From the NCBI GenBank assembly GCA_028277625.1, contig JANQFW010000040.1, positions 3,036-67,035 of the forward strand: 64,000 nucleotides of DNA. The letters are read 5' to 3'. Under the pieces are notes generated by a model that was not told the DNA's origin, did not search any database, and saw only the letters and a program-made list of their open reading frames with translations. Each line of letters starts with the position of its first letter. Within the stretch, counting starts at the first letter, position 1. The position numbers and the translations under genes were made by a program. Positions 1-64,000 of the stretch are shown one piece after another. The stretch comes from Candidatus Gastranaerophilales bacterium (GTDB lineage: Bacteria; Cyanobacteriota; Vampirovibrionia; Gastranaerophilales; JANQFW01).

Positions 1-1023
1 GGCGAAATTTTAAAAATGAACGCAAGATCAATTGATATACCATCAAGGTTTGGTGGCGAAGAATTTACGATAATACTTCCCGGCATTGATACAGAAGGCG
101 CAATGGTTGCCGCAGAGCGTTTAAGAATAGCTGTTGAGTCATCTCAATTACCGGAAATTGGTACAATAACTACTAGTGTAGGGGTAGCAACATTCTTAAG
201 GCATACTGATTCTATAAGTGAATTATTAGAACTAGTAGACCAAGCCCTCTACAAAGCAAAAAGAAACGGCAGAAACCAAGTTCAACTAGCTTCGCAAAAA
301 GAAGAAATGAACTGGCAAGTTACGGCACTGCTTACATTCGTAGATATTTTAACAAAACAAAGAGTGCCAATTAACAAAGAACTTGCTGATGAGTTAATAG
401 AAAAACTTAAAAAAGCACCTAATGACAAGCAAGACCTACAAGATTTTCTATACTATATAGTTGACGCACTGACTTACACATTTGAACCTGTGTACCAAAG
501 AAAAGACATTCAAAAGAAAATAGACATAGCCGCAGAAATGGCAAAAAGATTAAACATGGCAAGAGGTGAAAGAGACTGCCTAAAGCTTGCTATATTACTA
601 AATGATGTCGGCAAAATCATGGTTCCCGAAGATATTCTACTCAAACCAGGCCCATTAGATGATGATGAAAAGAGGCAAATCATCAAACATCCGGTAATAG
701 CAGCAAAAGAAATGCTAAAACCGCTAAAGCCTTCATCTTGTGTAGTAAATATAATGGAAAGCTACAAAGAATGCTGGGATGGAACAGGCTACCCGGGCGA
801 ATTAAAAGGCAGCCAAATACCGTTAGCATCAAGAATTATATCTATTATAGACGCATACTATGCAATGACAAGCGATCGTCCCTACAGAAAAGCAATGTCG
901 CATGACGAGGCAATACAACTGCTCAAAGAAGGCGCAAACGTAAAATGGGACGAACGACTAGTAAATATGTTTATAGAAATAGTAGAAAAAATTAAAAACA
1001 GTGTTATAACAGACAAAAAATAA
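1..1023 (+). CDS. Signalling protein fragment: GGDEF diguanylate-cyclase domain (5' end cut by window edge) fused to a degenerate HD-GYP domain
   Basis: The frame is open from nt 1 (listed ORF 16..1023). It carries the 'SRFGGEEF' GGDEF active-site motif and the 'LYKAKRNGRNQV' domain end. The C-terminal 'WDGTGYPGELKGSQIPLASRIISIIDAYYAMTSDRPYR' fits the HD-GYP signature, but HD reads 'ND' (LLNDVGKI) and HHE reads 'YKE'. Confidence 0.85.
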   Translation, partial: GEILKMNARSIDIPSRFGGEEFTIILPGIDTEGAMVAAERLRIAVESSQLPEIGTITTSVGVATFLRHTDSISELLELVDQALYKAKRNGRNQVQLASQKEEMNWQVTALLTFVDILTKQRVPINKELADELIEKLKKAPNDKQDLQDFLYYIVDALTYTFEPVYQRKDIQKKIDIAAEMAKRLNMARGERDCLKLAILLNDVGKIMVPEDILLKPGPLDDDEKRQIIKHPVIAAKEMLKPLKPSSCVVNIMESYKECWDGTGYPGELKGSQIPLASRIISIIDAYYAMTSDRPYRKAMSHDEAIQLLKEGANVKWDERLVNMFIEIVEKIKNSVITDKK

Positions 1024-1334
1024 CTACATAAAGCTTTTAATAAACAGCTTCATGCTTTTATACAGTGTTTTTTACCATTTTTTTATTATTAAATTTCAAA
1101 AAACAAAGAATTAACAAAGTCTAAAGTCCACCCATAAGACTCTAAAACTTTGCAAATAAAACTTTTTTACAATTTTGATAGCCACATTACTATCAAATTA
1201 TTAACAATCTAAAATAAGAAAGCAAGGGCATACGAGAACTTCTATTTTTTACAAAACTACATAATATAAAGCTTAACTGAATTAAAACACAGCTAAAGCA
1301 CATGTAGCAAAGTAAGATTTAGAAGGAGAATAAC

Positions 1335-1931
1335 ATGTTAAAACTAAAAGAAAGAGTAATGAAAATGGCAAAGGACATTTTCGAAATTCATTCACCTTAT
1401 GGCAAAAGAGAACAAGCTGTATTTGGTGAAATGGGTCAACAAATGAAAGCTTTCATGGCAAACAAAGCATATTCATTTGACAACGTTATAGAAAAAATGA
1501 AAGACCTTAAAAAAGATTTTATGGAAGATGGAGCAATATCTCTTTCCACAGGCAAATTAAACAAGTTTATAGGAAAAATAAAAGAAGTAGTAGCTACACA
1601 CTACCCAGACCTGGCAAATTGGCAACAAACAGGCCTGGATAAAGCAAATGATGTAATTGCAGGCATACAAAAAGACCATGGCAATGCGGATGAAATAACA
1701 CTTTCCGGTGAAGAAATACGTGATTATGTCGGTAAAATTAGCAAAGAAATAGTGGGAGCTGTAAAAACAAGTCAAGCAGTACCAGAAAGCCACTTCATAG
1801 CTATAGATAAAATCAATCAATTAATCTCAGACAAACTAGCATACGACCTGGTTAAAGCTTGCGAAGTTGACGCAACTGCACAACCAACTAACGAAGTTGT
1901 TGAATTCCAACCTCTTGTACCAAGCCTATAA
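1335..1931 (+). CDS. Hypothetical protein, 198 aa, no recognisable domain
   Basis: The ATG is preceded by AAGGAGA at good spacing, and the K/E-rich composition matches neighbouring genes. The 3' end overlaps convergent ORF 1817..2731 by 115 nt. Confidence 0.5.
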   Translation: MLKLKERVMKMAKDIFEIHSPYGKREQAVFGEMGQQMKAFMANKAYSFDNVIEKMKDLKKDFMEDGAISLSTGKLNKFIGKIKEVVATHYPDLANWQQTGLDKANDVIAGIQKDHGNADEITLSGEEIRDYVGKISKEIVGAVKTSQAVPESHFIAIDKINQLISDKLAYDLVKACEVDATAQPTNEVVEFQPLVPSL

Positions 1932-2731
1932 TAAGCCCTTAGACAATTCAAGGATCTCAATAAATCCACACTCTCTACTATTGATGGTTCATCAAATATT
2001 TCAAGAGAAATTTGAGGTTCAAGCCCATGTTTACTGAAGCAATCAGAGATCTTTGCAAAATCTATAGTACCCTTTGCCAAAGATTGATGAGAATCAAATT
2101 TTGAACAATTATTATGATAATGCATATACTCTACCCTATCTGCGCATTTCTCAATCCACTGAGAAATGCGCAGGTTTGAATATACATTTACATGCCCCAC
2201 ATCAATGCATATTTTCAAATAGTTATTAGCAACATTATCAATAATTCTATTTAATATATCAGGCTCAGCTTCATAAGTGTTCTCTAAAAAAACTTTAATG
2301 CCAATATCATCAAAATTCTTTATATACTCTTGCCAAAACTCGCTTTGCTTTTCCACAAAATAATTATCATAAAATCCCAGCCTCACCTGAGAATTATACG
2401 CAGTATGAAAAATAAGCGCACTAACCTTCAATTCTTGCGCTGCAATAATAATTTGTTCATAGCGCTTAAGAGTAAAAACTTTAACACCAGGATCCATAGC
2501 AATAGGATTTAAATCATAAAAAGGTGCATGTATTGTCAAAGTGCCATTAAAAGAAGAAAAAGCTTCTTTAAACTCTTTTAGCTTTTGCTCAAAGCTATTT
2601 TCAAGTATATAAGGATCAACAAAATCACATACTTCTATACCCGCACCAAGCCTTTGGGCAAGTTTTATCGAGTTCACAATATTATCAGTTGAACACGAAG
2701 AAATTAATAGTTTTAAATCTTTATTGTGCAT
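1817..2731 (-). CDS. Sugar phosphate isomerase/epimerase-like protein (xylose isomerase-like TIM barrel)
   Basis: Successive strand-end motifs 'IHAPFYDLNP', 'LIFHTAY', 'VFLENTYE', 'ICIDVGHVNVY' and 'YMHYHNN' resemble this TIM-barrel family. The last ~38 codons ('GTRGWNSTTSLVGCAVASTSQ') look like antisense read-through of ORF 1335..1931, so the true C-terminus is uncertain. Confidence 0.65.
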   Translation of the reverse strand: MHNKDLKLLISSCSTDNIVNSIKLAQRLGAGIEVCDFVDPYILENSFEQKLKEFKEAFSSFNGTLTIHAPFYDLNPIAMDPGVKVFTLKRYEQIIIAAQELKVSALIFHTAYNSQVRLGFYDNYFVEKQSEFWQEYIKNFDDIGIKVFLENTYEAEPDILNRIIDNVANNYLKICIDVGHVNVYSNLRISQWIEKCADRVEYMHYHNNCSKFDSHQSLAKGTIDFAKISDCFSKHGLEPQISLEIFDEPSIVESVDLLRSLNCLRAYYRLGTRGWNSTTSLVGCAVASTSQALTRSYASLSEIN

Positions 2732-4919
2732 TATTTATACCCACTTCAGCACTTTTTAGCAAAAACTGCTTTAAACCGGTAAATCTATTTTTCGTATCAT
2801 TACGCCTAACAGACTGAATCAGCCCGGGCTTATTACCTACAAGTATTACAAGTTTTTTGCCTCTTGTAACAGCCGTATAAATTAAATTTCGCTGCAACAT
2901 AACATAATGCTGACTATGAACAGGTATTATAACAACGGGATATTCACTCCCTTGGCTTTTATGTATAGTAATAGCATAAGCATGCGTTATCTCATCGAGC
3001 TCATCAAAGCCGTATTGAACCTCATTATCATCAAAAACAACTGTCAGCTCTTCTTGTTCATTGTCTATATGCTTAATTTTTCCAATATCACCGTTAAAAA
3101 CATTTTTATCATAATTATTAACAGTTTGCATTACCTTATCATTAACTCGATAAACAGAATTAAATTTCTTAATAAAAGCCCCTTTTGGGTTTAAAATTTT
3201 CTGTATTTCTTTATTTAAAGATTCTACACCGATCACACCTTTATACATAGGTGCTAACACCTGTATTTCAGTTAACGGATCAAATCCAAATTTTTGCGGA
3301 ACTGACTCTTTTATTAATTTTTTAATAACACTTAGGGCATTTTCAGGCTTATTAGATTCTATAAAATAAAAATCCGTAGAGTTCGGCTCATTAACTTTAG
3401 ACCTTGGATAATCAGGCAACTTGCCGCAATTAATCCTATGAGCATTTAATGCTATGTTGCTGCCTTTTTCTTGCCTAAAAATCTTTTCTAATTTACACAC
3501 AGGTATTTTATTTGATTCTATAATATCTTTCAAAATATTCCCCGGCCCCACAGAAGGCAATTGGTCCTTATCCCCGATAAAAATCAAAACTGCATGTTCA
3601 GGCAAAGCTTTTATCAGTGCATTTGCAAGAAACAAATCAAGCATACTGCTTTCATCTACAATAAAAACCTCACCCCTCAGCTTAGACTTAGCGCCATACT
3701 TAAACCGCCCGGAAAACGGATCAAACTCAAGCAACCTATGAATAGTACTTGCTTCACTTTCTGTGGACTCAGATAATCTTTTTGCGGCCCTGCCAGTTGG
3801 CGCACATAAATGTGCTCTTTGCTTATTATCACTAAAAATATTTAATATTAACTTTGTTATAGTTGTTTTGCCTACCCCCGGCCCACCGGTTATAACCAAA
3901 ACATTGTTATTAACAGCCATTTTAATTGCTTCAACTTGTTCAGGAGCAAACTTAAAGTTATTTTCGCTTTCAAATTTATCTATATATTCTTGAGCATCAA
4001 CATCTTTGCATGGTGGCTCATTCTGATTTAAAAACAAAAGTTTCTGGGTAATTTCACTTTCTATATTATAAATAATATCTAAATAAACATACTCTTGATT
4101 ATCCAAAAGCTTAGTTTTTACTAACTTGCCACCATTAATTAATCCATTTACAGATTGTGCAACAAGCTTTGGACTTATATCAAGAAGATAAGCCGCTTTG
4201 TTTATCAAGTCCTCATAAGGAAAAGCACAGTGGCCATCTTTTTGAATTTCATTTAATACATGCAAAATCCCGGCACTAACCCGATTCTCAGAATACTTTG
4301 ATATATATAAGTTCTGAGCAATCAAGTCAGCTTGCTTAAACCCAATCCCCTTAATATCTTCAACAAGCTGATAAGGATTCTCTTTTATTTTATTTACAGA
4401 ATGCTTCCCATATTCCTTATAAATTCTTAGAGCCTTTGCCGTGGTCAATTCCTTACCAAAATTCAAGACTATATCTTTTATGGCCTTGTGCTCTTTCCAA
4501 CTTTTTTGCACTTTCTCAAGCTTAGACTCTCCAAAGCCTTTTAAAGCCAGCAGCCTAGATGGTTCTTTATCTAAAATTCTAAATATGTCACTGCCGTATT
4601 TTTCAGTTAAAATACCTGCATAATGCCTACCAATACCTTTTATCAATCCTGAGCCCAAAAACTTTTTAATACTTTCCGGGGTTTCCGGATAAGATGTTGT
4701 TATATCAGTCGCCTGAAACTGCTTACCGTACTCTTTGTTTTCTGTCCAACTGCCTTTTGCCTCAATACTCTCACCTTCATTAAGCCTAGTACCATTTGTG
4801 GTCAGCGTTATCTCATTTTCTTTATCATCAATTACTTGCACCACGATAAAGCCAGTATCTTCTGACCAGTATGTTACTTTATCTATATAGCCTTTAATGC
4901 TTTCGTTTTCTTGATTCAT
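2721..4919 (-). CDS. recD2: ATP-dependent RecD-like (RecD2/TraA family) SF1 DNA helicase
   Basis: 732 aa with Walker A 'GGPGVGKTT', motif II 'FIVDESSML', 'GDKDQLPSVGPG', 'AITIHKSQGSEYPVVI' and 'LIYTAVTRGKKLVILVG'. Confidence 0.9.
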   Translation of the reverse strand: MNQENESIKGYIDKVTYWSEDTGFIVVQVIDDKENEITLTTNGTRLNEGESIEAKGSWTENKEYGKQFQATDITTSYPETPESIKKFLGSGLIKGIGRHYAGILTEKYGSDIFRILDKEPSRLLALKGFGESKLEKVQKSWKEHKAIKDIVLNFGKELTTAKALRIYKEYGKHSVNKIKENPYQLVEDIKGIGFKQADLIAQNLYISKYSENRVSAGILHVLNEIQKDGHCAFPYEDLINKAAYLLDISPKLVAQSVNGLINGGKLVKTKLLDNQEYVYLDIIYNIESEITQKLLFLNQNEPPCKDVDAQEYIDKFESENNFKFAPEQVEAIKMAVNNNVLVITGGPGVGKTTITKLILNIFSDNKQRAHLCAPTGRAAKRLSESTESEASTIHRLLEFDPFSGRFKYGAKSKLRGEVFIVDESSMLDLFLANALIKALPEHAVLIFIGDKDQLPSVGPGNILKDIIESNKIPVCKLEKIFRQEKGSNIALNAHRINCGKLPDYPRSKVNEPNSTDFYFIESNKPENALSVIKKLIKESVPQKFGFDPLTEIQVLAPMYKGVIGVESLNKEIQKILNPKGAFIKKFNSVYRVNDKVMQTVNNYDKNVFNGDIGKIKHIDNEQEELTVVFDDNEVQYGFDELDEITHAYAITIHKSQGSEYPVVIIPVHSQHYVMLQRNLIYTAVTRGKKLVILVGNKPGLIQSVRRNDTKNRFTGLKQFLLKSAEVGINNAQ

Positions 4920-5170
4920 TATTTTTCAATTTAAATTATGTTAATTTATTTTAATTATTACAAAAAAAGTGTTATAAATGCAAAAAAATTGGGAATAAAT
5001 ATAATAGGAACCGAAACTAATTTAAATTATTACTTTAATAAAATAAGCAGAAGGGAGTGGTGGACTAGACTGATAATAAATTTAGCTTAAGCTTTGTTTA
5101 TGAAAAATGTAGGAAAGGTGTGAGTTAGAAAAAACCACTTTAGTACGTAATTTAATTTAAGATTTAGAGC

Positions 5171-5220
5171 AATATCCTGATTATTCTCATTTTTAAGAAT
5201 ATTCAGGATATTTGTTTTTT
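5171..5220 (+). terminator. Strong rho-independent terminator with no annotated gene upstream on its strand
   Basis: Arms 'aatatcctgattattct' and 'agaatattcaggatatt' pair over 10 bp, one mismatch, then 6 bp, with an 8-nt loop. The stem is followed by 'tgtttttt'. There is no T-run on the opposite strand. Confidence 0.6.
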
Positions 5221-5320
5221 AAAACTATAAATTAGATAATCTAAAATTATTGTACAAATTTTTATTATAATGCTAATATTTTAGGTATTATAATAAAGCA
5301 AAGCTGTATATCATTGCGAA

Positions 5321-5363
5321 ATAGGCGAAAAACAAAACTTATGTAAGGAATTAGCAATTAAAG
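5321..5363 (+). promoter_or_regulatory. Copy 1 of a ~40-nt conserved intergenic motif (AGG-N2-AAAAACAAA-N2-TTATGTA-N5-ATT-N-GCAATT)
   Basis: 'ataggcgaaaaacaaaacttatgtaaggaattagcaattaaag' closely resembles 6324..6366 and 17362..17405. Confidence 0.35.
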
Positions 5364-5388
5364 ATTAATAGGGAAAGAATAATATAAA

Positions 5389-5946
5389 ATGCATTTAGTT
5401 AAATATAATAGCTCAGGAAAACTTGTAAACACTCGAAAGTACCCAAAAGAAGAGATTTTACGACAGTTTAATCTGGAAACAAAAGGAGCTGCTCTTGCAA
5501 CCAAAAATATAGCAACACTCGCAAATGGAGAAACACTTGTTCTTGTAGATATTGAGGGCAGCAGCAATAAAGAAATTCTAGAAAGTGCCGTCAAACAGTT
5601 AAAACAGCATAAAAAAACTCTTAAAACTCTCAAGGAATCAATCGAAAGATTCAAAAAGGCAGGCGAAAGGTACACGCTTAAAAAAAGTTTATCTGAGAGT
5701 CTGGGGCTGGGAGTTAAAAAAGCTGCTGTAAATAATAAAGCTGGCATTCCTATCAAACCCCTGCAAGAAACCATTTTAGATTTATATGTACCAACATTAA
5801 GAGCAGCAGCTAAATTTAAAGATTTTGGAAAACAGCACAGAGCAAAAAAAATGGCTAAGTTAAAAGAGGCTTACCCAAATACCAGTAAGGCAGCTTTAGA
5901 GCTTGTATTAAAAGCAGTAACTAAATTCAAAGCCCAAAAGTTATAG
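5389..5946 (+). CDS. Lys-rich hypothetical protein, intact member (P1) of a local three-gene paralog family
   Basis: 185-aa ORF. The N-half motif 'LANGETLVLVDIEGSSNKEILESAVKQLK' recurs in 7149..7571. The C-half motifs 'AGIPIKP' and 'ELVLKAVTKFK' recur at 6045..6304. Confidence 0.6.
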   Translation: MHLVKYNSSGKLVNTRKYPKEEILRQFNLETKGAALATKNIATLANGETLVLVDIEGSSNKEILESAVKQLKQHKKTLKTLKESIERFKKAGERYTLKKSLSESLGLGVKKAAVNNKAGIPIKPLQETILDLYVPTLRAAAKFKDFGKQHRAKKMAKLKEAYPNTSKAALELVLKAVTKFKAQKL

Positions 5947-6044
5947 CTCAGTAGTTTTTATTAAATAAAATTTATACTCTCTTTTATTTTAAAAATATTT
6001 GATAAATAATAATTAAGTTTTAAACTAATTAAAAGGATATAAAA

Positions 6045-6304
6045 ATGAGTGTTCAAAGCCCCCTACTTAAAAGTACTGTTACATATGATGCTAAAACTGG
6101 TATGCCCATAAAGATGGCATTGATAAACAGTAACGCCAAAAGCAATAGCTGCCTAACGAAAAGCCCTCTAATAGCATCAAAACTAAGCAATAAAAAAACA
6201 GTTGCTTTATCTAATATACCTATTCCTAATGCGATTAAACTTTAAGAAGTGAACTTGCTGTATTAAAAGCTGTTGCTAAATTCAAATCACTTCTAAAAAG
6301 ATAA
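6045..6304 (+). pseudogene. Short paralog (P2) of the C-terminal half of P1, interrupted by an apparent -1 frameshift at about 6239-6245
   Basis: ORF 6045..6245 ('TGMPIKMAL' vs P1 'AGIPIKPLQ') stops at 6243. The P1-like tail 'ELAVLKAVAKFKSLLKR*' continues in the -1 frame from 6239 to 6304. The tail DNA is about 80% like the P1 3' end by eye. Confidence 0.4.
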
Positions 6305-6323
6305 AATTGTATCACTATAAGAA

Positions 6324-6366
6324 ACAGGCAAAAAACAAATCTTATGTAGATCATTAACGATTGTTA
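6324..6366 (+). promoter_or_regulatory. Copy 2 of the ~40-nt conserved intergenic motif
   Basis: 'acaggcaaaaaacaaatcttatgtagatcattaacgattgtta'; see 5321..5363. Confidence 0.3.
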
Positions 6367-6483
6367 CAAAAATAATATTTGAATACAAATTTCATGCAGA
6401 AATTCTAAAAAGATGCTAAAATAGATATTAAGTATATATAAATATTTTGCTACATAATTTTGAGCGGTAAAGGCTATACAAAA

Positions 6484-6954
6484 ATGAACATTACACAGTA
6501 CATTAATAGTTTACTAGTTATTTTCTGGAATATAATTGCATTCCTATGCCCTTGTATTTCAAAAGACAATTTTGAAGAAGATAAAACACGCTCTTTATCT
6601 GTATGTGTAAATGTTTATAATTATTCTAGTAGCATATATACTATTCTAAAAGAATTTTCAAATAAATTATTATTAAAACATAACAACAAAAACTCTATCA
6701 ACATTACGATAGAGCCAAAAGACACATATAGAAATAAAAATGCTGTTATAAACAGAATAAATTTTGATAACACATTAATAAATCAAGCGATTAAATTCGC
6801 AAAATCATTATATTCCAATAGATTAAAGGATGCGCAAGCCACGCAAATTTTAATTTTAAAGAGGCATTTTATTCGCCTAGAGGATAAGTGTGCCCATTTT
6901 TCCCTTTTTGCAGTGCAAAAGTGTCATTGTCTAATTTTTATTGTTTTGATTTAA
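6484..6954 (+). CDS. Small hypothetical protein (156 aa from the ATG) with hydrophobic N- and C-terminal segments; paralog of 32045..32515
   Basis: It aligns without gaps to the 156-aa partner: 'LLVIFWNIIAFLC' vs 'LLIILWNITAFVC', 'YRNKN' vs 'YKNKN', and 'RLKDAQATQI...FIRLEDKCAHF...FAVQK.H.LIFIVLI'. An open frame of this length in both copies is unlikely by chance in AT-rich DNA. Both have 'aaaggct' upstream of the ATG. Confidence 0.55.
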   Translation: MNITQYINSLLVIFWNIIAFLCPCISKDNFEEDKTRSLSVCVNVYNYSSSIYTILKEFSNKLLLKHNNKNSINITIEPKDTYRNKNAVINRINFDNTLINQAIKFAKSLYSNRLKDAQATQILILKRHFIRLEDKCAHFSLFAVQKCHCLIFIVLI

Positions 6955-6977
6955 CACACAATTGAATAATCTTTTTT

Positions 6978-7054
6978 TTGCCCCTCTTTAAGGCTAAAAG
7001 AGCAAGTTTTGTGATGGGAGCTTTTCGCTGGTTGAAAAAGCTCCCATTTTTATT
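6978..7054 (+). terminator. Two tandem hairpins; the second is a rho-independent terminator
   Basis: Hairpin 1 pairs 'ctcttt' with 'aaagag' around the loop 'aaggcta'. Hairpin 2 pairs 'gggagctttt' (7016-7025) with 'aaaagctccc' (7036-7045) and is followed by 'atttttatt'. Both hairpins are conserved at 32538..32612. Confidence 0.65.
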
Positions 7055-7105
7055 GATATTTTCGATATTATTAGATAAAATTAAATATAATTAGGGAGAT
7101 AAAAA

Positions 7106-7571
7106 ATGACTACAATGCGAGGAGCTATAGTTCGATACAACCCACAGGGTGAAGCGACATTTTGCAAATAATAGCATAGCACAGCAGCCTCACGAAGCAT
7201 TGAATACTTTTCATACGAAAGAATTCTACAATATTGAAGAATATATGGGAGGATACTCTTCTCAAAAGAAAACTCCAAAAGGGTTAGCAGAATGGCTTGG
7301 AGAGAAATTTGTTTCGACAATTGCATTTCAACAACAAGCAAAAGGTTTGCCCATGCTTGAAGGCACGGCCAGATTTCCTAATGGAGATGTACTTGTAAAT
7401 ACATGGGGCCATAATGACAAACAAGTACTTAAAAATGCAGCTAAGAAATTAAAAGCAAGACAAAGCACTGAAAAGGCCGCATCTAAAATAAAGGCGATTG
7501 CAGAACAGAGAGTAGCTGCTAAAACTGTTAAAAAAGTTGTTGCTGATATTTTTAAAAAGGTAGCTAGATAA
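7106..7571 (+). pseudogene. Lys-rich family member P3, needing a +1 frameshift at about 7149-7168 to be read through
   Basis: The ATG at 7106 (RBS 'agggaga') gives 'MTTMRGAIVRYNPQGEATFCK*', compared with P1 'HLVKYNSSGK'. The rest of the homology lies in the +1 frame (ORF 7149..7571): 'QQPHEALNTF' vs P1 'KYPKEEILRQF', and 'FPNGDVLVNTWGHNDKQVLKNAAKKLK'. Confidence 0.45.
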
Positions 7572-7608
7572 TTATAAGCCCAATAAAGCTAACAATATTT
7601 TTCAAAAC

Positions 7609-7632
7609 AAATGAGGCTTTCGGGCCTCATTT
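7609..7632. terminator. Hairpin terminator between convergent genes
   Basis: 'aaatgaggc' pairs with 'gcctcattt' (9 bp) around a 6-nt loop. The T-run 'tttgtttt' lies on the minus strand downstream of the flavodiiron gene. Confidence 0.6.
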
Positions 7633-7664
7633 AGTCTATCTGTATACTTTTATTAATTTACAAT

Positions 7665-8870
7665 CTATGCACTTGTCGTAGATAGAGTATTATTATTGTG
7701 CTTCTCATAAATATATCTAGCGAAAGCTTCTAGTTGTAAATAATCTTCATCACTAGGGTACCCCTTAATTAAAACAGGATCGATAAATTCTGCCTGTAAA
7801 GAGAATAAAGTTGACTTTAACTGCTTCAAAACAGTAGTTCCCCATCCATAAGAACCAATTAAAGAAATATACTTAGTTTTTGGCTTAACAGCATTCAACA
7901 AGAAAGCTGCATTAGCCACAACAGGGTGCGCCCCACCAAGCACAGTTGATGTACCAAAAACAATTGTAGATGCATCAACCGCAGACTCAAGCAATTCGCC
8001 CATATCAGTAGTGATTAAGTTATAAGGCTTAACCACAAAGCCCTTCTTTACAAAACTGTTTATCAAATACTCAACCATCCCGGTTGTATTGCCGTACATA
8101 GATACATACGGGATAATTATTTCATTTTTCACATCATCAGATATCCAGTCTTGATAGGCGTTTATCATATGGTTAGGGTTTAAATTAACAGGCCCATGAC
8201 TAGCCGCCAATAGCTCAATATCATACTCAGATATAGTATTAAGATGCTTTTTAATGATCTTCCTAAATGGCATCATAATCTCAGCATAATATCTTTTAGC
8301 TGCATGCATATACTTAGCTTCGTTATTAGCAAACAACTCACTTGTAGAGTAATGAGAGCCGAATAAGTCACAAGTAAACATTATCTTATCTTCTTTTAGA
8401 TAAGTTAACATAGTATCAGGCCAGTGAACCCAAGGGGTTATAATAAACTCAAAAGTTCTATCCCCCAAAGACAAAGTATCTCTATCATTTATAACTATAA
8501 AGCGACTTTCATCAAAGAAGAACTGATCCTTGAGTATTTCTTTACATTTTGCATTTGTTACAATCTTCGCATTTGGATATACCTCCAAAACAGCAGGTAT
8601 ACATCCAGAATGATCCGGCTCTGCATGGTTTGCTATTATATAATCCAGCTTATCAACAGATAAGTTCTTAAGATTAGTTAATAACGTGTCTTTCTTAGGT
8701 GGATAAACAGTGTCAATCAACGCTGTTTTCTCCGATCCCTGTATTAAATATGAATTATATGAAGTACCGTCAGGCAATGGAATCAAAGCATCAAAAAGCT
8801 CTCTATCCCAATCAATAGCCCCAACGAAGAATATACCAGGTCTTATTTCTCTACTATCCAATTTTCCCAC
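7665..8870 (-). CDS. FprA-type flavodiiron protein (metallo-beta-lactamase-like diiron domain plus flavodoxin domain)
   Basis: 'IIANHAEPDHSG' is the diiron ligand motif. It also has 'ITPWVHWPDTM', 'CDLFGSH' and a C-terminal flavodoxin-like 'IIPYVSMYGNTTGM'. The start may be TTG at 8861 (AAGGAG plus 8 nt) rather than GTG at 8870. Confidence 0.85.
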   Translation of the reverse strand: MGKLDSREIRPGIFFVGAIDWDRELFDALIPLPDGTSYNSYLIQGSEKTALIDTVYPPKKDTLLTNLKNLSVDKLDYIIANHAEPDHSGCIPAVLEVYPNAKIVTNAKCKEILKDQFFFDESRFIVINDRDTLSLGDRTFEFIITPWVHWPDTMLTYLKEDKIMFTCDLFGSHYSTSELFANNEAKYMHAAKRYYAEIMMPFRKIIKKHLNTISEYDIELLAASHGPVNLNPNHMINAYQDWISDDVKNEIIIPYVSMYGNTTGMVEYLINSFVKKGFVVKPYNLITTDMGELLESAVDASTIVFGTSTVLGGAHPVVANAAFLLNAVKPKTKYISLIGSYGWGTTVLKQLKSTLFSLQAEFIDPVLIKGYPSDEDYLQLEAFARYIYEKHNNNTLSTTSA

Positions 8871-9026
8871 TCCTTGAGTAAAGTAAAAAATTTTATACTG
8901 CTCTTAAAAAAGTATTCTTAAGTTAGTATATGTCGTATACAATATAACACTCGCACTAGAATTTTTCAAATAATAAATGATTATAACTTAATAAAAAAAA
9001 TTTATATTAAATTTAATAAAATATTG

Positions 9027-10088
9027 CTAACAAATACCATTAAGTCTCAAATACTTACTTGCTGATATTTTATCAGATTCATTTAGTAGTGCTTGCCTGT
9101 TATTAATAACTTCCTCATTTGTTAAACTAAAATCGCTATCTTTATAAGGTATAGCAGACCTTGTATCCAATAAACCTTTCTCTAAATTATTTAATTCGTT
9201 TACTAAACACTTAAAATTCTTATAAGCAATTGTCCCGGATGTTTTTCTACCAACCGGCTTGGTTCTGCCAATATAAAGTCCAGCCTCCAACATGCCATTC
9301 CTAACAGCAGAGTTGGAACTATAAGTTGTCACATTTCCGCTATCAGATAATATTCTTTTATATTGGCTAAAAAAATTAACCGTCCATAATACTGGCACTT
9401 TTGATGCAGTAAACGGATCATGAAAAATAAAGTCATAACAAGGCTCTACCTGCTGTATAGAATACCTTGCATCGCATAGCCATAAATCAATATTTATGAT
9501 ATCGCTTTTATATTGAATCTTCTCGCCTATTTTGTTGCTTTCCGATTGGGGCGGATAATATATATTATGAACAAGGGGCTCTATTTCAACCTTATCCCTG
9601 TTATAATTATTTAAGATTTTTTTAAGCTGCTTAATTAGTCCAAAACCTACGCTCTGATCCCTCTCAAAAGTTACGTCATTTAAGATATCATTAATAGCGT
9701 CTCTTATAAGGGTAGATGCAAACATTACGGTTTTTAAAGCGTCTGTTACAAACTCCAGCTCATTTTCAATATTTACCAATAACGAATAAGCCAATACATA
9801 CGGATCATTTTCTAATATGCACAGATTTATCTTACAGTCTGGATTAAATTTTGAGATTTCAGCTATTGAAACCCTGCTGTTATAACCCAAACCATAACAA
9901 GTGTCTAAAATGCTAACTTCACTACTTTGTTTGCAGTGATCAATTATACCTGATGGCAGAGTATATTTATTTAATGCTTCTGTGTATGCACCTATCGAGC
10001 TATGATAAATATCTCCCACTTCTGTATTATATAAGCTAATTGAGCCGTCATGAGTGACAACAGGATAAAACTTCATGTCCATCTCCAC
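9027..10088 (-). CDS. MnmC-like (DUF752-type) SAM-dependent methyltransferase
   Basis: 'THDGSISLYNTEVGDIYHSSIGAYTEAL' and 'FIFHDPFTASKVPVLWTVNFF' resemble the conserved N-terminal and D-x-F-x-D-x-F...P-x-LW motifs of MnmC methyltransferase domains. Confidence 0.6.
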   Translation of the reverse strand: MEMDMKFYPVVTHDGSISLYNTEVGDIYHSSIGAYTEALNKYTLPSGIIDHCKQSSEVSILDTCYGLGYNSRVSIAEISKFNPDCKINLCILENDPYVLAYSLLVNIENELEFVTDALKTVMFASTLIRDAINDILNDVTFERDQSVGFGLIKQLKKILNNYNRDKVEIEPLVHNIYYPPQSESNKIGEKIQYKSDIINIDLWLCDARYSIQQVEPCYDFIFHDPFTASKVPVLWTVNFFSQYKRILSDSGNVTTYSSNSAVRNGMLEAGLYIGRTKPVGRKTSGTIAYKNFKCLVNELNNLEKGLLDTRSAIPYKDSDFSLTNEEVINNRQALLNESDKISASKYLRLNGIC

Positions 10089-10315
10089 ATTGTTTTACGT
10101 GTATACATATATATTGTACAAAAAATATTCCAGACTTAACAAAATAAGACGAAAGTTTCAATAAAATGATGCACGTGATAACTATAAATGTACACAATTA
10201 ATCTGACGTAAACTTATTATTTTTTCTTTTCAGTAAATAAAAAATAAAATGTTTGAATAGTTACGTAATATGCTATAATAACTTTACGATAAAAGTTAAT
10301 TTAGGATTTAAGCCA

Positions 10316-10930
10316 ATGAATACTCAAGACGTAAATATTTCTTTAACCAGTGATGAACATATTGAATACCTTATTAAACAAGCAGAAAAGGAACTATCAA
10401 AAATCAAACCGGAGATAGACTATTATGAAGAATGCCAAAGGAAATTACATGAACTTAAAACTCAAGAATTTAAACTTAAATCTTTAATAACTAGCTTAAG
10501 CAATATAAAAAATCTATTTGACACACAAAAAGATGGTGCATTAAATAACTTAAATATAGAACAAGAATCAATAGACAAAAGTATACAAACTTTTGCCCCT
10601 CCCAAACTCATAAAAAACGAAAATAAACGTGAAGTATTTATGCCGGACAAAGCAATTTATGAAGTTAAAAATAACTTAAGGACAAAAAACAATTTAAATT
10701 ATGAAATCTTTAAAGCAGTAGTATTTAACTCAGGCATTGCAACAACTGAAAAGATCAAAAATTATCTGATAGAAAACAACATTACCCAGCCAAAAACCGG
10801 TAAGACTTTTGAAGATGTTGAACTAAAAGAAATATCATCAAGAGCAAATTATTTAGTCAGAAAAGAGCTCTTAATCAGCACAGAGCCAGGTGTTTTTAGG
10901 TCCGTCTTGGGATGGGAAGAAATAAGCTAG
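10316..10930 (+). CDS. Hypothetical protein (coiled-coil N-half, possible winged-helix C-half)
   Basis: This is the ORF 10253..10930 from the track. The ATG at 10316 ('MNTQDV') is the first canonical start. No recognisable motif. Confidence 0.4.
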   Translation: MNTQDVNISLTSDEHIEYLIKQAEKELSKIKPEIDYYEECQRKLHELKTQEFKLKSLITSLSNIKNLFDTQKDGALNNLNIEQESIDKSIQTFAPPKLIKNENKREVFMPDKAIYEVKNNLRTKNNLNYEIFKAVVFNSGIATTEKIKNYLIENNITQPKTGKTFEDVELKEISSRANYLVRKELLISTEPGVFRSVLGWEEIS

Positions 10931-10981
10931 CCCATATACACAGACTAGCCCAAATCTTATCATAAAAATTTTAAGAAAAAA

Positions 10982-12973
10982 TTATTTTGAATAAACTCCT
11001 AACTTAGGAGTATTCTTTTCTTCTGCATACAACGCTTTTAATAAGTCCTTAAACTCTACAACTTTATACAAAAATGCAGTATAGAAAGATTTAGAAGCTG
11101 TACCCATCGCCAGCAAATCATCCATACCGGTATTAGCAGAATCATTTTCAAATATTTTGGTAAACTCGGTTAAATCTTTAAATACGCAACCGGTCAATAA
11201 TAAATTATTATCAAAGAGCTCCTCATGAAATTTAACATAGCTTTCAATTAAAACAGAGGCATTCTCTCGGATACGATCAATATTAAACTCTCTCATGTCC
11301 TGTGCTAAGTCATCTAACAAGCCTTGAGCGCATTCTAGCGCATTTTTAGCCAGCGGCTCAAATGCTTCAATATCTTCTATCATCAGACCTATGTTGCATT
11401 TTATTTCATCATAAGAATCTCTTATAGGGTTTGACTCAACCGAAGAAGATTTGGCCACCTGCGCAGAAACATTCATACTTAACTTGCACATAGATGCCAG
11501 CTTTTCTTCCAGATTTATATTTTCAAACCCGTTAATAACTGCACCCCTCGGAGATGCATTATAAAATTTAATACCCGCATTACTTTTGTCATAGGCAAAT
11601 TGCTCAAAAAACTTTATAAAACTTTCATAATTAACATTAGAAGGTATCAAATCACCATTTTGTCCCTTAACAAAAGTAAGACCATTCATTAATTCTTGGC
11701 GTTTACGAGTAAGTAAAGCTTCTTCTGACAAGACAGAATCATCAGATTTATAATGCTTTAAAAACTTCTCTTTGTCTTCAATTTTTACATAGTACTTGCC
11801 GCCATTTTTTTCTTCTTTTCCTTTTAAAAGCTTCAAGCCGGAATAAGGACTACTTGCTGAATAACACTTACCGTCAGTAAATGCCAGGTCTAAGCCTAAA
11901 TTAATAATAGGGTTGCAACCCATCATATACGCTGAATACATTGCACAGTATGAAACATTTCCTTTGTTTTCATAATCATCAATGGAGAAGTCAGCAATTT
12001 TAGAAAGCCATTTAGCAAAAATGTCGTTATTACTGTAAAAGGCAAATTTATTTTTCCAATTTAATTTAAATACGTTATTGTTTGCAATAGGCTGGGCAAT
12101 AAGATTAATGTCAGAAATATCTAAATCTTTAAGCTGGTTAGTATTATCATAAACCTCAATAAAATTAATAAAATCAGGTTTTATGCCATATTTAGCAAGT
12201 GTTTTATAGGAATTACCAACTGCAATAATTATCACATAGTCCTTATACTTTGCCAAAGCTTGAACAGTCTCGTCCAACGATGGACCAGATGAAACAACAA
12301 CAGCAGGAATATCTTTAAAAGCATTTCTTAGAACATTTATGTCGTTTGACTGTTTAAGGATAGGCAGATTCTTTACACCCTCTCTCACCCACTCATAAGA
12401 CTTTTCAAATAGGCAAAGATAATTAGATTCCAAGTGATTTTTAATTTTTTCAGTTTCTTGCTGCAAATCTTTTACAAATTCAGAATACAAGGTATGGCAC
12501 GAGCCTAAACCGGCAAGGTTTAAAATAGCTTGATATGAATAGACTCCATCTAAAAATTTTATTAACTCTGTTTTAGAGTTTGCAACAAAAACTTTTTCAT
12601 TTGAAAACTCTTGCGAAAAATCAACAACTTCCAGCGTAAACCTGAGAAAGTCTAAGTTTGGCTCATATATTATTATACTGCCTTTAGAGCTTAATGTTAG
12701 CCTTTTAAATAAATACCCTAAACCCAAGCCGATCAAAATAGTTACAGAAGACTCAGAAGAATCTTTTAACTGATTAAAAATATTCATAGCTTCTTTTTGC
12801 GGGTCATTATTATCGTGAATTAAAACCCCTTTATATAAAAGATTAGTATCACCTGACTCTGCTTCAACAAATTCAAAGGTAGCACTGTCGTCAAATACAT
12901 GATTAACTATTTTATCCGCCAAGTTAGGATTATATTTTCTTATTTGTAAAATATTATTTTCAAAAATACTCAT
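10982..12973 (-). CDS. Maf-like (motility-associated-factor type, DUF115/MptE-like) glycosyltransferase family protein
   Basis: 663 aa. The N-terminus is 'IFENNILQIRKYNPNLADKI'. The central 'PAVVVSSGPSLDETV...VIIIAVGNSYKTLAKYGIKPDFINFIE' matches the DUF115 core. Size and layout are typical of Maf proteins. Confidence 0.65.
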   Translation of the reverse strand: MSIFENNILQIRKYNPNLADKIVNHVFDDSATFEFVEAESGDTNLLYKGVLIHDNNDPQKEAMNIFNQLKDSSESSVTILIGLGLGYLFKRLTLSSKGSIIIYEPNLDFLRFTLEVVDFSQEFSNEKVFVANSKTELIKFLDGVYSYQAILNLAGLGSCHTLYSEFVKDLQQETEKIKNHLESNYLCLFEKSYEWVREGVKNLPILKQSNDINVLRNAFKDIPAVVVSSGPSLDETVQALAKYKDYVIIIAVGNSYKTLAKYGIKPDFINFIEVYDNTNQLKDLDISDINLIAQPIANNNVFKLNWKNKFAFYSNNDIFAKWLSKIADFSIDDYENKGNVSYCAMYSAYMMGCNPIINLGLDLAFTDGKCYSASSPYSGLKLLKGKEEKNGGKYYVKIEDKEKFLKHYKSDDSVLSEEALLTRKRQELMNGLTFVKGQNGDLIPSNVNYESFIKFFEQFAYDKSNAGIKFYNASPRGAVINGFENINLEEKLASMCKLSMNVSAQVAKSSSVESNPIRDSYDEIKCNIGLMIEDIEAFEPLAKNALECAQGLLDDLAQDMREFNIDRIRENASVLIESYVKFHEELFDNNLLLTGCVFKDLTEFTKIFENDSANTGMDDLLAMGTASKSFYTAFLYKVVEFKDLLKALYAEEKNTPKLGVYSK

Positions 12974-13164
12974 TCTTCTCTATCTCCTCCCCACTCTGCT
13001 TTATATAATAGCCTATTTAAAACTATATGTCTATTATAAAGAAAATTGATAACAACTTAAAAAATTAATGGGCTTAATAATATTCAATAAATGATTGAAT
13101 AAAAATATTATTTTACTTATATTTTAAATTGATTATTTAAATAAAAAGAGAGTAAATGTACAAT

Positions 13165-14880
13165 ATGAGAGTTACAGGTATAAACTATAATCAATACAGC
13201 AAGAGCAAGTCCAACAAGAAAAAAGAAAATAGCACAAATAATTTAACTAACAACAATATAACGATTCAAGGCAATGCAATGCTAGGATTAGAGAACGCAA
13301 ATAAGGCAATGTTGAGCTTAAAGAACAAGCTATCTTTCAAGGGAGACATTAAAAATCATGTAGGTGATAACTCATTTCTACAAGGGTTTAAACATAAACG
13401 GCTAAAAAGAGACAATATAACAGCAAACTCTTTATCAATACTATACTGCGATGCAAACGAAATTAAGGTAAAAAGACAAGTAATATTAGCGCATAGTCAT
13501 GCAAAAAAAATTACTGCAAATAAAGTAATCTTAACGGAAGAATCCTCGGCAGATAAAATTAATGCTGAAAAAGTTGTAGTAAAAGACTTCTGTCCAGTCG
13601 AATGGTGCCCTGATGAATTTAGAGAAGAAAGCAGTTATGCAAAAAAAATTGAGGCCGATAAAGTTTTGATATCTAATGGAGCTAGTGCAGATGTAATCAA
13701 TGCCCAAAAGGTCAAGTTAAAAGGCTCTAACTCTGAGGCCACAAATATAAAGTGTGACGAAATAACACTAATTAATAGGCGGCTTCTGGATGAAATTAAG
13801 CGTAAGCAAAAGAAAATTGAAGCTAATAAAGTTATTTTATTGAATTCTGATATTTTTGAAGATATAACGATAACCGAAAAGAACACCCCAAAGCTTGAAA
13901 TAACTGGTGATAGTATAGTTTTAGGAAAAATTATATTTAAAAATGCACCTGGTCTAGTCACCCTCACTCCAAATGAGCGTGGGGTGCATCCTCATATTGA
14001 TAAAAACAATGTTGAAAATGGAAAAGTAGTTATAAAGGGTGAAAGATTAAACATAAACAATAGTCAAAAAGAAAAAATAGATGTACATGAAATTAACGGT
14101 ACAACTTCTATTGGCGTAGAAGGAAATATAGAAGCTAACTTGCTAGATGCACCATTTGTTTCAATGAGGGGCAAATCCAGTACAGACCTAATAAAAGCTC
14201 ATACGATTGAATTATATGGAGATGAGAAAGGAAAAGCCTACGCAAAAGACATAGATGCCAAAGACGTTAGCATATACGGCGGTACAGCAACTAGAATTAA
14301 AGCGGAAGACTCAATAGAATTGTCTGAAGGCTCAATGGTTAAAAAAAATATTACAATGACAGGAAAGGAAAACCCTACAATTGAGCTCATTGGCAAAAAT
14401 ATATCATTAAAAGGCAAGATTTTATTTGACTCTAAAGCTAAAGATGCCCAAGTTATCATACACATGGATGAAAATGGCGACTATACAACTATAGATGAAG
14501 ATAAAGTTCAAAATGGAGTAATCATCTATAACAAAGATATTCAAGGTCTTAATATAAACTTAAAGGGAACTAAAAAAGTAGACAACATTAGCGCATTAAA
14601 TAATGCTGAATTAGCCAACCAAGTTTTTGCTAAAAGAATCACCGCTAAAAACTCTGTTAAGCTATCTGATAGTGCAACAGTCGAAGATGGCATAACAATG
14701 AACGGCAAAAAAAATCCAACGGTTAATATAACCGGCAACGACGTAACTGTTAATGGAAAAGTTGTATTCCCACCAGGTGCTAAAAATGCTCAAGTTGTCA
14801 TACCGCCTGACTATCCTGAGGAGAAAAAACAAGAGCTAAAAAGCAACATTGAGAATGGAAAAGTTGTTGTAAGCAAGTAA
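13165..14880 (+). CDS. BH1: beta-helix-repeat protein of the local six-member family (bactofilin-like repeats), three repeat-plus-cap units
   Basis: The family-type start 'MRVTGINYNQY' at ATG 13165 is preferred over the track start at 13156. It has 'LSFKG', repeats such as 'AKKITANKVILTEESSADKINAEKVVVKD', and cap modules at about 13861-14040, 14344-14535 and 14689-14877 ending 'IENGKVVVSK*'. Confidence 0.8.
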   Translation: MRVTGINYNQYSKSKSNKKKENSTNNLTNNNITIQGNAMLGLENANKAMLSLKNKLSFKGDIKNHVGDNSFLQGFKHKRLKRDNITANSLSILYCDANEIKVKRQVILAHSHAKKITANKVILTEESSADKINAEKVVVKDFCPVEWCPDEFREESSYAKKIEADKVLISNGASADVINAQKVKLKGSNSEATNIKCDEITLINRRLLDEIKRKQKKIEANKVILLNSDIFEDITITEKNTPKLEITGDSIVLGKIIFKNAPGLVTLTPNERGVHPHIDKNNVENGKVVIKGERLNINNSQKEKIDVHEINGTTSIGVEGNIEANLLDAPFVSMRGKSSTDLIKAHTIELYGDEKGKAYAKDIDAKDVSIYGGTATRIKAEDSIELSEGSMVKKNITMTGKENPTIELIGKNISLKGKILFDSKAKDAQVIIHMDENGDYTTIDEDKVQNGVIIYNKDIQGLNINLKGTKKVDNISALNNAELANQVFAKRITAKNSVKLSDSATVEDGITMNGKKNPTVNITGNDVTVNGKVVFPPGAKNAQVVIPPDYPEEKKQELKSNIENGKVVVSK

Positions 14881-15032
14881 ATTATATTATTATTGAAGAG
14901 TTAATTACTCTCTAAATCCATAGAGAATAAAATTATACTTTTTTATATTTTTATTTTATATTATATTTTGTGATTAATAAAATATAAAAGAGAAATTATG
15001 AAAATATCAGGAAATCAAGCTATTATCTGCGA

Positions 15033-15857
15033 TTAATTTACATACTTAGGATTTATTTCTTTTATCTGCGATAAATTAACTAAATAGTTTACTGCAGAAT
15101 TAAACCAATCATGCTTGTTCAAAAATACTTGATACTCCTCAAGATCCTCAGTATCTTCACATATTGAGATAGCTACGCCGGATAAAATATTCTTTTCATT
15201 ATCATCTGCAGCTTTTTTTAAAATAATTTCAATAAGTTCATCAATATCTTTAGGCCTGTTATTTAGAATATTCAATTCTTTACATGCCAATTGAAATGCC
15301 TCTGTGGCAAAAACTCCTGCTTTTTCCAGATTATATGCCTTCAACTCCTCTTTGCTCCAATCATAGAACATGTATGAGCACACAGAGCTATCAAAGTTAC
15401 TTATAAATTCCTTTTCTTCATACCCTCTTGCTATTGCTTGAGATACCAGCGAATTATAAGCAAACTCATGTTTCTCTGATTTTACAACATGCAGCGTTAG
15501 TCTGCTATCAATTTGCTTTGTACACATATTTAATTCTTTTATCAAGTCATAACCGTCAATTTCTCTAAATTGCCTTAATTTATACTTAATTTTAGTCATT
15601 AACTTATTTTCAACCTTCCCCAACTTTCGGTCAACTCTAGTATTCAAGAGTTGCGAAATATTGCTGAGCGAATCCAACAAATTATTTAAGCTATAAAAAA
15701 ACAGCGTATTCTTGTTATTAATATTTTGAAACCTAACATCCGAGTTCATTAAATTAATAGATATTAAAGAAAACTCGCACTGTATCTTTAACTCCTCAAG
15801 AAATAAATAAAACAATTTATTTTCTTTTTCGGTTTCTATCCCCACACTCACATTCAA
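15033..15857 (-). CDS. Hypothetical protein, 274 aa
   Basis: Long ORF with native-looking composition and a TTG start. No recognisable motif. Confidence 0.45.
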   Translation of the reverse strand: MNVSVGIETEKENKLFYLFLEELKIQCEFSLISINLMNSDVRFQNINNKNTLFFYSLNNLLDSLSNISQLLNTRVDRKLGKVENKLMTKIKYKLRQFREIDGYDLIKELNMCTKQIDSRLTLHVVKSEKHEFAYNSLVSQAIARGYEEKEFISNFDSSVCSYMFYDWSKEELKAYNLEKAGVFATEAFQLACKELNILNNRPKDIDELIEIILKKAADDNEKNILSGVAISICEDTEDLEEYQVFLNKHDWFNSAVNYLVNLSQIKEINPKYVN

Positions 15858-16037
15858 ATTCCTATTTTAATATATGTATTTCTCATCCCTTATACTAAAT
15901 TACTTTGTTTTGTTAGAAATATCAACTAAAATATATTAATTTATTAAATAATATTAACTATGCTAAACTTTAAATAGTCTTAAATTTAATTTTGAGAAGT
16001 GTAAATATAGCAATTTTTAAATCAATTATCACTTTAT

Positions 16038-16868
16038 ATGAATATAGGGAATAATACAGGAAGATTTGCAAGTATGACAACAATTAGTCCATACTGGACA
16101 CCAGTTGAATTTCCTGCGGCTGTGAGCAAAAATGCACAAACAATCGTAGATGATAGCGGTAATAATCAAAAGAGTCAAGCAGCAAGCGTCAACCTAATTG
16201 GAGCAGACGCAGCTCAAGCATTAAAAGCAAACTTAAATATCAAGCCTAGAAAAATTGACCAATTCAGAGAAAAAGAAATTGAAGATATAAAGCCTTTAAT
16301 TCTAGGAGTTTTAGGAGCCAGGCATTCTGCAACCAGGCAGCACTCAATGGGAGTAGCAATGTATACAAGAGAATTCTGCAAATCCCTGGGTTTGCCAACA
16401 GAAAAGATTAAAAAAATAGAAATGGGTGCACTATGCCATGACATTGGCAAAATATCACTACCTGACGACTTTTTTAACCAGAAAAATTTGACCCCTACTG
16501 TAAAGTGCGTATACAAAAGTCATCCAGTACAGAGTTATAATATTTTAAGCAGAGTTGCACCTTTAAGTAAAAATATTGCACTTATCGCAAAGTGTCATCA
16601 CGAAAAATATGATGGCACAGGATATCCGGAAGGATTAAAAGGCAATCAAATACCTATAGGAGCACGGATTGTTGCCGTTGCCGATGCTTTTGATTCAATG
16701 ACAAGAAAAAAATACCCTAAACAAAAAGTAAAAACTTTTGAGGAAGCAATTAAGGTAATAAGAGAGAATAGAAGTGGACAGTGGGATCCTGCTTTGACTG
16801 AACCATTTATCAGAGTCATTACAGCAGATAGTAATCAGTTATACAAAAAAGTATTATTTAGCACATAA
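16038..16868 (+). CDS. HD-GYP domain protein (predicted c-di-GMP phosphodiesterase), catalytic motifs intact
   Basis: 'RQHSMGVA', 'LCHDIGKISLP', 'KSHPVQS' and 'CHHEKYDGTGYPEGLKGNQIPIGARIVAVADAFDSM'. Confidence 0.85.
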   Translation: MNIGNNTGRFASMTTISPYWTPVEFPAAVSKNAQTIVDDSGNNQKSQAASVNLIGADAAQALKANLNIKPRKIDQFREKEIEDIKPLILGVLGARHSATRQHSMGVAMYTREFCKSLGLPTEKIKKIEMGALCHDIGKISLPDDFFNQKNLTPTVKCVYKSHPVQSYNILSRVAPLSKNIALIAKCHHEKYDGTGYPEGLKGNQIPIGARIVAVADAFDSMTRKKYPKQKVKTFEEAIKVIRENRSGQWDPALTEPFIRVITADSNQLYKKVLFST

Positions 16869-17015
16869 AATAAGCTACAAGGGACTTTTTGCCCTATTTT
16901 TCCTCACATTTGTAAACAAATGTTAAATTAGTATATACTTATGCAATACCCTAAGATATATTGTTTTTATATATACAGAGTGTGTAAGAAAAGTAAAAAG
17001 AATGAGGATAAAGCA

Positions 17016-17231
17016 ATGGCAGTAGGAGCAAGCAACAATTATGATCAGTGCATAGTGGATACATATAAAGAGATGCAAACTTACAATGAAAACCTAGAAA
17101 GTAAAGTTGATCCAGAAAAAATTATGCAAACAATTTCTATAGTAGGCTACAACAATAAATTATTTTTTGAAGTACAACAAAACCTAGGCATCAGAAAGGG
17201 CGACTTAAATTTAATAAAAAATATTGCATAA
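17016..17231 (+). CDS. Small hypothetical protein (71 aa from the internal ATG)
   Basis: The ATG at 17016 is preceded by 'gaggataaagca'. The track ORF starts at 16941. A clean terminator follows. Confidence 0.35.
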   Translation: MAVGASNNYDQCIVDTYKEMQTYNENLESKVDPEKIMQTISIVGYNNKLFFEVQQNLGIRKGDLNLIKNIA

Positions 17232-17302
17232 TTTTTCTAAAAAAAAATTAATAAGAACAATTAATCTTAATGCCAATAATAAACTAAACTGACTTTGTAT
17301 TT

Positions 17303-17332
17303 ACTGACTTTTTAACAGAAGTCAGTTTTTTT
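17303..17332 (+). terminator. Rho-independent terminator
   Basis: 'actgactt' pairs with 'aagtcagt' around an 8-nt loop, followed by 'ttttttt'. Confidence 0.7.
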
Positions 17333-17361
17333 ATGAATTTTCAATAAATATTACTATTCAA

Positions 17362-17405
17362 AAAGGATAAAAAACAAATATTATGTAAGTTATTTGCAAT
17401 TAAGG
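17362..17405 (+). promoter_or_regulatory. Copy 3 of the ~40-nt conserved motif, overlapping the coaX stop codon
   Basis: 'aaaggataaaaaacaaatattatgtaagttatttgcaattaagg'; see 5321..5363. Confidence 0.3.
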
Positions 17406-18154
17406 TTATGTATTATCCTAAGTCCTTCAAGGGTTAAATATGGACTGGTATAATCAAAAGGTCGTTTTAAATAATCTTTTATTAGGCTTAAATAACCACC
17501 AGTGGCAATTGTTGTAATTTTTTCGCCCAATTCTAGCTCAATAGATTCAACTAACCCATCAATCATTGAAGAGTGTCCCCTAACAACACCATTAAGCATA
17601 TTATCTATAGTGTTTTTTCCTATTGCATTAGCAGGTGGCGCAATTTTTAATTTAGGTAATAAGTTAGTAAATGAACTCAACGACTCCGCGGAAATCCTTA
17701 GTCCAGGGGAGATTATACCACCTATAAACTCATTTTTAACCACAACATCAAATGTAGTTGCAGTACCTAAGTCTATAATTACAGCAGGATTTGCGTATAA
17801 ATTATAACCGGCGCAAGCATTTGCTATCCTGTCGCAGCCAACATCTTTTGGCTTTTCTACGTTTAATATTATTCCTGTTTCTGTACTATGCGACAATGCT
17901 AGCACAGGCACGTTTAAATAGTTTTCAATTGCTGACTTTACAATACTGGTCAATGGCAAAACAACACTTGATATAACCGCATGTCTAACATCATTCAATA
18001 AGTTTTTATGTTGCAAAAAACTATACAATAATATGCCATACTCGTCTTCTGAATTGTTTTTATTCGTATTTATTCTCCAAGTATGTATAAGTTTATCATT
18101 ATTATAAACACCGACTGTGGTGCTAGTATTTCCTATATCTGCAACAAGTAACAT
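17390..18154 (-). CDS. coaX: Type III pantothenate kinase
   Basis: 'MLLVADIGNTSTTVGVY', 'GCDRIANA', 'VIIDLGTATTFD' and 'GGIISPG'. Confidence 0.9.
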   Translation of the reverse strand: MLLVADIGNTSTTVGVYNNDKLIHTWRINTNKNNSEDEYGILLYSFLQHKNLLNDVRHAVISSVVLPLTSIVKSAIENYLNVPVLALSHSTETGIILNVEKPKDVGCDRIANACAGYNLYANPAVIIDLGTATTFDVVVKNEFIGGIISPGLRISAESLSSFTNLLPKLKIAPPANAIGKNTIDNMLNGVVRGHSSMIDGLVESIELELGEKITTIATGGYLSLIKDYLKRPFDYTSPYLTLEGLRIIHNLNCK

Positions 18155-18241
18155 ATTTATTAATCACCCATGAAAAATTATCCCTTAACAGGGTTAAAAT
18201 AAACTAAACAAAATTTCTATGCAAATTTCAATAGAAACTTT

Positions 18242-18682
18242 TTAGGTATCGCTATATACTTTTTTTCTCATATAGTTAACAGCAGACTCATCAGCTAAAT
18301 AATAATTACAAATCTTTTTGGTTTTACATACAAGTTCATCTGGGGGATTAATTTCAATTTTAAAACCAAATTGCTCAAAATATTCCGGTATTTTGGTAAC
18401 TACCCATAACTCATTTGTCAGTGATGCGTTGATCAAGTGTTTTACAATAGCCTTACCTATTCCATTGTTTCTATACTCTTTTAATACCCCAACAGAGCAA
18501 ATTTCATTTACGCTTCCATATATTTTTACCCTGCCAAATGCTGCTAAAACTTTATCAACAGAAGCTATGTAAAAACTTTTAGTCTGTATGTCATGATTAT
18601 CCAGCCTAAATTTATTTAGGTACGGTTGTATTTCTTGTATGTCTAAGTCAGTTGCTTTTTTAATTTCAACATTTTGATTCAT
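18242..18682 (-). CDS. GNAT family N-acetyltransferase
   Basis: 146 aa with the acetyl-CoA binding motif 'VGVLKEYRNNGIGKAIVKHLI'. Confidence 0.8.
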   Translation of the reverse strand: MNQNVEIKKATDLDIQEIQPYLNKFRLDNHDIQTKSFYIASVDKVLAAFGRVKIYGSVNEICSVGVLKEYRNNGIGKAIVKHLINASLTNELWVVTKIPEYFEQFGFKIEINPPDELVCKTKKICNYYLADESAVNYMRKKVYSDT

Positions 18683-18866
18683 TACACCAACTTTTCAGAA
18701 TAGCAATCTGAAATTTAACTGATTACCAGTTTTAAATTTAGCAGAAATTTTGTAAAAAAACATAACATAGAATTCTATAATAAAATTCTATGTTATTAAG
18801 CCTATGTTACTAAGATCAGTAAAAACAAAAAACTTGATAAGTTAGAAGTTTTATAGATATAAATAA

Positions 18867-18893
18867 AAACAGGTACTTGGGTTAGACCTGTTT
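18867..18893 (-). terminator. Rho-independent terminator downstream of rplY
   Basis: 'aaacaggt' pairs with 'acctgttt' around an 11-nt loop, with T-runs on both strands. Confidence 0.6.
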
Positions 18894-18920
18894 TTGTTTT
18901 AATTTTATTATTTTTTTAAT

Positions 18921-19211
18921 TTATTGTGCATTAACCCTGCAGAATTCTACATTTAAAAATTTATCACCAATAATTTCTACTTGTGCTTTTTTTACAAAAG
19001 CTTGAATGCTTTGGTCCTCTAGCTTTAACTCAACAGCAGCATCTTTATTTGCTTTGTAAAACTTACTAAATATTCTTGCATTTACCTGCGCAGATATAGA
19101 TTCTGTTCCTTTTCCATATATAGTTACAGGAATAGAACCATCGGCTCTTAATTGTCTTGGATTTTTGCTGTCATCTCTTTTTTCTAATTCTAAAACTAAG
19201 TTTTCAGTCAT
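18921..19211 (-). CDS. rplY: 50S ribosomal protein L25 (short form)
   Basis: 96 aa. 'LELEKRDDSKNPRQLRADGSIPVTIYGKG' fits the L25 N-terminal pattern (R..G.iPaviYG). Confidence 0.75.
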   Translation of the reverse strand: MTENLVLELEKRDDSKNPRQLRADGSIPVTIYGKGTESISAQVNARIFSKFYKANKDAAVELKLEDQSIQAFVKKAQVEIIGDKFLNVEFCRVNAQ

Positions 19212-19381
19212 CTTTTTCTCCTTTTTATATAAAAATAGCCATATTATTCATAATTATCCACTTTATTACAATACAACAAAAATACTTGATTTTAAAATAA
19301 TATTTACGTTTTTTACACTGTTAATTAAAAATAGGGCAAAAGCTGCCCTATTTTAGAGTTAGAATAAAAGTAAAATATTTT

Positions 19382-20242
19382 TTATAAACTTAATAAATAC
19401 TGGCCATAACCGTTTTTAACAAGTGGTTGAGCCAATTTAACAAGCTGTTGCTTATCAATGTAGCCCATATTGTATGCAACTTCTTCAACACATGCCACTT
19501 TGATGCCTTGATTGTTTTCTATAGTTTCAATATAATGAGAAGCTTGCATCAGTGCTTCATGTGTACCTGTGTCGAGCCACGCAAATCCTCTACCTAACAG
19601 TTCTACGTTAAGATCGCCTTCTTGCAAGTAGATATTATTCAAATCAGTAATTTCATACTCGCCACGAGGTGAAGGTTTTAGATTTTTTGCATATTCTACT
19701 ACTTTATTGTCATAAAAGTACAAGCCGGTAACAGCATAGTTAGATTTTGGATTACTAGGCTTTTCCTCGATTGATAAAGCTTTACCAGCTTTGTCAAAGT
19801 CAACCACACCAAAGCGCTCAGGATCTCTTACTGGATAGCCGAATACTGTTGCCCCTTGCGGTCTTTCAATTGAGCGCTGAAGCATATCAGAAAATCCAGG
19901 CCCGTAAAATATATTATCACCCAATACCAATGCAACATTATTGGAGTTCCCTATAAATTCTTCACCAATAACGAACGCTTGCGCTAATCCATCAGGTGAA
20001 GGCTGCACTGCATAGTTGATATTCACACCTAATTCATTGCCACTACCAAGTAACTGTTCAAATCTTGGTGTGTCTTGCGGTGTAGATATAATTAAAATAT
20101 CGCGTATACCTGCTAACATTAATACAGATAATGGATAATAAATCATAGGCTTATCATATATTGGCAATAACTGTTTTGATACAGATTTTGTAATGGGATA
20201 AAGCCTTGTTCCGCTGCCACCCGCTAAGATTATACCCTTCAT
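19382..20242 (-). CDS. rfbA: Glucose-1-phosphate thymidylyltransferase
   Basis: '[18 protein letters not shown]', '[18 protein letters not shown]', 'GLAQAF' and '[11 protein letters not shown]'. The start is taken at the internal ATG 20242, which overlaps the rfbD stop by 4 nt. The track ORF extends to 20305. Confidence 0.92.
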
Positions 20243-21078
20243 TTTGTTATTACCTCTTTTCTCAAACTTAAATAGCCTTCTAATGCTTTTTCCCAGTCCT
20301 GACATAAATTTTCGTTATCCATAATTGAATATCTTGGTCTATTTGCAGGCCTTGGAAAATCTTCTGTGTTACAAGGCAAAAGATTTACATTTATTTTTTC
20401 TAATTCAAATATTTTCTTGGCAAAGCCATACCAGCTAGTGTTGCCAGCCCCACAAGTATGGAAAATACCATACGGCATTTTGCTTTCAATCAAATGTAAA
20501 ACAGCTTTTGCTAAATCAACTGTCCAAGTAGGGCAACCAACCTGATCAGCAACTACTTTTAATTCATCTCTTGTTGTACCAAGCTGAATCATTGTCTCAA
20601 CAAAATTTTTGCCCTGATGCCCATATAGCCAGCTGGTCCTACATATATAATGCTTGTTATTGTGCTTTTTCACAGCAACTTCACCTGCCAACTTAGAATC
20701 TCCATATACATTTATAGGAGCAACTTTATCATCCGGCACATATGGAGAATTCTTAGTACCGTCAAATACATAATCTGTACTTATGTACACAATAGGGATA
20801 GCCTTTTGAGCTGTTGCTATTGCTAAATTTTCAGTACCTGCACCATTTACCAGGAAAGCAGTTTCTTTGTCAGCTTGTGCTCCGTCAACATTTGTATACG
20901 CAGCACAATGTATAACTATATCAGGTTTATCCTCTGATATTTTTGATATTACAGCATTTTTATCTGTAATATCAAGATTATAAATATCTGTTAAAGTTAC
21001 TTCAAATCCTTTTTGTTGGAACAGCTTAGTCATATCACGACCAAGCATGCCATTAGCTCCTGTTAATAGAACCTTCAT
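20239..21078 (-). CDS. rfbD: dTDP-4-dehydrorhamnose reductase
   Basis: '[13 protein letters not shown]', '[11 protein letters not shown]', 'STDYVFDG' and 'YGDSKLAGE'. Confidence 0.88.
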
Positions 21079-22064
21079 TGAATCTGCAGTTCCTTTCTAT
21101 TTTGTATATTGCTCATCCACTTTTTATTATCAAGATACCAATTAATAGTCAATTGTATACCTTGTTCAAAAGTAACAGAAGGCTCCCAGCCTAGCTCATT
21201 TTTCATTTTTGAGCTGTCAATAGCGTATCTGCGATCATGCCCTAATCGGTCTTCAACATATTTTATTAAAGATTCAGGCTTTTTAAGTTCTTTTAATAGT
21301 AATTTTGTTATTTCAATATTGGTTTTTTCATTGTTACCACCAATATTGTATACATCGCCAACTTTACCTTTATGTAAAACAGCATCAATTGCTGAGCAAT
21401 GATCATAAACATATAACCAATCTCTTACATTCAAGCCATCTCCATACACAGGCACTTGCTTATCCTCTAATAAATTATTTATAAATAACGGTAACAATTT
21501 TTCAGGGAACTGATATGGACCATAGTTATTAGAGCATCTTGTTGTTAAAACCGGCATGTTAAATGTTTCATAGTATGCTCTCACTAACATATCAGCTGAT
21601 GCTTTACTTGCTGAGTATGGGCTGTTAGGGGCAAGCGGAGTTGTTTCGGTAAAGTATCCTGTTTTGCCTAATGTACCATACACCTCATCAGTAGAAACCT
21701 GTAAATATCTATGAAGATTAAAGCTCCTTGCTGCTTCTAAAAGGTTTAAAGTTCCTTTTACGTTAGTCTCAACAAATATTTCCGGTCCTGTAATACTTCT
21801 GTCTACATGACTTTCTGCTGCAAAGTTAATACAGCAATCTACCTGCGACATTAAATCCATTACAACTTTTTTATCGCATATGTCACCTTGCACAAAGTTA
21901 TAATTTGGGTTGTTTTCAATATCTTTTAAATTATCTGGATTGCCGGCATAGGTAAGAATATCAAGGTTTATAACTTTATAACCAGGATACTTGTTTAAAA
22001 TATGCCTTACAAAGCAACTACCTATAAATCCTGCTCCACCTGTGACTAATAATTTCATTGTCAT
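21075..22064 (-). CDS. rfbB: dTDP-glucose 4,6-dehydratase
   Basis: 'LLVTGGAGFIGS', 'HFAAESHVDRS'-like 'NFAAESHVDRS', 'STDEVYG' and 'YSASKASADMLV'. Confidence 0.92.
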   Translation of the reverse strand: MTMKLLVTGGAGFIGSCFVRHILNKYPGYKVINLDILTYAGNPDNLKDIENNPNYNFVQGDICDKKVVMDLMSQVDCCINFAAESHVDRSITGPEIFVETNVKGTLNLLEAARSFNLHRYLQVSTDEVYGTLGKTGYFTETTPLAPNSPYSASKASADMLVRAYYETFNMPVLTTRCSNNYGPYQFPEKLLPLFINNLLEDKQVPVYGDGLNVRDWLYVYDHCSAIDAVLHKGKVGDVYNIGGNNEKTNIEITKLLLKELKKPESLIKYVEDRLGHDRRYAIDSSKMKNELGWEPSVTFEQGIQLTINWYLDNKKWMSNIQNRKELQIQ

Positions 22065-22295
22065 TCCTCCGCCTAATATATTACAAGTTACAAATAAATT
22101 TTATTTTATTTAAAATTAAAAAATAATAAAATTAGTAATGTTGTTACTTTAAAAAATTAATCATTTCTTTTGCTATTATCAATCAACATAAATACATTAT
22201 CAATTATTTACCTTGATAAATTTTAAAAAAGTAATAATTTTTTATTTATTTATCAGGTTTATTTTAATACAATAATATTAAAAGAGTTAAATTAT

Positions 22296-23588
22296 TTGCA
22301 AAAAAGAACATTTTTAATGTATTCAAATTTAATAACCAAGCTAAAAAGCAATGAAAATGAATTGGTGTCGAATACTTTTACATTATTAACAGGAGCAGCA
22401 TTTTCTCAAATTGTAATGATATTGTTTGCACCAGTATTATCTAGGATTTATACTCCAGGAGAGTTTGGCATATTTGGTTTTTACTTAGCATTTACATCAA
22501 TCGGCGCAAATATAGCAACATTTAAATATGAACTTGCCTTAGTATTGCCCAAAAGCGATAAACAAGCTGCTAACTTACTATTAATTCCAATAGCTATATC
22601 AATACTTATATTTTTGCTTAGCACATCCATTCTCTTTTATTTTGCAAAAAATTTTAATACAAATAATTTTGTCATATACAATCTTATATTAATAGGCATT
22701 CTAGTAAGCGCAATATTTAATATATTTCAGAGCTGGAATACAAGATATAAATACTACAAAAATCTAGCACTTTCCAGAATGATAAGATCATCAAGCACTG
22801 TAGGTTTTCAATTTTTTTCAAAATTTTTGGGATTTCCTTTAAATGGTTTAATACTAGGACAAATTATAGGATGTGTACTGGGTATCTCTTCTCTCATAAG
22901 CAATACGCTAAAAAAAAGAAAAATTAAATTTATCCAGTTTTCAAGAAAGCTTATATTTTTAAATATAGTTAAATATAAAGATTTTGCCCGATACCAAAGT
23001 CCATCTATGCTCATGAATACAATGTCTCAATACACACCCCTTCTTATGCTTCCAATCTTATTTTCTAATGAAATAGCCGGATTTTATGCCATTACAATGC
23101 GAGTTATGATTCTGCCGGCTAATATGCTTAATCAGGCAATAAGAAGCACTTACTACCAAAAAGCTACAGAGCTATACAATAGCAAAAATAGCATAACTGA
23201 TTTATTTTTGAGTACATTAAAATTCCTTGCAAGGCTATACTTAATACCAGCAGTGATTATTGCGCTGTTTGGCCCATCGATATTTTCTATTGTTTTCGGA
23301 AAAAACTGGGAAATCTCAGGGCGTTATGCGCAGCTGTTAGTATTTTATTTTTTCTTTGGTTCTATTAATGTCCCAGCTGTTATGTCTTCTTATATCCTTG
23401 GGCTACAAAAGCTTAACCTGATTTACGAAATTTTATTACTAATATTCAGATTTTTAAGTATTTATTTAGGTTACTTATTATTTGATAATTCTTTTATATC
23501 CATTTTTTTGTTTTCTATGGTCGGTGCTGTTTTTAATTTTATTTATATTATTATTATATTTTATAAAATAAAAAATATAATAAAGTGA
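22296..23588 (+). CDS. Polysaccharide flippase (Wzx-like, MOP superfamily)
   Basis: About 430 aa, strongly hydrophobic with many predicted TM segments and the usual N-terminal '...LTGAAFSQIVMILFAPVLSRIYTPGEFG'. The start is either TTG 22296 or ATG 22317. Confidence 0.7.
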   Translation: MQKRTFLMYSNLITKLKSNENELVSNTFTLLTGAAFSQIVMILFAPVLSRIYTPGEFGIFGFYLAFTSIGANIATFKYELALVLPKSDKQAANLLLIPIAISILIFLLSTSILFYFAKNFNTNNFVIYNLILIGILVSAIFNIFQSWNTRYKYYKNLALSRMIRSSSTVGFQFFSKFLGFPLNGLILGQIIGCVLGISSLISNTLKKRKIKFIQFSRKLIFLNIVKYKDFARYQSPSMLMNTMSQYTPLLMLPILFSNEIAGFYAITMRVMILPANMLNQAIRSTYYQKATELYNSKNSITDLFLSTLKFLARLYLIPAVIIALFGPSIFSIVFGKNWEISGRYAQLLVFYFFFGSINVPAVMSSYILGLQKLNLIYEILLLIFRFLSIYLGYLLFDNSFISIFLFSMVGAVFNFIYIIIIFYKIKNIIK

Positions 23589-24835
23589 AGAAAAAACAAA
23601 TGAAAAGGCTAATTAGTGGGGCTTATAAAAAATTATACCTACCAGATGACCATAACAAATATAATATTGATAAAATCTTAGACTATGCATTTAATAATGT
23701 TGAATATTATAAACAGTTCAAAGGCTGCAAATTATCAGAAATACCCATATTAACAAAAGACATAATTAGAGATAGCTATAATGAATTACTCTGCGATGAG
23801 ATTAATAAAAGAAAAACTTATATAAACACTTCTGGTGGTACAACTGGCGAACCTGTCAGGCTTGTGCAGGATCAAAACTACAGAAATAATTTTAGATTAA
23901 CTACTTACAGGCAAAAACAAGAAATCGGTTATAGCTTTGCAGAGCCTATGATAAAAATCTGGGGAAGCGAAAGAGATATATTAAAAGGCTCAATAGGCTA
24001 CAGGGCAAAGCTTTTTAATTACTTAAAAAATTGCCATTTTCTTAATTCTTTTTATTTATCAGAAGGAATTATAAAAAATCATATTAAAATAATAAATAAA
24101 ATAAAACCCAGGCTAATAGTGGGCTATGTGCACTCTATGCATGAAATTTCGCAGTATATAAATAAAAATAATATAAACATTGCACCAGTGCCAGTAATTA
24201 TGTGTACAGCTGGGACTTTGTATAGTTTTATGGAAAATGAAATATCAAAAGCTTTTAAAGCTAAGGTAATAAATCGCTACGGTAGCCGAGAAGTCGGCAA
24301 TATAGCCTGCTCTACATTTCAGCATAATGATTTAAAAGTTGCTCAAAATCATGTATATATCGAAATTGTTGACAACCAAGGAAATCTTTGTCCAGAAAAT
24401 ACTGAAGGTAATATAGCCATCACGTTATTATCCAATTATTCGATGCCACTGATTAGATATAAAATCGGAGATAGGGGAGTGCTTAATTTAACAAACTTTG
24501 GCTATCCTGTCTTAACAAAACTAAGTGGTAGAGAGAATGAATTTCTACGCTGCGCATCAGGTAAAATGGTTGATGGGGAATTTATTACACATATGTTTTA
24601 TTTTAAAAATTGGGTGCAAAAGTTTCAGGTGATACAAAATGACCTTGTAAGTCTTGATGTAAATGTATTGTGTAACTATCAGCCTACACTAAAAGAGGTC
24701 ATTACTTTAGAGCAAGAGCTAAAAAATGTTATGGGACTTAGTTTTACGATTAATTTTAACTTTGTTGACGAAGTTAAGCCGCAAAGCTCAGGTAAGTTTT
24801 CTTATGTTATCTGTAATATAAACAACCTCACCTAG
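23585..24835 (+). CDS. CapK/PaaK-like adenylate-forming enzyme (phenylacetate-CoA ligase family)
   Basis: It has the 'TSGGTTGEPV' AMP-binding loop and is 416 aa. The GTG start overlaps the upstream stop (GTGA), which suggests translational coupling with the flippase gene. Confidence 0.7.
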   Translation: MKKKQMKRLISGAYKKLYLPDDHNKYNIDKILDYAFNNVEYYKQFKGCKLSEIPILTKDIIRDSYNELLCDEINKRKTYINTSGGTTGEPVRLVQDQNYRNNFRLTTYRQKQEIGYSFAEPMIKIWGSERDILKGSIGYRAKLFNYLKNCHFLNSFYLSEGIIKNHIKIINKIKPRLIVGYVHSMHEISQYINKNNINIAPVPVIMCTAGTLYSFMENEISKAFKAKVINRYGSREVGNIACSTFQHNDLKVAQNHVYIEIVDNQGNLCPENTEGNIAITLLSNYSMPLIRYKIGDRGVLNLTNFGYPVLTKLSGRENEFLRCASGKMVDGEFITHMFYFKNWVQKFQVIQNDLVSLDVNVLCNYQPTLKEVITLEQELKNVMGLSFTINFNFVDEVKPQSSGKFSYVICNINNLT

Positions 24836-24993
24836 AATCTGCTTGCCTATTCCTAGTTTATTTTATTAAGTTTAACACGATTTAATAATCTGAAAAATAT
24901 TTTAGAGACAACATAAAAAACTACAGAGAAGAGTTTGTGTTATATTTTTTTACAATATAATCTATTATTTAAATTTAATTAAAGAGAGAGAGT

Positions 24994-26898
24994 ATGCAAA
25001 TTATAGGAATTGGCAACAAGCTGAATAAAAATAAATTTAATACAAATAATAATCCATCCCTATCTTTCAAGGGTAGTAATTCAAGTAAAATGAACAGTTT
25101 AAATAGTGATACATTAACACTAAACCGAAAAAGCAATGTATCTTTTAACAGCAAATCTCTATTAGAAAATATGTTCATAAGAGACAAAATTGTAAGGAAA
25201 GGTAGACATAAATTAGGCTTGTTAGAAGCAAAAACCTTGGTTTCAATAACAAATTGTACAGCTAAAAACATCAGCTCAGGTGGATCAGTCGAATTATTGG
25301 ACAAATCCAAGTGTAAAGAGGAAATCAATGCAAAAAAAGAAGTTAAGCTAGACGGGAAAAGTTCTGCTGGTAAAATTCAGACCGATGGGTCAGTGGAATT
25401 ATTGAATGAGTCCAGTTGTGATTTGGTCAATGCCAAAAAAGATGTTAAGTTAGACGGAAAAAGTACTGCTGATAAAATTCACTCTGATGGTTCAGTAAAG
25501 TTATTGAATGGATCCACATGTCAGGATAAAATCAATGCAAAAACCGTATTATTGAGTAAATCCAAAGGTGAAGACATCAAGGCAAGTAAAGTTGAATTGC
25601 TGAACAACTCAGAATGTGATGACATTAAGGCTAATAACGTAAAATTAGAGGGACTTTCTTGCGCTGGAAGCATTCAATCTAGTGGCTTAGTAGAGTTATT
25701 GAAGAGATCTAATTGTGAAGATATCAAAGCAAAAGAAGTTAAATTAACTGAAAAAAGCTTTGTTATCAAAAACATTGAAACGGATAAATCTGTAATATTG
25801 TTTGATAATACAACAGTTGGAAAAAATGTCATTATAAAAGGATTAGAAAGCCCTGAAGTCTCAATAACAGGTAACGTAAATGTGGGTGGAAAAATTAAAT
25901 TTTTAAAAAACGCAAACGGAAAAGTCAGGCTCTATGGCAATAAATCTATGGACTATCCTGATATCGACGAAAGCAAAGTAACAAATGGAAAAATTGTCTA
26001 TGACGTTGATGACATGAAACTTGATGGCAAAGCAAAGACTGATATACATGCAAAGTCCGCCACATTAACAAATAGTAAAGCCAAAAACCTTTTTGCTGCT
26101 AAAAATGTTACCTTGCAGGACTATTCATACGTAGAAAGCTTAATTAAGGCAAAAAACGTTAAACTAGATAACAGTTCTAAAGCTAAAGATATTAAGGCCA
26201 AAGAGTCCGTAATCCTTAATAATTCAAGGGTACTTGGCAAAATCGAAGCAAAATCTGCCAAGTTAACAAATAGTAAAGCTGAAAAGATTAACGCAACTAA
26301 GGCTGCAAACTTGGACAACAACTCCCATGTCGTAAACTCAATAACTGCCCAAAAAGTTAAACTGGATAATAACTCTAAAGCTAAAAATATTAACGCTAAA
26401 GAGTCAGTAAGCCTGCTTAATAGCTCATCTGTTCTAGGTAAAGTTGAAGCAAAAACTGTAAAGATAGATGGAAAAGATACTTATGCTCACAAAATTGTGG
26501 CAAAAGGTGATATTGCAAAAGTAGAACTAAACAATAATGCACAAGCTTCTGAAATTAAATGCGAAAAAGATGTTTATTTAAGAAAAGGCAGCAAGGCTGA
26601 CCAAGTTTTCATTGGTAGGTCTATAACGTTAACTGATGATACAGAAGTTACTGAAATAATAGGTGAAGGTGAGCCAACAATTAAAATAAATGACAAAGCA
26701 ACTGTCTGTGATATTGTATTAAAAAATACATCCAAGGTTAAAGTGGACCTCTCACCTGAAAGTATAAAGGGTATTATTCAATTTGAGTCTACTTCTTCCG
26801 AAAATAGAGTTTTTGTACCCCACAACATGCCAAAATCTCAAATAGAAAAACTAAAAGCTAAAGTTCAAAATGGTAAAATTGAAAGGTTAGCAGAATAA
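24994..26898 (+). CDS. BH2: beta-helix-repeat family protein, two repeat-plus-cap units
   Basis: 'MQIIGIGNK...LSFKG', repeats 'EDIKASKVELLNNSECDDIKANNVKLEGLSCA', an internal cap at about 25827-26005, and a C-terminal cap ending 'VQNGKIERLAE*'. The RBS is 'aaagagagagagt'. Confidence 0.85.
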   Translation: MQIIGIGNKLNKNKFNTNNNPSLSFKGSNSSKMNSLNSDTLTLNRKSNVSFNSKSLLENMFIRDKIVRKGRHKLGLLEAKTLVSITNCTAKNISSGGSVELLDKSKCKEEINAKKEVKLDGKSSAGKIQTDGSVELLNESSCDLVNAKKDVKLDGKSTADKIHSDGSVKLLNGSTCQDKINAKTVLLSKSKGEDIKASKVELLNNSECDDIKANNVKLEGLSCAGSIQSSGLVELLKRSNCEDIKAKEVKLTEKSFVIKNIETDKSVILFDNTTVGKNVIIKGLESPEVSITGNVNVGGKIKFLKNANGKVRLYGNKSMDYPDIDESKVTNGKIVYDVDDMKLDGKAKTDIHAKSATLTNSKAKNLFAAKNVTLQDYSYVESLIKAKNVKLDNSSKAKDIKAKESVILNNSRVLGKIEAKSAKLTNSKAEKINATKAANLDNNSHVVNSITAQKVKLDNNSKAKNINAKESVSLLNSSSVLGKVEAKTVKIDGKDTYAHKIVAKGDIAKVELNNNAQASEIKCEKDVYLRKGSKADQVFIGRSITLTDDTEVTEIIGEGEPTIKINDKATVCDIVLKNTSKVKVDLSPESIKGIIQFESTSSENRVFVPHNMPKSQIEKLKAKVQNGKIERLAE

Positions 26899-26947
26899 TA
26901 TTACTCGATGTTTTAAGATAATATCAGTAAAAAGAAAGAGAAAAAAT

Positions 26948-27868
26948 ATGCGCATTACAGGCATTGGCTACAGTCAGTATAAAAAAAATAATAATCCAAA
27001 TAGCGTAAGCACACAAAAATCAAATAATCTAAACCGTTTTGCAAAAATGAACACTGCAAATCAAGACCAATTAACATTAAGTCAGAAAAAAAGTAGTGTA
27101 TCCTTTAAAGGTATAGAGATGTCTAAGTTTAGTGAGGATATAAAACAAAATACTGATGTAAATCTAATAAATGAAAGAAAATCTAATATAAAAGCTCCTT
27201 CTGTTACAATGACAAATAGCGAAGCAAACGATATTAAAGCTGAAACATATGTTAAAATGGTTAAAAGTCGTGCAAATAATATTAATGCCGGCGAATCAGT
27301 AAAACTATCTAATAACTCTAGCGCAAAAAAAATTGTAGCCTCAATGGTTGAGTTAACTGGAAAAATTCCTGAAAAGGAAAGTGAAGAAAACTCAAATGGT
27401 TTGATAAAAGCATATAGGCGTGCAACACCCAAAATCGATATCAAACAACAGATAGCGAACATGACTGGTGTCGAAAGAATTGAAGCTGAAAATAATGTAA
27501 AGCTATCAAACAATTCAGTGGCAGGAGTAATTATAGCTAACACAGTAGAATTATTAAATAAATCTAGGGCTACTGATATTACAGCTAAAACTAGCGTTTC
27601 AATAACTAATGCAAATGCTACTGATGTCAAGGCGGGAAAAGTAGACTTATATAATAATGCAAAGGTTTCAAATATAACAATAACAGGGGACAAAGAAACT
27701 AATAAATCCCCTCAAGTTGCTATGCATGATAATGATGTAAATATTAATGCGAGTATAAAATTTTTAAAAAAGAATCCTGGTAGAGTTTATGTGCCTTCAG
27801 GTATGCCGGAATATAAGCAGCAAGAACTAAGGGATAAAATTATTAATGGCGAACTTGAAGTAATGTAA
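26948..27868 (+). CDS. BH3: beta-helix-repeat family protein, single unit
   Basis: 'MRITGIGYSQYKK...VSFKG', repeats 'NDIKAETYVKMVKSRANNINAGESVKLSNNSSA', and the cap 'ITITGDKETNKSPQVAMHDNDVNINASIKFLKKNPGRVYVPSGMPEYKQQELRDKIINGELEVM*'. Confidence 0.85.
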   Translation: MRITGIGYSQYKKNNNPNSVSTQKSNNLNRFAKMNTANQDQLTLSQKKSSVSFKGIEMSKFSEDIKQNTDVNLINERKSNIKAPSVTMTNSEANDIKAETYVKMVKSRANNINAGESVKLSNNSSAKKIVASMVELTGKIPEKESEENSNGLIKAYRRATPKIDIKQQIANMTGVERIEAENNVKLSNNSVAGVIIANTVELLNKSRATDITAKTSVSITNANATDVKAGKVDLYNNAKVSNITITGDKETNKSPQVAMHDNDVNINASIKFLKKNPGRVYVPSGMPEYKQQELRDKIINGELEVM

Positions 27869-27974
27869 ATTTAATGGGCGCAAATTTACCATTTATTATA
27901 ACAATATTTATTTTAGTTTTAATATTGTTTATGATATTAATTTAGTATAATTATAAAAATAAGGTAAGGTAAAT

Positions 27975-30239
27975 ATGCAAATCTCAAGAATCGGCTATAA
28001 TAACTACAAAAAAACTAGTGCTAACAACAAAGAAAGCAATAAAAAGACAAACTTAGAGAACCTATCCTCATCCAAAGAGATTGCCTTTAATACCAAAGGT
28101 CTATTGGGATTAGGTTCTTTAAATAGAGCTATAGTAAACTTAAGTAATTCTAAGAATAACATCTCATTTAAAGGTACATTCGTAAATAATAGCGAAGAGC
28201 TGCAAAAGATAGATGCAGACAAGATAGGAAGTGAAAACGAGGATATAAAAATAGATGATCATATAAGCGTAAAAAACATAATAGGAGGATATGTTGAAAT
28301 AACAGGCAAGGAGAATAACTTTGCTCAATCAGGTAATATAACAGCCCAAGGCTGTGTGAACTTAACCTATGCTAACTCTGGGAATATTAAATCAGAAAAA
28401 GGTAAAGTAAACATAACAGGTAACAGGCATAACCTTGCCCAAGTAGGCAATATAACAACCCCAAAAAATGTAGATTTAAGCTATGCTCTATCCAAGGATA
28501 TTAAATCTGAAGGTAGGGTCATTTTAACAGACAATAGCACAGCAAATAATATTAATGCAAAAAATGTAACTTTAGCTTATGGGAGTACAGCTGGCAATAT
28601 TGATGCACAAAATAAGGCTTATATATACAAGTCTACTGCCAAAGATATTAGTGCAAAATGTGTAACTTTGGCTAATAAAAGCCATATTAACTCTGTTAAA
28701 GCAGAGAACTATGTAGAAATACTAGATGACAAAAATATTGTCAATGCCAATATAACATTAACCGATAGCGAAAACCCAAGAGTTATTATAGAAGACAAGG
28801 ACGTAAACATTGATGGAAACATTATATTTCCTGAGTACTCTAATGGAAAATTGTTTACTCCTCTTGACTATCCAAAAGACAAGCTATCGGAATTAAATGG
28901 TAAAATTAAAAATGGAGAAATTGAGGCAGGATTAATAAACAATTCAGATCTATTAAAAACAATAGACAGTAATATAGATCAAAAGTATGACATAAACCTG
29001 GAAGGTAATATAAAAGCTCAAGATATAAATGGTAAATCTGTTAATATAAATGGTATTCTTCTTCCCCTTACCATATACAACGATGTATACCAGATTAATT
29101 ATTTAATGCCTTACCCTTGTACGGTAGGTAATATAACTGCCAGTAATGACATTTATTTAGCTATGGCTAAATCTGAAGATATTGAATCAAAAAAAGGTTG
29201 TGTAACTATAGAAGGTTTTAAAGCAAAAAATGACGATCCTAATGCAATTCAAGACAGCATCGAAGTCAAGTCCAAGTCTGGTGATATAACAGCCCAAAAA
29301 GATATTGTAGTGCAACATGCTACTGTAGGTAACATTAAATCAACAGATGGAATTGTAACTTTAAAAAGTCCAAAGAATGAGACAAAAGCTCAAAACGTAG
29401 AAGGTAAAGAGATAGTTATACAAGGGTCTCCAGAATATAGAGTTAGTGTAGGTGACATCACTGCAAAAAATAAGGTTGATTTAGCTAGGACTATATCTGG
29501 GGATATTAGATCAGAACAAGGCAGCGTAACAATAGATGGTTTTGAGTCCACAGCCAAGTCTGGTGATATAACTGCAAAAAATAATATTACAGTGCAAAAT
29601 GCGACTGTAGGGAAGATTAAGTCAATAGATGGAGATGTAACTTTAAAAAGTCAAATAAATAGTGCAAAAGCTAACAATGTAGAGGGAAGAAATGTAATCA
29701 TAAATGGAAACCCTCAACATGCAATTAGTACAGCTAATGTAAAAGCTGAAAATAAAGTTGAATTGAATAATACCAATGCAGATATTGTTAAAGGAGAAAA
29801 AGTGCTTCTCTCAGGTCATAGCAAAGTAAATGCTATCTTTGCTAACAACATAGTCAATGTAACTTCTGGCTCTACTGTAACTGATACAGTAAAGGCTCCT
29901 GAAATTTCTATTGATAGTGATTCTAGCGTAAACTCTATTATAGCTAAAAACAAAGTAGAATTATCAGAAAGTGCCAATATTACTGGCAATATAGAATTAA
30001 ACGACAATAAAAAACCGGTAGTTATTATAAATAGTAATGACGTTAATATTCGCGGAAATATTATATTTTCAGAGGAAAAAGATACCTCTAAAAGCAAATG
30101 TTTCCCTAGTTTAAAGTCACCTAAAGGCACAGTTTATATACCTAAAGATTATCCTAAGGATAAAAAACAAAAACTAAAAGCCAAAATAAAAAATGGAAAA
30201 ATAAAAACTTTAAAAGCAAATGTAGGGAAGATAGAGTAA
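27975..30239 (+). CDS. BH4: beta-helix-repeat family protein, largest member (754 aa), two units
   Basis: 'MQISRIGYNNYKK...ISFKG', an internal cap at about 28749-28930, and the C-terminal cap '...GTVYIPKDYPKDKKQKLKAKIKNGKIKTL'. Confidence 0.85.
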   Translation: MQISRIGYNNYKKTSANNKESNKKTNLENLSSSKEIAFNTKGLLGLGSLNRAIVNLSNSKNNISFKGTFVNNSEELQKIDADKIGSENEDIKIDDHISVKNIIGGYVEITGKENNFAQSGNITAQGCVNLTYANSGNIKSEKGKVNITGNRHNLAQVGNITTPKNVDLSYALSKDIKSEGRVILTDNSTANNINAKNVTLAYGSTAGNIDAQNKAYIYKSTAKDISAKCVTLANKSHINSVKAENYVEILDDKNIVNANITLTDSENPRVIIEDKDVNIDGNIIFPEYSNGKLFTPLDYPKDKLSELNGKIKNGEIEAGLINNSDLLKTIDSNIDQKYDINLEGNIKAQDINGKSVNINGILLPLTIYNDVYQINYLMPYPCTVGNITASNDIYLAMAKSEDIESKKGCVTIEGFKAKNDDPNAIQDSIEVKSKSGDITAQKDIVVQHATVGNIKSTDGIVTLKSPKNETKAQNVEGKEIVIQGSPEYRVSVGDITAKNKVDLARTISGDIRSEQGSVTIDGFESTAKSGDITAKNNITVQNATVGKIKSIDGDVTLKSQINSAKANNVEGRNVIINGNPQHAISTANVKAENKVELNNTNADIVKGEKVLLSGHSKVNAIFANNIVNVTSGSTVTDTVKAPEISIDSDSSVNSIIAKNKVELSESANITGNIELNDNKKPVVIINSNDVNIRGNIIFSEEKDTSKSKCFPSLKSPKGTVYIPKDYPKDKKQKLKAKIKNGKIKTLKANVGKIE

Positions 30240-30241
30240 AT

Positions 30242-31114
30242 ATGCAAATCTTAAGAATCGGCTATAGTAGCTACAAAAGAACTGGTACTAACACTAAAAA
30301 CAACAACCAAAAATTTAAAACTAATGCTGCTTTTAAAGGTAGTAGCATTGATGGATTAGAACTTCCAATACCTCCAAGGTGGCTTAATGATATTGCTCTA
30401 AACTCAGTCACTATAAATTCAGAAACAGCTGTTAAGTTGATAGGCAGAAGAGTAGATAAAATTATATCCAATAGCTCAGTTGCATTAGAGAACAGTAAAG
30501 TTAAAAAACAGATAAAAGCAGGTGGAGACGTAAGCTTATCTAACAATTCAGAGGCGAAAAGTATTGATTCTAAAGGTAATGTTGAAATTAGCTATAATAG
30601 CAAGGTTAACAATATTAGCGCGGTTGAAGGATTGGTAAAATTGAATAACAACTCCCACGCAAAAGCAATTAGCGCCAAAAATGTTGAGTTATTTAGTGGT
30701 AGTACTTGCACAGATAGTATTAGAGCAAGTAATTCAGTAACACTGTACTGGGCATCCAAAGCAAATAAAATTGAAGCTAAAGAAATAACGATATATGGAA
30801 AAGGCTCATATGCGGAAAAATGTACTGCACATGAAAATGCTAAAATTAACGAGGGCGGATCAGCTGAAAATATTAGTGCAGGTAAACTAATAATACTTGG
30901 CAAAGCTAATATTACTGGAAATATAACAATAACAGGCAATGATAGGCCAGTAGTCAGAATCCTCTCTAAGGATACAAACATCGAAGGTGAAATTAAATTC
31001 CAAGAAGATTCAAAGGGCAAAGTCTTTGTCCCCAAAGACATGTCAACAGAAAAAAAAGAAGAACTCAAAAGGAATATTACTAATGGCAAACTTGAAGAAG
31101 TGCCAGTAGCGTAG
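30242..31114 (+). CDS. BH5: beta-helix-repeat family protein, single unit
   Basis: 'MQILRIGYSSYKR...AAFKG' and the cap 'ITITGNDRPVVRILSKDTNIEGEIKFQEDSKGKVFVPKDMSTEKKEELKRNITNGKLEE'. The ATG lies 2 nt after the BH4 stop codon. Confidence 0.85.
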   Translation: MQILRIGYSSYKRTGTNTKNNNQKFKTNAAFKGSSIDGLELPIPPRWLNDIALNSVTINSETAVKLIGRRVDKIISNSSVALENSKVKKQIKAGGDVSLSNNSEAKSIDSKGNVEISYNSKVNNISAVEGLVKLNNNSHAKAISAKNVELFSGSTCTDSIRASNSVTLYWASKANKIEAKEITIYGKGSYAEKCTAHENAKINEGGSAENISAGKLIILGKANITGNITITGNDRPVVRILSKDTNIEGEIKFQEDSKGKVFVPKDMSTEKKEELKRNITNGKLEEVPVA

Positions 31115-31233
31115 CATAATAAAACTTACTCGAACACTAGCAATTATTTTTTTTAGGTGTTTTAAAGCTTTCAACTTGTTAATTAAAAAGTAACATCATA
31201 GTTTAGTTTTCAAAAAGAAAGTAAGGAATAAGT

Positions 31234-31911
31234 ATGAGAATTGCAGGGATAGGTATTAATCCGTTCAAAAAAAACAATAGCATCAGCCAGCAAAAGAACA
31301 ATTTTGCCCCACCTTTTAAAGGTGCTAATTTAAGCCGTGATACATTAACTTTAAGCCATAAAACTAACCAAATTGCATTTGGAGCACAAGATGTAATAGT
31401 ATATAACGGGAAAAAAAACTTAGGTGATATAAAGACCAACGTACCTGTTTATTTAACTAGTTGTGAAGCAGGGGATATTAACTCTAAAAAGATTGTTAAT
31501 TTAGTTAATTGCAATGCTCAGGATATTAAATCCGAAAAGGCTGTTAATCTAAATAATACCACTGCCGGAAAAATTAGTGCAGAATCAACCTCATTACATG
31601 AGCGATCAAAGGTTGTAAGTATAACAGCAAAAAATTCAGTGACATTAGGTAAGGGTTCAATGGTTAAAGACAATATAATATTGAAAGGTCAAAACTCGAC
31701 GGTGCGCATTCTTAGTAACGGTCGAACAGAAGATACAACTGAAGAAGAAAGAGAACCCATGATGATTGGAGGAAAAATTATATTTCCTAAAAACGCCCGT
31801 AACGCAACAGTTGTTCTACCAGAGGATACAACTACTGAAGAGTTCGATAAGTTCAAATCACAAATTGAAAATTGGAAAGTTATTAAAAGACAGCCAACAC
31901 TATCTATTTAG
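31234..31911 (+). CDS. BH6: beta-helix-repeat family protein, shortest and most divergent member
   Basis: 'MRIAGIGINPFKK...PPFKG', repeats 'GDINSKKIVNLVNCNAQDIKSEKAVNLNNTTAGKISAE', and the divergent cap '...IIFPKNARNATVVLPEDTTTEEFDKFKSQIENWKVI'. Confidence 0.8.
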   Translation: MRIAGIGINPFKKNNSISQQKNNFAPPFKGANLSRDTLTLSHKTNQIAFGAQDVIVYNGKKNLGDIKTNVPVYLTSCEAGDINSKKIVNLVNCNAQDIKSEKAVNLNNTTAGKISAESTSLHERSKVVSITAKNSVTLGKGSMVKDNIILKGQNSTVRILSNGRTEDTTEEEREPMMIGGKIIFPKNARNATVVLPEDTTTEEFDKFKSQIENWKVIKRQPTLSI

Positions 31912-32044
31912 TAAAGAAATATTACAAAAATAATATTTTAGCTTTTTATTCATGAAATAAATTTTAAAATCTGTTAAAATATATAATAAATATATAAACA
32001 TTAAGTAATTATATATTTTAATTAAATTGAATAAAGGCTGAAAC

Positions 32045-32515
32045 ATGAAGTCAAATAATTTCTGCAAAACTTTATTAATTATTTTATGGAATATAACAGC
32101 ATTCGTATGCTCAATTATTTCATTTAATAATATTGTAGAAAGCTTAAAGACTTCTTTTTCTTTTTTTACAGGCATGTACAGATTTTTATTTACTGTATAT
32201 AACAATACAAAAAAAATTCTCGTAAATATAAATTTAAAACAAAACCAAAATAAAGCTGATAAAGTATCAGCAAGAACTGAACATATATATAAAAATAAAA
32301 ACTCTGCTACAAACAGAACAAATAACAATAATAATATAATAAACCTAGCATGTAACAATGCTTATTTATTATATACCAAGAGATTAAAGGATGCGCTAGC
32401 CACGCAAATTTTCATTTCAAAGGTGCATTTTATTCGTTTAGAGGATAAGTGTGCCCATTTTTTCCCTTTTGCAGTGCAAAAGTTTCATTATTTAATTTTT
32501 ATTGTTTTAATTTAA
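32045..32515 (+). CDS. Small hypothetical protein (156 aa), paralog of 6484..6954
   Basis: It aligns without gaps over the full length to the partner. The C-terminal 44 aa are nearly identical. Confidence 0.55.
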   Translation: MKSNNFCKTLLIILWNITAFVCSIISFNNIVESLKTSFSFFTGMYRFLFTVYNNTKKILVNINLKQNQNKADKVSARTEHIYKNKNSATNRTNNNNNIINLACNNAYLLYTKRLKDALATQIFISKVHFIRLEDKCAHFFPFAVQKFHYLIFIVLI

Positions 32516-32537
32516 CATACAATTGAATAACCTTTTT

Positions 32538-32612
32538 TTTGCCCCTCTTTAAGGCTAAAAGAGCAAGATTTGTGATGGGAGCTTTTCGCTAGTTGAAAAA
32601 GCTTCCATCTTA
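32538..32612 (+). terminator. Tandem hairpins conserved with 6978..7054
   Basis: The first hairpin 'gcccctctttaaggctaaaagagcaag' is identical to copy A. In the second, 'gggagctttt' pairs with 'aaaagcttcc', and the one substitution makes a G-U pair. Confidence 0.6.
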
Positions 32613-32787
32613 CGTTTTTACAATTTAAATTTTGTAATATTAAATTCCTCCTTAATTCGATTTATGAATGGAGTGTTGGACAATTTAATATTTCTATCGA
32701 GCTAAGTATTATAAAATTGGTCTCGCTTCTTGTCGGCTTCACCGACTCGCTCGACCCAAAAATATAGAGAGGAAAGACTTTTTAAAG

Positions 32788-35445
32788 ATGGAGCTTATTA
32801 TGTTTTATAACAAATCTGTAGAAGAGTTATTTAAACAATTTGAAGTCAACGAAGAAGGGTTAAGCTGGGAAGAAGCGGGGTTAAGGCTAAAAAAATACGG
32901 TAAAAACATAATAACCCAAGAAGACAAGTCTTCCCTGATGTTTCTATTTTTTCATCAAATGAAAGATCCACTTGTTTATATACTACTAATAGCAGCTGTT
33001 TTTACAATAACAATTCATCATTACATAGACACAATGGTAATTTTGCTGGTTGTCTTAATAAACACAGTTATTGGCTTCATTCAAGAATTCAAAGCCGAAA
33101 AAGCCATGCAAGCTATAAAAAAACTAGCCTCCCCAAAAGCAATTGTAATAAGAGAGGGCAAAGAACAAAGAATAGATTCTCAAGACCTGGTTATAGGCGA
33201 TATTATTCTACTAACCGCCGGCAACAAAATACCAGCTGATATACGGATTTTCTCCACAAAAGAACTTGAAATAGATGAATCTATGCTAACAGGAGAATCA
33301 GTATCAATAACAAAGGTCACACACCCCATAGAAGGAAACAATTTACCTTCAGCAGAACAGCTAAACATGGCTTTTATGGGCACAGTAGTAACACAAGGTA
33401 AAGGCAAAGGTGTAGTGGTTGCAACAGGCGAGCACACAGACCTCGGTAAAATTTCAAAAGAAGTTAAAACCACTCAAAAAGACCTAACTCCTCTACAAAA
33501 AAAATTAGCTGTATTTAGTAAATACGTAGGGATAATAACAATAGTTCTCTCTGTAATAGTTGTTATAATTGGTTTATTCAAAAAAATACCACTGAGTGAA
33601 ATAGTTTTATTCTCTATTAGTATGATAGTTTCAGTTATCCCGGAAGGACTGCCAGTTGTAATAACAATAACAATGGCTCTGGGCATCAATCAAATGGCTC
33701 GTAAAAATGCAATCGTAAGAAAGTTAATAGCTGTTGAAACTCTAGGCAGCTGCAACTATATTTGCTCTGATAAAACAGGCACCATAACAGAAAATCAAAT
33801 GACAGTAACCAGTGCCTACGCTAATAATAAAGCTTATTCTTTCAGCGGAAGTGGCTATAGTCCCGAAGGCAGAATTTATCATAATGAAAATGAAGTTAAA
33901 AACGATGCAGACTTGCATAAATTATTAATAACAGGTGTATTATGTAACAGCACAGACTTATTCAGAGAAAATGGCGACTGGAAAATAGACGGAGACCCTA
34001 CAGAAGCAGCCTTAATTGCATCAGCAATGAAATATGGCCTAAATCCAGAATCTTGCAGATGCGAATATGAACTAATAGATGAAATCCCCTTTAACTCAGC
34101 AAGGCAGTTCATGTCAAGTTTATTTAAACACAAAGAAGGCTACTATATTTTTACAAAAGGCAGCCCGGAAAAAATATTGGAATTTTCAAATCAATCAGGC
34201 AATCAGGAACTAATGGATAAATATACAAAATTTGCTGATGGAGGCTTGAGAGTTCTGGGCTTTGGCTTTAAATTCTTACCAAATAACCTAAAAATCAATC
34301 TGCTTGATCTCGAAGCTGAAAGCATTAAAAATTTAACATTTTCCGGCTTCCAATGCATAATAGATCCCCCAAAAGAAAGCGTAACAGAAGCAGTAGAAAA
34401 CACAGCAAACTCTAATATACATACAATAATGCTAACAGGCGACCATAAAATAACAGCACGTGCGATTGCCAAACAAATTGGCCTTCTCAAGCCAGACAAA
34501 ATAGTCATGACCGGCGCAGATATCGATAATAACGAAGATGGGTATTTAGAAAAGCATATTGATGATGTTCAAGTGTTTGCAAGGGTTTCACCTCATCATA
34601 AATTAAAAATTGTTAGCCTATTGCAAAAGAAGCATAATATCGTTGCAGTCACAGGAGACGGAATAAACGATGCCCCTGCGCTTAAAAAAGCAAATATCGG
34701 TGTTGCAATGGGTAAAGCCGGAACCGATGTAGCAAAAGAAGCCTCTGACATTATTTTAAAAGATGACAATTTTTCCTCCATCTACGATGCTGTTATAGTG
34801 GGCCGCACTATTTACGATAACATCCAAAAGGTTATTTTCTTTTTATTAGGCACTGCCTGTGGCATGTCTCTGGTGATTTTATTGTCTTTATTACTTAACT
34901 TACCTTTGCCTTTTTTAGCAACACAGGTATTATGGATTAACTTAGTAACAAATGGCATCCAAGACGTCGCCCTAGCCTACGAACCCGGCGAAAAACTATT
35001 AAAACATGCCGCGCCAAGAGATCCAAAAGAAAATATTATTAATGATTTTTTGCTTAAAAGGCTTGTAGTTGTAGGGCTAGTAATTGGACTTGGAACTTTA
35101 TTTGTATTTTGGTTAATGCTCAACCAAGGGAAATCGTTATTATATGCACGTACAGCAGCAATGAATACAATGGTATTTTTCCAGCTCTTCCAAGTGTGGA
35201 ATGCCAGATCCTTTAATATATCAGTATTTAAGCTTGATGCCTTTTCTAATCCATTTTTGCTTATTAGTTTATTTATCTCGCTATTTGCAGAGATTCTTGC
35301 GCTGAACCTACCGGCATTTCAGTATATTTTTCACACAACTGAATTAGACGCAAATACGTGGGGCATAAATATTCTTGTTGCATCAAGTGTGATTTTATTT
35401 GTAGAGCTTGATAAATACATCAGAACACTACAAGTTAAAAAGTAA
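32788..35445 (+). CDS. P-type cation-transporting ATPase (P2-type, Ca2+-ATPase-like)
   Basis: 885 aa with 'TGES', 'PEGLP', the phosphorylation site 'CSDKTGTITEN', 'MLTGDH' and 'VTGDGINDAPALKKANIGVAMG'. The TM6-like segment 'NLVTNGIQDVALAYEP' resembles the SERCA/PMCA pattern. Confidence 0.9.
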   Translation: MELIMFYNKSVEELFKQFEVNEEGLSWEEAGLRLKKYGKNIITQEDKSSLMFLFFHQMKDPLVYILLIAAVFTITIHHYIDTMVILLVVLINTVIGFIQEFKAEKAMQAIKKLASPKAIVIREGKEQRIDSQDLVIGDIILLTAGNKIPADIRIFSTKELEIDESMLTGESVSITKVTHPIEGNNLPSAEQLNMAFMGTVVTQGKGKGVVVATGEHTDLGKISKEVKTTQKDLTPLQKKLAVFSKYVGIITIVLSVIVVIIGLFKKIPLSEIVLFSISMIVSVIPEGLPVVITITMALGINQMARKNAIVRKLIAVETLGSCNYICSDKTGTITENQMTVTSAYANNKAYSFSGSGYSPEGRIYHNENEVKNDADLHKLLITGVLCNSTDLFRENGDWKIDGDPTEAALIASAMKYGLNPESCRCEYELIDEIPFNSARQFMSSLFKHKEGYYIFTKGSPEKILEFSNQSGNQELMDKYTKFADGGLRVLGFGFKFLPNNLKINLLDLEAESIKNLTFSGFQCIIDPPKESVTEAVENTANSNIHTIMLTGDHKITARAIAKQIGLLKPDKIVMTGADIDNNEDGYLEKHIDDVQVFARVSPHHKLKIVSLLQKKHNIVAVTGDGINDAPALKKANIGVAMGKAGTDVAKEASDIILKDDNFSSIYDAVIVGRTIYDNIQKVIFFLLGTACGMSLVILLSLLLNLPLPFLATQVLWINLVTNGIQDVALAYEPGEKLLKHAAPRDPKENIINDFLLKRLVVVGLVIGLGTLFVFWLMLNQGKSLLYARTAAMNTMVFFQLFQVWNARSFNISVFKLDAFSNPFLLISLFISLFAEILALNLPAFQYIFHTTELDANTWGINILVASSVILFVELDKYIRTLQVKK

Positions 35446-35545
35446 TTATCAATAAAGAAATGTAAACAAAATGGCAAAATCTGTTTAAAAGATTTAAAAA
35501 TGTGGAATATATAATATATAAGGAACGCATACAAGGAGATAAAAT

Positions 35546-37057
35546 TTGAGAAAAGGAAGCTTGAATTTAGACTTTTTGCTTGTTAGCTGCCTTATCTTCT
35601 TGGTAAGCATAGTTGCCCTTGAAAATTTTGGCGGTCATATATCAGCATTTTTTGATAATCAACCTGTAGACTCAACTTTTAGCAAAGACCGGCACAGATT
35701 TACAGCAGAATCCCAAAAAACAGTATTAAGCGATACAAACATAGTTATAGATGGTCAAAATTACATTGCCCCCACCGAAAAAGCTATCATAGACAAATTG
35801 AAAAACAACCAAATGATAGAAACCAGTGGTACTTATGGAGATATAAAAAACCATGTTACCGTACTAAACGCATATATAGATCAACTTGAAGACATCATCA
35901 ATAAAAATACAGAAGATGAAAATGATATCAGTAACTTACTGTTAGCTATTAGCCAATATAAAGAAACAATAAATCAATATATAGAAAAAGATAATGTTAT
36001 TGTCAGTTCAAATGATCCGCTCTTAAAAGTAATCAACGACTTAAATGTTAGCCTAGAGCTTTCTAAAGATGGTGAATCTGCTGTAGAGCTAGCTAATGCA
36101 ACAATTAAAGCCCTCAATAAATTTGATAACAACCAAAAAGTCAAAAATATCATTGGACAATATGTTAATGACATTATCTCATTAGGTGAGAGCATTGATC
36201 ATAGTATTGATAGCAGAAAACGCCAGGAAATTGCTGAAATATCTGCTACTATTAGCGAAGAAAATGGTGATTACACAACTGATTACGCTTATTCTGATTC
36301 TTCATCTCCATCAGCATCAGCATGGGCATCTGCATCTTCTGGACCAGGATCAGCGTCTTCATCTGCATCATCCTCTTCATCTTTTGGGTCTGCATCTGCA
36401 TCAGCCTCATCTTCTTCATCCTCCTCATCGTCGTATTCTTCGGCATCTGCATCAGCTTCGTCTTCTTCTTCGGCATCAGCATCAGCTTCGGCATCTGCTT
36501 CCTCACCTACAACAGTTAAAACACAAATTCTTATTCAAGAGCTAAAAAATATATATAACGATACAAATTTAAGCGAAGAGCAAAAGGAAGAAATTGCAAA
36601 GCAAGTGCATGTTTACAGATCAGGTACCTATTTTGATATACTACCCAATAGTTATAACACAGAAGTATTAGGTCATAATCTTGACTCTGTCAAAATTGAT
36701 AATATAAACAGCCTATCAACTAAGCCTCAAGATCCCACGAAGAATAAGAAAAATCCCAAGCTTACTAGCGGCTCAAGTGTTACAAATAGTAGCGGTAACT
36801 CTTCTGGAGTGAGCAGTGGATCAAGTAGTATGAATATTAATAAAAATTCATCTGGTGAAGCTAGTGGCTCCAGCTATTATTATAATTCGACTACTTCTAA
36901 TTTTAGCAGTGGTTCAAATGGGATCAGTAGCAGTGTTACAATAAATGCTAGTGGAGCAAGTGGTTCTAGCGCTAATGTGCATGTTTCAACAGATGGCGGT
37001 AGCTCTCAAGAGTCTTCTGGGTTTGCTGGTGGTTCCAAATCTAATTACAATAGATGA
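35546..37057 (+). CDS. Low-complexity Ser/Ala/Gly-rich protein with a prepilin-like (class III signal) N-terminus
   Basis: The TTG start lies 7 nt after 'aaggaga'. 'RKG|SLNLDFLLVSCLIFLVSIVAL' has basic residues, a Gly, an acidic residue at +5 and a ~20-residue hydrophobic helix. The S/A tract is at 36293-36505 and the S/G/N tract at about 36770-37040. Confidence 0.6.
   Translation: MRKGSLNLDFLLVSCLIFLVSIVALENFGGHISAFFDNQPVDSTFSKDRHRFTAESQKTVLSDTNIVIDGQNYIAPTEKAIIDKLKNNQMIETSGTYGDIKNHVTVLNAYIDQLEDIINKNTEDENDISNLLLAISQYKETINQYIEKDNVIVSSNDPLLKVINDLNVSLELSKDGESAVELANATIKALNKFDNNQKVKNIIGQYVNDIISLGESIDHSIDSRKRQEIAEISATISEENGDYTTDYAYSDSSSPSASAWASASSGPGSASSSASSSSSFGSASASASSSSSSSSSYSSASASASSSSSASASASASASSPTTVKTQILIQELKNIYNDTNLSEEQKEEIAKQVHVYRSGTYFDILPNSYNTEVLGHNLDSVKIDNINSLSTKPQDPTKNKKNPKLTSGSSVTNSSGNSSGVSSGSSSMNINKNSSGEASGSSYYYNSTTSNFSSGSNGISSSVTINASGASGSSANVHVSTDGGSSQESSGFAGGSKSNYNR
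36293..36505 (+). repeat. Imperfect (TCN-GCA)n coding microsatellite-like tract encoding poly-Ser/Ala
   Basis: Runs of 'tcagcatcagca', 'tctgcatctgcatca' and 'tcttcttcttcggcatcagcatcagcttcggcatctgc' translate to 'SASASASSSSSSSSSYSSASASASSSSSASASASASASS'. Confidence 0.8.
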
Positions 37058-37120
37058 TTTAAGTCTGTTAAAATAAGTTAATCTCTGAAAAAATTTACTA
37101 AAAATTTAATTAGCAGTATA

Positions 37121-37160
37121 AAAGCTTCCATTATTTGCTATATGCGATTTTGGAGGCTTT
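37121..37160 (+). terminator. Possible terminator hairpin
   Basis: 'aaagcttcca' pairs with 'tggaggcttt' over 10 bp including one G-U, with a 20-nt loop. The T-run is weak. Confidence 0.35.
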
Positions 37161-37300
37161 GTTAATTTGAATAATTCTTTATAATAAACAAAGTTTTATA
37201 AAAATTTTTGAAATTCCCATTGAAACAATGTTTTTAGAATGGACAATATTTAGTATGAGGTAATGTCGAAATTTGTATTTTAAAAAGAGGTAATTTTACA

Positions 37301-38113
37301 ATGTCAGAGTCAAATCAGAGAATTAGGGTAGCAGTCAGTGGCGCTTGCGGAAGAATGGGGCAAGAGGTTATAAAAGCTGTTAACGAAGATGCTAATTTAG
37401 AGTTAGTAGCTGCAATAGATGTTTGCAATGTAGGCAAAGACATAGGTGAAATAGTAGAAAATAAAGCTTGCGGAGTAAATATATCTGATAATTTAAAAGA
37501 AGCTATAAAAAGCAGTAAAGCTCAATCAGTAGTAGATTTCACAAGCCCAGATTTAGTATACCCACACACAAAAGAAATTATTGAATGCGGAGCAAGACCG
37601 GTAATTGGAACAACTGGCTTGTCAGAAGCACAACTAGATGAAATTAAAAATCTTGCAAATAGCAAAAAAATAGGTACTTTAATTGCACCAAACTTTGCAA
37701 TAGGTGCAGTCTTGATGATGATGTTTGCACAAAAAGCTGCTGAATATATGGATAACGCAGAAATTATAGAAACTCATCATAACAAGAAAAAAGATGCACC
37801 TTCTGGTACAGCTATTAAAACAGCACAAATGATGAGCGAAGCTCAAAAGAAATTTGGTAAGGACAACTGTCAAGAAGTAGATACTATTAAAGGCTCAAGA
37901 GGTGGAGTTACAGAATCTAATATTCATATTCACAGCGTAAGACTTCCAGGCTTTGTTGCTCACCAAGAAGTTATTTTTGGCGGCAAAGGGCAAGCTTTAA
38001 CTATCAGACATGACTCATTTGACAGAACAAGCTTCATGCCTGGTGTTGTGCATGCAGTTAAAGAAATCATGAAAAAAGAAGAATTTGTTTACGGACTAGA
38101 AAAATTACTTTAA
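37301..38113 (+). CDS. dapB: 4-hydroxy-tetrahydrodipicolinate reductase
   Basis: 'IRVAVSGACGRMG', 'IGTTG' and 'ETHHNKKKDAPSGTA'. Confidence 0.92.
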   Translation: MSESNQRIRVAVSGACGRMGQEVIKAVNEDANLELVAAIDVCNVGKDIGEIVENKACGVNISDNLKEAIKSSKAQSVVDFTSPDLVYPHTKEIIECGARPVIGTTGLSEAQLDEIKNLANSKKIGTLIAPNFAIGAVLMMMFAQKAAEYMDNAEIIETHHNKKKDAPSGTAIKTAQMMSEAQKKFGKDNCQEVDTIKGSRGGVTESNIHIHSVRLPGFVAHQEVIFGGKGQALTIRHDSFDRTSFMPGVVHAVKEIMKKEEFVYGLEKLL

Positions 38114-38164
38114 GAAAAAATTACAAATTTGTTAGATTAATTAAGGTAAGTGAGGGATTTTAAA

Positions 38165-39190
38165 ATGAGTAACCCAAATATTGCAGTATTAGGAGCAACC
38201 GGTGTTGTCGGTTCAGAAATTTTAAGTATTTTAGAGGAAAGAAAGTTTAAATTTAATTCAATTAAATTTTTAGCAAGCGCCAGAAGTGCCGGTAAAGGCA
38301 TTGAATTCGCCGGTAAAACCTATAAAATTGAAGAAGCAAGACCTGAAGCATTTGAAGGTGTAGATATTGTACTATCTTCAGCTGGTGCAAGCACAAGTAA
38401 ATTATTAGCACACGAAGCTGTTAAAAGAGGCGCAGTTGTAGTTGATAATACAAGCTTATTCAGAATGGACAAAGATGTTCCATTAGTTATAGCAGGCGTT
38501 AATGACGATGATTTAAAAAATCACAAAGGTATTATTGCAAATCCTAACTGTTCAACTTCTCAATTGATGTTAGTATTAAAGCCTTTACACGAAGCAGCAG
38601 GCATTAAGAGAGTTATAGTAAGTACATACCAATCAGTTAGCGGTGGGGGTAAAAACGCTATTGATGAATTAACAGAAAATACAAAAGCTGCATTAAAAGG
38701 TGAAAAATTCGAAAATAAAGCCTTTAAAAAGCCAATAGGCTTTAACCTTGTTCCTCAGATTGATGTTTTCTTAGATAATGACTACACTAAAGAAGAAATG
38801 AAGCTGGTAAACGAAACTAAAAAAATATTACATTTGCCTGAAGAAACACCAATTTCTGCAACTGCAGTGAGGGTACCGGTGTATAGAAGTCATAGTGAAG
38901 CCGTAACTATTGAATTCGAAAAGCCTTTAAATGCTGAAAAAGCCAGAGAAATTTTAAAAGAGTCATATGGAGTAGTAATAGACGACAATCCAGCTAACTA
39001 CGAATTCCCAACACCACTTGATGCTGCTGACAAAGATCCTGTGTATGTAGGCAGAATCAGAAAAGATTTAGCATTTGATAATGGTATATCTATGTGGGTA
39101 GTTGGTGACAACTTAAGAATCGGAGCTGCATTAAATACTGTTAGAATAGCTGAAAAACTAGTTGAAATGGACTTAGTAAAAGTACAATAA
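38165..39190 (+). CDS. asd: Aspartate-semialdehyde dehydrogenase
   Basis: 'IAVLGATGVVGSE', the active site 'IANPNCSTSQLM', 'STYQSVSGGG' and 'RVPVYRSHS'. The ATG at 38165 has the RBS 'gtgaggga'. The track starts at 38150. Confidence 0.92.
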   Translation: MSNPNIAVLGATGVVGSEILSILEERKFKFNSIKFLASARSAGKGIEFAGKTYKIEEARPEAFEGVDIVLSSAGASTSKLLAHEAVKRGAVVVDNTSLFRMDKDVPLVIAGVNDDDLKNHKGIIANPNCSTSQLMLVLKPLHEAAGIKRVIVSTYQSVSGGGKNAIDELTENTKAALKGEKFENKAFKKPIGFNLVPQIDVFLDNDYTKEEMKLVNETKKILHLPEETPISATAVRVPVYRSHSEAVTIEFEKPLNAEKAREILKESYGVVIDDNPANYEFPTPLDAADKDPVYVGRIRKDLAFDNGISMWVVGDNLRIGAALNTVRIAEKLVEMDLVKVQ

Positions 39191-39204
39191 TAGGGGGTTT
39201 TTAA

Positions 39205-40092
39205 ATGAAATTAAGATATGATGCAGGAGAACTTATAACGGCAATGGCAACTCCTTTTACAAAAGAGTTGGAAGTTGACTATAAAGGCGCTGAAATGCTT
39301 GCCGCCCACTTATTAGAAACCGGAACAGACTGCATTTTAATAGCAGGTACAACCGGTGAATCTCCCACATTAACACATGCCGAAGAGCTTGAATTATTAA
39401 AAGTTGTTAAAAAAGCTATTGGAAATAAGGCGAAAATTTTAATGGGAGCAGGCTCTAACTGTACTAAAACAGCTGTTAAAATGACCAAAGAAGTTACTAA
39501 AGCAGGTGCTGATGCTATTTTGTCAGTTGTGCCATATTATAATAAACCTTCTCAAGAAGGCTTGGTGGAACATTTTAGCAATATTGCTGAGGCTACAAAC
39601 CTTCCAATTGTCTTGTACAATATCCCAAGCAGGACTGGTATTAATATGGAGCCTACAACTATAGCAGAATTGGCTTATAAATTTGATAATATTGTTGCAG
39701 TAAAGCAAAGCAATGGCAACTTGGACTTAGTTACAGAAATCATCAGCAAATGTCCTGATGATTTTGCTGTCTATAGCGGTGATGACAGTTTAACATTGCC
39801 AATGCTATCTCTAGGAGCTCACGGTGTTGTAAGTGTTGCTTCTCATTTAATTGGTAAGCAAATAAAACAAATGATTACTGAGTTTAAAAATGGTAATGCT
39901 AAAAAAGCTGCGGATATGCATTACGATGCATATCCGCTGTTTAAGGCTATATTTATGTGTCCTAACCCCGTGCCGGTAAAAGCTGCTTTGGCTAACCTGG
40001 GCGTTATTTCTGATAATGTAAGGCTGCCTTTAGTACCAATGAATGAATTAGAAAAACAAGACCTTTTAAAAATTTATAAAAATTATAAATAA
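39205..40092 (+). CDS. dapA: 4-hydroxy-tetrahydrodipicolinate synthase
   Basis: 'AMATPF', 'GTTGESPTLTHAEE', 'YYNKPSQEG', 'LYNIPSRTG' and 'AVKQS' (the Schiff-base Lys context). Confidence 0.92.
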   Translation: MKLRYDAGELITAMATPFTKELEVDYKGAEMLAAHLLETGTDCILIAGTTGESPTLTHAEELELLKVVKKAIGNKAKILMGAGSNCTKTAVKMTKEVTKAGADAILSVVPYYNKPSQEGLVEHFSNIAEATNLPIVLYNIPSRTGINMEPTTIAELAYKFDNIVAVKQSNGNLDLVTEIISKCPDDFAVYSGDDSLTLPMLSLGAHGVVSVASHLIGKQIKQMITEFKNGNAKKAADMHYDAYPLFKAIFMCPNPVPVKAALANLGVISDNVRLPLVPMNELEKQDLLKIYKNYK

Positions 40093-40116
40093 AAAATACT
40101 TTATCATTATAAAATA

Positions 40117-40145
40117 AAACAGAGTGCGTCCAGCACTCTGTTTTT
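40117..40145. terminator. Bidirectional rho-independent terminator between convergent genes
   Basis: 'aaacagagtgc' pairs with 'gcactctgttt' around a 5-nt loop, flanked by an A-run and a T-run. Confidence 0.75.
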
Positions 40146-40166
40146 AGTAAAACATACTTTGTACCT

Positions 40167-40538
40167 TTAAATATCGCAACCTTGCCATTTAGCTTCGCGC
40201 AAAAACTCTTTAGCTTCGTTGTTTTTGCCTTCATCTTTAAATTTTTGCCCAATATCTTTTAGCCTTTTAGAGATATTATCAGGGCTAATACAAGTGCCGC
40301 TTCTGTCAATTGTGGTTATTATATTCTCATCAATTTTAATGCTTAAAGACTCGAAATCACCACCACTACTAAAAAACCTTTTTAAATTTAAAAAAATCCT
40401 CTCTGGATTATATGAGCTGCTAATAAGCTGCCTTGCCAAGAAATCACTAACAATAGCAACATTCTGCTTATTCAAGTTATCTGATTTTTCTCGGTATAAT
40501 TCAGTACGATCTGAAAAATAAGTTTTTTCCTCACTCAT
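40167..40538 (-). CDS. Hypothetical protein, 123 aa
   Basis: ORF with native composition and 'aaaagaggaatatcaa' before the ATG. No recognised motif. Confidence 0.45.
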   Translation of the reverse strand: MSEEKTYFSDRTELYREKSDNLNKQNVAIVSDFLARQLISSSYNPERIFLNLKRFFSSGGDFESLSIKIDENIITTIDRSGTCISPDNISKRLKDIGQKFKDEGKNNEAKEFLREAKWQGCDI

Positions 40539-40744
40539 TTGATATTCCTCTTTTTTGGACTTTATACGCTACTTTAAAAAAATTTTTATTGTGATGATCA
40601 TTAATTATTTTATTGGACAGTATAACTAATATACAATTTCTGTATAATATAAATACATTCATTAAGCCTATTTTTTGTGTTTTTTATTTTAAAAATATAA
40701 GGAAATTATATAAAAAACATTTTGCTCTGGTTTTATTAACCGGC

Positions 40745-42307
40745 TTATTTTATTATTTTGTCTTTAAGCTTATTTAATACATAATGTGCAATGTCTATTT
40801 TTAGTAGCATTGTTAAAAAGAAATAAACTATAAAGCCAATAACAGTAACCAAACCTAACCTGAAGGCTAGTATTAAAAATGTTTCTTCTCCTAAAAAAGC
40901 TGCAATCCAAATATTAACAGGAATTATTACTAATGCAGATCCTGCAGTTGCTAGCGTTAACTTTAAAGTATTAGGTATTAGGCTATAATAATCCATTTTG
41001 ATTTTTTTAATTAATAAAATAGCAAGTAAAAGCCCGTTAGTAAAAGTAATAATTGTTGTTGATAAAGTAATTGCAGCCAATCCAAGTGGGCCAATAAGTA
41101 AATAATTAAGTAGAGCTTTGAGTAGAATACTTGCCATTGCGACATAAAATGGTGTTTTAGAATCATCAAATGCATAAAAGACTCTTGTTAGTGTATCTCT
41201 GGCTGCATAAGGAATTATTGAAACTGAAAGATAAAATAAAGCTTCTGTTACCATAAAGGTATCATGCGAATCAAACTGACCACGTTGAAATAAAAGTCTG
41301 ATAGCATCTTGCGCTAGTAAAAATATCAGCATTAAAATAGGAAAGGCAAAATACCATAAAGACAGAACTCCCTGCCTAAAGTATTTTTTTAAAGCATCCC
41401 AATCCTTATCAGCGACAAAATTTGAAAACATTGGAAATAAAGGAACCAGCATTGATGTAATTAAAATCCCTACAGGAAATTGAAATATTCTATTAGCATA
41501 AGCAATTGCAGACCATGCGCCCTCTTCTAGCTGAGAAGCAAAAAACATATCTATATAAATATTTATCTGCCCTATAGTGGTACCAATCATTGCAGGGAAT
41601 AAAATCTCTTTAATTTTTTTCATAGAAGGGCTGAAAAAGTCAAAGCTAGGCTTGTACACAAAACCTGATCTTAAAAATACCGGGAGTTGAATTAAAAGCT
41701 GTCCAACTGCCCCCACCAAGGTTGCAGTAGCTAATATAGCCCCGTACTGATCTTTATCAAATAAAAACAATGCAGCAATAACACAGGCACTAGCAACAAC
41801 AGGACTTAATGACGTAAAGAAAAATTCATCGAAAACATTTGCAATGCCGTAAAATATTCCTATAAGTCCACCTATAAACATAATGGGCGACATTAATTTT
41901 AGCTGAAAAGATGCTAAGGTCTTTAGCTGAATAGAGCCATGGGCTGCAATAACAGCTACTATCTGGTCAGAAAAGAAAAATACAAGTACAGATAAAATAA
42001 GAAAAAATATTCCTGTAGCTGTTAAAAACGTAGACATCACTCTATTTACATCAGTTGAAGGGGCAGATTTATCTTTCACAGCCTTGCCAAAAAAGGCGAT
42101 AGTTGCTGTATGAAAAGGTCCACCTAGGCCACCAAGCAATATTAAAGCAAAAGCCGGTATTTGATAAGCATAAAAATAAGCATCACTTATTACTGATGCT
42201 CCATAATACTGTGCAATAACGACATCCCTAAAAAAGCCTGCAACTTTGCTTATTATTGTAATAACAGCAATAAGTCCAGCTATCTTAAATAATTTATGAC
42301 TACTCAT
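40745..42307 (-). CDS. murJ: Lipid II flippase MurJ
   Basis: 520 aa, polytopic. The N-terminus 'ISKVAGFFRDVVIAQYYGASVISDAYFYAYQIP' is the characteristic MurJ/MviN signature. Confidence 0.9.
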   Translation of the reverse strand: MSSHKLFKIAGLIAVITIISKVAGFFRDVVIAQYYGASVISDAYFYAYQIPAFALILLGGLGGPFHTATIAFFGKAVKDKSAPSTDVNRVMSTFLTATGIFFLILSVLVFFFSDQIVAVIAAHGSIQLKTLASFQLKLMSPIMFIGGLIGIFYGIANVFDEFFFTSLSPVVASACVIAALFLFDKDQYGAILATATLVGAVGQLLIQLPVFLRSGFVYKPSFDFFSPSMKKIKEILFPAMIGTTIGQINIYIDMFFASQLEEGAWSAIAYANRIFQFPVGILITSMLVPLFPMFSNFVADKDWDALKKYFRQGVLSLWYFAFPILMLIFLLAQDAIRLLFQRGQFDSHDTFMVTEALFYLSVSIIPYAARDTLTRVFYAFDDSKTPFYVAMASILLKALLNYLLIGPLGLAAITLSTTIITFTNGLLLAILLIKKIKMDYYSLIPNTLKLTLATAGSALVIIPVNIWIAAFLGEETFLILAFRLGLVTVIGFIVYFFLTMLLKIDIAHYVLNKLKDKIIK

Positions 42308-43982
42308 TCTTGGCTTTAATCACCTCAATGTGCATTCTTATAGACTTTCCACCATCTTCATTCTCTGGGGCGTAATATATTATTTTATTTATACCGTCTT
42401 TGAGATAATTTTCTATATTAACTAGTACACTTGTCTGATCTGATATGTTTTTTATATTTAATTTTTTCCCATTTATTTTAACAGAAACATTGTTGATATC
42501 TTCCATATTTTTTATAACTAAAGAAGCATTTTGCTCAAAGACGACAAATTCTTGTTCAATTTGACTGGTGCCTGTACCGGTAGTTAAAACAACTGGCCAC
42601 GTACCTAAAGATATGCCCTTATAGTAGTGCTGCAAAATATCATAAAAAATAAAGTTGTTTTTGCTCATAAATCCTGCCCCGTACTGGCTCATACCGACAC
42701 CATGTCCAAATCCTCCGCCATAAGCATCTATGTATGCTATATTGCCGGATTTATCTTTTGTCAAGTCAAACACAACGTTTGCACTTGGCATGGCCCTATT
42801 TAACTTTTTAAAGACTCTTCTAATCACTAGTTCTTTATTAACTGTCCATTTGCCAGTGTTAGAAGATATTTGCATACTAATAATCTTGCCGGAGTCATCC
42901 CTGTTTAGAACTTTAATATCTTTTAGTTTACCAAACCATTTTCCCGAAGAGTATTTAGGCTTAATAAAGCCTGTAGAAGATTGTTTTAGTAATGTTTTTC
43001 TTAAAACCTGCTGTAGTTCACTACGGGTCCAGCGTTTATGCCATCTGTAGTATCTTGATTCTTGGTCGTAGCTGAAAGGCTTAGATTTATAAAATTTTGA
43101 GGCTGCTTTTTCTGTGTTTAGAAGAGGAGTTTCTTTATTATCTGGTCGGGCTGTTAAATAGGGTATAGATTTAGAAGGAAAATCTTTTGTTTCTGGATCA
43201 GAAAAAGCATTTTGATAGTTGCCTGTATAACCACCTGCTGTTGAGCTATACAAGGCTAGAATTATATCATTGTCGTACATTGCGAATAAGCCTTTTGTTT
43301 CTTCAACGGCTTGGTTGCTTAATTGTTTTTCGGTATTAGAGCCAAAGTAAACTTGGCATTGTACAGAATCACATAAGTCAAACTGAGGAAAAGGCTTAAT
43401 ACGTGGTCTTAGTGCGTAATTTCTTGCAGCGACAGCTTGAGCTTTAACAGCTTCTAGTCCAAAGCTTACAGGTATTTCATTAGGGACAACACCTTTTAAA
43501 TAATCTGATAGGGTAATTATGTTAACAACAGAAAGTTTATTGGATGAGCTTGATGCCCTTACTATTTCCAGCTTCCCCCTATACATTGCAGGTTTTCCTG
43601 CTCGTTTTAGTCCTACAATCTCAATTGGGTGTTTAGCTGAGGATTTGATCAATAATGGGCCGCTTATCCCCTTGGAAAGGAGTTTATTGTTGCAGTAAAT
43701 CTGAAAAAATCCATTTTTTATATTTATTTTTGCAGCACTGCAAGGATTAAGTCTTATTATACTGTTGCCAATACATTGATCTATTATGTTTAGCCCTCCG
43801 GCTGATCTTACTGTAATATTCCAGTATTCAAGCTTGCTAAAGTCGTTAGTACTTATGCCTACTCTTATTACTCTTTCTTGAGCATCTGCTATTAATATTA
43901 AAGAAAAAAAATAATTAAGCAAAATGCAGCTATATATAATTATACACAACAAATATTTTATATTTTTCTTCACTGCCAACAT
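42300..43982 (-). CDS. SpoIID/LytB domain protein
   Basis: It has an N-terminal TM/signal segment. 'YLKGVVPNEIPVSFGLEAVKAQAVAARNYAL' and 'YSSTAGGYT' fit the SpoIID domain. The gene overlaps the murJ start by 8 nt. Confidence 0.85.
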   Translation of the reverse strand: MLAVKKNIKYLLCIIIYSCILLNYFFSLILIADAQERVIRVGISTNDFSKLEYWNITVRSAGGLNIIDQCIGNSIIRLNPCSAAKINIKNGFFQIYCNNKLLSKGISGPLLIKSSAKHPIEIVGLKRAGKPAMYRGKLEIVRASSSSNKLSVVNIITLSDYLKGVVPNEIPVSFGLEAVKAQAVAARNYALRPRIKPFPQFDLCDSVQCQVYFGSNTEKQLSNQAVEETKGLFAMYDNDIILALYSSTAGGYTGNYQNAFSDPETKDFPSKSIPYLTARPDNKETPLLNTEKAASKFYKSKPFSYDQESRYYRWHKRWTRSELQQVLRKTLLKQSSTGFIKPKYSSGKWFGKLKDIKVLNRDDSGKIISMQISSNTGKWTVNKELVIRRVFKKLNRAMPSANVVFDLTKDKSGNIAYIDAYGGGFGHGVGMSQYGAGFMSKNNFIFYDILQHYYKGISLGTWPVVLTTGTGTSQIEQEFVVFEQNASLVIKNMEDINNVSVKINGKKLNIKNISDQTSVLVNIENYLKDGINKIIYYAPENEDGGKSIRMHIEVIKAKNE

Positions 43983-44588
43983 TTCTCCACTATAGCGCCA
44001 AGTAATTTTATTCTTTTTAATTTTCTAATAAACATATTACTGGGTAAATATTAATAATGAAATATTATTTTATAAATATTTAGTAATACTATTCTTATGC
44101 TGGTTAATTTTTAATCAACAGCTTTTTATGGCTGTAGTATTAGTTAACCTTTATTTTTTTAGCAAGACAGGCTCTAACTTACTTAATGTTTTGTAATATG
44201 TTGCTGAGAAAAACATTCCATTAAAACAGAATAATTTTTTATCTTTGTTTTTATTGAGTTATAAACGTTAAAGCAAATCAATGCTGTAAAAAAAACAGAT
44301 AATTGAATTATAAAATATATTTATCCATAAGTGTATTGATTTTAGCTAATTATACACTAAAGATATAGATTTAATAACTACAGGTATTGATTAATTTAAG
44401 AAGTAATATATAATAAGTTTTAGCATCAGGTTTAGTACAGATAAAGCTTTAAATATTAAGTTAGTTGAGTCATATTCACAAGCGTCTTAATTTAATACTT
44501 ATTTATTCATGATTGAGATTTTCATTTTACACTTCTGATTTAAATATAAATACTAGAAATCTATGTTCTCTTAAAGAAAGGGTTAGGA

Positions 44589-46286
44589 ATGATGATGAAT
44601 CCATTAGATTGGTTGAAAAAACTAAAAATTAAGACAAAAATCACCCTTGGTCTACTCCTAATAGCGGCTTTTATCCCAATAATGGGATTTGCGACGATAA
44701 CAAATATGATTAAGGTAAGCGATATTCTTCTTCATAATCAGAATTTGCTGACAGAAAAAGATCTGTTAATAGTAAGAATGGAGAGCTATGAGAAAAAAAT
44801 ACCTGGAATTTACAAAATGATAAATGATTTTGCTGTGGACAAGACTATAAAAAACAAAGATAAGAAAATCCAAGCACTACAAGCACTAAACGTAGAATTA
44901 TTTTCTGATAGTGAGCTTGCTCAAATAAAAAAATTTGAAGCTTTATTTATTAAAAAGGTTGATGATATAATTAAAAGTGTTAACATGTTTGACTCTGAAA
45001 CTGCAGGTGAACACCTTAAGGAATTATTAAAAGAGCAAAAAAAATATAATAAGGTGATTGAAGACACTGTTGAAAAGATTGATAAGAGCATATTATTAAG
45101 CAAAAAAAATATCGATGAGGCTAAAAAGCTTTCAATTGCTACAGCAATAGTTTTAACAATTGTTGGGGCTCTTGTTTCTCTTTTAACTGGTGGAACAGTT
45201 CTAATAACAATAAACAACGGGATAAAAAGTTTAACTGAAAATATAAAAGAAGTTTCCGGCGGAAATTTTACCGTAAAAAATACAGTAAAAGAAGTAAATA
45301 ACGAGTTTGATTACTTAAACGCGTTGTTTTTTGATATGGTAAGCTCTCTTAGAGAGTTGTTAACAAAAGTAGGTGATGAAGCAGATCACTTGGCGAAAAA
45401 TATAACCCAGATAAATGAAGCTACTGAGCAAACGTCTATGGGCTCTGAGCAATTAATACAAGGTATCACACAAATTTCAACTGGGGCAAGTGATCAGTCT
45501 TTTGAAATTAAAGAAACATTAGAAAATCTTAATAATATTAATAAAATTATACATACAGTGGCTGAAAGCGCTGATAGCACTGTAAAATTGTCTCAGGGGA
45601 CTGAGGTAATGGCTGATAGCGGTAATCAGCAAGTTATCAGTGCAGTAGAAAAAATATCAGAAATCAAAACAAAATCAGAAGAAATAGCAAATGTAGTAAA
45701 CGAATTAGGCACTTTAAGTGCTGGTATTGGAGAAATTGTAGAATTAATAAAAAGTATTGCAAGCCAGACAAACTTATTAGCCCTAAACGCTGCAATTGAA
45801 GCAGCAAGAGCAGGACAGCATGGTGCAGGATTTGCAGTTGTTGCAGATGAGGTTAAAAAGTTAGCTTCTCAGTCATCAGTGGCATCTGATGATATCAATA
45901 AAGTAATTAAAGAAATTCAAAACAAAGTTAATCGGGCAGTATCTTCTATGAACGAAGGTGTTGAGGAAATTGATCAGGGCGTTAGTATAGTAGAATCTGC
46001 GGGTGGTGCCTTGTCAGAAATTTTAAAATCTACTAAAGAGTCTGGGAACCAGGTTTTAAATATTTCTAATGAAATAAAAATACTAGCTGATAATTATGAT
46101 GCAGTTGTGAAAGTTATGGAGTCAATTTCTGACAAGGTTGAGGACTCCGCAGCAAATACACAAGAGATGTCTAGTGTTACACAGGAGCAGACTGCTAGCC
46201 TTGAAGAAATAGTCCATAGCTCTCAAGTATTAAAAACAATCGCGTCCGACTTACAGACTTCTGTTACAGTATTTAAAGTGAAATAG
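44589..46286 (+). CDS. Methyl-accepting chemotaxis protein
   Basis: Two TM segments flank a sensor region. The conserved signalling hairpin reads '[38 protein letters not shown]'. Confidence 0.92.
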
Positions 46287-46343
46287 CAAATTTAAAATAG
46301 TGAGTTTTATGAGTTAATAGTTCAGTTTAAAGGAGAATGTTTT

Positions 46344-47525
46344 ATGAAAAAGTTTTTGACCCTATGCTTATGTTTTATGCTCATGATGTTGGCTACATAC
46401 CAACACAAAGCACAGGCGGCTGATGGCGAGCTTAAGTTAGGAATGTCTACAGCTAGAACAGGTGCGTCAAAATTTCTTGGAAACAATATGCATGCAGGCG
46501 TAAAGTCTTATTTTGATCATTTGAATGCGACTGGTGGAATCAAAGGAAAAAAAGTAAATTTGCTAGTGAAAGATGACGGATACGAGCCTTCCAGAACAGC
46601 TCCTAATATGCTGAATTTTATTAATAAAGAAAACGTTTTTGCAGTAATAGGAAACGTTGGCACTCCAACGGCAAAGCCATCTATTAAAATTTGTAATAAA
46701 TTTAAGGTGCCATTTTTTGGACCATTTACAGGTGCCGGTATTTTAAGAAAATCACCTCCTGACAAATGGATTTTTAACTATAGAGCTAGTTATGCAGAAG
46801 AAGCACAAAAAATGGTTTCTATAATTCTTGAGAACGGCATTGATCCAAGCGAAATTGCATTCTTTATACAAGATGATGCTTTTGGTTTGGCTGGATTAAA
46901 AGGTGGCTTGCAGTCATTAAGCAAGTATAGTATTACACTTGCTGATTTAAACGTAGGTAGATATAAAAGAAATACAGCTGATGTGGATGCCGGATTAAAG
47001 GCTATTATGTCAAATCCTGTAAGACCAAAGGCTGTAATTTTAGTAGGAACATATACACCTTGTAGTAAATTTATTATCAAGGCTAAAGAGCAAGGTTTAG
47101 ATGCTATTTTCTTGAATGTTTCTTTTGTTGGATCAAAGGCTTTAGGTGAAGCTTTAGCCGCAAAAGGGCCAAGTTTTACAAAGAAGGTTATTGTAACACA
47201 AGTTGTGCCTCATTATGACAGTGATTTGCCTTTAACTAAAGAATACAAAGCAAATTTAGCAAAATATGCTCCCGGCTATAGTCCAAACTTTGTATCATTA
47301 GAAGGTTATGTTGCTGCTAAGTTATTTACAGAAGTTGCTAAGCATTCAGATTTAACGAAAGAATCTTTTGTCAAAGCAGCAGAGTCATTGAAAAATTATG
47401 ACCCCGGATTTGATAATACATTAGGCTTCAGTGCTACAAACCATCAAGCGTCACACAATGTATGGGCAACTTTATTTGATGCTAAAGGAAAAGAAGTTAA
47501 CTATAAAAAAGAATTATTATATTAA
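46344..47525 (+). CDS. Periplasmic binding protein, LivJ/K-like (type 1 PBP), no ABC partners adjacent
   Basis: The signal peptide is 'MKKFLTLCLCFMLMMLATYQHKAQA'. 'LKLGMSTARTGASKFLG', 'INATGGIKGKKVNLLVKDDGYEP' and 'AVIGNVGTPT' are typical of branched-chain amino-acid-type binding proteins. Confidence 0.8.
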   Translation: MKKFLTLCLCFMLMMLATYQHKAQAADGELKLGMSTARTGASKFLGNNMHAGVKSYFDHLNATGGIKGKKVNLLVKDDGYEPSRTAPNMLNFINKENVFAVIGNVGTPTAKPSIKICNKFKVPFFGPFTGAGILRKSPPDKWIFNYRASYAEEAQKMVSIILENGIDPSEIAFFIQDDAFGLAGLKGGLQSLSKYSITLADLNVGRYKRNTADVDAGLKAIMSNPVRPKAVILVGTYTPCSKFIIKAKEQGLDAIFLNVSFVGSKALGEALAAKGPSFTKKVIVTQVVPHYDSDLPLTKEYKANLAKYAPGYSPNFVSLEGYVAAKLFTEVAKHSDLTKESFVKAAESLKNYDPGFDNTLGFSATNHQASHNVWATLFDAKGKEVNYKKELLY

Positions 47526-47553
47526 TTTAAAGTTTGAAGATAAATAAAGAGTA

Positions 47554-47585
47554 AAGGGGGTTTTAGATTTGTTTAAAATCCCCTT
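47554..47585. terminator. Hairpin between convergent genes
   Basis: 'aagggggtttta' pairs with 'taaaatcccctt' over 12 bp including one G-U. Confidence 0.45.
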
Positions 47586-47605
47586 CTAGCTGCTCAGTCT
47601 AGCGT

Positions 47606-47974
47606 TTAGGATAAAAAATCAATTTTTTTATTTTCATTAGCATTAGGCTTGCTTTCTTGAGCGGAGGATAAAAATCCTTTTAAAAAGTCTGGAATTGGTA
47701 AATTTTCAATAGATTCTTTGCTTGTAACCTTGCTAGTATCTTTATTTGATGATTCCATTATGTTTTCTTCTTTAGGGGCGTCAAATTTAAAAATAAATTG
47801 GTTTTTTATTCGTTCATTGAAAACTGCTTCTCTTTTTGCAGCATAGGTTTCAGGGGTAAATATATTTTTTTCTGCCTCTTTAATCGAATTTCTGTCAGTT
47901 TTATCACATCCACTCGAGGGCATTCCAAGTTGTCTTAGGCGCAGTTTTACGTTGCTGTTGCCACTCCAACTCAT
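47606..47974 (-). CDS. Hypothetical protein, 122 aa
   Basis: ORF only; no motif recognised. Confidence 0.4.
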   Translation of the reverse strand: MSWSGNSNVKLRLRQLGMPSSGCDKTDRNSIKEAEKNIFTPETYAAKREAVFNERIKNQFIFKFDAPKEENIMESSNKDTSKVTSKESIENLPIPDFLKGFLSSAQESKPNANENKKIDFLS

Positions 47975-48252
47975 ACTTTAGAACCTCATATTTTAAGCTT
48001 ATTTCACTTTATATACTAGGTATAAACTACTATATTGGGCGTTCTTTCAAAAATTTTTCTATCCTTTTATGATTAGTTATCTTAATTTATATTTAGTTTC
48101 TTATAGCTTATAGTTAAGTAATTTCTGGTTTTAAAAACAATAAGTATTAAATACTCATATATAAATAAAAGTCTATTTTTGCCAGCAAATTGCCTTGTTT
48201 GGGCTCAATTTTAAAATTTGTAACATACTTTTTGCTTTGGTGTAATTTTTAT

Positions 48253-48543
48253 CTATCTGCCTAGTTTGCCCTTGAGCTTTCTGTAAAAGTTTTCATGTGC
48301 AGCTATTAGGTGAATTGTCACTGTTGAGTTATCAAAATTTATTGTGTATGCAATGCGAAACTCTTTACCTTTGTATTTTAGGTGATGTGAATATACATCT
48401 GTTAGTGGCGTTGATAGTTTTTCACCATTATTCTCTGGGTCTTGGGCTATTATCATCAAGGAATCCCTTACCTTTAGCCTTAAGGGCTTATCCAACTTTT
48501 TCTGGCCTTTGTTGGCCGTATTTGTTAATAAAATATTAAACAT
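48253..48543 (-). CDS. RelE/ParE-superfamily toxin-like protein, no adjacent antitoxin ORF
   Basis: 96 aa. The N-terminal 'ANKGQKKLDKPLRLKVRDSLMIIAQDPENNGEKL' and C-terminal 'KGKEFRIAYTINFDNSTVTIHLIAAHENFY' fit the RelE/StbE pattern (yRiiY.i....v.i..i.hR..vY). Confidence 0.65.
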   Translation of the reverse strand: MFNILLTNTANKGQKKLDKPLRLKVRDSLMIIAQDPENNGEKLSTPLTDVYSHHLKYKGKEFRIAYTINFDNSTVTIHLIAAHENFYRKLKGKLGR

Positions 48544-48759
48544 ATTGAATCTAACTAAACTATGTATGCCTTTTTTGAATTAGCAAAATTATTATATATA
48601 AAAATAGAATAAAATTAAAATAAAAAAATGAGAAGGATTTGTTAACATTTGTTTATCTTTTTATAAAAAAAAACAAATAAATGTTTTTAGTTGCTTTATC
48701 TATACAGGCTCTCATTAGAGATAATCTAATTGGTTATATCTGTAAGATAAAGAAAGCTT

Positions 48760-49461
48760 ATGATAATTAATAGCAAAAAAATCTTAAACACAAGAAACTA
48801 TAGATTGCATAGCCCAAATAACAAGGCCAAGAAAAACAATGTAGCCTTTAAGGGGCAATTGCTTCTGGATCCGTATATATTGATCCCTACTGCAGCTGTG
48901 TATTCTATTTTTCATAAGGCCAATCAAATTGATAGCGAAAAATCGAAAGATACGTTTATTGCTAACAATTTATTTACGGCCGCTATGTCTACTTTGTTTG
49001 CAAATTTAAATAAGTTTGAGGCTATTACCACTAGTACATTTCCTATATTATCTTCTATAACTTTATTTGCACATGCCAACACTAAAGAGACCAAAAGAGG
49101 TAAAGCACGAACATTTGTTAAAGATTTAAGCATGTTATTGTGTGGATTAGCATCGAAAAACCTGGGGAACCGTATACTTGGGAATAAACAAAGAATGCCT
49201 ACCGGACCGATTGGGTTTCTTTATGAGACAAGTTCATTCTTGATTGGATCATTAATGCTTTCACCTATTGTAAGTAAGTTCATTAATGACAATATTACAG
49301 AGAAATTCTTCCCTAAAAAAGGTTCTAAAATTGATTTATATAAATTATATAATGATCAATCTCCTTATCCTGAAATTATTGACAGCTACAACGTAACGAA
49401 ATATACGTCTCAGCGACTTTTTGATGTTGCAAAAGAAGATAAATTTGATAATGACGAGTGA
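48760..49461 (+). CDS. Hypothetical membrane protein whose N-terminus resembles the BH-family cassette
   Basis: The N/K-rich leader 'MIINSKKILNTRNYRLHSPNNKAKKNNVAFKG' ends in A-F-K-G. It is followed by several hydrophobic segments ('LLLDPYILIPTAAVYSIF', 'TSTFPILSSITLFA', 'FLYETSSFLIGSLMLSPIV'). Confidence 0.55.
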   Translation: MIINSKKILNTRNYRLHSPNNKAKKNNVAFKGQLLLDPYILIPTAAVYSIFHKANQIDSEKSKDTFIANNLFTAAMSTLFANLNKFEAITTSTFPILSSITLFAHANTKETKRGKARTFVKDLSMLLCGLASKNLGNRILGNKQRMPTGPIGFLYETSSFLIGSLMLSPIVSKFINDNITEKFFPKKGSKIDLYKLYNDQSPYPEIIDSYNVTKYTSQRLFDVAKEDKFDNDE

Positions 49462-49753
49462 TTATGTTCTAAATTTTGTAACGAAATACTTATTTAAGCG
49501 TAGTTTATAGAGTTTATTATGCTATATTTAATATGTAAAATAATCAATTATAAAAATTCAATCAAAGAACAATCAAACATTTGCAGTTAATCCATGAATT
49601 TACTAATAATCAGATATGCACAAATTTCATTTTTGTAAATGCAAAAATGCTTAATACTTATATTTGACAAAAAGACTAATACAAAAGTTATTTAAAAAAT
49701 AGTATAAATGCTTTGTAACTAGAGGATTTAAAAATAGAGAGAATAAAATTAAA

Positions 49754-52042
49754 ATGAGAGTTAGGAAAAATATTAAGTTAAAAGGCGTTGTTAGTACAGG
49801 CACATTCAAAACTTATGTACTTGATATGGTAAAAAATTTAAAACTTAGCGGCTGGTTAAAATCGGATAAGGATTTAACGTGTATTGAAGTAGAGGGCGAT
49901 AATAACTCTGTAATTGAATTTATGTCAAATATTTATGATAAGCCGCATGAAATGCCCGAAATAAAAGAAATGAACTTTGAAAACGTTCCTGTGTTAAATA
50001 GTGACAGCTTTTATGATCTGAATGAACAGAAAAAAAGATATAAACAATCTATTAAACTGCCTATAGATAAAGGTATATGCGCTAGCTGTCAGGATAAAAT
50101 TAAAAACCAAAAATTTACAAATTTTGAATATCCTTTTATTTTTTGTAATGATTGTGGGCCATTTTATAGTATTTTAAAATCTTTGCCGTTTACCAAAGAA
50201 AATTCATCTTTGGCCGAATTTGAACTTTGCAATAACTGTAAGGTTCAAATAGAAAAAGGATCATTTGAAGTAAGCTTGAGCAATTGTAAGAATTGTGGTC
50301 CGCAATTATGGTATGAAAGCCCACAGACTCTGATTGAAGAGCAGTCAAAAATTTATGAAGCAATCGATAAGACTCTTAAAAATAATGGAGTTTTATTGGT
50401 TAAGAGCACTAACTGCTTTTATTTATCCTGTGATGCTTATTCTAAAAAAGGTATTGAAAAAATTAGGGAGATAAAGTCAAGGATTGATAAACCCCTCTAT
50501 ATGATGGCAAAAGACTTAGATACTATTGAAAAATTTGCATATATTACTGATAAAGAAAAAGAATTATTGCTATCACAGCAAAGGCCTGTTGTTCTTTTAG
50601 GGCTAAAAAAAGAGCATAAGCTGCCTAATGGAATTACATCTGGTCTTGATAAAATAGGAGTTATGCTTCCATGCAATGGCATACAAGTATTATTGCTTGA
50701 AAAAATTCAATCTGATTTGCTTGTTATGACTAGTGCAAACCGAAGAGGAACTGCTATTGAGCTAAACAACCAAAGTGCTAAAGATATTTTTGCTTCTATG
50801 GTTGACGGTATGCTTTTGCATAATATGGTAATACATAATCCATCTGATGATAGTGTTTTAAGAGCTAACATGGATAATCATCAATTTTTACGAATAGCAA
50901 GAGGATTTGCGCCAAAGGAATTCAAATTACCGATAAATATTACTCATACTCCTGTTGTTTTAGCATGCGGAGCGCTGCATAACTCTACTGTTACTATGTC
51001 AACGCCAGATGGTAAACTGATGGTTAGTCCATATTCAGGTTTATTTGACTCTTCATTTATGTATGAATCTTATCAGCGTAATACAAAATCATTTTGTGAC
51101 CTGTTAGGATATAAGCCAGAGTACGCAATTTGTGATTTAAATCCTGACTATCTTTCTACCAGGTATGCTAGGGATCTTAAAATTCCTTATTATCAAATTC
51201 AGCATCATTATGCGCACATGCTAAGTTGTTTATTAGACAACGGCATGCCAATAGAAACACCTGTAATTGGTGCAATTTTCGATGGGTCTGGATTTGGAAA
51301 TGACCAAACTATTTGGGGCGGTGAATTTTTGGTTTCAAAAGGTTATGAATTTGAAAGGTTAACTCATATTCCGGTTTTTAAAATGATTGGTATGCTCGGC
51401 AAAGAAAATCAAATATATAGATTAGGTTACAGCTTGCTGCAAAGAGCTGGAATTTCAGCTGATCATCCAATTTATAAAAATTTGGAGATTTCTGAAGAAG
51501 AAGAAAAAATGCTCTCTAATTTAATAAACAGAGGCGTTAGTTCTCCTCTTACATCTTCAGCGGGCAAATTGTTTGACGCTGTTGCCTCTATTTTGGGAGT
51601 ATTAAAATGTTCTTATCATGAAGAGTATTCTGCACTGTATCTGGAGTCTATATGTGATCCAACTTGTGCAGATATATTTACTTTGTCTGAGTATAAAATA
51701 AAAAATATTAACGAGCTAATTAGAGCTTTGGCTAATGATACAATAGAAAATAGTAATATTTCTGTCACTTCAGCAAAATTTCATAACACACTTGCTCTAA
51801 TGATTGCAAATACTTGTTTTGAAATTAGCCAAAAAACCAATATAAGACAGGTTATATTGTCTGGTTCTGTATGGATGAATAATCTATTATTAAATAAAAC
51901 TATGGAGGAACTGGATGAGCTGGGATTAAAACCGATTACTCATAAAAACATATCCCCTAATGATGAAAATTTGAGTATAGGGCAGGTGTATTATTTGGTA
52001 AATAAAATCTCTAAGACCAAAAGGCCTCTACCAACTTTTTAA
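49754..52042 (+). CDS. hypF: HypF-type carbamoyltransferase ([NiFe]-hydrogenase maturation factor family)
   Basis: 762 aa. It has an acylphosphatase-like N-terminus, two zinc fingers ('CASCQDKI...CNDCGP' and 'CNNCKVQI...CKNCGP'), a YrdC-like region ('KSRIDKPLYMMAKD') and Kae1-like 'QHHYAHMLSC' and 'FDGSGFGNDQTIWGGEF'. Confidence 0.85.
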   Translation: MRVRKNIKLKGVVSTGTFKTYVLDMVKNLKLSGWLKSDKDLTCIEVEGDNNSVIEFMSNIYDKPHEMPEIKEMNFENVPVLNSDSFYDLNEQKKRYKQSIKLPIDKGICASCQDKIKNQKFTNFEYPFIFCNDCGPFYSILKSLPFTKENSSLAEFELCNNCKVQIEKGSFEVSLSNCKNCGPQLWYESPQTLIEEQSKIYEAIDKTLKNNGVLLVKSTNCFYLSCDAYSKKGIEKIREIKSRIDKPLYMMAKDLDTIEKFAYITDKEKELLLSQQRPVVLLGLKKEHKLPNGITSGLDKIGVMLPCNGIQVLLLEKIQSDLLVMTSANRRGTAIELNNQSAKDIFASMVDGMLLHNMVIHNPSDDSVLRANMDNHQFLRIARGFAPKEFKLPINITHTPVVLACGALHNSTVTMSTPDGKLMVSPYSGLFDSSFMYESYQRNTKSFCDLLGYKPEYAICDLNPDYLSTRYARDLKIPYYQIQHHYAHMLSCLLDNGMPIETPVIGAIFDGSGFGNDQTIWGGEFLVSKGYEFERLTHIPVFKMIGMLGKENQIYRLGYSLLQRAGISADHPIYKNLEISEEEEKMLSNLINRGVSSPLTSSAGKLFDAVASILGVLKCSYHEEYSALYLESICDPTCADIFTLSEYKIKNINELIRALANDTIENSNISVTSAKFHNTLALMIANTCFEISQKTNIRQVILSGSVWMNNLLLNKTMEELDELGLKPITHKNISPNDENLSIGQVYYLVNKISKTKRPLPTF

Positions 52043-52253
52043 AATCTAGTAGCAACAAATAACTTGAGGAGTACTATCGAATTAATAAGCTTAAAAATTA
52101 GCTCTTGAATAAAAAGTTTTTTTTGAATAATATTGATATTGCCTGATTAATTTCAGGATATATCTTAAGGGGTATATTTATTTAAAATACTTTTCAGAAT
52201 TTAGTTAGTAAAGTTGTATAATTAGTTGTATAAATATATAAAAGGAAAAAACA

Positions 52254-52604
52254 ATGAAACCATTAGTAAAAGAAGTAGAATCAAATTTTCTAAAAAGTGA
52301 CTTGCCGGATTTACAACCTGGATACACAGTAAAAGTATTTGTGCGTATTAAAGAAGGTAACAAAGAAAGAACCCAAGCATTTGAAGGTGTTATCATCAAA
52401 AAGCGTGGAGCCGGCATCAATAAAACAATTACTGTTAGAAGAATATTCCAAGGTATTGGGGTAGAAAGAGTTTTCCCCATAAATTCTCCAAGAATTGAAA
52501 AAATTACCGTACTTAGAAGAGGTCAGGTCAGAAGATCTAAACTTTACTATTTACGTGAGCGTTCTGGTAAAGCTACAAGACTTAAAGAAAAAACAAGAAA
52601 ATAA
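52254..52604 (+). CDS. rplS: 50S ribosomal protein L19
   Basis: '[38 protein letters not shown]...[25 protein letters not shown]'. Confidence 0.95.
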
Positions 52605-52608
52605 ATCA

Positions 52609-53466
52609 ATGGCCAATATTCACTGGTATCCAGGACATATAGCAAAGGCTGAAAAAAAACTTAGAGAACAGAGCAACCTTGTAGATGTTATTTTGGAAGT
52701 TGTAGATGCAAGAATACCAATAAGCAGCAGATACGACAATTTAAACAAAATAACCAATCAAAAGCCAAGGTTGCTCGTTTTAAATAAGGCTGATATAGCT
52801 GACCCTTTGTTAACTTCTCAATGGATGGACTACATCAAAGAAAACGTTGGCATCCCGTCAATTACTACTTCAGCAAATGTGTCTAAAGATCTATCTGCAT
52901 TAATAAAAGAGGCTGTAATACTAGGAAAGCCTAAAATAGACAGTTTGATTACAAAAGGTATGAGGCCACGTGCTATTAGAGCTATGGTTGTAGGCATGCC
53001 CAATGTTGGAAAATCAAGTATTATAAATAAACTAATACGCAAAGGTAAGGCAAAAGTTGGACCAAAAGCCGGAGTCACCCGTGCTGCACAATGGGTAAGA
53101 ATAAACCCAAAATTAGAGCTTCTTGATACGCCGGGAATAATTCCTATGAGATTGGAAGACCAAGCACGCGCAGGAAAATTGGCTATGGTTAATTCTATCA
53201 GCGAAAATGCATATGATCAGATTGAAGTTTCTCAAGAGTTAGTCGAATTATTGTATGAAAAGTACCCTGAAAAACTGAAAAAGCATTATAAATTGCAAGA
53301 TATAGCTGATCTCCCAACATTAGAGGATATTGCTTTATCAAGAAAATGGTTGTGCTCTGGAGGTGAGGCTGATACTACAAGGTGTGCTTCAGCGGTTTTG
53401 TCAGATTTTAGAAATGGAAGAATAGGGAAAATTACTCTTGAAAGTGTCGCGCAAGTCCAAGATTAA
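52609..53466 (+). CDS. rbgA: Ribosome biogenesis GTPase A (YlqF/RbgA)
   Basis: The circularly permuted GTPase motifs are 'IHWYPGHIAKAEKKL', 'LNKADI', 'VGMPNVGKSSIINKL' and 'LLDTPGI'. The ATG at 52609 lies just after the rplS stop. The track ORF begins at 52495 inside rplS. Confidence 0.9.
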   Translation: MANIHWYPGHIAKAEKKLREQSNLVDVILEVVDARIPISSRYDNLNKITNQKPRLLVLNKADIADPLLTSQWMDYIKENVGIPSITTSANVSKDLSALIKEAVILGKPKIDSLITKGMRPRAIRAMVVGMPNVGKSSIINKLIRKGKAKVGPKAGVTRAAQWVRINPKLELLDTPGIIPMRLEDQARAGKLAMVNSISENAYDQIEVSQELVELLYEKYPEKLKKHYKLQDIADLPTLEDIALSRKWLCSGGEADTTRCASAVLSDFRNGRIGKITLESVAQVQD

Positions 53467-54121
53467 TGACTTAGTGGAGTATGATAAAAATATATCAGAA
53501 GATTCATTGTTAATTGGATTGGATGAGGCAGGAAGAGGACCTGTTGCAGGGCCTGTCATGGCAGCTGCGGTTTATTTGGATTTTGATAATAAAGACCTAT
53601 TAGAGTTTTTAAAATATTTGGATGATTCAAAAAAGTTTTCTTCAAACCCAAAATTAAGAAAAAAAATTTCTGAGGAAATAAAACAACATTCTGTGTATAG
53701 CATACAAGAATGCAGTATAAAAGAAATCGAAAAACATAATATTTTGCAGGCTTCTTTGCTGGCTATGAAAAGGGCCGCTATAGACGTAATTAACCAAATT
53801 GGCGACAAAAAAGCAAAAACAGGCTTATTATGCCTTGTGGATGGCAAGATTTCCATCAAGAATTTTAAATATAAGCAAAAAACCGTTGTAAAAGGTGACT
53901 CACTTTCTGCATCTATTGCGGCAGCTAGTATACTAGCAAAAGTATACAGGGATGAGTTTATGATAAAACTATCCGAAGAATTTGCGCAGTATGAGTGGCA
54001 AAAAAATAAAGGTTATGGAACTAAAGCTCACTTGGATGCAATACGCGAACACGGAATTTGTGAATGGCACAGGAAAAGCTTCTTGGCTAAAGTTTTAACA
54101 CCTCAGTTAAAATTGTTATAG
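53438..54121 (+). CDS. rnhB: Ribonuclease HII
   Basis: 'IGLDEAGRGPVAGPV', 'DDSKKFS', 'ASILAKVYRDEFM' and 'GYGTKAHLDAI'. The start is uncertain: TTG 53438 overlaps the rbgA end, and GTG 53474 is in frame. Confidence 0.9.
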   Translation: MKVSRKSKINDLVEYDKNISEDSLLIGLDEAGRGPVAGPVMAAAVYLDFDNKDLLEFLKYLDDSKKFSSNPKLRKKISEEIKQHSVYSIQECSIKEIEKHNILQASLLAMKRAAIDVINQIGDKKAKTGLLCLVDGKISIKNFKYKQKTVVKGDSLSASIAAASILAKVYRDEFMIKLSEEFAQYEWQKNKGYGTKAHLDAIREHGICEWHRKSFLAKVLTPQLKLL

Positions 54122-54252
54122 AAGTATATTATTTTTTTAGTTCTTATTTGTAAATTTTTCTTAATACTCGTATAAATTAAATAACAATTTTTATTATTCA
54201 CCTGTTTTTAAGCAAATGAAGGTAAATTTATATCACCAAAGGAGTAAGTCTA

Positions 54253-54642
54253 ATGAATGTAGGAAGCGTAAAAAATACAGCTGTTAAGTTTCAAGGATTT
54301 GAAAATAACAATAACAATGGTAATGAAGAATTTTTTAAATTAATCAGTGCACCACAAGCTTATAACACAGGTAACTTAGCACAACCAAATGCTGATACGT
54401 TTGGAGCTGCTGATGCTGATAAGACAGAAGAGCCTGGTGGCTTTTTTAAGAAGGCTTTAGCTGCTACATCCATTATTGCCGGCCTTGCCGCTGGAGCAGT
54501 AGTAGTTACAGCATTATGTAAAGCAGGTGGAAACTTTAAAGATGGTACCAAGTTTGGAGAAGCAGGTCAAAAAATTAGTGACTGGGGCAGCCAACTTTGG
54601 GAAAAAGTTAAGTCTCCATTTTCAAGTGCAAAAGGTGCTTAA
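54253..54642 (+). CDS. Small hypothetical membrane protein with an F-Q-G N-terminal motif
   Basis: The RBS is 'aaaggagtaagtcta'. The N-terminus is 'MNVGSVKNTAVKFQGFENNNNNG', and there is a single TM segment 'ALAATSIIAGLAAGAVVVTALC'. Confidence 0.55.
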   Translation: MNVGSVKNTAVKFQGFENNNNNGNEEFFKLISAPQAYNTGNLAQPNADTFGAADADKTEEPGGFFKKALAATSIIAGLAAGAVVVTALCKAGGNFKDGTKFGEAGQKISDWGSQLWEKVKSPFSSAKGA

Positions 54643-54998
54643 AATTTAATAATAAAAATAATCTGGCGGAAATCTTAATTTAACAAAATAAAGTTACTTT
54701 TTACAAGTGGTATAAAATTAATAAAAATAATCAGAAATAAGCTGTCCTGAAGTTTAAGAACAGGGCGACTTATTATTTTATGGGCAAAAAATAAAAATTC
54801 AGCTGGGATTAAGTTCTTTTTTTTAAATTAAAAGCAGAGCGAGTCGGTGGAGGTGCGTAAAAACTGTTTTGGTCAACTGATTCATTAATAAGTTTTGACG
54901 ATTAATGTATAATATACTTGTATTGCACTATTTAAATAGTTAATATAAAAGAGTATATTCACAAATTGACAGAAACAGCTTAGGACGGAAAGGTCATT

Positions 54999-56126
54999 AT
55001 GGATAATAAAAATTTACCAATAATTTTAGCTACTTGTATTTCAATATTTTTAAGTTCATTGGCATGTTTTTTAATAGGTGTAAATCTTGCTCAAAACACA
55101 ACGATCAAAGAAAGCATTGTGGTAGAGCAACCAAAGCTAAAGGTTTTATCAACCCCAATTAATACAAATATAATTGCTGACGTAGCAGAGAGAAGTATGC
55201 CATGGGTTGTAAATATAAAGCTAAAAGGCTATGTTTCCCCAAGAATAAGTGTTTTTGACTTTTTTGGATTTTCTCACTACAAAGCGCAGCAAAAGCACAA
55301 GATTAAAATCGGCGGTGGTTCCGGATTTATTATAAGCAAAGACGGATATATTTTAACTAATGGGCATGTTGTTAGAAAATCAAGTGATATTGAGATAAAT
55401 TTGTATAATAACAAGACTTATAAGGCAAAAGTTATTGGTGTTGACGAAATGACTGACCTTGCTGTATTAAAAATTGAAGAAGAGACTCAGAACTTGCCTG
55501 TTGCAAACATTGGCGACTCATCTGTTTTAAGGATTGGAGAGTGGGTTATTGCTGTAGGCAGTCCACTTGGATTTGAACAGACAGTTACTCAGGGTATAAT
55601 TAGTGCTAAAAACAGAAGAGTTAGGGATTTACAAACCAGTGTTGATTTTATACAAACTGATGCTGCAATTAATCCTGGAAATTCAGGGGGGCCTTTAATT
55701 AATTTAAAAGGCGAAGTCATTGGTATAAATACTGCAATTAGAGCAGATGCTCAAAATATAGGATTTGCAATACCTATAAATACTGCTAAAACAATTTATT
55801 CTCAGATAATAGAAAATGGTAAGGTTGCGCGTCCGTGGATTGGTATAGAAATGAGAGAAGTTCGCATTAGTGATGGAGGTACTGCTGTTAGAGTTGAACG
55901 AGTTTGGCCCGGTAGTCCCGGAGGAAAAGCCGGCTTGAAGCGAAAAGACATTATTACTAAAATCAACGGTAAAAAAATTGATGATGGTAAGGATGTGCAA
56001 ATAGCAGTAAGAAAGCATTCAATTGGCAAAAGTATCAGGTTTGATATTCTCAGAAACGGCAGAAGAATGCAGCTTGATATAATTACAGAAAAGCTTCCTG
56101 ATTTTAATTCCAGGCCAAAAAGTTAA
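54999..56126 (+). CDS. HtrA/DegP-family serine protease (trypsin-like domain plus PDZ)
   Basis: It has an N-terminal TM anchor and the catalytic-triad contexts 'ILTNGHVV', 'TDLAVLKI' and 'AINPGNSGGPLINLKGEVIGI'. The C-terminal PDZ-like region reads 'GSPGGKAGLKRKDIITKINGKKI'. Confidence 0.9.
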   Translation: MDNKNLPIILATCISIFLSSLACFLIGVNLAQNTTIKESIVVEQPKLKVLSTPINTNIIADVAERSMPWVVNIKLKGYVSPRISVFDFFGFSHYKAQQKHKIKIGGGSGFIISKDGYILTNGHVVRKSSDIEINLYNNKTYKAKVIGVDEMTDLAVLKIEEETQNLPVANIGDSSVLRIGEWVIAVGSPLGFEQTVTQGIISAKNRRVRDLQTSVDFIQTDAAINPGNSGGPLINLKGEVIGINTAIRADAQNIGFAIPINTAKTIYSQIIENGKVARPWIGIEMREVRISDGGTAVRVERVWPGSPGGKAGLKRKDIITKINGKKIDDGKDVQIAVRKHSIGKSIRFDILRNGRRMQLDIITEKLPDFNSRPKS

Positions 56127-56245
56127 ATCTGAATTCTGTTAAATAAAGCTACTGAGTAATTGCTTTAATATAAATAAAAATGTTAACCTGTTACTTATAT
56201 AATAGGTTAATTTTTTTAATTTTAAAATAAGCATTAGGTGGGAAA

Positions 56246-57010
56246 ATGAAAAGAATACTAGGTTGTTTATTAGCTATTTGCATTCTGTTTAGCTGTTTTA
56301 CACTAAGCTCTTCTGCATTTTGGCCCTTAGGAAAAAAAGCAGCAAAGGTAAACGGCGAAGAGATTAAAGTTTTAGCCTATACTCAAAATATGCTAAACAG
56401 CAAATCAGCTAAACAAGGAGACAAGTTCAGTTTTATTACATTGGAAGATGTGACTGTTAAAGAAAAAATAGTTTTACCTTCAGGTTCTTTTTTAAACGGT
56501 AAAATTCACAAGGTAAAAAAAAGAGGAAGACTAAGTAGTCACGCAAAAATTGATATAAAGATTACTTCTATTAAGCTAAAAAACGGCAAAACTTTGGAGA
56601 TTGAAGATAATGATTGGATAGTCAGCTTTAGAAATCCAAAGATAAAAAGTACAAAGAAAAAAATATGGGAAAAAGTGCCTATTCTAGCAGCAGGTTATGC
56701 TACAACTATACCTCTTGGTGCTTTTACAGAACTAGGTGCAGGAGCTATTTACTTGATTGGTTCAGCTGCGTCTATCACAGCGGGCGGTGTATCAGGTGCA
56801 ATATGTCCTAATCCAGGCATGACACGCTATCAAAGCTGCTTTAACAGAGCTTATAACTCTACTGCAATGGGCTATGCGGGGACGGTTTTTGGCACAGGCA
56901 AAACTTTAGTAATGAACCCCGGCGTTAGCGTAATGATAAGTCTAACAAATAATGCTCTAGATCTGCTGAAGCAGCAAAGTGAAAATAAAGTTACAAACGT
57001 AAAAAAATGA
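56246..57010 (+). CDS. Hypothetical secreted or membrane-associated protein
   Basis: The signal peptide is 'MKRILGCLLAICILFSCFTLSSSA'. The C-terminal Gly/Ala-rich hydrophobic region is 'AAGYATTIPLGAFTELGAGAIYLIGSAASITAGGVSGA'. Confidence 0.55.
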   Translation: MKRILGCLLAICILFSCFTLSSSAFWPLGKKAAKVNGEEIKVLAYTQNMLNSKSAKQGDKFSFITLEDVTVKEKIVLPSGSFLNGKIHKVKKRGRLSSHAKIDIKITSIKLKNGKTLEIEDNDWIVSFRNPKIKSTKKKIWEKVPILAAGYATTIPLGAFTELGAGAIYLIGSAASITAGGVSGAICPNPGMTRYQSCFNRAYNSTAMGYAGTVFGTGKTLVMNPGVSVMISLTNNALDLLKQQSENKVTNVKK

Positions 57011-57057
57011 AATAATTGTTAATAAAATAACAGAAATGTATTGAATAAATAGCAGCG

Positions 57058-57100
57058 CATCTGTATAGTAGATTAAGTATTAAGTATACAGATGTGTTTT
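57058..57100 (+). terminator. Rho-independent terminator
   Basis: 'catctgtata' pairs with 'tatacagatg' (10 bp), followed by 'tgttttgctt'. Confidence 0.6.
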
Positions 57101-57157
57101 GCTTAAAAAACAGGATAGAGCCACTTTAAATCAAAATGCGTTTAGGAGTTGAATAAT

Positions 57158-58051
57158 ATGCTCGAAAATGTGTTAAAAGAGTTTTTGATTTTATTTGCAG
57201 AATTAGCTGTATTATTTCTTGTCATTAGTTTTATTGTTGGCTTTCTGCAGAGCAAATTTTCTAATGATCGCTTAAAAAGAATTTTGAGCAAGGGGAACAC
57301 CATAACAAACTCTGTAATCGGTGCAACTATCGGCTTGCTTACCCCGTTTTGCACTTGTTCTACAATTCCTTTGCTAATCGGTTTATTTCAGTCTAATGCG
57401 CCTTTTGGCGGTGCAATGTCTTTTTTATTTGCATCACCTCTTTTAAACCCGGCTGTTGTAGTACTTTTTATTACATTCTTTGGCGTTAAAGCAACAATTA
57501 TTTATGTTTCTATAATATTTGGCTTTTCTATATTAGCGGGAATTTTTCTCGAAAAAATGGGATTTAGAAAATATATAAAACCAATTGCAAGCCCAAAAAC
57601 ATGTGGCTGTGGGTGTGGAAGACACTCTCCTAAATCACAAACAGATATGCAAAGTGCCGTAGCCAGTTCTATGGAGCTATTTAAGAAAATATTTCCTTTT
57701 TTAATTCTAGTTGCTGTTGTTGGTTCAATAATAAAAGGCTTGGTTCCTAATACTTATGTAATGATGCTGTCATCGGGGCATAATGAGTTTATTTCTGTGC
57801 CGCTGGCTGCTATATTGGGTATTCCAATGTACATTAGGACCGAAACAATGATACCAATTGGCATGGTCTTATTTGAAAAGGGTTTAGGTATGGGAACTAT
57901 AATTGCTTTGCTAGTTGGTGGAGCAGGATTAAGTGTGCCTGAATTAGTTTTATTAAATACAATCTTTGAGAAGAAGTTAGCATTTACGATTATTTTCAGC
58001 ATATTTAGCGTAGCTGTTTTAACCGGAATAATATTCAACTTACTATACTAA
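57158..58051 (+). CDS. Permease of the UPF0718/ArsP-like family
   Basis: It is polytopic, with 'LLTPFCTCSTIPLLIGL' and a Cys-rich loop 'KTCGCGCGRH' typical of this family. The ATG at 57158 lies 9 nt after 'aggag'. The track TTG at 57149 abuts the RBS. Confidence 0.7.
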   Translation: MLENVLKEFLILFAELAVLFLVISFIVGFLQSKFSNDRLKRILSKGNTITNSVIGATIGLLTPFCTCSTIPLLIGLFQSNAPFGGAMSFLFASPLLNPAVVVLFITFFGVKATIIYVSIIFGFSILAGIFLEKMGFRKYIKPIASPKTCGCGCGRHSPKSQTDMQSAVASSMELFKKIFPFLILVAVVGSIIKGLVPNTYVMMLSSGHNEFISVPLAAILGIPMYIRTETMIPIGMVLFEKGLGMGTIIALLVGGAGLSVPELVLLNTIFEKKLAFTIIFSIFSVAVLTGIIFNLLY

Positions 58052-58072
58052 AATAATTAGTATTTATCAAAT

Positions 58073-58108
58073 AAAAAAACTACACTTAAGATACAGTGTA
58101 GTTTTTTT
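58073..58108. terminator. Bidirectional terminator between the permease gene and rpmB
   Basis: 'aaaaaaactacact' pairs with 'agtgtagttttttt' around an 8-nt loop. Confidence 0.75.
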
Positions 58109-58126
58109 ATTTAAAATTTTTCTTAA

Positions 58127-58318
58127 CTAGCTTGCTTTTACTATTTTATTTGCTTTTATACAAGATGTGCAAACATTGATTCTTTTAGCTATGCCATTAA
58201 AATTTACCTTAATCTTTTGTAGATTTGGTTTTTGTCTGTAGGTATGTGCTTTGTGTGAAAAGCATACTTTATTTGCTTTTATTTTGGTTTTTCCACATAC
58301 TTCGCAATTTTTAGCCAT
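58127..58318 (-). CDS. rpmB: 50S ribosomal protein L28
   Basis: 63 aa. 'MAKNCEVCGKTKIKANKVCFSHKAHTYRQKPNLQKIKV' fits the L28 pattern (C.vtGK....GN.vSHs...tkR.f.PNLq). Confidence 0.8.
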   Translation of the reverse strand: MAKNCEVCGKTKIKANKVCFSHKAHTYRQKPNLQKIKVNFNGIAKRINVCTSCIKANKIVKAS

Positions 58319-58521
58319 TTTAAATACCTCTATATAATATTAACAAATTTACATTTTATTCCGATATTATAAATAATACTCAAAGTATAGTTATATATCA
58401 AGCAAAAAATTCATTTAAGTAAAGAGGAAAAAAGTTCAAATGGTTATTATAATAGCTGAACCGCTTTAACTATAAGCGTGTAAGATAAGGATATAGACGA
58501 AAAATTATTTGTTAAAAAAGT

Positions 58522-58546
58522 AAAAACCGGTAATTAAATTACCGGT
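58522..58546 (-). terminator. Rho-independent terminator downstream of the annexin-like gene
   Basis: 'accggtaat' pairs with 'attaccggt' (9 bp) around a 3-nt loop, followed by a T-run on the minus strand. Confidence 0.6.
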
Positions 58547-58610
58547 GTGAGGATTTTGGGTTAATGAGGAGTTAGAAATTCTGTATATTTATCTATAAAT
58601 AATCATCTAG

Positions 58611-59363
58611 TTAGAAGGCCATAGGATATGCTGGATATGCATTGGCCGTAGCCCCGTTTAATCTGCCAAGATAATTATTTTGCGTATTGCCAAAGTCTAA
58701 GACTGCCGGATAAGTATCTTTGATCTTACTATGCAGGCTAGTGCCGTATCTTTGTTCATAATCTCTTGCAACAGCATTAACAAAATGACTGTTTGGATTT
58801 TTTAGGAGTATTTCATCAACAGTGCCCCTGTCAGATCGACCAAATTTTAGTGCGTCATGTAGTGCAGCTGATGCGTTTGGCACACTAACTTTTGCAGCTT
58901 GATTTAATATTCTTATTTCTTCAGGTGGTCCGCCTATTCTAAAGAAATTTAGTCTATCAAAGTTTCTTCTTAAATCACGTCTTAACTTTGTTAGGTCTCC
59001 ACTACCGTATTTTTCAGCATATGCAATTTCAACAGCAGCTAGCTTCATTGGATTTGTTGCAGCTAAATTTTGCAGAATAACTTTAGCTTGGCCTCTATTA
59101 AAAAGCCCCTTTAAACCCATTGTAGATTTCAAATTACTTGCTAATGTATCTAGTTGAGCTCTTTGTGCTGGATTTCTTAGCATCATATTTACGCCAGAGC
59201 CTGTAGAACCCATAGGCATAGGCCCACAGACATGCCCTATTGGCGACTGGCCATTAAATAGAATTCGATTATATTCAGTTTCGATTATATGGTTGTCGTT
59301 AACAGCACCATATATAGACGCCATTCGCGCTGGCCCATAATCATTGTAAATTCCGGGATACAT
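58611..59363 (-). CDS. Annexin-like repeat protein (two putative annexin repeats)
   Basis: Repeat 1 is 'LASNLKSTMGLKG...KVILQNLAATNPMKLAAVEIAYAEKYGSGDLTKLRRDL'. Repeat 2 is 'ALHDALKFGRSDRGTVDEILLKNPNSHFVNAVARDYEQRYGTSLHSKIKD'. Both resemble the annexin repeat (A..L..AmkG.GTDE..li.il..r......i...Y...yg..L...i). The ATG at 59363 follows 'gaggaggaagcaagt'. The track GTG is at 59417. Confidence 0.45.
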   Translation of the reverse strand: MYPGIYNDYGPARMASIYGAVNDNHIIETEYNRILFNGQSPIGHVCGPMPMGSTGSGVNMMLRNPAQRAQLDTLASNLKSTMGLKGLFNRGQAKVILQNLAATNPMKLAAVEIAYAEKYGSGDLTKLRRDLRRNFDRLNFFRIGGPPEEIRILNQAAKVSVPNASAALHDALKFGRSDRGTVDEILLKNPNSHFVNAVARDYEQRYGTSLHSKIKDTYPAVLDFGNTQNNYLGRLNGATANAYPAYPMAF

Positions 59364-59631
59364 ACTTGCTTCCTCCTCTACATTTCCCCTATCAGTCAAG
59401 TATACTTTGCCGTTCACTTAGCTTTATAGACAATTACAGAATTAATTACAAGTTGAAACAATATTTGTTTTATTAAATTTTTACTTAAATTTATTTTTCC
59501 TAAACGTTTCCCATAAATACGTGTTTTTTAATCTTACTATTTAAATTATTCCCTGTTATTATAAAAACAAATAAATATTTGAAATTTACAAATTAAAGGA
59601 TATTTATTACATTTTGTAAAGCATATAATTT

Positions 59632-59673
59632 ATAAAAAATAACGAAGACTGCCCTTAATAGACAGTCTTCGTT
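59632..59673 (-). terminator. Rho-independent terminator of the M23 peptidase gene
   Basis: 'aacgaagactg' pairs with 'cagtcttcgtt' (11 bp), followed by 'attttttata' on the minus strand. Confidence 0.7.
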
Positions 59674-59693
59674 GTATTTGTATTTTAATAAGC

Positions 59694-60839
59694 TTATTTT
59701 ATATATGATACAGGGTTGGTTGTTTTACCATTAATTCTTACTTCAAAATGTAAATGCGGACCTGTACTGTAACCAGTAGAGCCTTCATAACCAACAATTG
59801 TACCTTTTTTGACTATCTGTCCTACCTTTACAGATGTCTTTGCCAAATGGGCATATAAAGTAGATGTATTTTTTGGTGCATACTTTTTGGACCTCTTGTA
59901 CTTGCCATGATCAATTATTACAACCTTGCCATAACCACCATGCCAGCCTGAATAAATAACCTTACCAGCATTAGATGCTCTTATTGGTGCCCAATTGCGT
60001 CCAGCTATGTCTATACCTGAGTGAAAACTTCTACTTCTAAAAATCGGGTGTGTTCTATAACCATAATAAGAAGAAATTCGTCCGGCTACAGGTTTCATAA
60101 ACTTTTTAGATAAAACCACACCTTTTTTATTTTTATTAGATTGATGTTTTCTTATATTGCCGCTTATAACATTAGACTGTTTTGCAAGCTCGTTCTCCGC
60201 CTGCATATAAGCTTCTTTATCCGTTCTTAAGCGCTCAATAATTTGCTCTGTTGTGTAGATAGTATCTACAAGCTTTCTCTTCTCCCTTTTTATTCTTTTT
60301 AGGGTATAGTTTATATTTCGATGTTCCTTAGAGATACTAGATCTTAAGCTTTTTAGGTGCGCGGATTTTTGTTTTAATTCCTCAATGAGAACAGCATCTT
60401 TATTTGCTTGTTTTTGTTGATAATACACACTATCTAAGAGGCCATTTATATCCTTTGCTTCTAGCAGCAGACTTAAAAGTGTGATTTTTTCACCCATATA
60501 AAGTTTTCTAATACGGGATCTTAACTTTTTGCTTAAGTTTTTTTGCTCGTACGCAATACTATTGATTTTGTAGTTTAAATTTTTTAATTTTTTTCTAGAG
60601 TGACTCAATTGTCTATTTCGAGAGTTTATAACTGTTTGAGTTTTTTCCAGCTTTTGTTGCTGATATTGAAGCTTTTTTACTTCTATATTTTCTTTTCGCT
60701 CGAACTCTTTTACTTTTGCTTCTCTTACTGCTTTTTCTTCCGGTGACTCTGCAAATGCAGATAATCCAGCTCCTCCAGCTACTAGAAAAAATAGCATCAT
60801 TAGTAATATATGCTTTTTAATTAATTTAAAACTAATCAT
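59694..60839 (-). CDS. M23/LytM-family peptidase with a long coiled-coil (EnvC-like)
   Basis: It has a signal/TM segment and about 200 aa of heptad-rich K/E/Q sequence. The LytM motifs are 'FHSGIDIAG', 'GYGKVVIIDHG', 'LYAHL' and 'GSTGYSTGPHLHFEVR'. Confidence 0.9.
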   Translation of the reverse strand: MISFKLIKKHILLMMLFFLVAGGAGLSAFAESPEEKAVREAKVKEFERKENIEVKKLQYQQQKLEKTQTVINSRNRQLSHSRKKLKNLNYKINSIAYEQKNLSKKLRSRIRKLYMGEKITLLSLLLEAKDINGLLDSVYYQQKQANKDAVLIEELKQKSAHLKSLRSSISKEHRNINYTLKRIKREKRKLVDTIYTTEQIIERLRTDKEAYMQAENELAKQSNVISGNIRKHQSNKNKKGVVLSKKFMKPVAGRISSYYGYRTHPIFRSRSFHSGIDIAGRNWAPIRASNAGKVIYSGWHGGYGKVVIIDHGKYKRSKKYAPKNTSTLYAHLAKTSVKVGQIVKKGTIVGYEGSTGYSTGPHLHFEVRINGKTTNPVSYIK

Positions 60840-60886
60840 TTAGGTTATATACCTCACCCGGAACCTCTACTAATATCGGTTACGCA

Positions 60887-60991
60887 CTACTGCAAAAATA
60901 AGGGAATAATTGGCATTATCATAAATAAAATAAAAGTTATTGTTATAATCGTAATAATTAATTTTTTATTGGATCTCATGAATTCCATCAT
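60887..60991 (-). CDS. Possible 34-aa hydrophobic peptide just upstream of the M23 peptidase gene
   Basis: 'ggagataatataa' precedes the ATG. The product is 'MMEFMRSNKKLIITIITITFILFMIMPIIPLFLQ*', a single TM helix. It is below the track's length cutoff. Confidence 0.25.
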   Translation of the reverse strand: MMEFMRSNKKLIITIITITFILFMIMPIIPLFLQ

Positions 60992-61054
60992 TTATATTAT
61001 CTCCATGTCTGAAGGTGATAAATATCACCGAATTTTTACAACATTATAAGCTAA

Positions 61055-61091
61055 TTGTTGTTGGTCTGGACAAAATCCACACCAACAACAA
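61055..61091. terminator. Hairpin immediately downstream of the SEC-C gene
   Basis: 'ttgttgttggt' pairs with 'accaacaacaa' (11 bp) around a 15-nt loop. The only T-run is on the plus strand. Confidence 0.3.
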
Positions 61092-61103
61092 TATACCAAT
61101 TTT

Positions 61104-62384
61104 TTAACCCATTAAGCAACATTTTTTATATTTTTTTCCACTTCCACAAGGACATGGCTCATTTCTTCCAACAGATCCATCTATTTCTTTTGTTGGAGGT
61201 AATTCCATCATTTCGTTAAACGTCTTTGATGCATATAGTACGGTTGTGGATGAGAATAACTTTGTATCATAATATTTTTTCTTATAATTTTTTAGTATTT
61301 CATCAATTTCTTGAAGTTCTGTATTTTCCATTACCTCATTTGCAATATCTTTAAATTTTTCAGAATTTTGATTAAATACTTTTAATACAGGTGCAGGTGG
61401 TATTTTATCACTAGTTAAATAGTTCTTTACGCAGTTTTTATAACCATCTATAGATTTATGGTCATCAACTTCGAATATTTTTTTGAAAGTCGCATAAAAT
61501 GGAAGTACAATCAAACCGTACTCTCTATCATATAAGACGCCTATATCGTAAACCTGCTCGCTGTCAGCAAATTTCTTTCCTGCTATATTGCTGATATCAT
61601 CGCCGGCATTATTATCTTTTATATTGAAATATTTATACTCATCTAGCTCAGTTAAATATTCACTAATATCTGATTTTTCACCACTATCAATAAATTCATT
61701 AAACATACTTAATAATTCATCAATTTTTTGAGAGGATGTGATAATTTCATCAGTATCAAAAAACTGCTCAAATTTATCGCCCATATCATTTAGTAGTTCT
61801 TTAATTTCATCAAGTTTGCATTCGTTATCTTGATAAATAAGCTCAGGATTTTCCATCAGTATATTCATAACTTCGCTTAAGGCTTGTTTTTTCTCATTTG
61901 AGGGGATAAGTCCAGATAATTCGTAGATATAATAATTGTCATTAAATTTTACTATTTTTGCTTTTAAGTACTGACCACGTGCTACTGACCTGTAGTTTCT
62001 CATTTTAATCATAGGAAAAACTTTATAGTTTTTTTCATTGATTAAATTATAAAATTCAAAAGAGTCTTTTGTAATTTTTTTAACTTGATAAATGTTGTCT
62101 TTACAGTCTTTCATTCCCTGCAATAGCTCAAGTTGGTCTTCTGAAAGCGGGCCTTTTTCCTCATTAAAAATATCAAAGATTTTTCTGCCATCACTTAACT
62201 TTTCTTCTAAGAAAAATTTTGCTAAGAGTGCCCCAAGTCCAAGATGAGACATGCTGCGCACAGCTATGTTTACAGTTTCTTTATCAAACTTTTCTGCAAC
62301 TTCTTCGTTATCTTTCATGAACTCATAAAGGAGCCCTAGCACTTCTTCTAAGGTTTCTATTTTTAATTTTTCTTCTACAATCAT
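61104..62384 (-). CDS. SEC-C metal-binding motif protein
   Basis: The C-terminal '[18 protein letters not shown]' is the SEC-C zinc motif. The N-terminal ~400 aa is unrecognised. Confidence 0.8.
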
Positions 62385-63187
62385 TTTTGTCCCTCTATAC
62401 TAGCTATTGCACTATGTCTACCGGTTTTGCCATTTTCTGCACGGTATGAGAAAAACAAGTCATTATCACAACTCGTGCAAAATTTGGAAACATCTATATT
62501 TTCAACACCAACCTCTTGCAGTTGAAGCTGATTTATCATTTTTAAATCGACATGTATCTTATCATCGTTATCAAAAATTTTAAATGCCTGACAAGAACTA
62601 ATATTAACACTATTTTTCAATTTAGAATAAACATCATTAGCCACAGGGTAGCAGCATTGGCCAATAGTGGGACCAATACCGGCTAAAATGTTAACGGGTT
62701 TTATATTAAAATTTTCTTCAAATTTCTTAACAGCATTGCAAACAATCCTACCGGCAGTTCCCTTCCAGCCCGCATGAACTACTCCAATGACCTTTTTATC
62801 CGGCGCATACAATATTATTGGTGTACAATCTGCGAATTGCAGCATTAATACAATCTTAGGATTATCAGTTATTACACCGTCTGTTAGTTCAAGGCTTTCA
62901 CTTAAATTTGAGATGACCTTAACATTATTTGTATGCTCTTGCTTTGGTATGACTGTTTTCTTGCCATCAAGACTTAAGGCATTAACTATTTTTTTTCTGT
63001 TTGTACTAACAATATCATCTAAAGCAGGATTCCTTCCGGTGCCAAGGGTAAATCCATACTCCCCCATGCCAGGGCCTATTCTTGTTGTAAAAGCGTGCGT
63101 TAAGCCATCTTTTTGTAACAAAGAAGATTCATAATATTTTATTACTTGGTTGTTATCCCCAACCTGTTCTTCAACTAAAACAAACAT
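62381..63187 (-). CDS. pgeF: Peptidoglycan editing factor PgeF / YfiH (DUF152, laccase-domain) family protein
   Basis: 'QEHTNNV', '[11 protein letters not shown]', '[12 protein letters not shown]', '[11 protein letters not shown]' and '[13 protein letters not shown]'. Confidence 0.85.
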
Positions 63188-63314
63188 TTAAATCTATCCA
63201 AGTCTCTAAATTTATAATATACTCATTTTATACTAATTCTAAAATGCATTTTAGAATATAAAGCAGTATGACAATAACTATTATATACAAAAATAAACTT
63301 TAAGGGAGATTTTT

Positions 63315-64000
63315 ATGTTTGATTTTGTTACAGTCGGAGGGGCCACGCAAGACATCTTTATAGAAAGCGACCACGGCAAAATCCTAACAGAAAGAGACTT
63401 CTTCTCAAAAGAAGAATTAATATGTTTTGAATATGGGGCAAAAATTGAAATAGATAAGCTAGCTTACGATATCGGTGGTGGCGCAGTTAATTCTGCTGTT
63501 AATTTAGCAAATTTAGGCTTTAAAACTTCAACATTGATAAAAATAGGTAATGATTTAAATGCAAAAGCTATTAATACTAGGCTAGACGAAAAAAATATTG
63601 ATAAGTCACTTCTTTTGACAACAGATAAATATAAAACCGGCTTTTCTGTCATTCTTACAAGCTTTGAAGGAGAACGGACAGTTTTGACTCACCGAGGGGC
63701 AAATAGTCATATAAGTCTTGACGAAGTAGAGGTAGAAAAAATCAAAAATGCGAAATGGATATATATAGCATCATTAAGCGGCAATTCGAATGCAATACTA
63801 GAAGAGCTAGCATTCTATGCGGAAAAAAACAATATAAATATGGCATTTAATCCGGGAACTGCGCAAATAAAACGAGGGGTAAATGATCTTAAAAAGGTTT
63901 TAAGCAGTGCGGAAGTTTTGATTATGAATAAGGAAGAAGCTTCAAAAATAACTGGTATTCCTCCTGAGTCAACAATTATTAATCTTGATAAATGTGACTC
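63315..64000 (+). CDS. PfkB-family carbohydrate kinase (3' end cut by window edge)
   Basis: The ATG at 63315 lies 6 nt after 'aagggag'. 'FDFVTVGGATQDIF', 'GGGAVNSAVNLANLGF', 'GFSVILTSFEGERTVLTHRGAN' and 'WIYIASLSG' fit the ribokinase-like fold. The frame is open to nt 64000 and is not in the ORF track because no stop is reached. Confidence 0.75.
   Translation, partial: MFDFVTVGGATQDIFIESDHGKILTERDFFSKEELICFEYGAKIEIDKLAYDIGGGAVNSAVNLANLGFKTSTLIKIGNDLNAKAINTRLDEKNIDKSLLLTTDKYKTGFSVILTSFEGERTVLTHRGANSHISLDEVEVEKIKNAKWIYIASLSGNSNAILEELAFYAEKNNINMAFNPGTAQIKRGVNDLKKVLSSAEVLIMNKEEASKITGIPPESTIINLDKCD

What the first reader, a model, noticed from the sequence alone, without database searches (positions are those of the whole stretch)
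13165..13350. Conserved N-terminal cassette (M-[RQ]-I-x-[GR]-I-G ... F-K-G) on all six BH proteins, with no classical signal peptide
**Seen**, the six N-termini:
- BH1: 'MRVTGINYNQYSK...ITIQG...LSFKG'
- BH2: 'MQIIGIGNKLNKNKFNTNNNPSLSFKG...VSFNS'
- BH3: 'MRITGIGYSQYKKNNN...VSFKG'
- BH4: 'MQISRIGYNNYKK...IAFNTKG...ISFKG'
- BH5: 'MQILRIGYSSYKR...AAFKG'
- BH6: 'MRIAGIGINPFKK...PPFKG...IAFG'

The linker between the two motifs varies from about 15 to 50 residues and is N/K/S/T-rich. The two anchor motifs are kept even though the repeat bodies diverge.

**Inference:**
- The cassette behaves like a targeting, processing or docking signal. It could be a non-classical export leader cleaved after F-K-G, a membrane- or partner-binding peptide, or a polymerisation handle.
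- Bactofilins are known to carry short unstructured N-terminal tails implicated in membrane binding, which is one possible analogy.
- The first residues (M-R/Q-I) vaguely recall flagellin-type N-termini, but that resemblance is only 3-4 residues and weak.
Basis: partly seen in the sequence, partly recalled or inferred. Interest (0 to 1): 0.65.

Follow-up and report, generated by a model that had tools for sequence, protein, structure and literature searches.

The report
Shared N-terminal tag on variable beta-helix proteins
Six fast-evolving beta-helix proteins of an uncultured gut-type bacterium (Gastranaerophilales) all begin with the same short, floppy, positively charged tag, which also sits on unrelated small proteins in a sister genome and so probably works as an address label, though its destination is still unknown.

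Summary
All six genes start with M-[RQ]-[IV]-x-x-I-[GN]..[YF]-K-K, then an N/K-rich spacer, then a phi-x-F-K-G box. None has a signal-peptide hydrophobic core.

- **Conservation:** the first 13 residues are about 55% identical between paralogs, against 29% for the bodies. Half of the identical residues use different codons, so the peptide is what is selected.
- **Structure:** AlphaFold2 leaves the tag disordered in front of a confident beta-helix.
- **Rarity:** an exhaustive HMMER search found 33 relatives in 1.84 billion proteins. The closer ones carry the tag.
- **Sister genome (GCA_028280605.1):** neighbouring genes are 85-95% identical. The BH1 ortholog is 26% identical in its body and 47% in its tail.
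- **Modularity:** in that genome the tag also heads three small proteins with no beta-helix.
- **Known signals:** it fits none tested (Sec, Tat, prepilin, double-glycine, bactofilin MFSKKKK).

Best reading: a bipartite, protein-read sorting tag. Export by a Sec-independent route is the favoured destination (about 0.4). A cytoplasmic membrane or partner tether is a close rival (about 0.3). Function is inferred, not shown.

The parts
13165..13350 (+). BH1 N-terminal tag (residues 1-62). M1 is MRVTGINYNQYSK (13165-13203), the first box is ITIQG (13261-13275), then ANKAM, and the second box is LSFKG (13330-13344).
   Evidence: Nucleotide homology to the sister genome runs from maf into codon 49 and then breaks.
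13165..14880 (+). BH1 gene (571 aa from 13165; an alternative ATG lies at 13156). It has three beta-helix modules and is transcribed divergently from maf.
   Evidence: Its positional ortholog P0007 is 26% identical in the body and 47% in the tail.
24994..25152 (+). BH2 tag. M1 is MQIIGIGNKLNKN, the first box is LSFKG (25060-25074), then SDTLTL, and the second box is VSFNS (25138-25152).
24994..26898 (+). BH2 gene (634 aa).
   Evidence: Pfam Bactofilin whole-protein score is 42.4 bits, above the cut-off of 27.9, but no single stretch is significant.
26948..27112 (+). BH3 tag. M1 is MRITGIGYSQYKK, the first box is degenerate (RFAKM), then DQLTLS, and the second box is VSFKG (27098-27112).
   Evidence: AlphaFold2 gives pLDDT below 50 for residues 1-58.
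26948..27868 (+). BH3 gene (306 aa, one module).
   Evidence: The AlphaFold2 body is a beta-helix with 183 residues at pLDDT 90 or more. Foldseek found no significant PDB match.
27975..28175 (+). BH4 tag. M1 is MQISRIGYNNYKK, the first box is IAFNTKG, and the second box is ISFKG (28161-28175).
   Evidence: The 5' end is 81% identical in DNA to that of BH5.
27975..30239 (+). BH4 gene (754 aa).
   Evidence: Pfam Bactofilin whole-protein score is 37.7 bits, with no single significant stretch.
30242..30340 (+). BH5 tag. M1 is MQILRIGYSSYKR and the box is AAFKG (30326-30340).
30242..31114 (+). BH5 gene (290 aa).
31234..31386 (+). BH6 tag. M1 is MRIAGIGINPFKK, the first box is PPFKG (31309-31323), then RDTLTLS, and the second box is IAFGA (31372-31386).
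   Evidence: AlphaFold2 gives pLDDT below 50 for residues 1-46, and IAFGA forms the first strand.
31234..31911 (+). BH6 gene (225 aa).
48760..48858 (+). Possible extra instance of the F-box. The N-terminus of a 233-aa membrane protein reads ...KAKKNNVAFKGQ (box at 48841-48855). This resembles KQNNVAFNG of the 97-aa tagged protein in L082.
   Evidence: A chance match is not excluded, because the box alone also occurs in ordinary proteins.
54253..54297 (+). Possible extra instance. The N-terminus MNVGSVKNTAVKFQG belongs to a 129-aa protein with one C-terminal membrane segment.
   Evidence: This is weak and could be chance.
10982..12973 (-). maf (motility accessory factor, flagellin-type glycosyltransferase). 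It is divergent from BH1, and the adjacency is kept in the sister genome.
   Evidence: Pfam MptE-like 114.7 bits and Maf_flag10_N 37 bits. Synteny is shown in L207.
19212..37300 (.). An 18-kb variable island. It carries rfbA/D/B, a Wzx-type flippase, an adenylate-forming enzyme, BH2-BH6, a P-type ATPase and a Ser-rich protein. It is absent between the L25 gene and dapB in the sister genome.
   Evidence: Gene order compared with L207. Pfam assignments.

Best explanation
The first 25-45 residues form a bipartite sorting tag that is read as a peptide by a protein partner.

**Anatomy**
- Part 1 sits at the extreme N-terminus, including the retained Met: M-x-[IV]-x-x-[IM]-G...[YF]-[KR]-K.
- Part 2 is a phi-[SA]-F-K-G box whose Phe lies 22-44 residues from Met1.
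- The two parts are joined by a disordered, acid-free spacer rich in N, K, Q, S and T.
- The tag marks a hypervariable family of beta-helix proteins for one common destination. In a sister genome it also marks small unrelated proteins.

**Destination**
- I think the most likely destination is export from the cytoplasm by a Sec-independent route.
- The flagellar type III apparatus is the only known machine that reads an N-terminal two-part signal of this geometry: hydrophobic residues at the tip, a spacer of at least 19 residues, then a Phe-containing docking motif.

**Shown**
- The motif exists and is conserved at the amino-acid level.
- It is modular.
- It is predicted to be disordered and is basic.
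- It has no Sec-type hydrophobic core.
- The bodies are hypervariable and lie in the accessory genome.

**Inferred**
- A protein reads the tag.
- The proteins leave the cytoplasm.
- Which machine is involved.

I put about 0.7 on 'peptide-level targeting or docking tag' in general, and about 0.4 on export specifically.
For: - **Peptide-level selection:** residues 1-13 are 50-58% identical between paralogs, against 29% for the bodies. 40 of 82 identical residue pairs use different codons.
- **Kept across genomes:** the P0007 tail is 47% identical to the BH1 tail (E = 5.5e-16), while the bodies are 26% identical. Flanking genes are 85-95% identical.
- **Modular:** in L082 the tag heads four tandem genes. 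Two of them (110 and 97 aa) share nothing with BH proteins beyond the first 20-34 residues. A further 100-aa protein in L207 starts MKIINNTNIRNQSKTKQTKFDFKG.
- **Sequence-specific, not compositional:** there is no helical or strand amphipathic periodicity beyond shuffled controls. This favours recognition by a protein rather than by lipid.
- **Disordered:** pLDDT is below 50 for residues 1-58 of BH3 and 1-46 of BH6, in front of confident beta-helices.
- **Basic, with no hydrophobic core:** the first 30 residues carry 4-6 basic and 0-2 acidic residues. The Kyte-Doolittle maximum is 1.07 or less, against 1.8-2.8 for real signal peptides of the same lineage.
- **Traits typical of exposed or exported families:**
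  - Tandem paralogs lie in an 18-kb island with surface-glycan genes.
  - BH1 lies beside maf in both genomes.
  - The relatives P0008 and P0010 lie beside two TPS-domain exoproteins.
  - All relatives are singletons in 15 billion proteins, and some sit next to a transposase or an integrase.
- **Geometry matches early flagellar subunits:** in Salmonella FlgD the hydrophobic signal 2-SIAV-5 and the docking motif 36-FLTLL-40 need a spacer of at least 19 residues, with 24 optimal (PMC8983047). Here the spacer from residue 6 to the Phe of the first clear F-box is 19-38 residues; that range leaves out BH1 and P0010, whose first boxes (ITIQG, LELKG) have no Phe.
Against: - No export machine, chaperone or protease gene is shared between the six loci examined.
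- The flagellar docking motif is F-x-x-x-hydrophobic. Counting from the Phe of the clearest F-K-G box, only BH1 and BH4 have a hydrophobic residue at +4.
- Type III signals are usually not conserved in sequence.
- Whether this organism has flagella is not shown. The only hints are maf and a chemoreceptor gene.
- BH2 and BH4 pass the Pfam Bactofilin whole-protein cut-off, and known bactofilins are cytoplasmic.
- The remote relatives P0011 and P0014 end in a membrane segment preceded by basic residues. This suggests a cytoplasmic beta-helix part.
- If the F-boxes of the two membrane proteins in the window are genuine, they would face the cytoplasm.
- The second F-box may be structural, because it forms the first strand in the BH6 model.
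Confidence: 0.4

Rival explanations
1. Cytoplasmic tether. The BH proteins are bactofilin-like scaffolds that stay inside the cell. The basic, aromatic N-terminal tail holds them, and the small tagged proteins, on the inner face of the membrane or on a shared cytoplasmic partner. Many weak tails arrayed on a polymer would give avidity, as shown for BacA.
For: - BH2 and BH4 score 42.4 and 37.7 bits against Pfam Bactofilin, above the cut-off of 27.9.
- Bactofilins carry short unstructured N-terminal membrane-targeting tails in which Met1, a hydrophobic residue and lysines matter (PMC12448750).
- The first 30 residues of the tail carry 4-6 basic and 0-2 acidic residues. Met1 is probably retained because residue 2 is large.
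- The tail is disordered.
- The remote relatives P0011 and P0014 have C-terminal membrane anchors, with basic residues on the N-terminal side.
Against: - The tag does not match the MFSKKKK consensus. Residue 2 is R, Q, N or K, and the lysines sit at positions 12-13 (PMC12448750).
- There is no amphipathic periodicity.
- The order of residues is conserved, not just the composition.
- Foldseek finds no solved bactofilin among its matches.
- A scaffold that is 26% identical between genomes whose neighbouring genes are 85-95% identical is unusual for a cytoskeletal protein.
- Membrane proteins would not need a membrane-binding tail.
Confidence: 0.3
2. Structural or assembly element. Part of the cassette (D-T-L-T-L-S plus the second F-box) is the N-terminal cap of the beta-helix. 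The extreme N-terminus is a handle that adds a strand to a neighbouring subunit, giving polymerisation or hetero-oligomerisation among paralogs. The small tagged proteins would act as caps or competitors.
For: - In the BH6 model the second box IAFGA forms the first beta-strand.
- The second box always lies 5-15 residues before the first confident strand.
- Several paralogs are co-encoded in tandem.
Against: - M1 and the first box are predicted disordered in both models. Monomer models cannot show docking, so this is weak evidence.
- The small proteins carry M1 and the first box, but lack both the D-T-L element and a beta-helix.
- Interior modules of multi-module proteins have no such cap.
Confidence: 0.12
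3. Nucleic-acid-level feature. The conserved 5' end is kept as a recombination anchor for swapping variable bodies, or as part of an mRNA regulatory element. The peptide itself has no role.
For: - Nucleotide homology between the two genomes runs from maf through the intergenic region into codon 49 of BH1, and then stops abruptly.
- The 5' ends of BH4 and BH5, including the ribosome-binding site, are 81% identical in DNA.
- The bodies behave like replaceable cassettes.
Against: - About half of the identical residues are encoded by different codons.
- DNA identity within the tag between the orthologs, judged by eye from the alignment, is roughly 60-65%, with short peaks at the motif codons. That is too low for efficient homologous recombination.
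- The same peptide motifs recur in L082 with a different spacing and different codons.
Confidence: 0.05
4. No present function. The similarity is inherited from a common ancestor and decays more slowly than the body, because a disordered N/K-rich tail in an AT-rich genome has little sequence space to explore.
For: - The genome is about 32% G+C and its proteins are rich in N and K.
- The linker itself is not conserved.
Against: - Disordered tails normally diverge faster than folded bodies. Here the reverse holds: 47% against 26% between orthologs, and 55% against 29% between paralogs.
- Specific non-N/K residues are the ones kept: M, I, I/M, G, Y/F and F-K-G.
- The tag occurs on unrelated bodies.
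Confidence: 0.08

Closest known systems
Bactofilin N-terminal membrane-targeting sequence (BacA MFSKQAKS; global consensus MFSKKKK; PMC12448750)
   Same: - Both are short peptides at the very N-terminus of a disordered tail in front of a beta-helix.
- Both combine hydrophobic and basic residues and include Met1.
- The paper notes lineage-specific variants.
   Different: - The sequence differs: M-[RQN]-I-x-x-[IM]-G...Y-K-K plus an F-K-G box.
- The tag is much longer and has two parts.
- It also occurs on proteins with no beta-helix.
- The bodies are only weakly bactofilin-like and are hypervariable.
- Membrane binding is untested.
Bipartite export signal of early flagellar (rod and hook) subunits: N-terminal hydrophobic signal plus gate-recognition motif (PMC8983047)
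   Same: [quoted passage not shown]
- Both have a polar, unstructured spacer of at least 19 residues.
- Both then have a Phe-containing motif at about residue 25-40.
- Neither has a Sec signal.
- BH1 lies beside the flagellin-glycosylation gene maf.
   Different: - The flagellar motif is F-x-x-x-hydrophobic. Here the box is phi-x-F-K-G, with a hydrophobic residue at +4 in only two of six.
- The tag is conserved in sequence, which is unusual for type III signals.
- The bodies are beta-helices, not flagellar axial proteins.
- Export is untested.
N-terminal marker motifs of polymorphic secreted proteins, such as MIX and prePAAR of type VI effectors, LXG of type VII toxins, and RxLR/PEXEL host-targeting motifs (named from my own knowledge, not tested here)
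   Same: Both combine a conserved N-terminal marker with a rapidly diversifying body, in paralog families that sit in accessory islands.
   Different: There is no sequence similarity to any of them. No matching secretion genes were seen in the loci examined.
Two-partner-secretion (TPS-domain) beta-helix exoproteins, which neighbour the relatives in L082
   Same: Both are long beta-helix repeat proteins rich in N, G, S and K. The top Foldseek hit for BH3, which was not significant, was the HxuA TPS domain.
   Different: TPS proteins have a classical signal peptide and a PF05860 domain. The BH proteins have neither.

Membership tests
Bactofilin (Pfam PF04519) | Significant match to the bactofilin (DUF583) domain model | tested here: inconclusive
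   BH2 (42.4 bits) and BH4 (37.7 bits) exceed the whole-protein cut-off of 27.9, but no single stretch is significant. BH1, BH3 and BH6 have no hit, and BH5 scores only 13.7 bits.
Bactofilin (Pfam PF04519) | Fold superposes on solved bactofilin beta-helices | tested here: not met
   Foldseek of the BH3 and BH6 models against the PDB gave no match at E of 0.001 or better. No bactofilin appears among the 50 matches listed for either search. A profile search of PDB sequences found nothing relevant.
Bactofilin membrane-targeting sequence | N-terminal consensus M-F-S-K-K-K-K: hydrophobic residue at position 2, lysines near positions 4 and 7 | tested here: not met
   Residue 2 is R, Q, N, K or S. 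The hydrophobic residues are at positions 3 and 6, and the lysines at 12-13 (consensus from PMC12448750).
Bactofilin membrane-targeting sequence | Binds membranes and is needed for polymer localisation | not testable with these tools
   This needs liposome co-sedimentation or localisation of tag-deleted proteins.
Sec (type I/II) signal peptide | Basic n-region followed by a hydrophobic h-region of 7-15 residues and a cleavage site | tested here: not met
   The Kyte-Doolittle 15-residue maximum in the first 75 residues is 1.07 or less for all six. It is 1.8-2.8 for six real signal peptides of the same lineage.
Tat signal peptide | Twin-arginine motif followed by a hydrophobic region | tested here: not met
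   There is no RR pair and no hydrophobic region in any tail.
Type IV prepilin leader | G followed by F/M, a hydrophobic helix of about 20 residues and Glu at +5 | tested here: not met
   The residues after F-K-G are polar and variable (D, S, I, T, S, A), with no hydrophobic stretch.
Double-glycine (peptidase C39) leader | G-G, G-A or G-S at positions -2/-1, with the L-x-x-x-E-L-x-x-I pattern upstream | tested here: not met
   Position -2 is K, N or Q, and Phe is at -3. There is no E-L pattern. No peptidase-ABC transporter gene lies in the loci.
Flagellar type III early-substrate signal | Small hydrophobic residues at the extreme N-terminus | tested here: met
   I or V at position 3 and I or M at position 6 in all six BH proteins and in the four tagged proteins of L082.
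Flagellar type III early-substrate signal | Gate-recognition motif F-x-x-x-hydrophobic at about residue 30-40 | tested here: not met
   A clear F-containing box is present at residues 25-38 in BH2 to BH6 (BH1's first box, ITIQG, has none). Counting from the Phe of the clearest F-K-G box, only BH1 and BH4 have a hydrophobic residue at +4 (motif from PMC8983047).
Flagellar type III early-substrate signal | Spacer of at least 19 residues between the two signals | tested here: met
   The spacer from residue 6 to the first clear box Phe is 19-38 residues across the instances that have a clear Phe-containing first box; BH1 and P0010 do not.
Flagellar type III early-substrate signal | Export depends on the flagellar apparatus | not testable with these tools
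   Flagellar genes of this genome could not be surveyed. Only maf and a chemoreceptor gene lie in the window.

The most novel reading that the evidence does not exclude
The tag is the address label of an undescribed Sec-independent sorting route in Melainabacteria (Gastranaerophilales). One version is that the flagellar type III apparatus has been co-opted to export a hypervariable set of beta-helix surface proteins, possibly glycosylated by Maf, together with small companion proteins. The other is that a wholly new machine reads a conserved M-x-I-x-x-I-G ... F-K-G signal.
Probability: 0.25. Interest if true: 0.85.

Novelty: new variant of a known kind. Interest (0 to 1): 0.55.

Why it matters
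Melainabacteria are the non-photosynthetic sisters of cyanobacteria and common gut inhabitants. None of this order has been grown in pure culture (my own knowledge), and almost nothing is known of how they build or vary their surface.

A short, conserved, portable N-terminal label would help in three ways:
- It would give a simple sequence handle for listing a whole class of co-targeted proteins in these genomes.
- It would point to the machine that reads it.
- It would give a testable case of a sequence-conserved, non-Sec N-terminal signal.

If instead it proves to be a membrane tether, it would extend the known range of bactofilin-type tails to a motif unlike the published consensus.

Tried and rejected
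**Searches that led nowhere**
- A word-index homology search with BH3 found only BH3 itself.
- The same search with the six-tail alignment found nothing.
- With a 13-sequence alignment it returned only P0008, P0010 and BH5.
- A scan of GTDB species genomes with the tag pattern gave 234 pattern matches, and none encoded a relative.
Three were FliS-like N-termini. This says nothing about true abundance.
- NCBIfam, PHROGs, plasmid tblastn and PDB sequence searches gave nothing.
- Foldseek gave only generic, non-significant beta-helix hits.
- Looking up window proteins to extend the contig gave only short Logan contigs.

**Ideas tested and dropped**
- *An amphipathic helix or strand in motif 1.* The hydrophobic moment is no higher than in shuffled sequences.
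- *The small tagged ORFs in L082 are decayed BH genes.* tblastn shows similarity only over the first 20-34 residues.
- *phi-x-F-K-G alone is diagnostic.* It also occurs in ordinary proteins such as Asd. The two extra window proteins therefore remain only possible instances.
- *The HD-GYP protein at 16038 carries a tag.* Its N-terminus is not conserved in the ortholog.

**Leads from memory, not pursued with tools**
- Encapsulin cargo peptides end in G-S-L-K-G. I set this aside because the ORFs read in the window include no recognisable shell gene and the proteins are large.
- The Prp/L27 cleavage motif has a different sequence.
Full report
**1. What is there**

The window is about 32% G+C. Its aspartate-semialdehyde dehydrogenase is 64-73% identical to those of Gastranaerophilales MAGs and at most 58% identical to anything else. 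The organism is therefore an unnamed member of Gastranaerophilales (Melainabacteria/Vampirovibrionia).

Six genes encode the 'BH' proteins, all on the + strand:

| Gene | Coordinates |
|---|---|
| BH1 | 13165-14880 |
| BH2 | 24994-26898 |
| BH3 | 26948-27868 |
| BH4 | 27975-30239 |
| BH5 | 30242-31114 |
| BH6 | 31234-31911 |

- Each has a purine-rich ribosome-binding site in front of the M-[RQ]-I start.
- BH1 also has an in-frame ATG nine bases upstream. The family consensus favours the start at 13165.

**2.

All six start M-[RQ]-[IV]-x-[GR]-I-[GN]-x-x-x-[YFN]-[KS]-[KRN]. All six carry a phi-x-F-K-G box within the first 67 residues.

Alignment shows four elements:
- M1, at residues 1-13.
- A first F-box. 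It is clean in BH2, BH5 and BH6, degenerate in BH3 (RFAKM), ITIQG in BH1 and IAFNTKG in BH4.
- An 'N-x-D-T-L-T-L-S' element.
- A second F-box next to the start of the beta-helix. BH5 has no clean second box.

Evidence that this is more than chance:
  - It matched only these six genes and three of the four tandem tagged genes of locus L082.
  - The fourth, the 110-aa gene, matched M1 only, because its box reads V-S-F-A-R-K-G.
  - About 494 kb of control loci gave six M1-only hits and none with both motifs.
- Residues 1-13 are 50-58% identical between paralogs. The linker and the bodies are about 29% identical.
- Of 82 identical residue pairs in positions 2-13, 40 are encoded by different codons. 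Selection therefore acts on the peptide.
- One exception is BH4 and BH5, whose 5' ends are 81% identical in DNA, including the ribosome-binding site. This suggests a recent duplication or conversion.

There is no signal peptide. The most hydrophobic 15-residue window in the first 75 residues scores 1.07 or less. Six real signal peptides of the same lineage score 1.8-2.8. In the first 30 residues the tails carry 4-6 basic and 0-2 acidic residues.

**3. The bodies**

- AlphaFold2 models of BH3 and BH6 give confident beta-helices, with pLDDT above 90 over most of the body. Each ends in a short helix-strand cap.
- Residues 1-58 of BH3 and 1-46 of BH6 have pLDDT below 50. In BH6 the second box (IAFGA) forms the first strand.
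- Foldseek against the PDB finds only weak, generic beta-helix hits, and no bactofilin.
- Pfam Bactofilin is passed at the whole-protein level by BH2 and BH4 only, without any single significant stretch.
- 'Bactofilin-like' is therefore a resemblance, not an established membership.

**4. Distribution**

An exhaustive HMMER search with a BH5/BH3/BH6 profile found only 33 proteins at E of 0.001 or better among 1.84 billion representatives. Six of them are the window's own. Ten of the relatives were looked up and all are singleton clusters.

The closer relatives keep the tag:
- P0007: MKIFDIGISYNRNK...ITFKA...NKAMINF...IAFKG
- P0008: MNIRLMGNLGLYKK...MTFKG...QDTVSL
- P0010: MSIYLMKNLNLYRK...LELKG...FAFRG
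- P0017: MRLPEIANYGQYGK...VAFKG
- P0015 and P0030: D-T-F/D-C-F ... SFKG/SFKA

**5. A sister genome gives the most telling comparison**

Locus L207 is a contig of GCA_028280605.1. It is collinear with window 7.6-19.2 kb and 37.3-40.1 kb.

- Flanking proteins are 76-95% identical: Asd 94.7%, DapB 91.5%, Maf 87.4% and the 274-aa neighbour 87.5%.
- BH1 and its positional ortholog P0007 are about 26% identical overall.
- Their tails are 47% identical (E = 5.5e-16). The body of P0007 is no closer to BH1 than to BH2.
- Nucleotide homology runs from maf through the intergenic region into codon 49 of BH1, and resumes only at 15034.
- The whole stretch 19.2-37.3 kb is absent between the L25 gene and dapB in L207. 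It carries the rfb genes, a flippase, an adenylate-forming enzyme, BH2-BH6, an ATPase and a Ser-rich protein.

The family is therefore hypervariable and belongs to the accessory genome. The tag is its best-kept part.

**6. The tag is modular**

On another contig of the same sister genome (L082), four tandem genes start with the tag:
- a 110-aa protein: MMIRSMGNLNPYKK...GVSFARKG
- P0008
- P0010
- a 97-aa protein: MNIRLMGNLNPYKKMNAQKQNNVAFNG

The two small proteins match BH proteins only over the first 20-34 residues. They show no remnant of a beta-helix body and no Pfam family.

L207 encodes a further 100-aa protein that starts MKIINNTNIRNQSKTKQTKFDFKG.

Two window proteins with membrane segments have an N-terminal F-box in a similar context:
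- 48760-49461: KKNNVAFKGQ
- 54253-54642: MNVGSVKNTAVKFQG

The five-residue box alone also occurs in ordinary proteins such as Asd. These two therefore remain only possible instances.

**7. What it is not**

| Known signal | Result |
|---|---|
| Sec, Tat, prepilin, double-glycine leaders | Defining features are absent |
| Bactofilin membrane-targeting consensus MFSKKKK (PMC12448750) | Not matched |
| Amphipathic helix or strand in M1 | No periodicity beyond shuffled controls |
| Conserved partner gene | None shared among six loci |

**8. How it most likely works**

The following are shown:
- A portable peptide locked to the extreme N-terminus.
- Conservation of residue order, not just composition.
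- Disorder and a basic charge.
- A second short motif at a roughly fixed distance.
- Attachment to a fast-diversifying accessory family and to small unrelated proteins.

This is the design of a sorting or docking tag read by a protein. I put about 0.7 on that general statement. The destination is inferred.

*Export by a Sec-independent route (about 0.4).*
- The bodies are hypervariable, and paralogs are expanded inside a surface-glycan island.
- The BH1-maf adjacency is kept in both genomes, and the relatives P0008 and P0010 lie beside TPS-domain exoproteins.
- The geometry equals that of early flagellar type III substrates. Salmonella FlgD has a hydrophobic tip, a spacer of at least 19 residues (24 optimal) and a Phe motif near residue 36 (PMC8983047). 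Here the Phe of the first clear F-box lies 19-38 residues after residue 6. BH1 and P0010 are left out of that range, because their first boxes (ITIQG, LELKG) have no Phe.

*A cytoplasmic membrane or partner tether in the manner of bactofilins (about 0.3).*
- There is a weak Pfam match to Bactofilin.
- The tail is basic.
- Remote relatives have C-terminal membrane anchors, which imply a cytoplasmic beta-helix part.

*Lesser rivals.*
- An N-cap or polymerisation handle (0.12). It is supported mainly for the second box.
- A DNA-level recombination anchor (0.05). Synonymous variation argues against it.
- Mere inheritance without function (0.08). The tail being better kept than the fold argues against it.

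**9. Novelty and verdict**

- No library or paper searched describes this motif.
- It is best filed as a new variant of a known kind: a conserved N-terminal targeting tail on beta-helix proteins.
- There is a real but unproven chance that it marks a new export route.
Its function remains inferred, and the organism is uncultured, which limits immediate testability.

Noticed in passing
window 6810-7055 and 32375-32615 (+): A direct repeat of about 240 nt, more than 90% identical over this core by eye (84% over the 300 nt scored), lies in two intergenic-like places. The second copy is just downstream of BH6. The repeat ends in a GC-rich hairpin followed by a T-run, like a terminator. The upstream 400 nt of the two copies is only about 55% alike by eye and carries weak ORFs (6460-6954 and 32045-32515). 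There is no Rfam match. It could be a small RNA, a 3' UTR element or the end of a mobile element.
   Followed up: partly
window 19212-37300: This 18-kb segment is absent between the L25 gene and dapB in the syntenic contig of GCA_028280605.1. It carries rfbA/D/B, a Wzx-type flippase, an adenylate-forming enzyme, BH2-BH6, a P-type ATPase and a Ser-rich protein. It is therefore a strain-variable surface-related island.
   Followed up: partly
window 13312-15033 versus L207 5835-7276: There is an abrupt loss of nucleotide homology inside BH1 (after codon 49) between two genomes that are otherwise about 80% identical in DNA in the two flanking blocks compared. This is a hypervariable or replaced gene body with conserved flanks.
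   Followed up: yes
window 25251-25543, 26050-26421 and 29272-29764: BH2 and BH4 contain internal direct repeats of 86-211 nt that are 71-73% identical. These are recent duplications of beta-helix rungs or modules, so module number is changing.
   Followed up: no
L082 3950-9032 (-): Two tandem TPS-domain (PF05860) proteins of about 800-850 aa, with extended classical signal peptides, lie next to the tagged genes of the sister genome. No TpsB partner lies within the 13 kb read.
   Followed up: no
window 35546-37057 (+): A 503-aa protein has an N-terminal membrane segment and long Ser/Ala low-complexity runs, at the edge of the island. It has no Pfam family.
   Followed up: no
window 16038-16868 (+) versus L207 8417-9217: The HD-GYP protein is only 55% identical between the two genomes, and its first 12 or so residues are entirely different. 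Its neighbours are 85-88% identical.
   Followed up: no
window 58611-59417 (-): A 268-aa protein looks by eye as if it has annexin-like repeats. This was not tested with any tool.
   Followed up: no
L103, L187, L206 (metagenome contigs): Three proteins that by eye look like the flagellar chaperone FliS start MxINTIGYQAYKK (not tested with any tool). They matched the degenerate DNA pattern for motif 1, most probably by coincidence.
   Followed up: no

What the first reader, a model, noticed from the sequence alone, without database searches (positions are those of the whole stretch)
24994..31911. Tandem array of five paralogous beta-helix-repeat proteins (sixth copy at 13165-14880) with a three-part architecture I cannot assign to a described family
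**Seen:**
- Six plus-strand ORFs share one plan: 13165-14880, 24994-26898, 26948-27868, 27975-30239, 30242-31114 and 31234-31911.
- Part (i) is an N-terminus M-[RQ]-[IV]-x-[GR]-I-[GN], then an N/K/S-rich linker ending in [SAP]-F-K-G.
- Part (ii) is a variable number of ~16-18-residue repeats of the form x-[DN]-I-x-A-x-x-V-x-L-x-x-x-S-x-A, for example 'EDIKASKVELLNNSEC' and 'DDIKANNVKLEGLSCA'.
- Part (iii) is a closing module: IT[ILM]TG..P.V.I...DV.I.G.I.F....G.V.VP.D.P..K..EL...I.NGK[IV].
- Sizes range from 225 to 754 aa according to module number.
- No hydrophobic signal peptide or TM segment is visible.

**Knowledge:** this short I-x-A-x-x-V-x-L periodicity is what right-handed beta-helices of the bactofilin type (PF04519) look like.

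**Inference:**
- This is an expanded, fast-diversifying family of beta-helical filament, fibre or surface proteins.
- About 8.6 kb of this window is devoted to it.
- It is my best candidate for an undescribed system here.
Basis: partly seen in the sequence, partly recalled or inferred. Interest (0 to 1): 0.8.

Follow-up and report, generated by a model that had tools for sequence, protein, structure and literature searches.

The report
Capped bactofilin-like beta-solenoid protein family
Six genes in this window encode a very rare family of rod-shaped beta-solenoid proteins, distantly bactofilin-like, that carry a previously undescribed end-cap domain and a conserved N-terminal tail; they are probably cytoplasmic scaffold proteins of gut Melainabacteria-type bacteria, and their function is untested.

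Summary
Six + strand genes (one at 13165-14880, five in tandem at 24994-31911; 8,358 nt) share three parts:
- a basic, disordered N-terminal tail with conserved short motifs (M-x-I-x-x-I-G-Y-x-x-Y-K-K and phi-S-F-K-G);
- 16-17-residue coils that AlphaFold2 predicts with high confidence as mostly beta-strand, read here as a beta-solenoid;
- a ~65-residue closing module, present 10 times, so each protein holds 1-3 "rod + cap" units.

The bactofilin link is only partly supported. Pfam PF04519 passes its threshold for two of the six proteins, and only as a sum of weak stretches. PDB sequence and fold searches do not retrieve bactofilins. The cap and the tail match no Pfam or NCBIfam family.

The family is tiny: 27 hits among 1.84 billion representative proteins, six of them from this window. 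The closest relatives form a similar tandem array in a Candidatus Gastranaerophilales MAG. Other relatives fuse tail, rod and cap to a classical AAA ATPase or to hydrophobic C-terminal regions. Together with the missing signal peptide, this favours a cytoplasmic scaffold or adaptor role over surface fibres. No gene neighbourhood is conserved.

Verdict: new variant of a known kind; moderate interest; function inferred, not shown.

The parts
13165..14880 (+). Paralogue A, 571 aa (574 aa if the ATG at 13156 is used): N-tail plus three rod+cap units
   Evidence: ORF. Three closing modules at residues 233-293, 394-458 and 508-571. PF04519 below threshold at 11.3 bits.
24994..26898 (+). Paralogue B, 634 aa: N-tail plus two rod+cap units; the most regular coils (at least 20 detected)
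   Evidence: PF04519 42.4 bits, E 8.9e-11, summed over 6 stretches. AlphaFold2 of unit 2: pLDDT 90.9, pTM 0.86. 102-nt tandem repeat at 25325-25510 and a 198-nt duplication at 26050/26248.
26948..27868 (+). Paralogue C, 306 aa: N-tail plus one rod+cap unit, with a non-repeat insert at about residues 139-175
   Evidence: No PF04519 hit.
27975..30239 (+). Paralogue D, 754 aa: N-tail plus two rod+cap units; the second unit has longer, less regular coils and a 282-nt internal duplication (29272/29554)
   Evidence: PF04519 37.7 bits over 4 stretches.
30242..31114 (+). Paralogue E, 290 aa: N-tail plus one rod (about 10 coils) plus cap. It starts 2 nt after the stop of D, and its 5' end is 81% identical to that of D over 85 nt
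   Evidence: AlphaFold2: pLDDT 83.4; residues 1-50 disordered; strands 57-264; helix 269-277; last strand 282-287.
31234..31911 (+). Paralogue F, 225 aa: the smallest member; N-tail, about 5 coils, and a cap carrying an acidic insert
13165..13344 (+). N-terminal tail of A (60 aa). Equivalent tails: B 24994-25152, C 26948-27112, D 27975-28175, E 30242-30391, F 31234-31380. Motifs: M-[RQ]-[IV]-x-[GR]-I-[GN]-Y-x-x-Y-K-K, an N/K/S-rich spacer, one or two [IVA]-[SA]-F-K-G, and between them L-x-N-x-x-[LV]-[ST]-L
   Evidence: Alignments. Net charge +5 to +8, pI 10.1-11.2. pLDDT below 50 in the model of E. The tail is also found on relatives and on two small non-solenoid proteins in L004.
13861..14043 (+). 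Closing module (cap) A-1, internal type, ending G-x-H-P-x-I-D-x-x-x-V-x-N-G-K-V
14344..14538 (+). Cap A-2, internal type
14686..14877 (+). Cap A-3, terminal type (P-x-D-Y-P-x-x-K-K-x-E-L-K-x-x-I-x-N-G-K)
25822..26010 (+). Cap B-1, internal type
26650..26895 (+). Cap B-2, terminal type with an extra inserted coil
   Evidence: In the model of B unit 2: helix at 275-282 and a final strand.
27668..27865 (+). Cap C, terminal type
28746..28931 (+). Cap D-1, terminal-type sequence in an internal position
29985..30236 (+). Cap D-2, terminal type with a 13-residue insert
30917..31111 (+). Cap E, terminal type
31669..31908 (+). Cap F, terminal type with an acidic insert

Best explanation
The six genes encode a lineage-restricted family of cytoplasmic, modular beta-solenoid proteins that are distantly related to bactofilins. 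So far the family is seen only in Gastranaerophilales-type (Melainabacteria/Vampirovibrionia) assemblies.

**Anatomy**
- (a) A disordered, strongly basic N-terminal tail of about 50-65 residues with conserved short linear motifs.
- (b) One to three stiff rods built from 16-17-residue coils, about 4-13 coils per rod.
- (c) A ~65-residue cap domain that ends each rod. It consists of two irregular coils followed, in the terminal type, by a short alpha-helix and a last strand.

**Proposed mechanism (inferred, not shown)**
- The rods act as structural scaffolds or spacers of graded length.
- The tail anchors them to the inner face of the membrane or to a common partner.
- The cap closes the C-terminal end of each solenoid. 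If it does, it may prevent the tail-to-tail stacking that canonical bactofilins use to polymerise.
- In relatives the same tail-rod-cap unit serves as the N-domain of a classical AAA ATPase. The unit is therefore a cytoplasmic targeting or adaptor device, and that ATPase may remodel assemblies of the stand-alone paralogues.
For: **Shown**
- Six paralogues and ten caps.
- Coil period of 16-17 residues.
- High-confidence AlphaFold2 models, mostly beta-strand with period about 17, with a disordered tail and a helix-containing cap.
- Pfam Bactofilin above the gathering score for B and D.
- No signal peptide or transmembrane segment.
- Basic tails.
- A cap profile finds only 27 proteins in 1.84 billion representatives.
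- Relatives P0007, P0008, P0016, P0022 and P0026 have the same plan.
- P0009, P0011, P0015, P0018 and P0023 carry coils and cap fused to PF00004 AAA (all five) plus AAA_lid_3 (P0009, P0015, P0018). P0009 and P0011 also keep the N-tail. P0010 has the same fusion, with its tail on a separate 46-aa upstream ORF.
- P0017 and P0021 carry the unit in front of long C-terminal regions with hydrophobic segments.
- A Gastranaerophilales MAG has a tandem array in which two small non-solenoid proteins carry the same tail. The tail is therefore a portable module.

**Inferred**
- Cytoplasmic location, from the AAA fusions and the absence of export signals.
- Docking or membrane role of the tail, by analogy with bactofilin N-terminal membrane-targeting peptides (PMC12448750).
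- Capping that limits end-to-end polymerisation.
Against: - There are no expression, localisation or interaction data.
- The bactofilin relationship rests on summed weak Pfam stretches in two of the six proteins. PDB profile search and Foldseek do not retrieve bactofilins.
- Model coordinates could not be inspected, so handedness, cross-section and the geometry of the cap are unknown.
- The tail motif differs from the bactofilin MTS consensus MFSKKKK.
- Tandem, divergent, repeat-number-variable paralogues next to surface-polysaccharide genes and a Maf glycosyltransferase are also what a surface-protein family would look like.
- No AAA-fused member is present in this window.
Confidence: 0.5

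Rival explanations
1. The proteins are surface or secreted fibres or adhesins. They would be exported by a non-classical route, with either the conserved N-terminal tail or the C-terminal cap as the signal. They might be glycosylated by the neighbouring Maf-type transferase, and the paralogue array would provide antigenic or adhesive diversity.
For: - The genes form a tandem array of divergent paralogues with variable repeat number and internal duplications.
- Copy A lies divergently next to a Maf/PseD-like flagellin-modification glycosyltransferase.
- The array lies directly downstream of rfbB/D/A, a Wzx-type flippase and a PaaK-like ligase.
- The best, though non-significant, fold matches are extracellular solenoids: tapirin, MpAFP and adhesins.
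- In L004 the array sits beside two signal-peptide proteins (801 and 851 aa) resembling two-partner-secretion exoproteins; this is judged by eye from their sequences and was not tested.
Against: - There is no Sec, Tat or lipoprotein signal and no hydrophobic segment.
- The same tail, rod and cap are fused to a classical AAA ATPase, which must act in the cytoplasm, and P0009 and P0011 keep the tail.
- The cap is internal in many proteins, so it is not a C-terminal secretion signal.
- There are no Flagellin_N/C or RTX matches.
- Neither Maf nor rfb genes are near the relatives.
- The proteins are basic rather than acidic.
Confidence: 0.2
2. The proteins are simply very divergent canonical bactofilins: nucleotide-independent polymer-forming cytoskeletal proteins. 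They would assemble end-to-end into filaments, with the tail acting as a lineage-specific membrane-targeting sequence.
For: - PF04519 hits above threshold for B and D, and weak hits in A, E and P0026.
- A disordered N-terminal tail precedes the beta-helical region, as in bactofilins.
- Some phyla have bactofilin N-terminal motifs unlike the global consensus (PMC12448750).
- Bactofilin relatives with 13 windings (BacEF) or two subdomains (HalA) are known (PMC11459167).
Against: - Each solenoid ends in a conserved folded cap with a helix instead of an open last winding followed by a disordered C-tail. If the cap covers the end of the solenoid, this argues against tail-to-tail stacking.
- Single Pfam stretches are all weak and flagged 'faint'.
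- A family profile finds no bactofilin chain in the PDB, and Foldseek does not list bactofilin structures among its top 50 matches.
- C and F give no Pfam hit at all.
Confidence: 0.2
3. The ORFs are not real genes. They would be chance open frames in AT-rich, low-complexity DNA, or decaying pseudogenes.
For: - The composition is low-complexity and N/K/S-rich.
- Long antisense ORFs overlap the array.
- No source gives the proteins a name.
Against: - Purine-rich ribosome-binding sites lie 5-10 nt upstream of five of the six starts; spacing is ambiguous for A.
- The cap and the tail are conserved in independent assemblies.
- AlphaFold2 confidence is very high even from shallow alignments.
- The reading frames stay open for up to 754 codons.
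Confidence: 0.03

Closest known systems
Canonical bactofilins (Pfam PF04519/DUF583; e.g. C. crescentus BacA, T. thermophilus TtBac, PDB 6RIA)
   Same: - The core is beta-helical, built of short coils with an inward-facing I/V/L pattern.
- Pfam PF04519 scores above threshold for B and D.
- A disordered N-terminal tail begins with Met plus hydrophobic residues followed by lysines, as in the bactofilin membrane-targeting peptide (PMC12448750).
- The proteins lack signal peptides.
   Different: - The rods have 4-13 or more coils per unit instead of six windings, and there are 1-3 units per chain.
- Every unit ends in a conserved ~65-residue cap that has no Pfam match. Bactofilins have an open terminal winding followed by a disordered C-tail.
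- The tail motif is M-x-I-x-x-I-G-Y-x-x-Y-K-K ... S-F-K-G rather than MFSKKKK.
- No bactofilin is retrieved by PDB profile search or by Foldseek.
- Polymerisation is untested.
Extended or duplicated bactofilin relatives: BacE/BacF-type (13 windings) and archaeal halofilin HalA (two bactofilin subdomains) (PMC11459167)
   Same: - They show that the bactofilin fold tolerates more windings.
- They show that it can be duplicated within one chain, as seen here.
   Different: - HalA has two six-winding subdomains head-to-head, joined by an alpha-helical hairpin.
- Here the units are in series, each closed by the family-specific cap, and the number of coils is variable.
- No sequence relationship to these groups was tested directly.
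Classical AAA ATPases with substrate- or adaptor-binding N-domains (PF00004 + AAA_lid_3)
   Same: Relatives P0009, P0010, P0011, P0015, P0018 and P0023 place the coils and cap exactly where such ATPases carry their N-domain.
   Different: - None of the six window proteins has an ATPase domain.
- No AAA gene of this type lies in the window.
Extracellular beta-solenoid adhesins and ice-binding proteins (tapirin 6N2C, MpAFP RIV 3P4G, TPS exoproteins)
   Same: - They share the general solenoid shape.
- They are the top Foldseek matches, with TM-scores of 0.28-0.42.
   Different: - The matches are not significant (E of 0.1 or worse).
- Those proteins have export signals or Ca2+-binding repeats, which are absent here.

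Membership tests
Bactofilin (PF04519 / DUF583) | Match to the Pfam Bactofilin profile at or above the gathering score (27.9 bits) | tested here: inconclusive
   - B 42.4 bits and D 37.7 bits pass, but only as sums of 6 and 4 weak stretches.
- The precomputed per-stretch hits are flagged 'faint'.
- A 11.3 and E 13.7 bits fail; C and F have no hit.
Bactofilin (PF04519 / DUF583) | Compact right-handed, three-faced beta-helix of about six windings that superimposes on solved bactofilins | tested here: inconclusive
   - AlphaFold2 gives high-confidence models that are mostly beta-strand with period about 17 and about 10-13 coils.
- Coordinates could not be inspected.
- Foldseek against the PDB lists no bactofilin in its top 50 matches and nothing below E = 0.1.
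- A family profile against PDB sequences finds nothing.
Bactofilin (PF04519 / DUF583) | [quoted passage not shown] | tested here: not met
   - The N-tail is disordered (pLDDT below 50).
- The C-terminal end of every unit is a conserved folded cap with a helix and a final strand.
Bactofilin (PF04519 / DUF583) | N-terminal membrane-targeting sequence of the MFSKKKK type | tested here: not met
   - The tail begins M-[RQ]-[IV]-x-[GR]-I-[GN]-Y-x-x-Y-K-K. The published consensus is MFSKKKK (PMC12448750).
- The general character (N-terminal Met, hydrophobic residues, lysines, net charge +5 to +8) is similar.
Bactofilin (PF04519 / DUF583) | Nucleotide-independent polymerisation into non-polar filaments | not testable with these tools
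   This needs purified protein and EM, or multimer structure prediction, which was not available.
Flagellin or another Maf substrate | Flagellin_N / Flagellin_C domains | tested here: not met
   No such Pfam or NCBIfam match at E up to 1. Maf adjacency is seen only for copy A and not near the relatives.
Secreted beta-helix adhesins (autotransporter, TPS, RTX) | Signal peptide or TPS domain, or RTX nonapeptide repeats with a C-terminal T1SS signal | tested here: not met
   - No hydrophobic N-terminus.
- No Pfam match to these families.
- The proteins are basic.
- The cap occurs internally and upstream of AAA domains.
Left-handed hexapeptide-repeat (LbH) acyltransferases | Hexapeptide-repeat Pfam match and an 18-residue (3 x 6) coil | tested here: not met
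   Only one sub-threshold hit: PF24894 in D, 15.2 bits against a cutoff of 23.3. The coil period is 16-17 residues.
Known anti-phage defence proteins (PADLOC) | Match to a PADLOC model | tested here: not met
   None of the six matches. Only the AAA domains of relatives P0009 and P0010 hit the generic IetA and TRIP13 AAA models.

The most novel reading that the evidence does not exclude
The conserved N-terminal tail (M-x-I-x-x-I-G-Y-x-x-Y-K-K ... S-F-K-G) is a new cytoplasmic address peptide of Gastranaerophilales-type bacteria. It would recruit unrelated proteins to one cellular structure: capped beta-solenoid rods of graded length, a dedicated classical AAA ATPase, small disordered proteins and possibly a membrane protein. 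The rods would form a previously unknown cytoskeletal or scaffold assembly that the ATPase remodels.
Probability: 0.12. Interest if true: 0.8.

Novelty: new variant of a known kind. Interest (0 to 1): 0.45.

Why it matters
Bactofilins are the least understood of the widespread bacterial cytoskeletal families. How their polymerisation is limited and how they are targeted are open questions.

If this family is bactofilin-derived, it would matter in three ways:
- **A natural capped form.** Its C-terminal end carries a dedicated cap domain, and the units are strung in series.
- **A possible remodelling link.** In relatives the unit is fused to an AAA ATPase, which hints at active remodelling of a nucleotide-independent scaffold.
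- **Two uncatalogued modules.** Neither the cap (~65 residues) nor the tail is in Pfam or NCBIfam, and both come from an uncultured gut lineage (Melainabacteria) whose cell biology is essentially unknown.

If the surface-fibre reading were right instead, the tail would be a new export signal. Either way the claim is testable with a few recombinant proteins.

Tried and rejected
1. Single-sequence and profile word-indexed searches found nothing beyond the query itself, not even the paralogues. Only the exhaustive profile search found relatives.
2. PDB sequence searches were uninformative.
   - B gave nothing useful and the first-unit profile A4 gave nothing.
   - The cap profile A3 hit only designed symmetric beta-trefoils (Symfoil). 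Those hits are three identical stretches of about 8.5 bits summed to E 1.8e-5. I treat this as a hairpin-level resemblance, not homology.
3. Foldseek of both models against the PDB and BFVD gave no match below E = 0.02, only generic solenoids.
4. Collection scans mostly failed.
   - Genome contigs with D found nothing, so the source genome is not among the GTDB representatives.
   - Metagenome contigs with terminal caps found nothing.
   - With AAA-group caps, two short contigs of the AAA-fused type were found.
5. Maf, rfb or Wzx genes as functional partners: rejected as a conserved association, because none of the relatives' loci has them.
6. Defence system: rejected.
7. Flagellin-like N-terminus: no profile support.
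8. The tail on further proteins (window 48760-49461, L012 GH77, L013 295-aa protein).
   - A loose regex suggested it.
   - The tail profile scores them at E of 0.15 or worse, so this is kept only as a lead.
9. A partner like the small hydrophobic (predicted two-TM) protein downstream of the AAA fusions was sought in the window and not found.
10. RNA genes: no Rfam or tRNA hit in the window.

Full report
**1. The observation**

The six + strand ORFs are present as described: A 13165-14880, B 24994-26898, C 26948-27868, D 27975-30239, E 30242-31114 and F 31234-31911. Together they span 8,358 nt.
- Purine-rich ribosome-binding sites lie 5-10 nt upstream of five of the six start codons; for A the spacing is ambiguous.
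- For A an ATG at 13156 is also possible. Family conservation of M-[RQ]-[IV] at position 1 favours 13165.
- The paralogues are 24-35% identical overall.

**2. Anatomy**

*The N-terminal tail (49-67 residues).*
- It carries M-[RQ]-[IV]-x-[GR]-I-[GN]-Y-x-x-Y-K-K, then an N/K/S-rich spacer, then one or two copies of [IVA]-[SA]-F-K-G. Between the two copies lies an L-x-N-x-x-[LV]-[ST]-L element.
- The tails are strongly basic, with net charge +5 to +8 and pI 10.1-11.2.
- In the AlphaFold2 model of E, residues 1-50 have pLDDT below 50.

*The repeats.*
- Hydrophobic autocorrelation peaks at 16-17 and 32-34 residues in B, C, E and F.
- An iterated coil profile gives the consensus DIKAKKSVKLLNNSSA with steps of 15-19 residues. 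At least 20 coils are detected in B.

*The closing module.*
- It occurs ten times: three in A, two in B, two in D and one each in C, E and F. The proteins are therefore chains of one to three 'rod + cap' units.
- Two flavours exist. Most internal caps end G-x-Y-P-x-I-D-x-x-x-V-x-N-G-x-I. Terminal caps, and D-1, end P-x-D-Y-P-x-x-K-K-x-E-L-K-x-x-I-x-N-G-K.

*Other features.*
- No hydrophobic segment long enough for a signal peptide or membrane helix exists.
- DNA-level duplications show that units grow by internal duplication: a 102-nt tandem and a 198-nt duplication in B, and a 282-nt duplication in D. The 5' ends of D and E are 81% identical.

**3. Predicted structure**
- E, modelled with an alignment of six first units, gives mean pLDDT 83.4 and pTM 0.79. 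Regular strands run from residue 57 to 264, followed by a helix at 269-277 and a last strand at 282-287.
- B unit 2, modelled with ten units aligned, gives pLDDT 90.9 and pTM 0.86, with the same layout and a helix at 275-282.
- The models are mostly beta-strand with period about 17, which I read as a beta-solenoid closed by a helix-containing cap.
- Foldseek found nothing significant in the PDB or BFVD. The best PDB matches are generic extracellular solenoids at E of 0.1 or worse.

**4. Relation to known families**
- Pfam Bactofilin (PF04519) exceeds its gathering score for B (42.4 bits) and D (37.7 bits), as sums of weak stretches. A and E are below threshold, and C and F have no hit. The precomputed annotation calls the hits 'faint'.
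- NCBIfam and PADLOC give nothing.
- The 24 caps scanned one by one give no Pfam family.
- A cap profile hits only designed beta-trefoils in the PDB through three summed weak repeats. A profile of whole first units hits nothing.
- The bactofilin relationship is therefore plausible but weak. The cap and the tail are undescribed.
[quoted passage not shown] Some phyla have deviant N-terminal motifs (PMC12448750). Versions with 13 windings (BacEF) and with two subdomains (HalA) are known (PMC11459167).

**5. Relatives elsewhere**
- An exhaustive profile search with the cap found 27 proteins at E of 1e-3 or better among 1.84 billion representatives. Six are from this window and about five are spurious.
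- All six window proteins are singletons in the 15-billion-protein collection. They are known only from an NCBI contig of 83.5 kb and from two Logan runs.
- True relatives fall into three groups.
  - (a) Same plan as the window proteins: P0007, P0008, P0016, P0022/P0028 and P0026. P0014 is a fragment.
  - (b) Coils and cap fused to a classical AAA ATPase (PF00004 in all six; AAA_lid_3 in P0009, P0010, P0015 and P0018): P0009, P0010, P0011, P0015, P0018 and P0023. P0009 and P0011 also keep the N-tail. The tail of P0010 sits on a separate 46-aa upstream ORF.
  - (c) The unit followed by long C-terminal regions with hydrophobic segments: P0017 and P0021.
- P0007 and P0008 are adjacent in a MAG titled Candidatus Gastranaerophilales bacterium (JANQLL010000069.1). 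That array has four genes, and two of them are small proteins (110 and 97 aa) with the same tail but no solenoid. The tail is therefore a portable module.
- The AAA fusions are each followed by a small gene encoding a protein with hydrophobic segments.
- No gene neighbourhood is shared between the loci. Maf and rfb genes are absent near the relatives.
- The source organism of the window was not identified directly. Three things make a Gastranaerophilales-type bacterium likely (inference): the closest relatives, the shared sequencing runs with P0016 and P0028, and the gene content (about 31% G+C, MCP, Maf, HypF, SpoIID).

**6. Interpretation**
- The AAA fusions that keep the tail, the absence of export signals and the internal position of many caps argue that the tail-rod-cap unit works in the cytoplasm.
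- The basic tail with conserved short motifs looks like a docking peptide, either for the anionic membrane face, as in bactofilins, or for a common partner.
- The cap, if it covers the C-terminal end of each solenoid, should prevent the tail-to-tail stacking that bactofilins need for filament growth.
- I therefore favour cytoplasmic scaffold or spacer rods of graded length. In relatives the same unit acts as an adaptor or targeting N-domain of an AAA ATPase. My confidence is about 0.5. All functional steps are inferred.
- Rivals:
  - Surface fibres, possibly glycosylated by the adjacent Maf (about 0.2). This is suggested by the array structure and by the local context in this window only.
  - Ordinary divergent bactofilin polymers (about 0.2).
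  - Non-genes (about 0.03).

**7. Verdict**
- The bactofilin label is partly right, and the surface-protein idea is disfavoured.
- This is a new variant of a known kind of protein. It contains two uncatalogued modules and belongs to a very small family from an uncultured gut lineage.
- Interest is moderate (0.45). The anatomy is unusual for bactofilin-like proteins and makes testable predictions, but nothing yet ties it to a function or a system.

Noticed in passing
window 48760-49461 (+): This 233-aa protein of no known family starts MIINSKKILNTRNYRLHSPNNKAKKNNVAFKGQ..., resembling the family's N-tail, and continues with several hydrophobic segments that look like membrane helices. In two orthologues (70-73% identity) the stretch NKAKK-x-x-VAFKGQ is invariant while the residues before it vary. 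The tail profile scores it only at E = 0.15, so sharing of the tag is a lead, not a result.
   Followed up: partly
L004 184-516 and 3363-3656 (Candidatus Gastranaerophilales MAG JANQLL010000069.1): Two small proteins (110 and 97 aa; Pro-rich and Gly/Ser/Asp-rich) flank the relatives P0007 and P0008. They carry the same N-terminal tail (MNIRLMGNLNPYKK...VAFNG) but no coils or cap. The tail is therefore a portable module.
   Followed up: partly
window 10982-12973 (-): A Maf/PseD-like flagellin-modification glycosyltransferase (MptE-like plus Maf_flag10_N domains) is transcribed divergently from copy A. No flagellin or nonulosonic-acid synthesis gene is visible in the window. No Maf gene lies near the relatives elsewhere, so the adjacency is probably coincidental.
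   Followed up: partly
window 19382-24835: Genes for dTDP-sugar synthesis (rfbA/D/B-like, - strand), a MOP/Wzx-type flippase (22296-23588) and a PaaK/F390-synthetase-like adenylating enzyme (23585-24835) lie directly upstream of the five-gene array. This looks like a surface-polysaccharide cluster. The association is not conserved near the relatives.
   Followed up: partly
L006 11118-11528, L009 4253-4681, L013 1188-1508: Each AAA-fused relative is followed, with overlapping or abutting stop and start codons, by a small (106-142 aa) protein of no known family. The 136- and 142-aa ones have two hydrophobic segments and the third at least one. This may be a conserved two-gene unit. No counterpart was found in the window.
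   Followed up: partly
L012 1658-3841 and L013 2852-3739: A GH77 4-alpha-glucanotransferase (727 aa, MRILNYTMNSRVAGVYANAQQPSFKR...) and a 295-aa protein (MKILNVNAPFFTKLNFKG...) lie on contigs that carry AAA-fused relatives. Their N-termini resemble the tail by eye and by a loose regex, but the tail profile does not score them.
   Followed up: partly
cap profile A3, positions 43-75: The second half of the cap (kIkF..enkkGkVil..d..g..p.i....V.NG) aligns with each of the three identical repeats of designed FGF-derived beta-trefoils (Symfoil, 3P6J). Each repeat scores about 8.5 bits, and the summed E-value is 1.8e-5. This is probably a hairpin-level resemblance.
   Followed up: no
window 27082-27693 (-), 30592-31089 (-), 24975-25328 (-): Long antisense ORFs (117-203 aa) overlap the family genes. 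They are hydrophobic mirror images of the N/K/S-rich sense frames and most likely are not genes.
   Followed up: no
L004 3950-6505 and 6627-9032 (-): Two paralogous proteins of 851 and 801 aa lie next to the relatives' array. They have signal peptides and an N-terminal region that resembles a haemagglutinin/two-partner-secretion domain, judged by eye from the sequence (...NPNGILFG...).
   Followed up: no
window 16-1023 (+) and 16038-16868 (+): Two HD_5 (HD-GYP-type) proteins, one of them carrying a partial GGDEF domain, together with an MCP at 44589-46286, point to c-di-GMP signalling and chemotaxis in the source organism.
   Followed up: no
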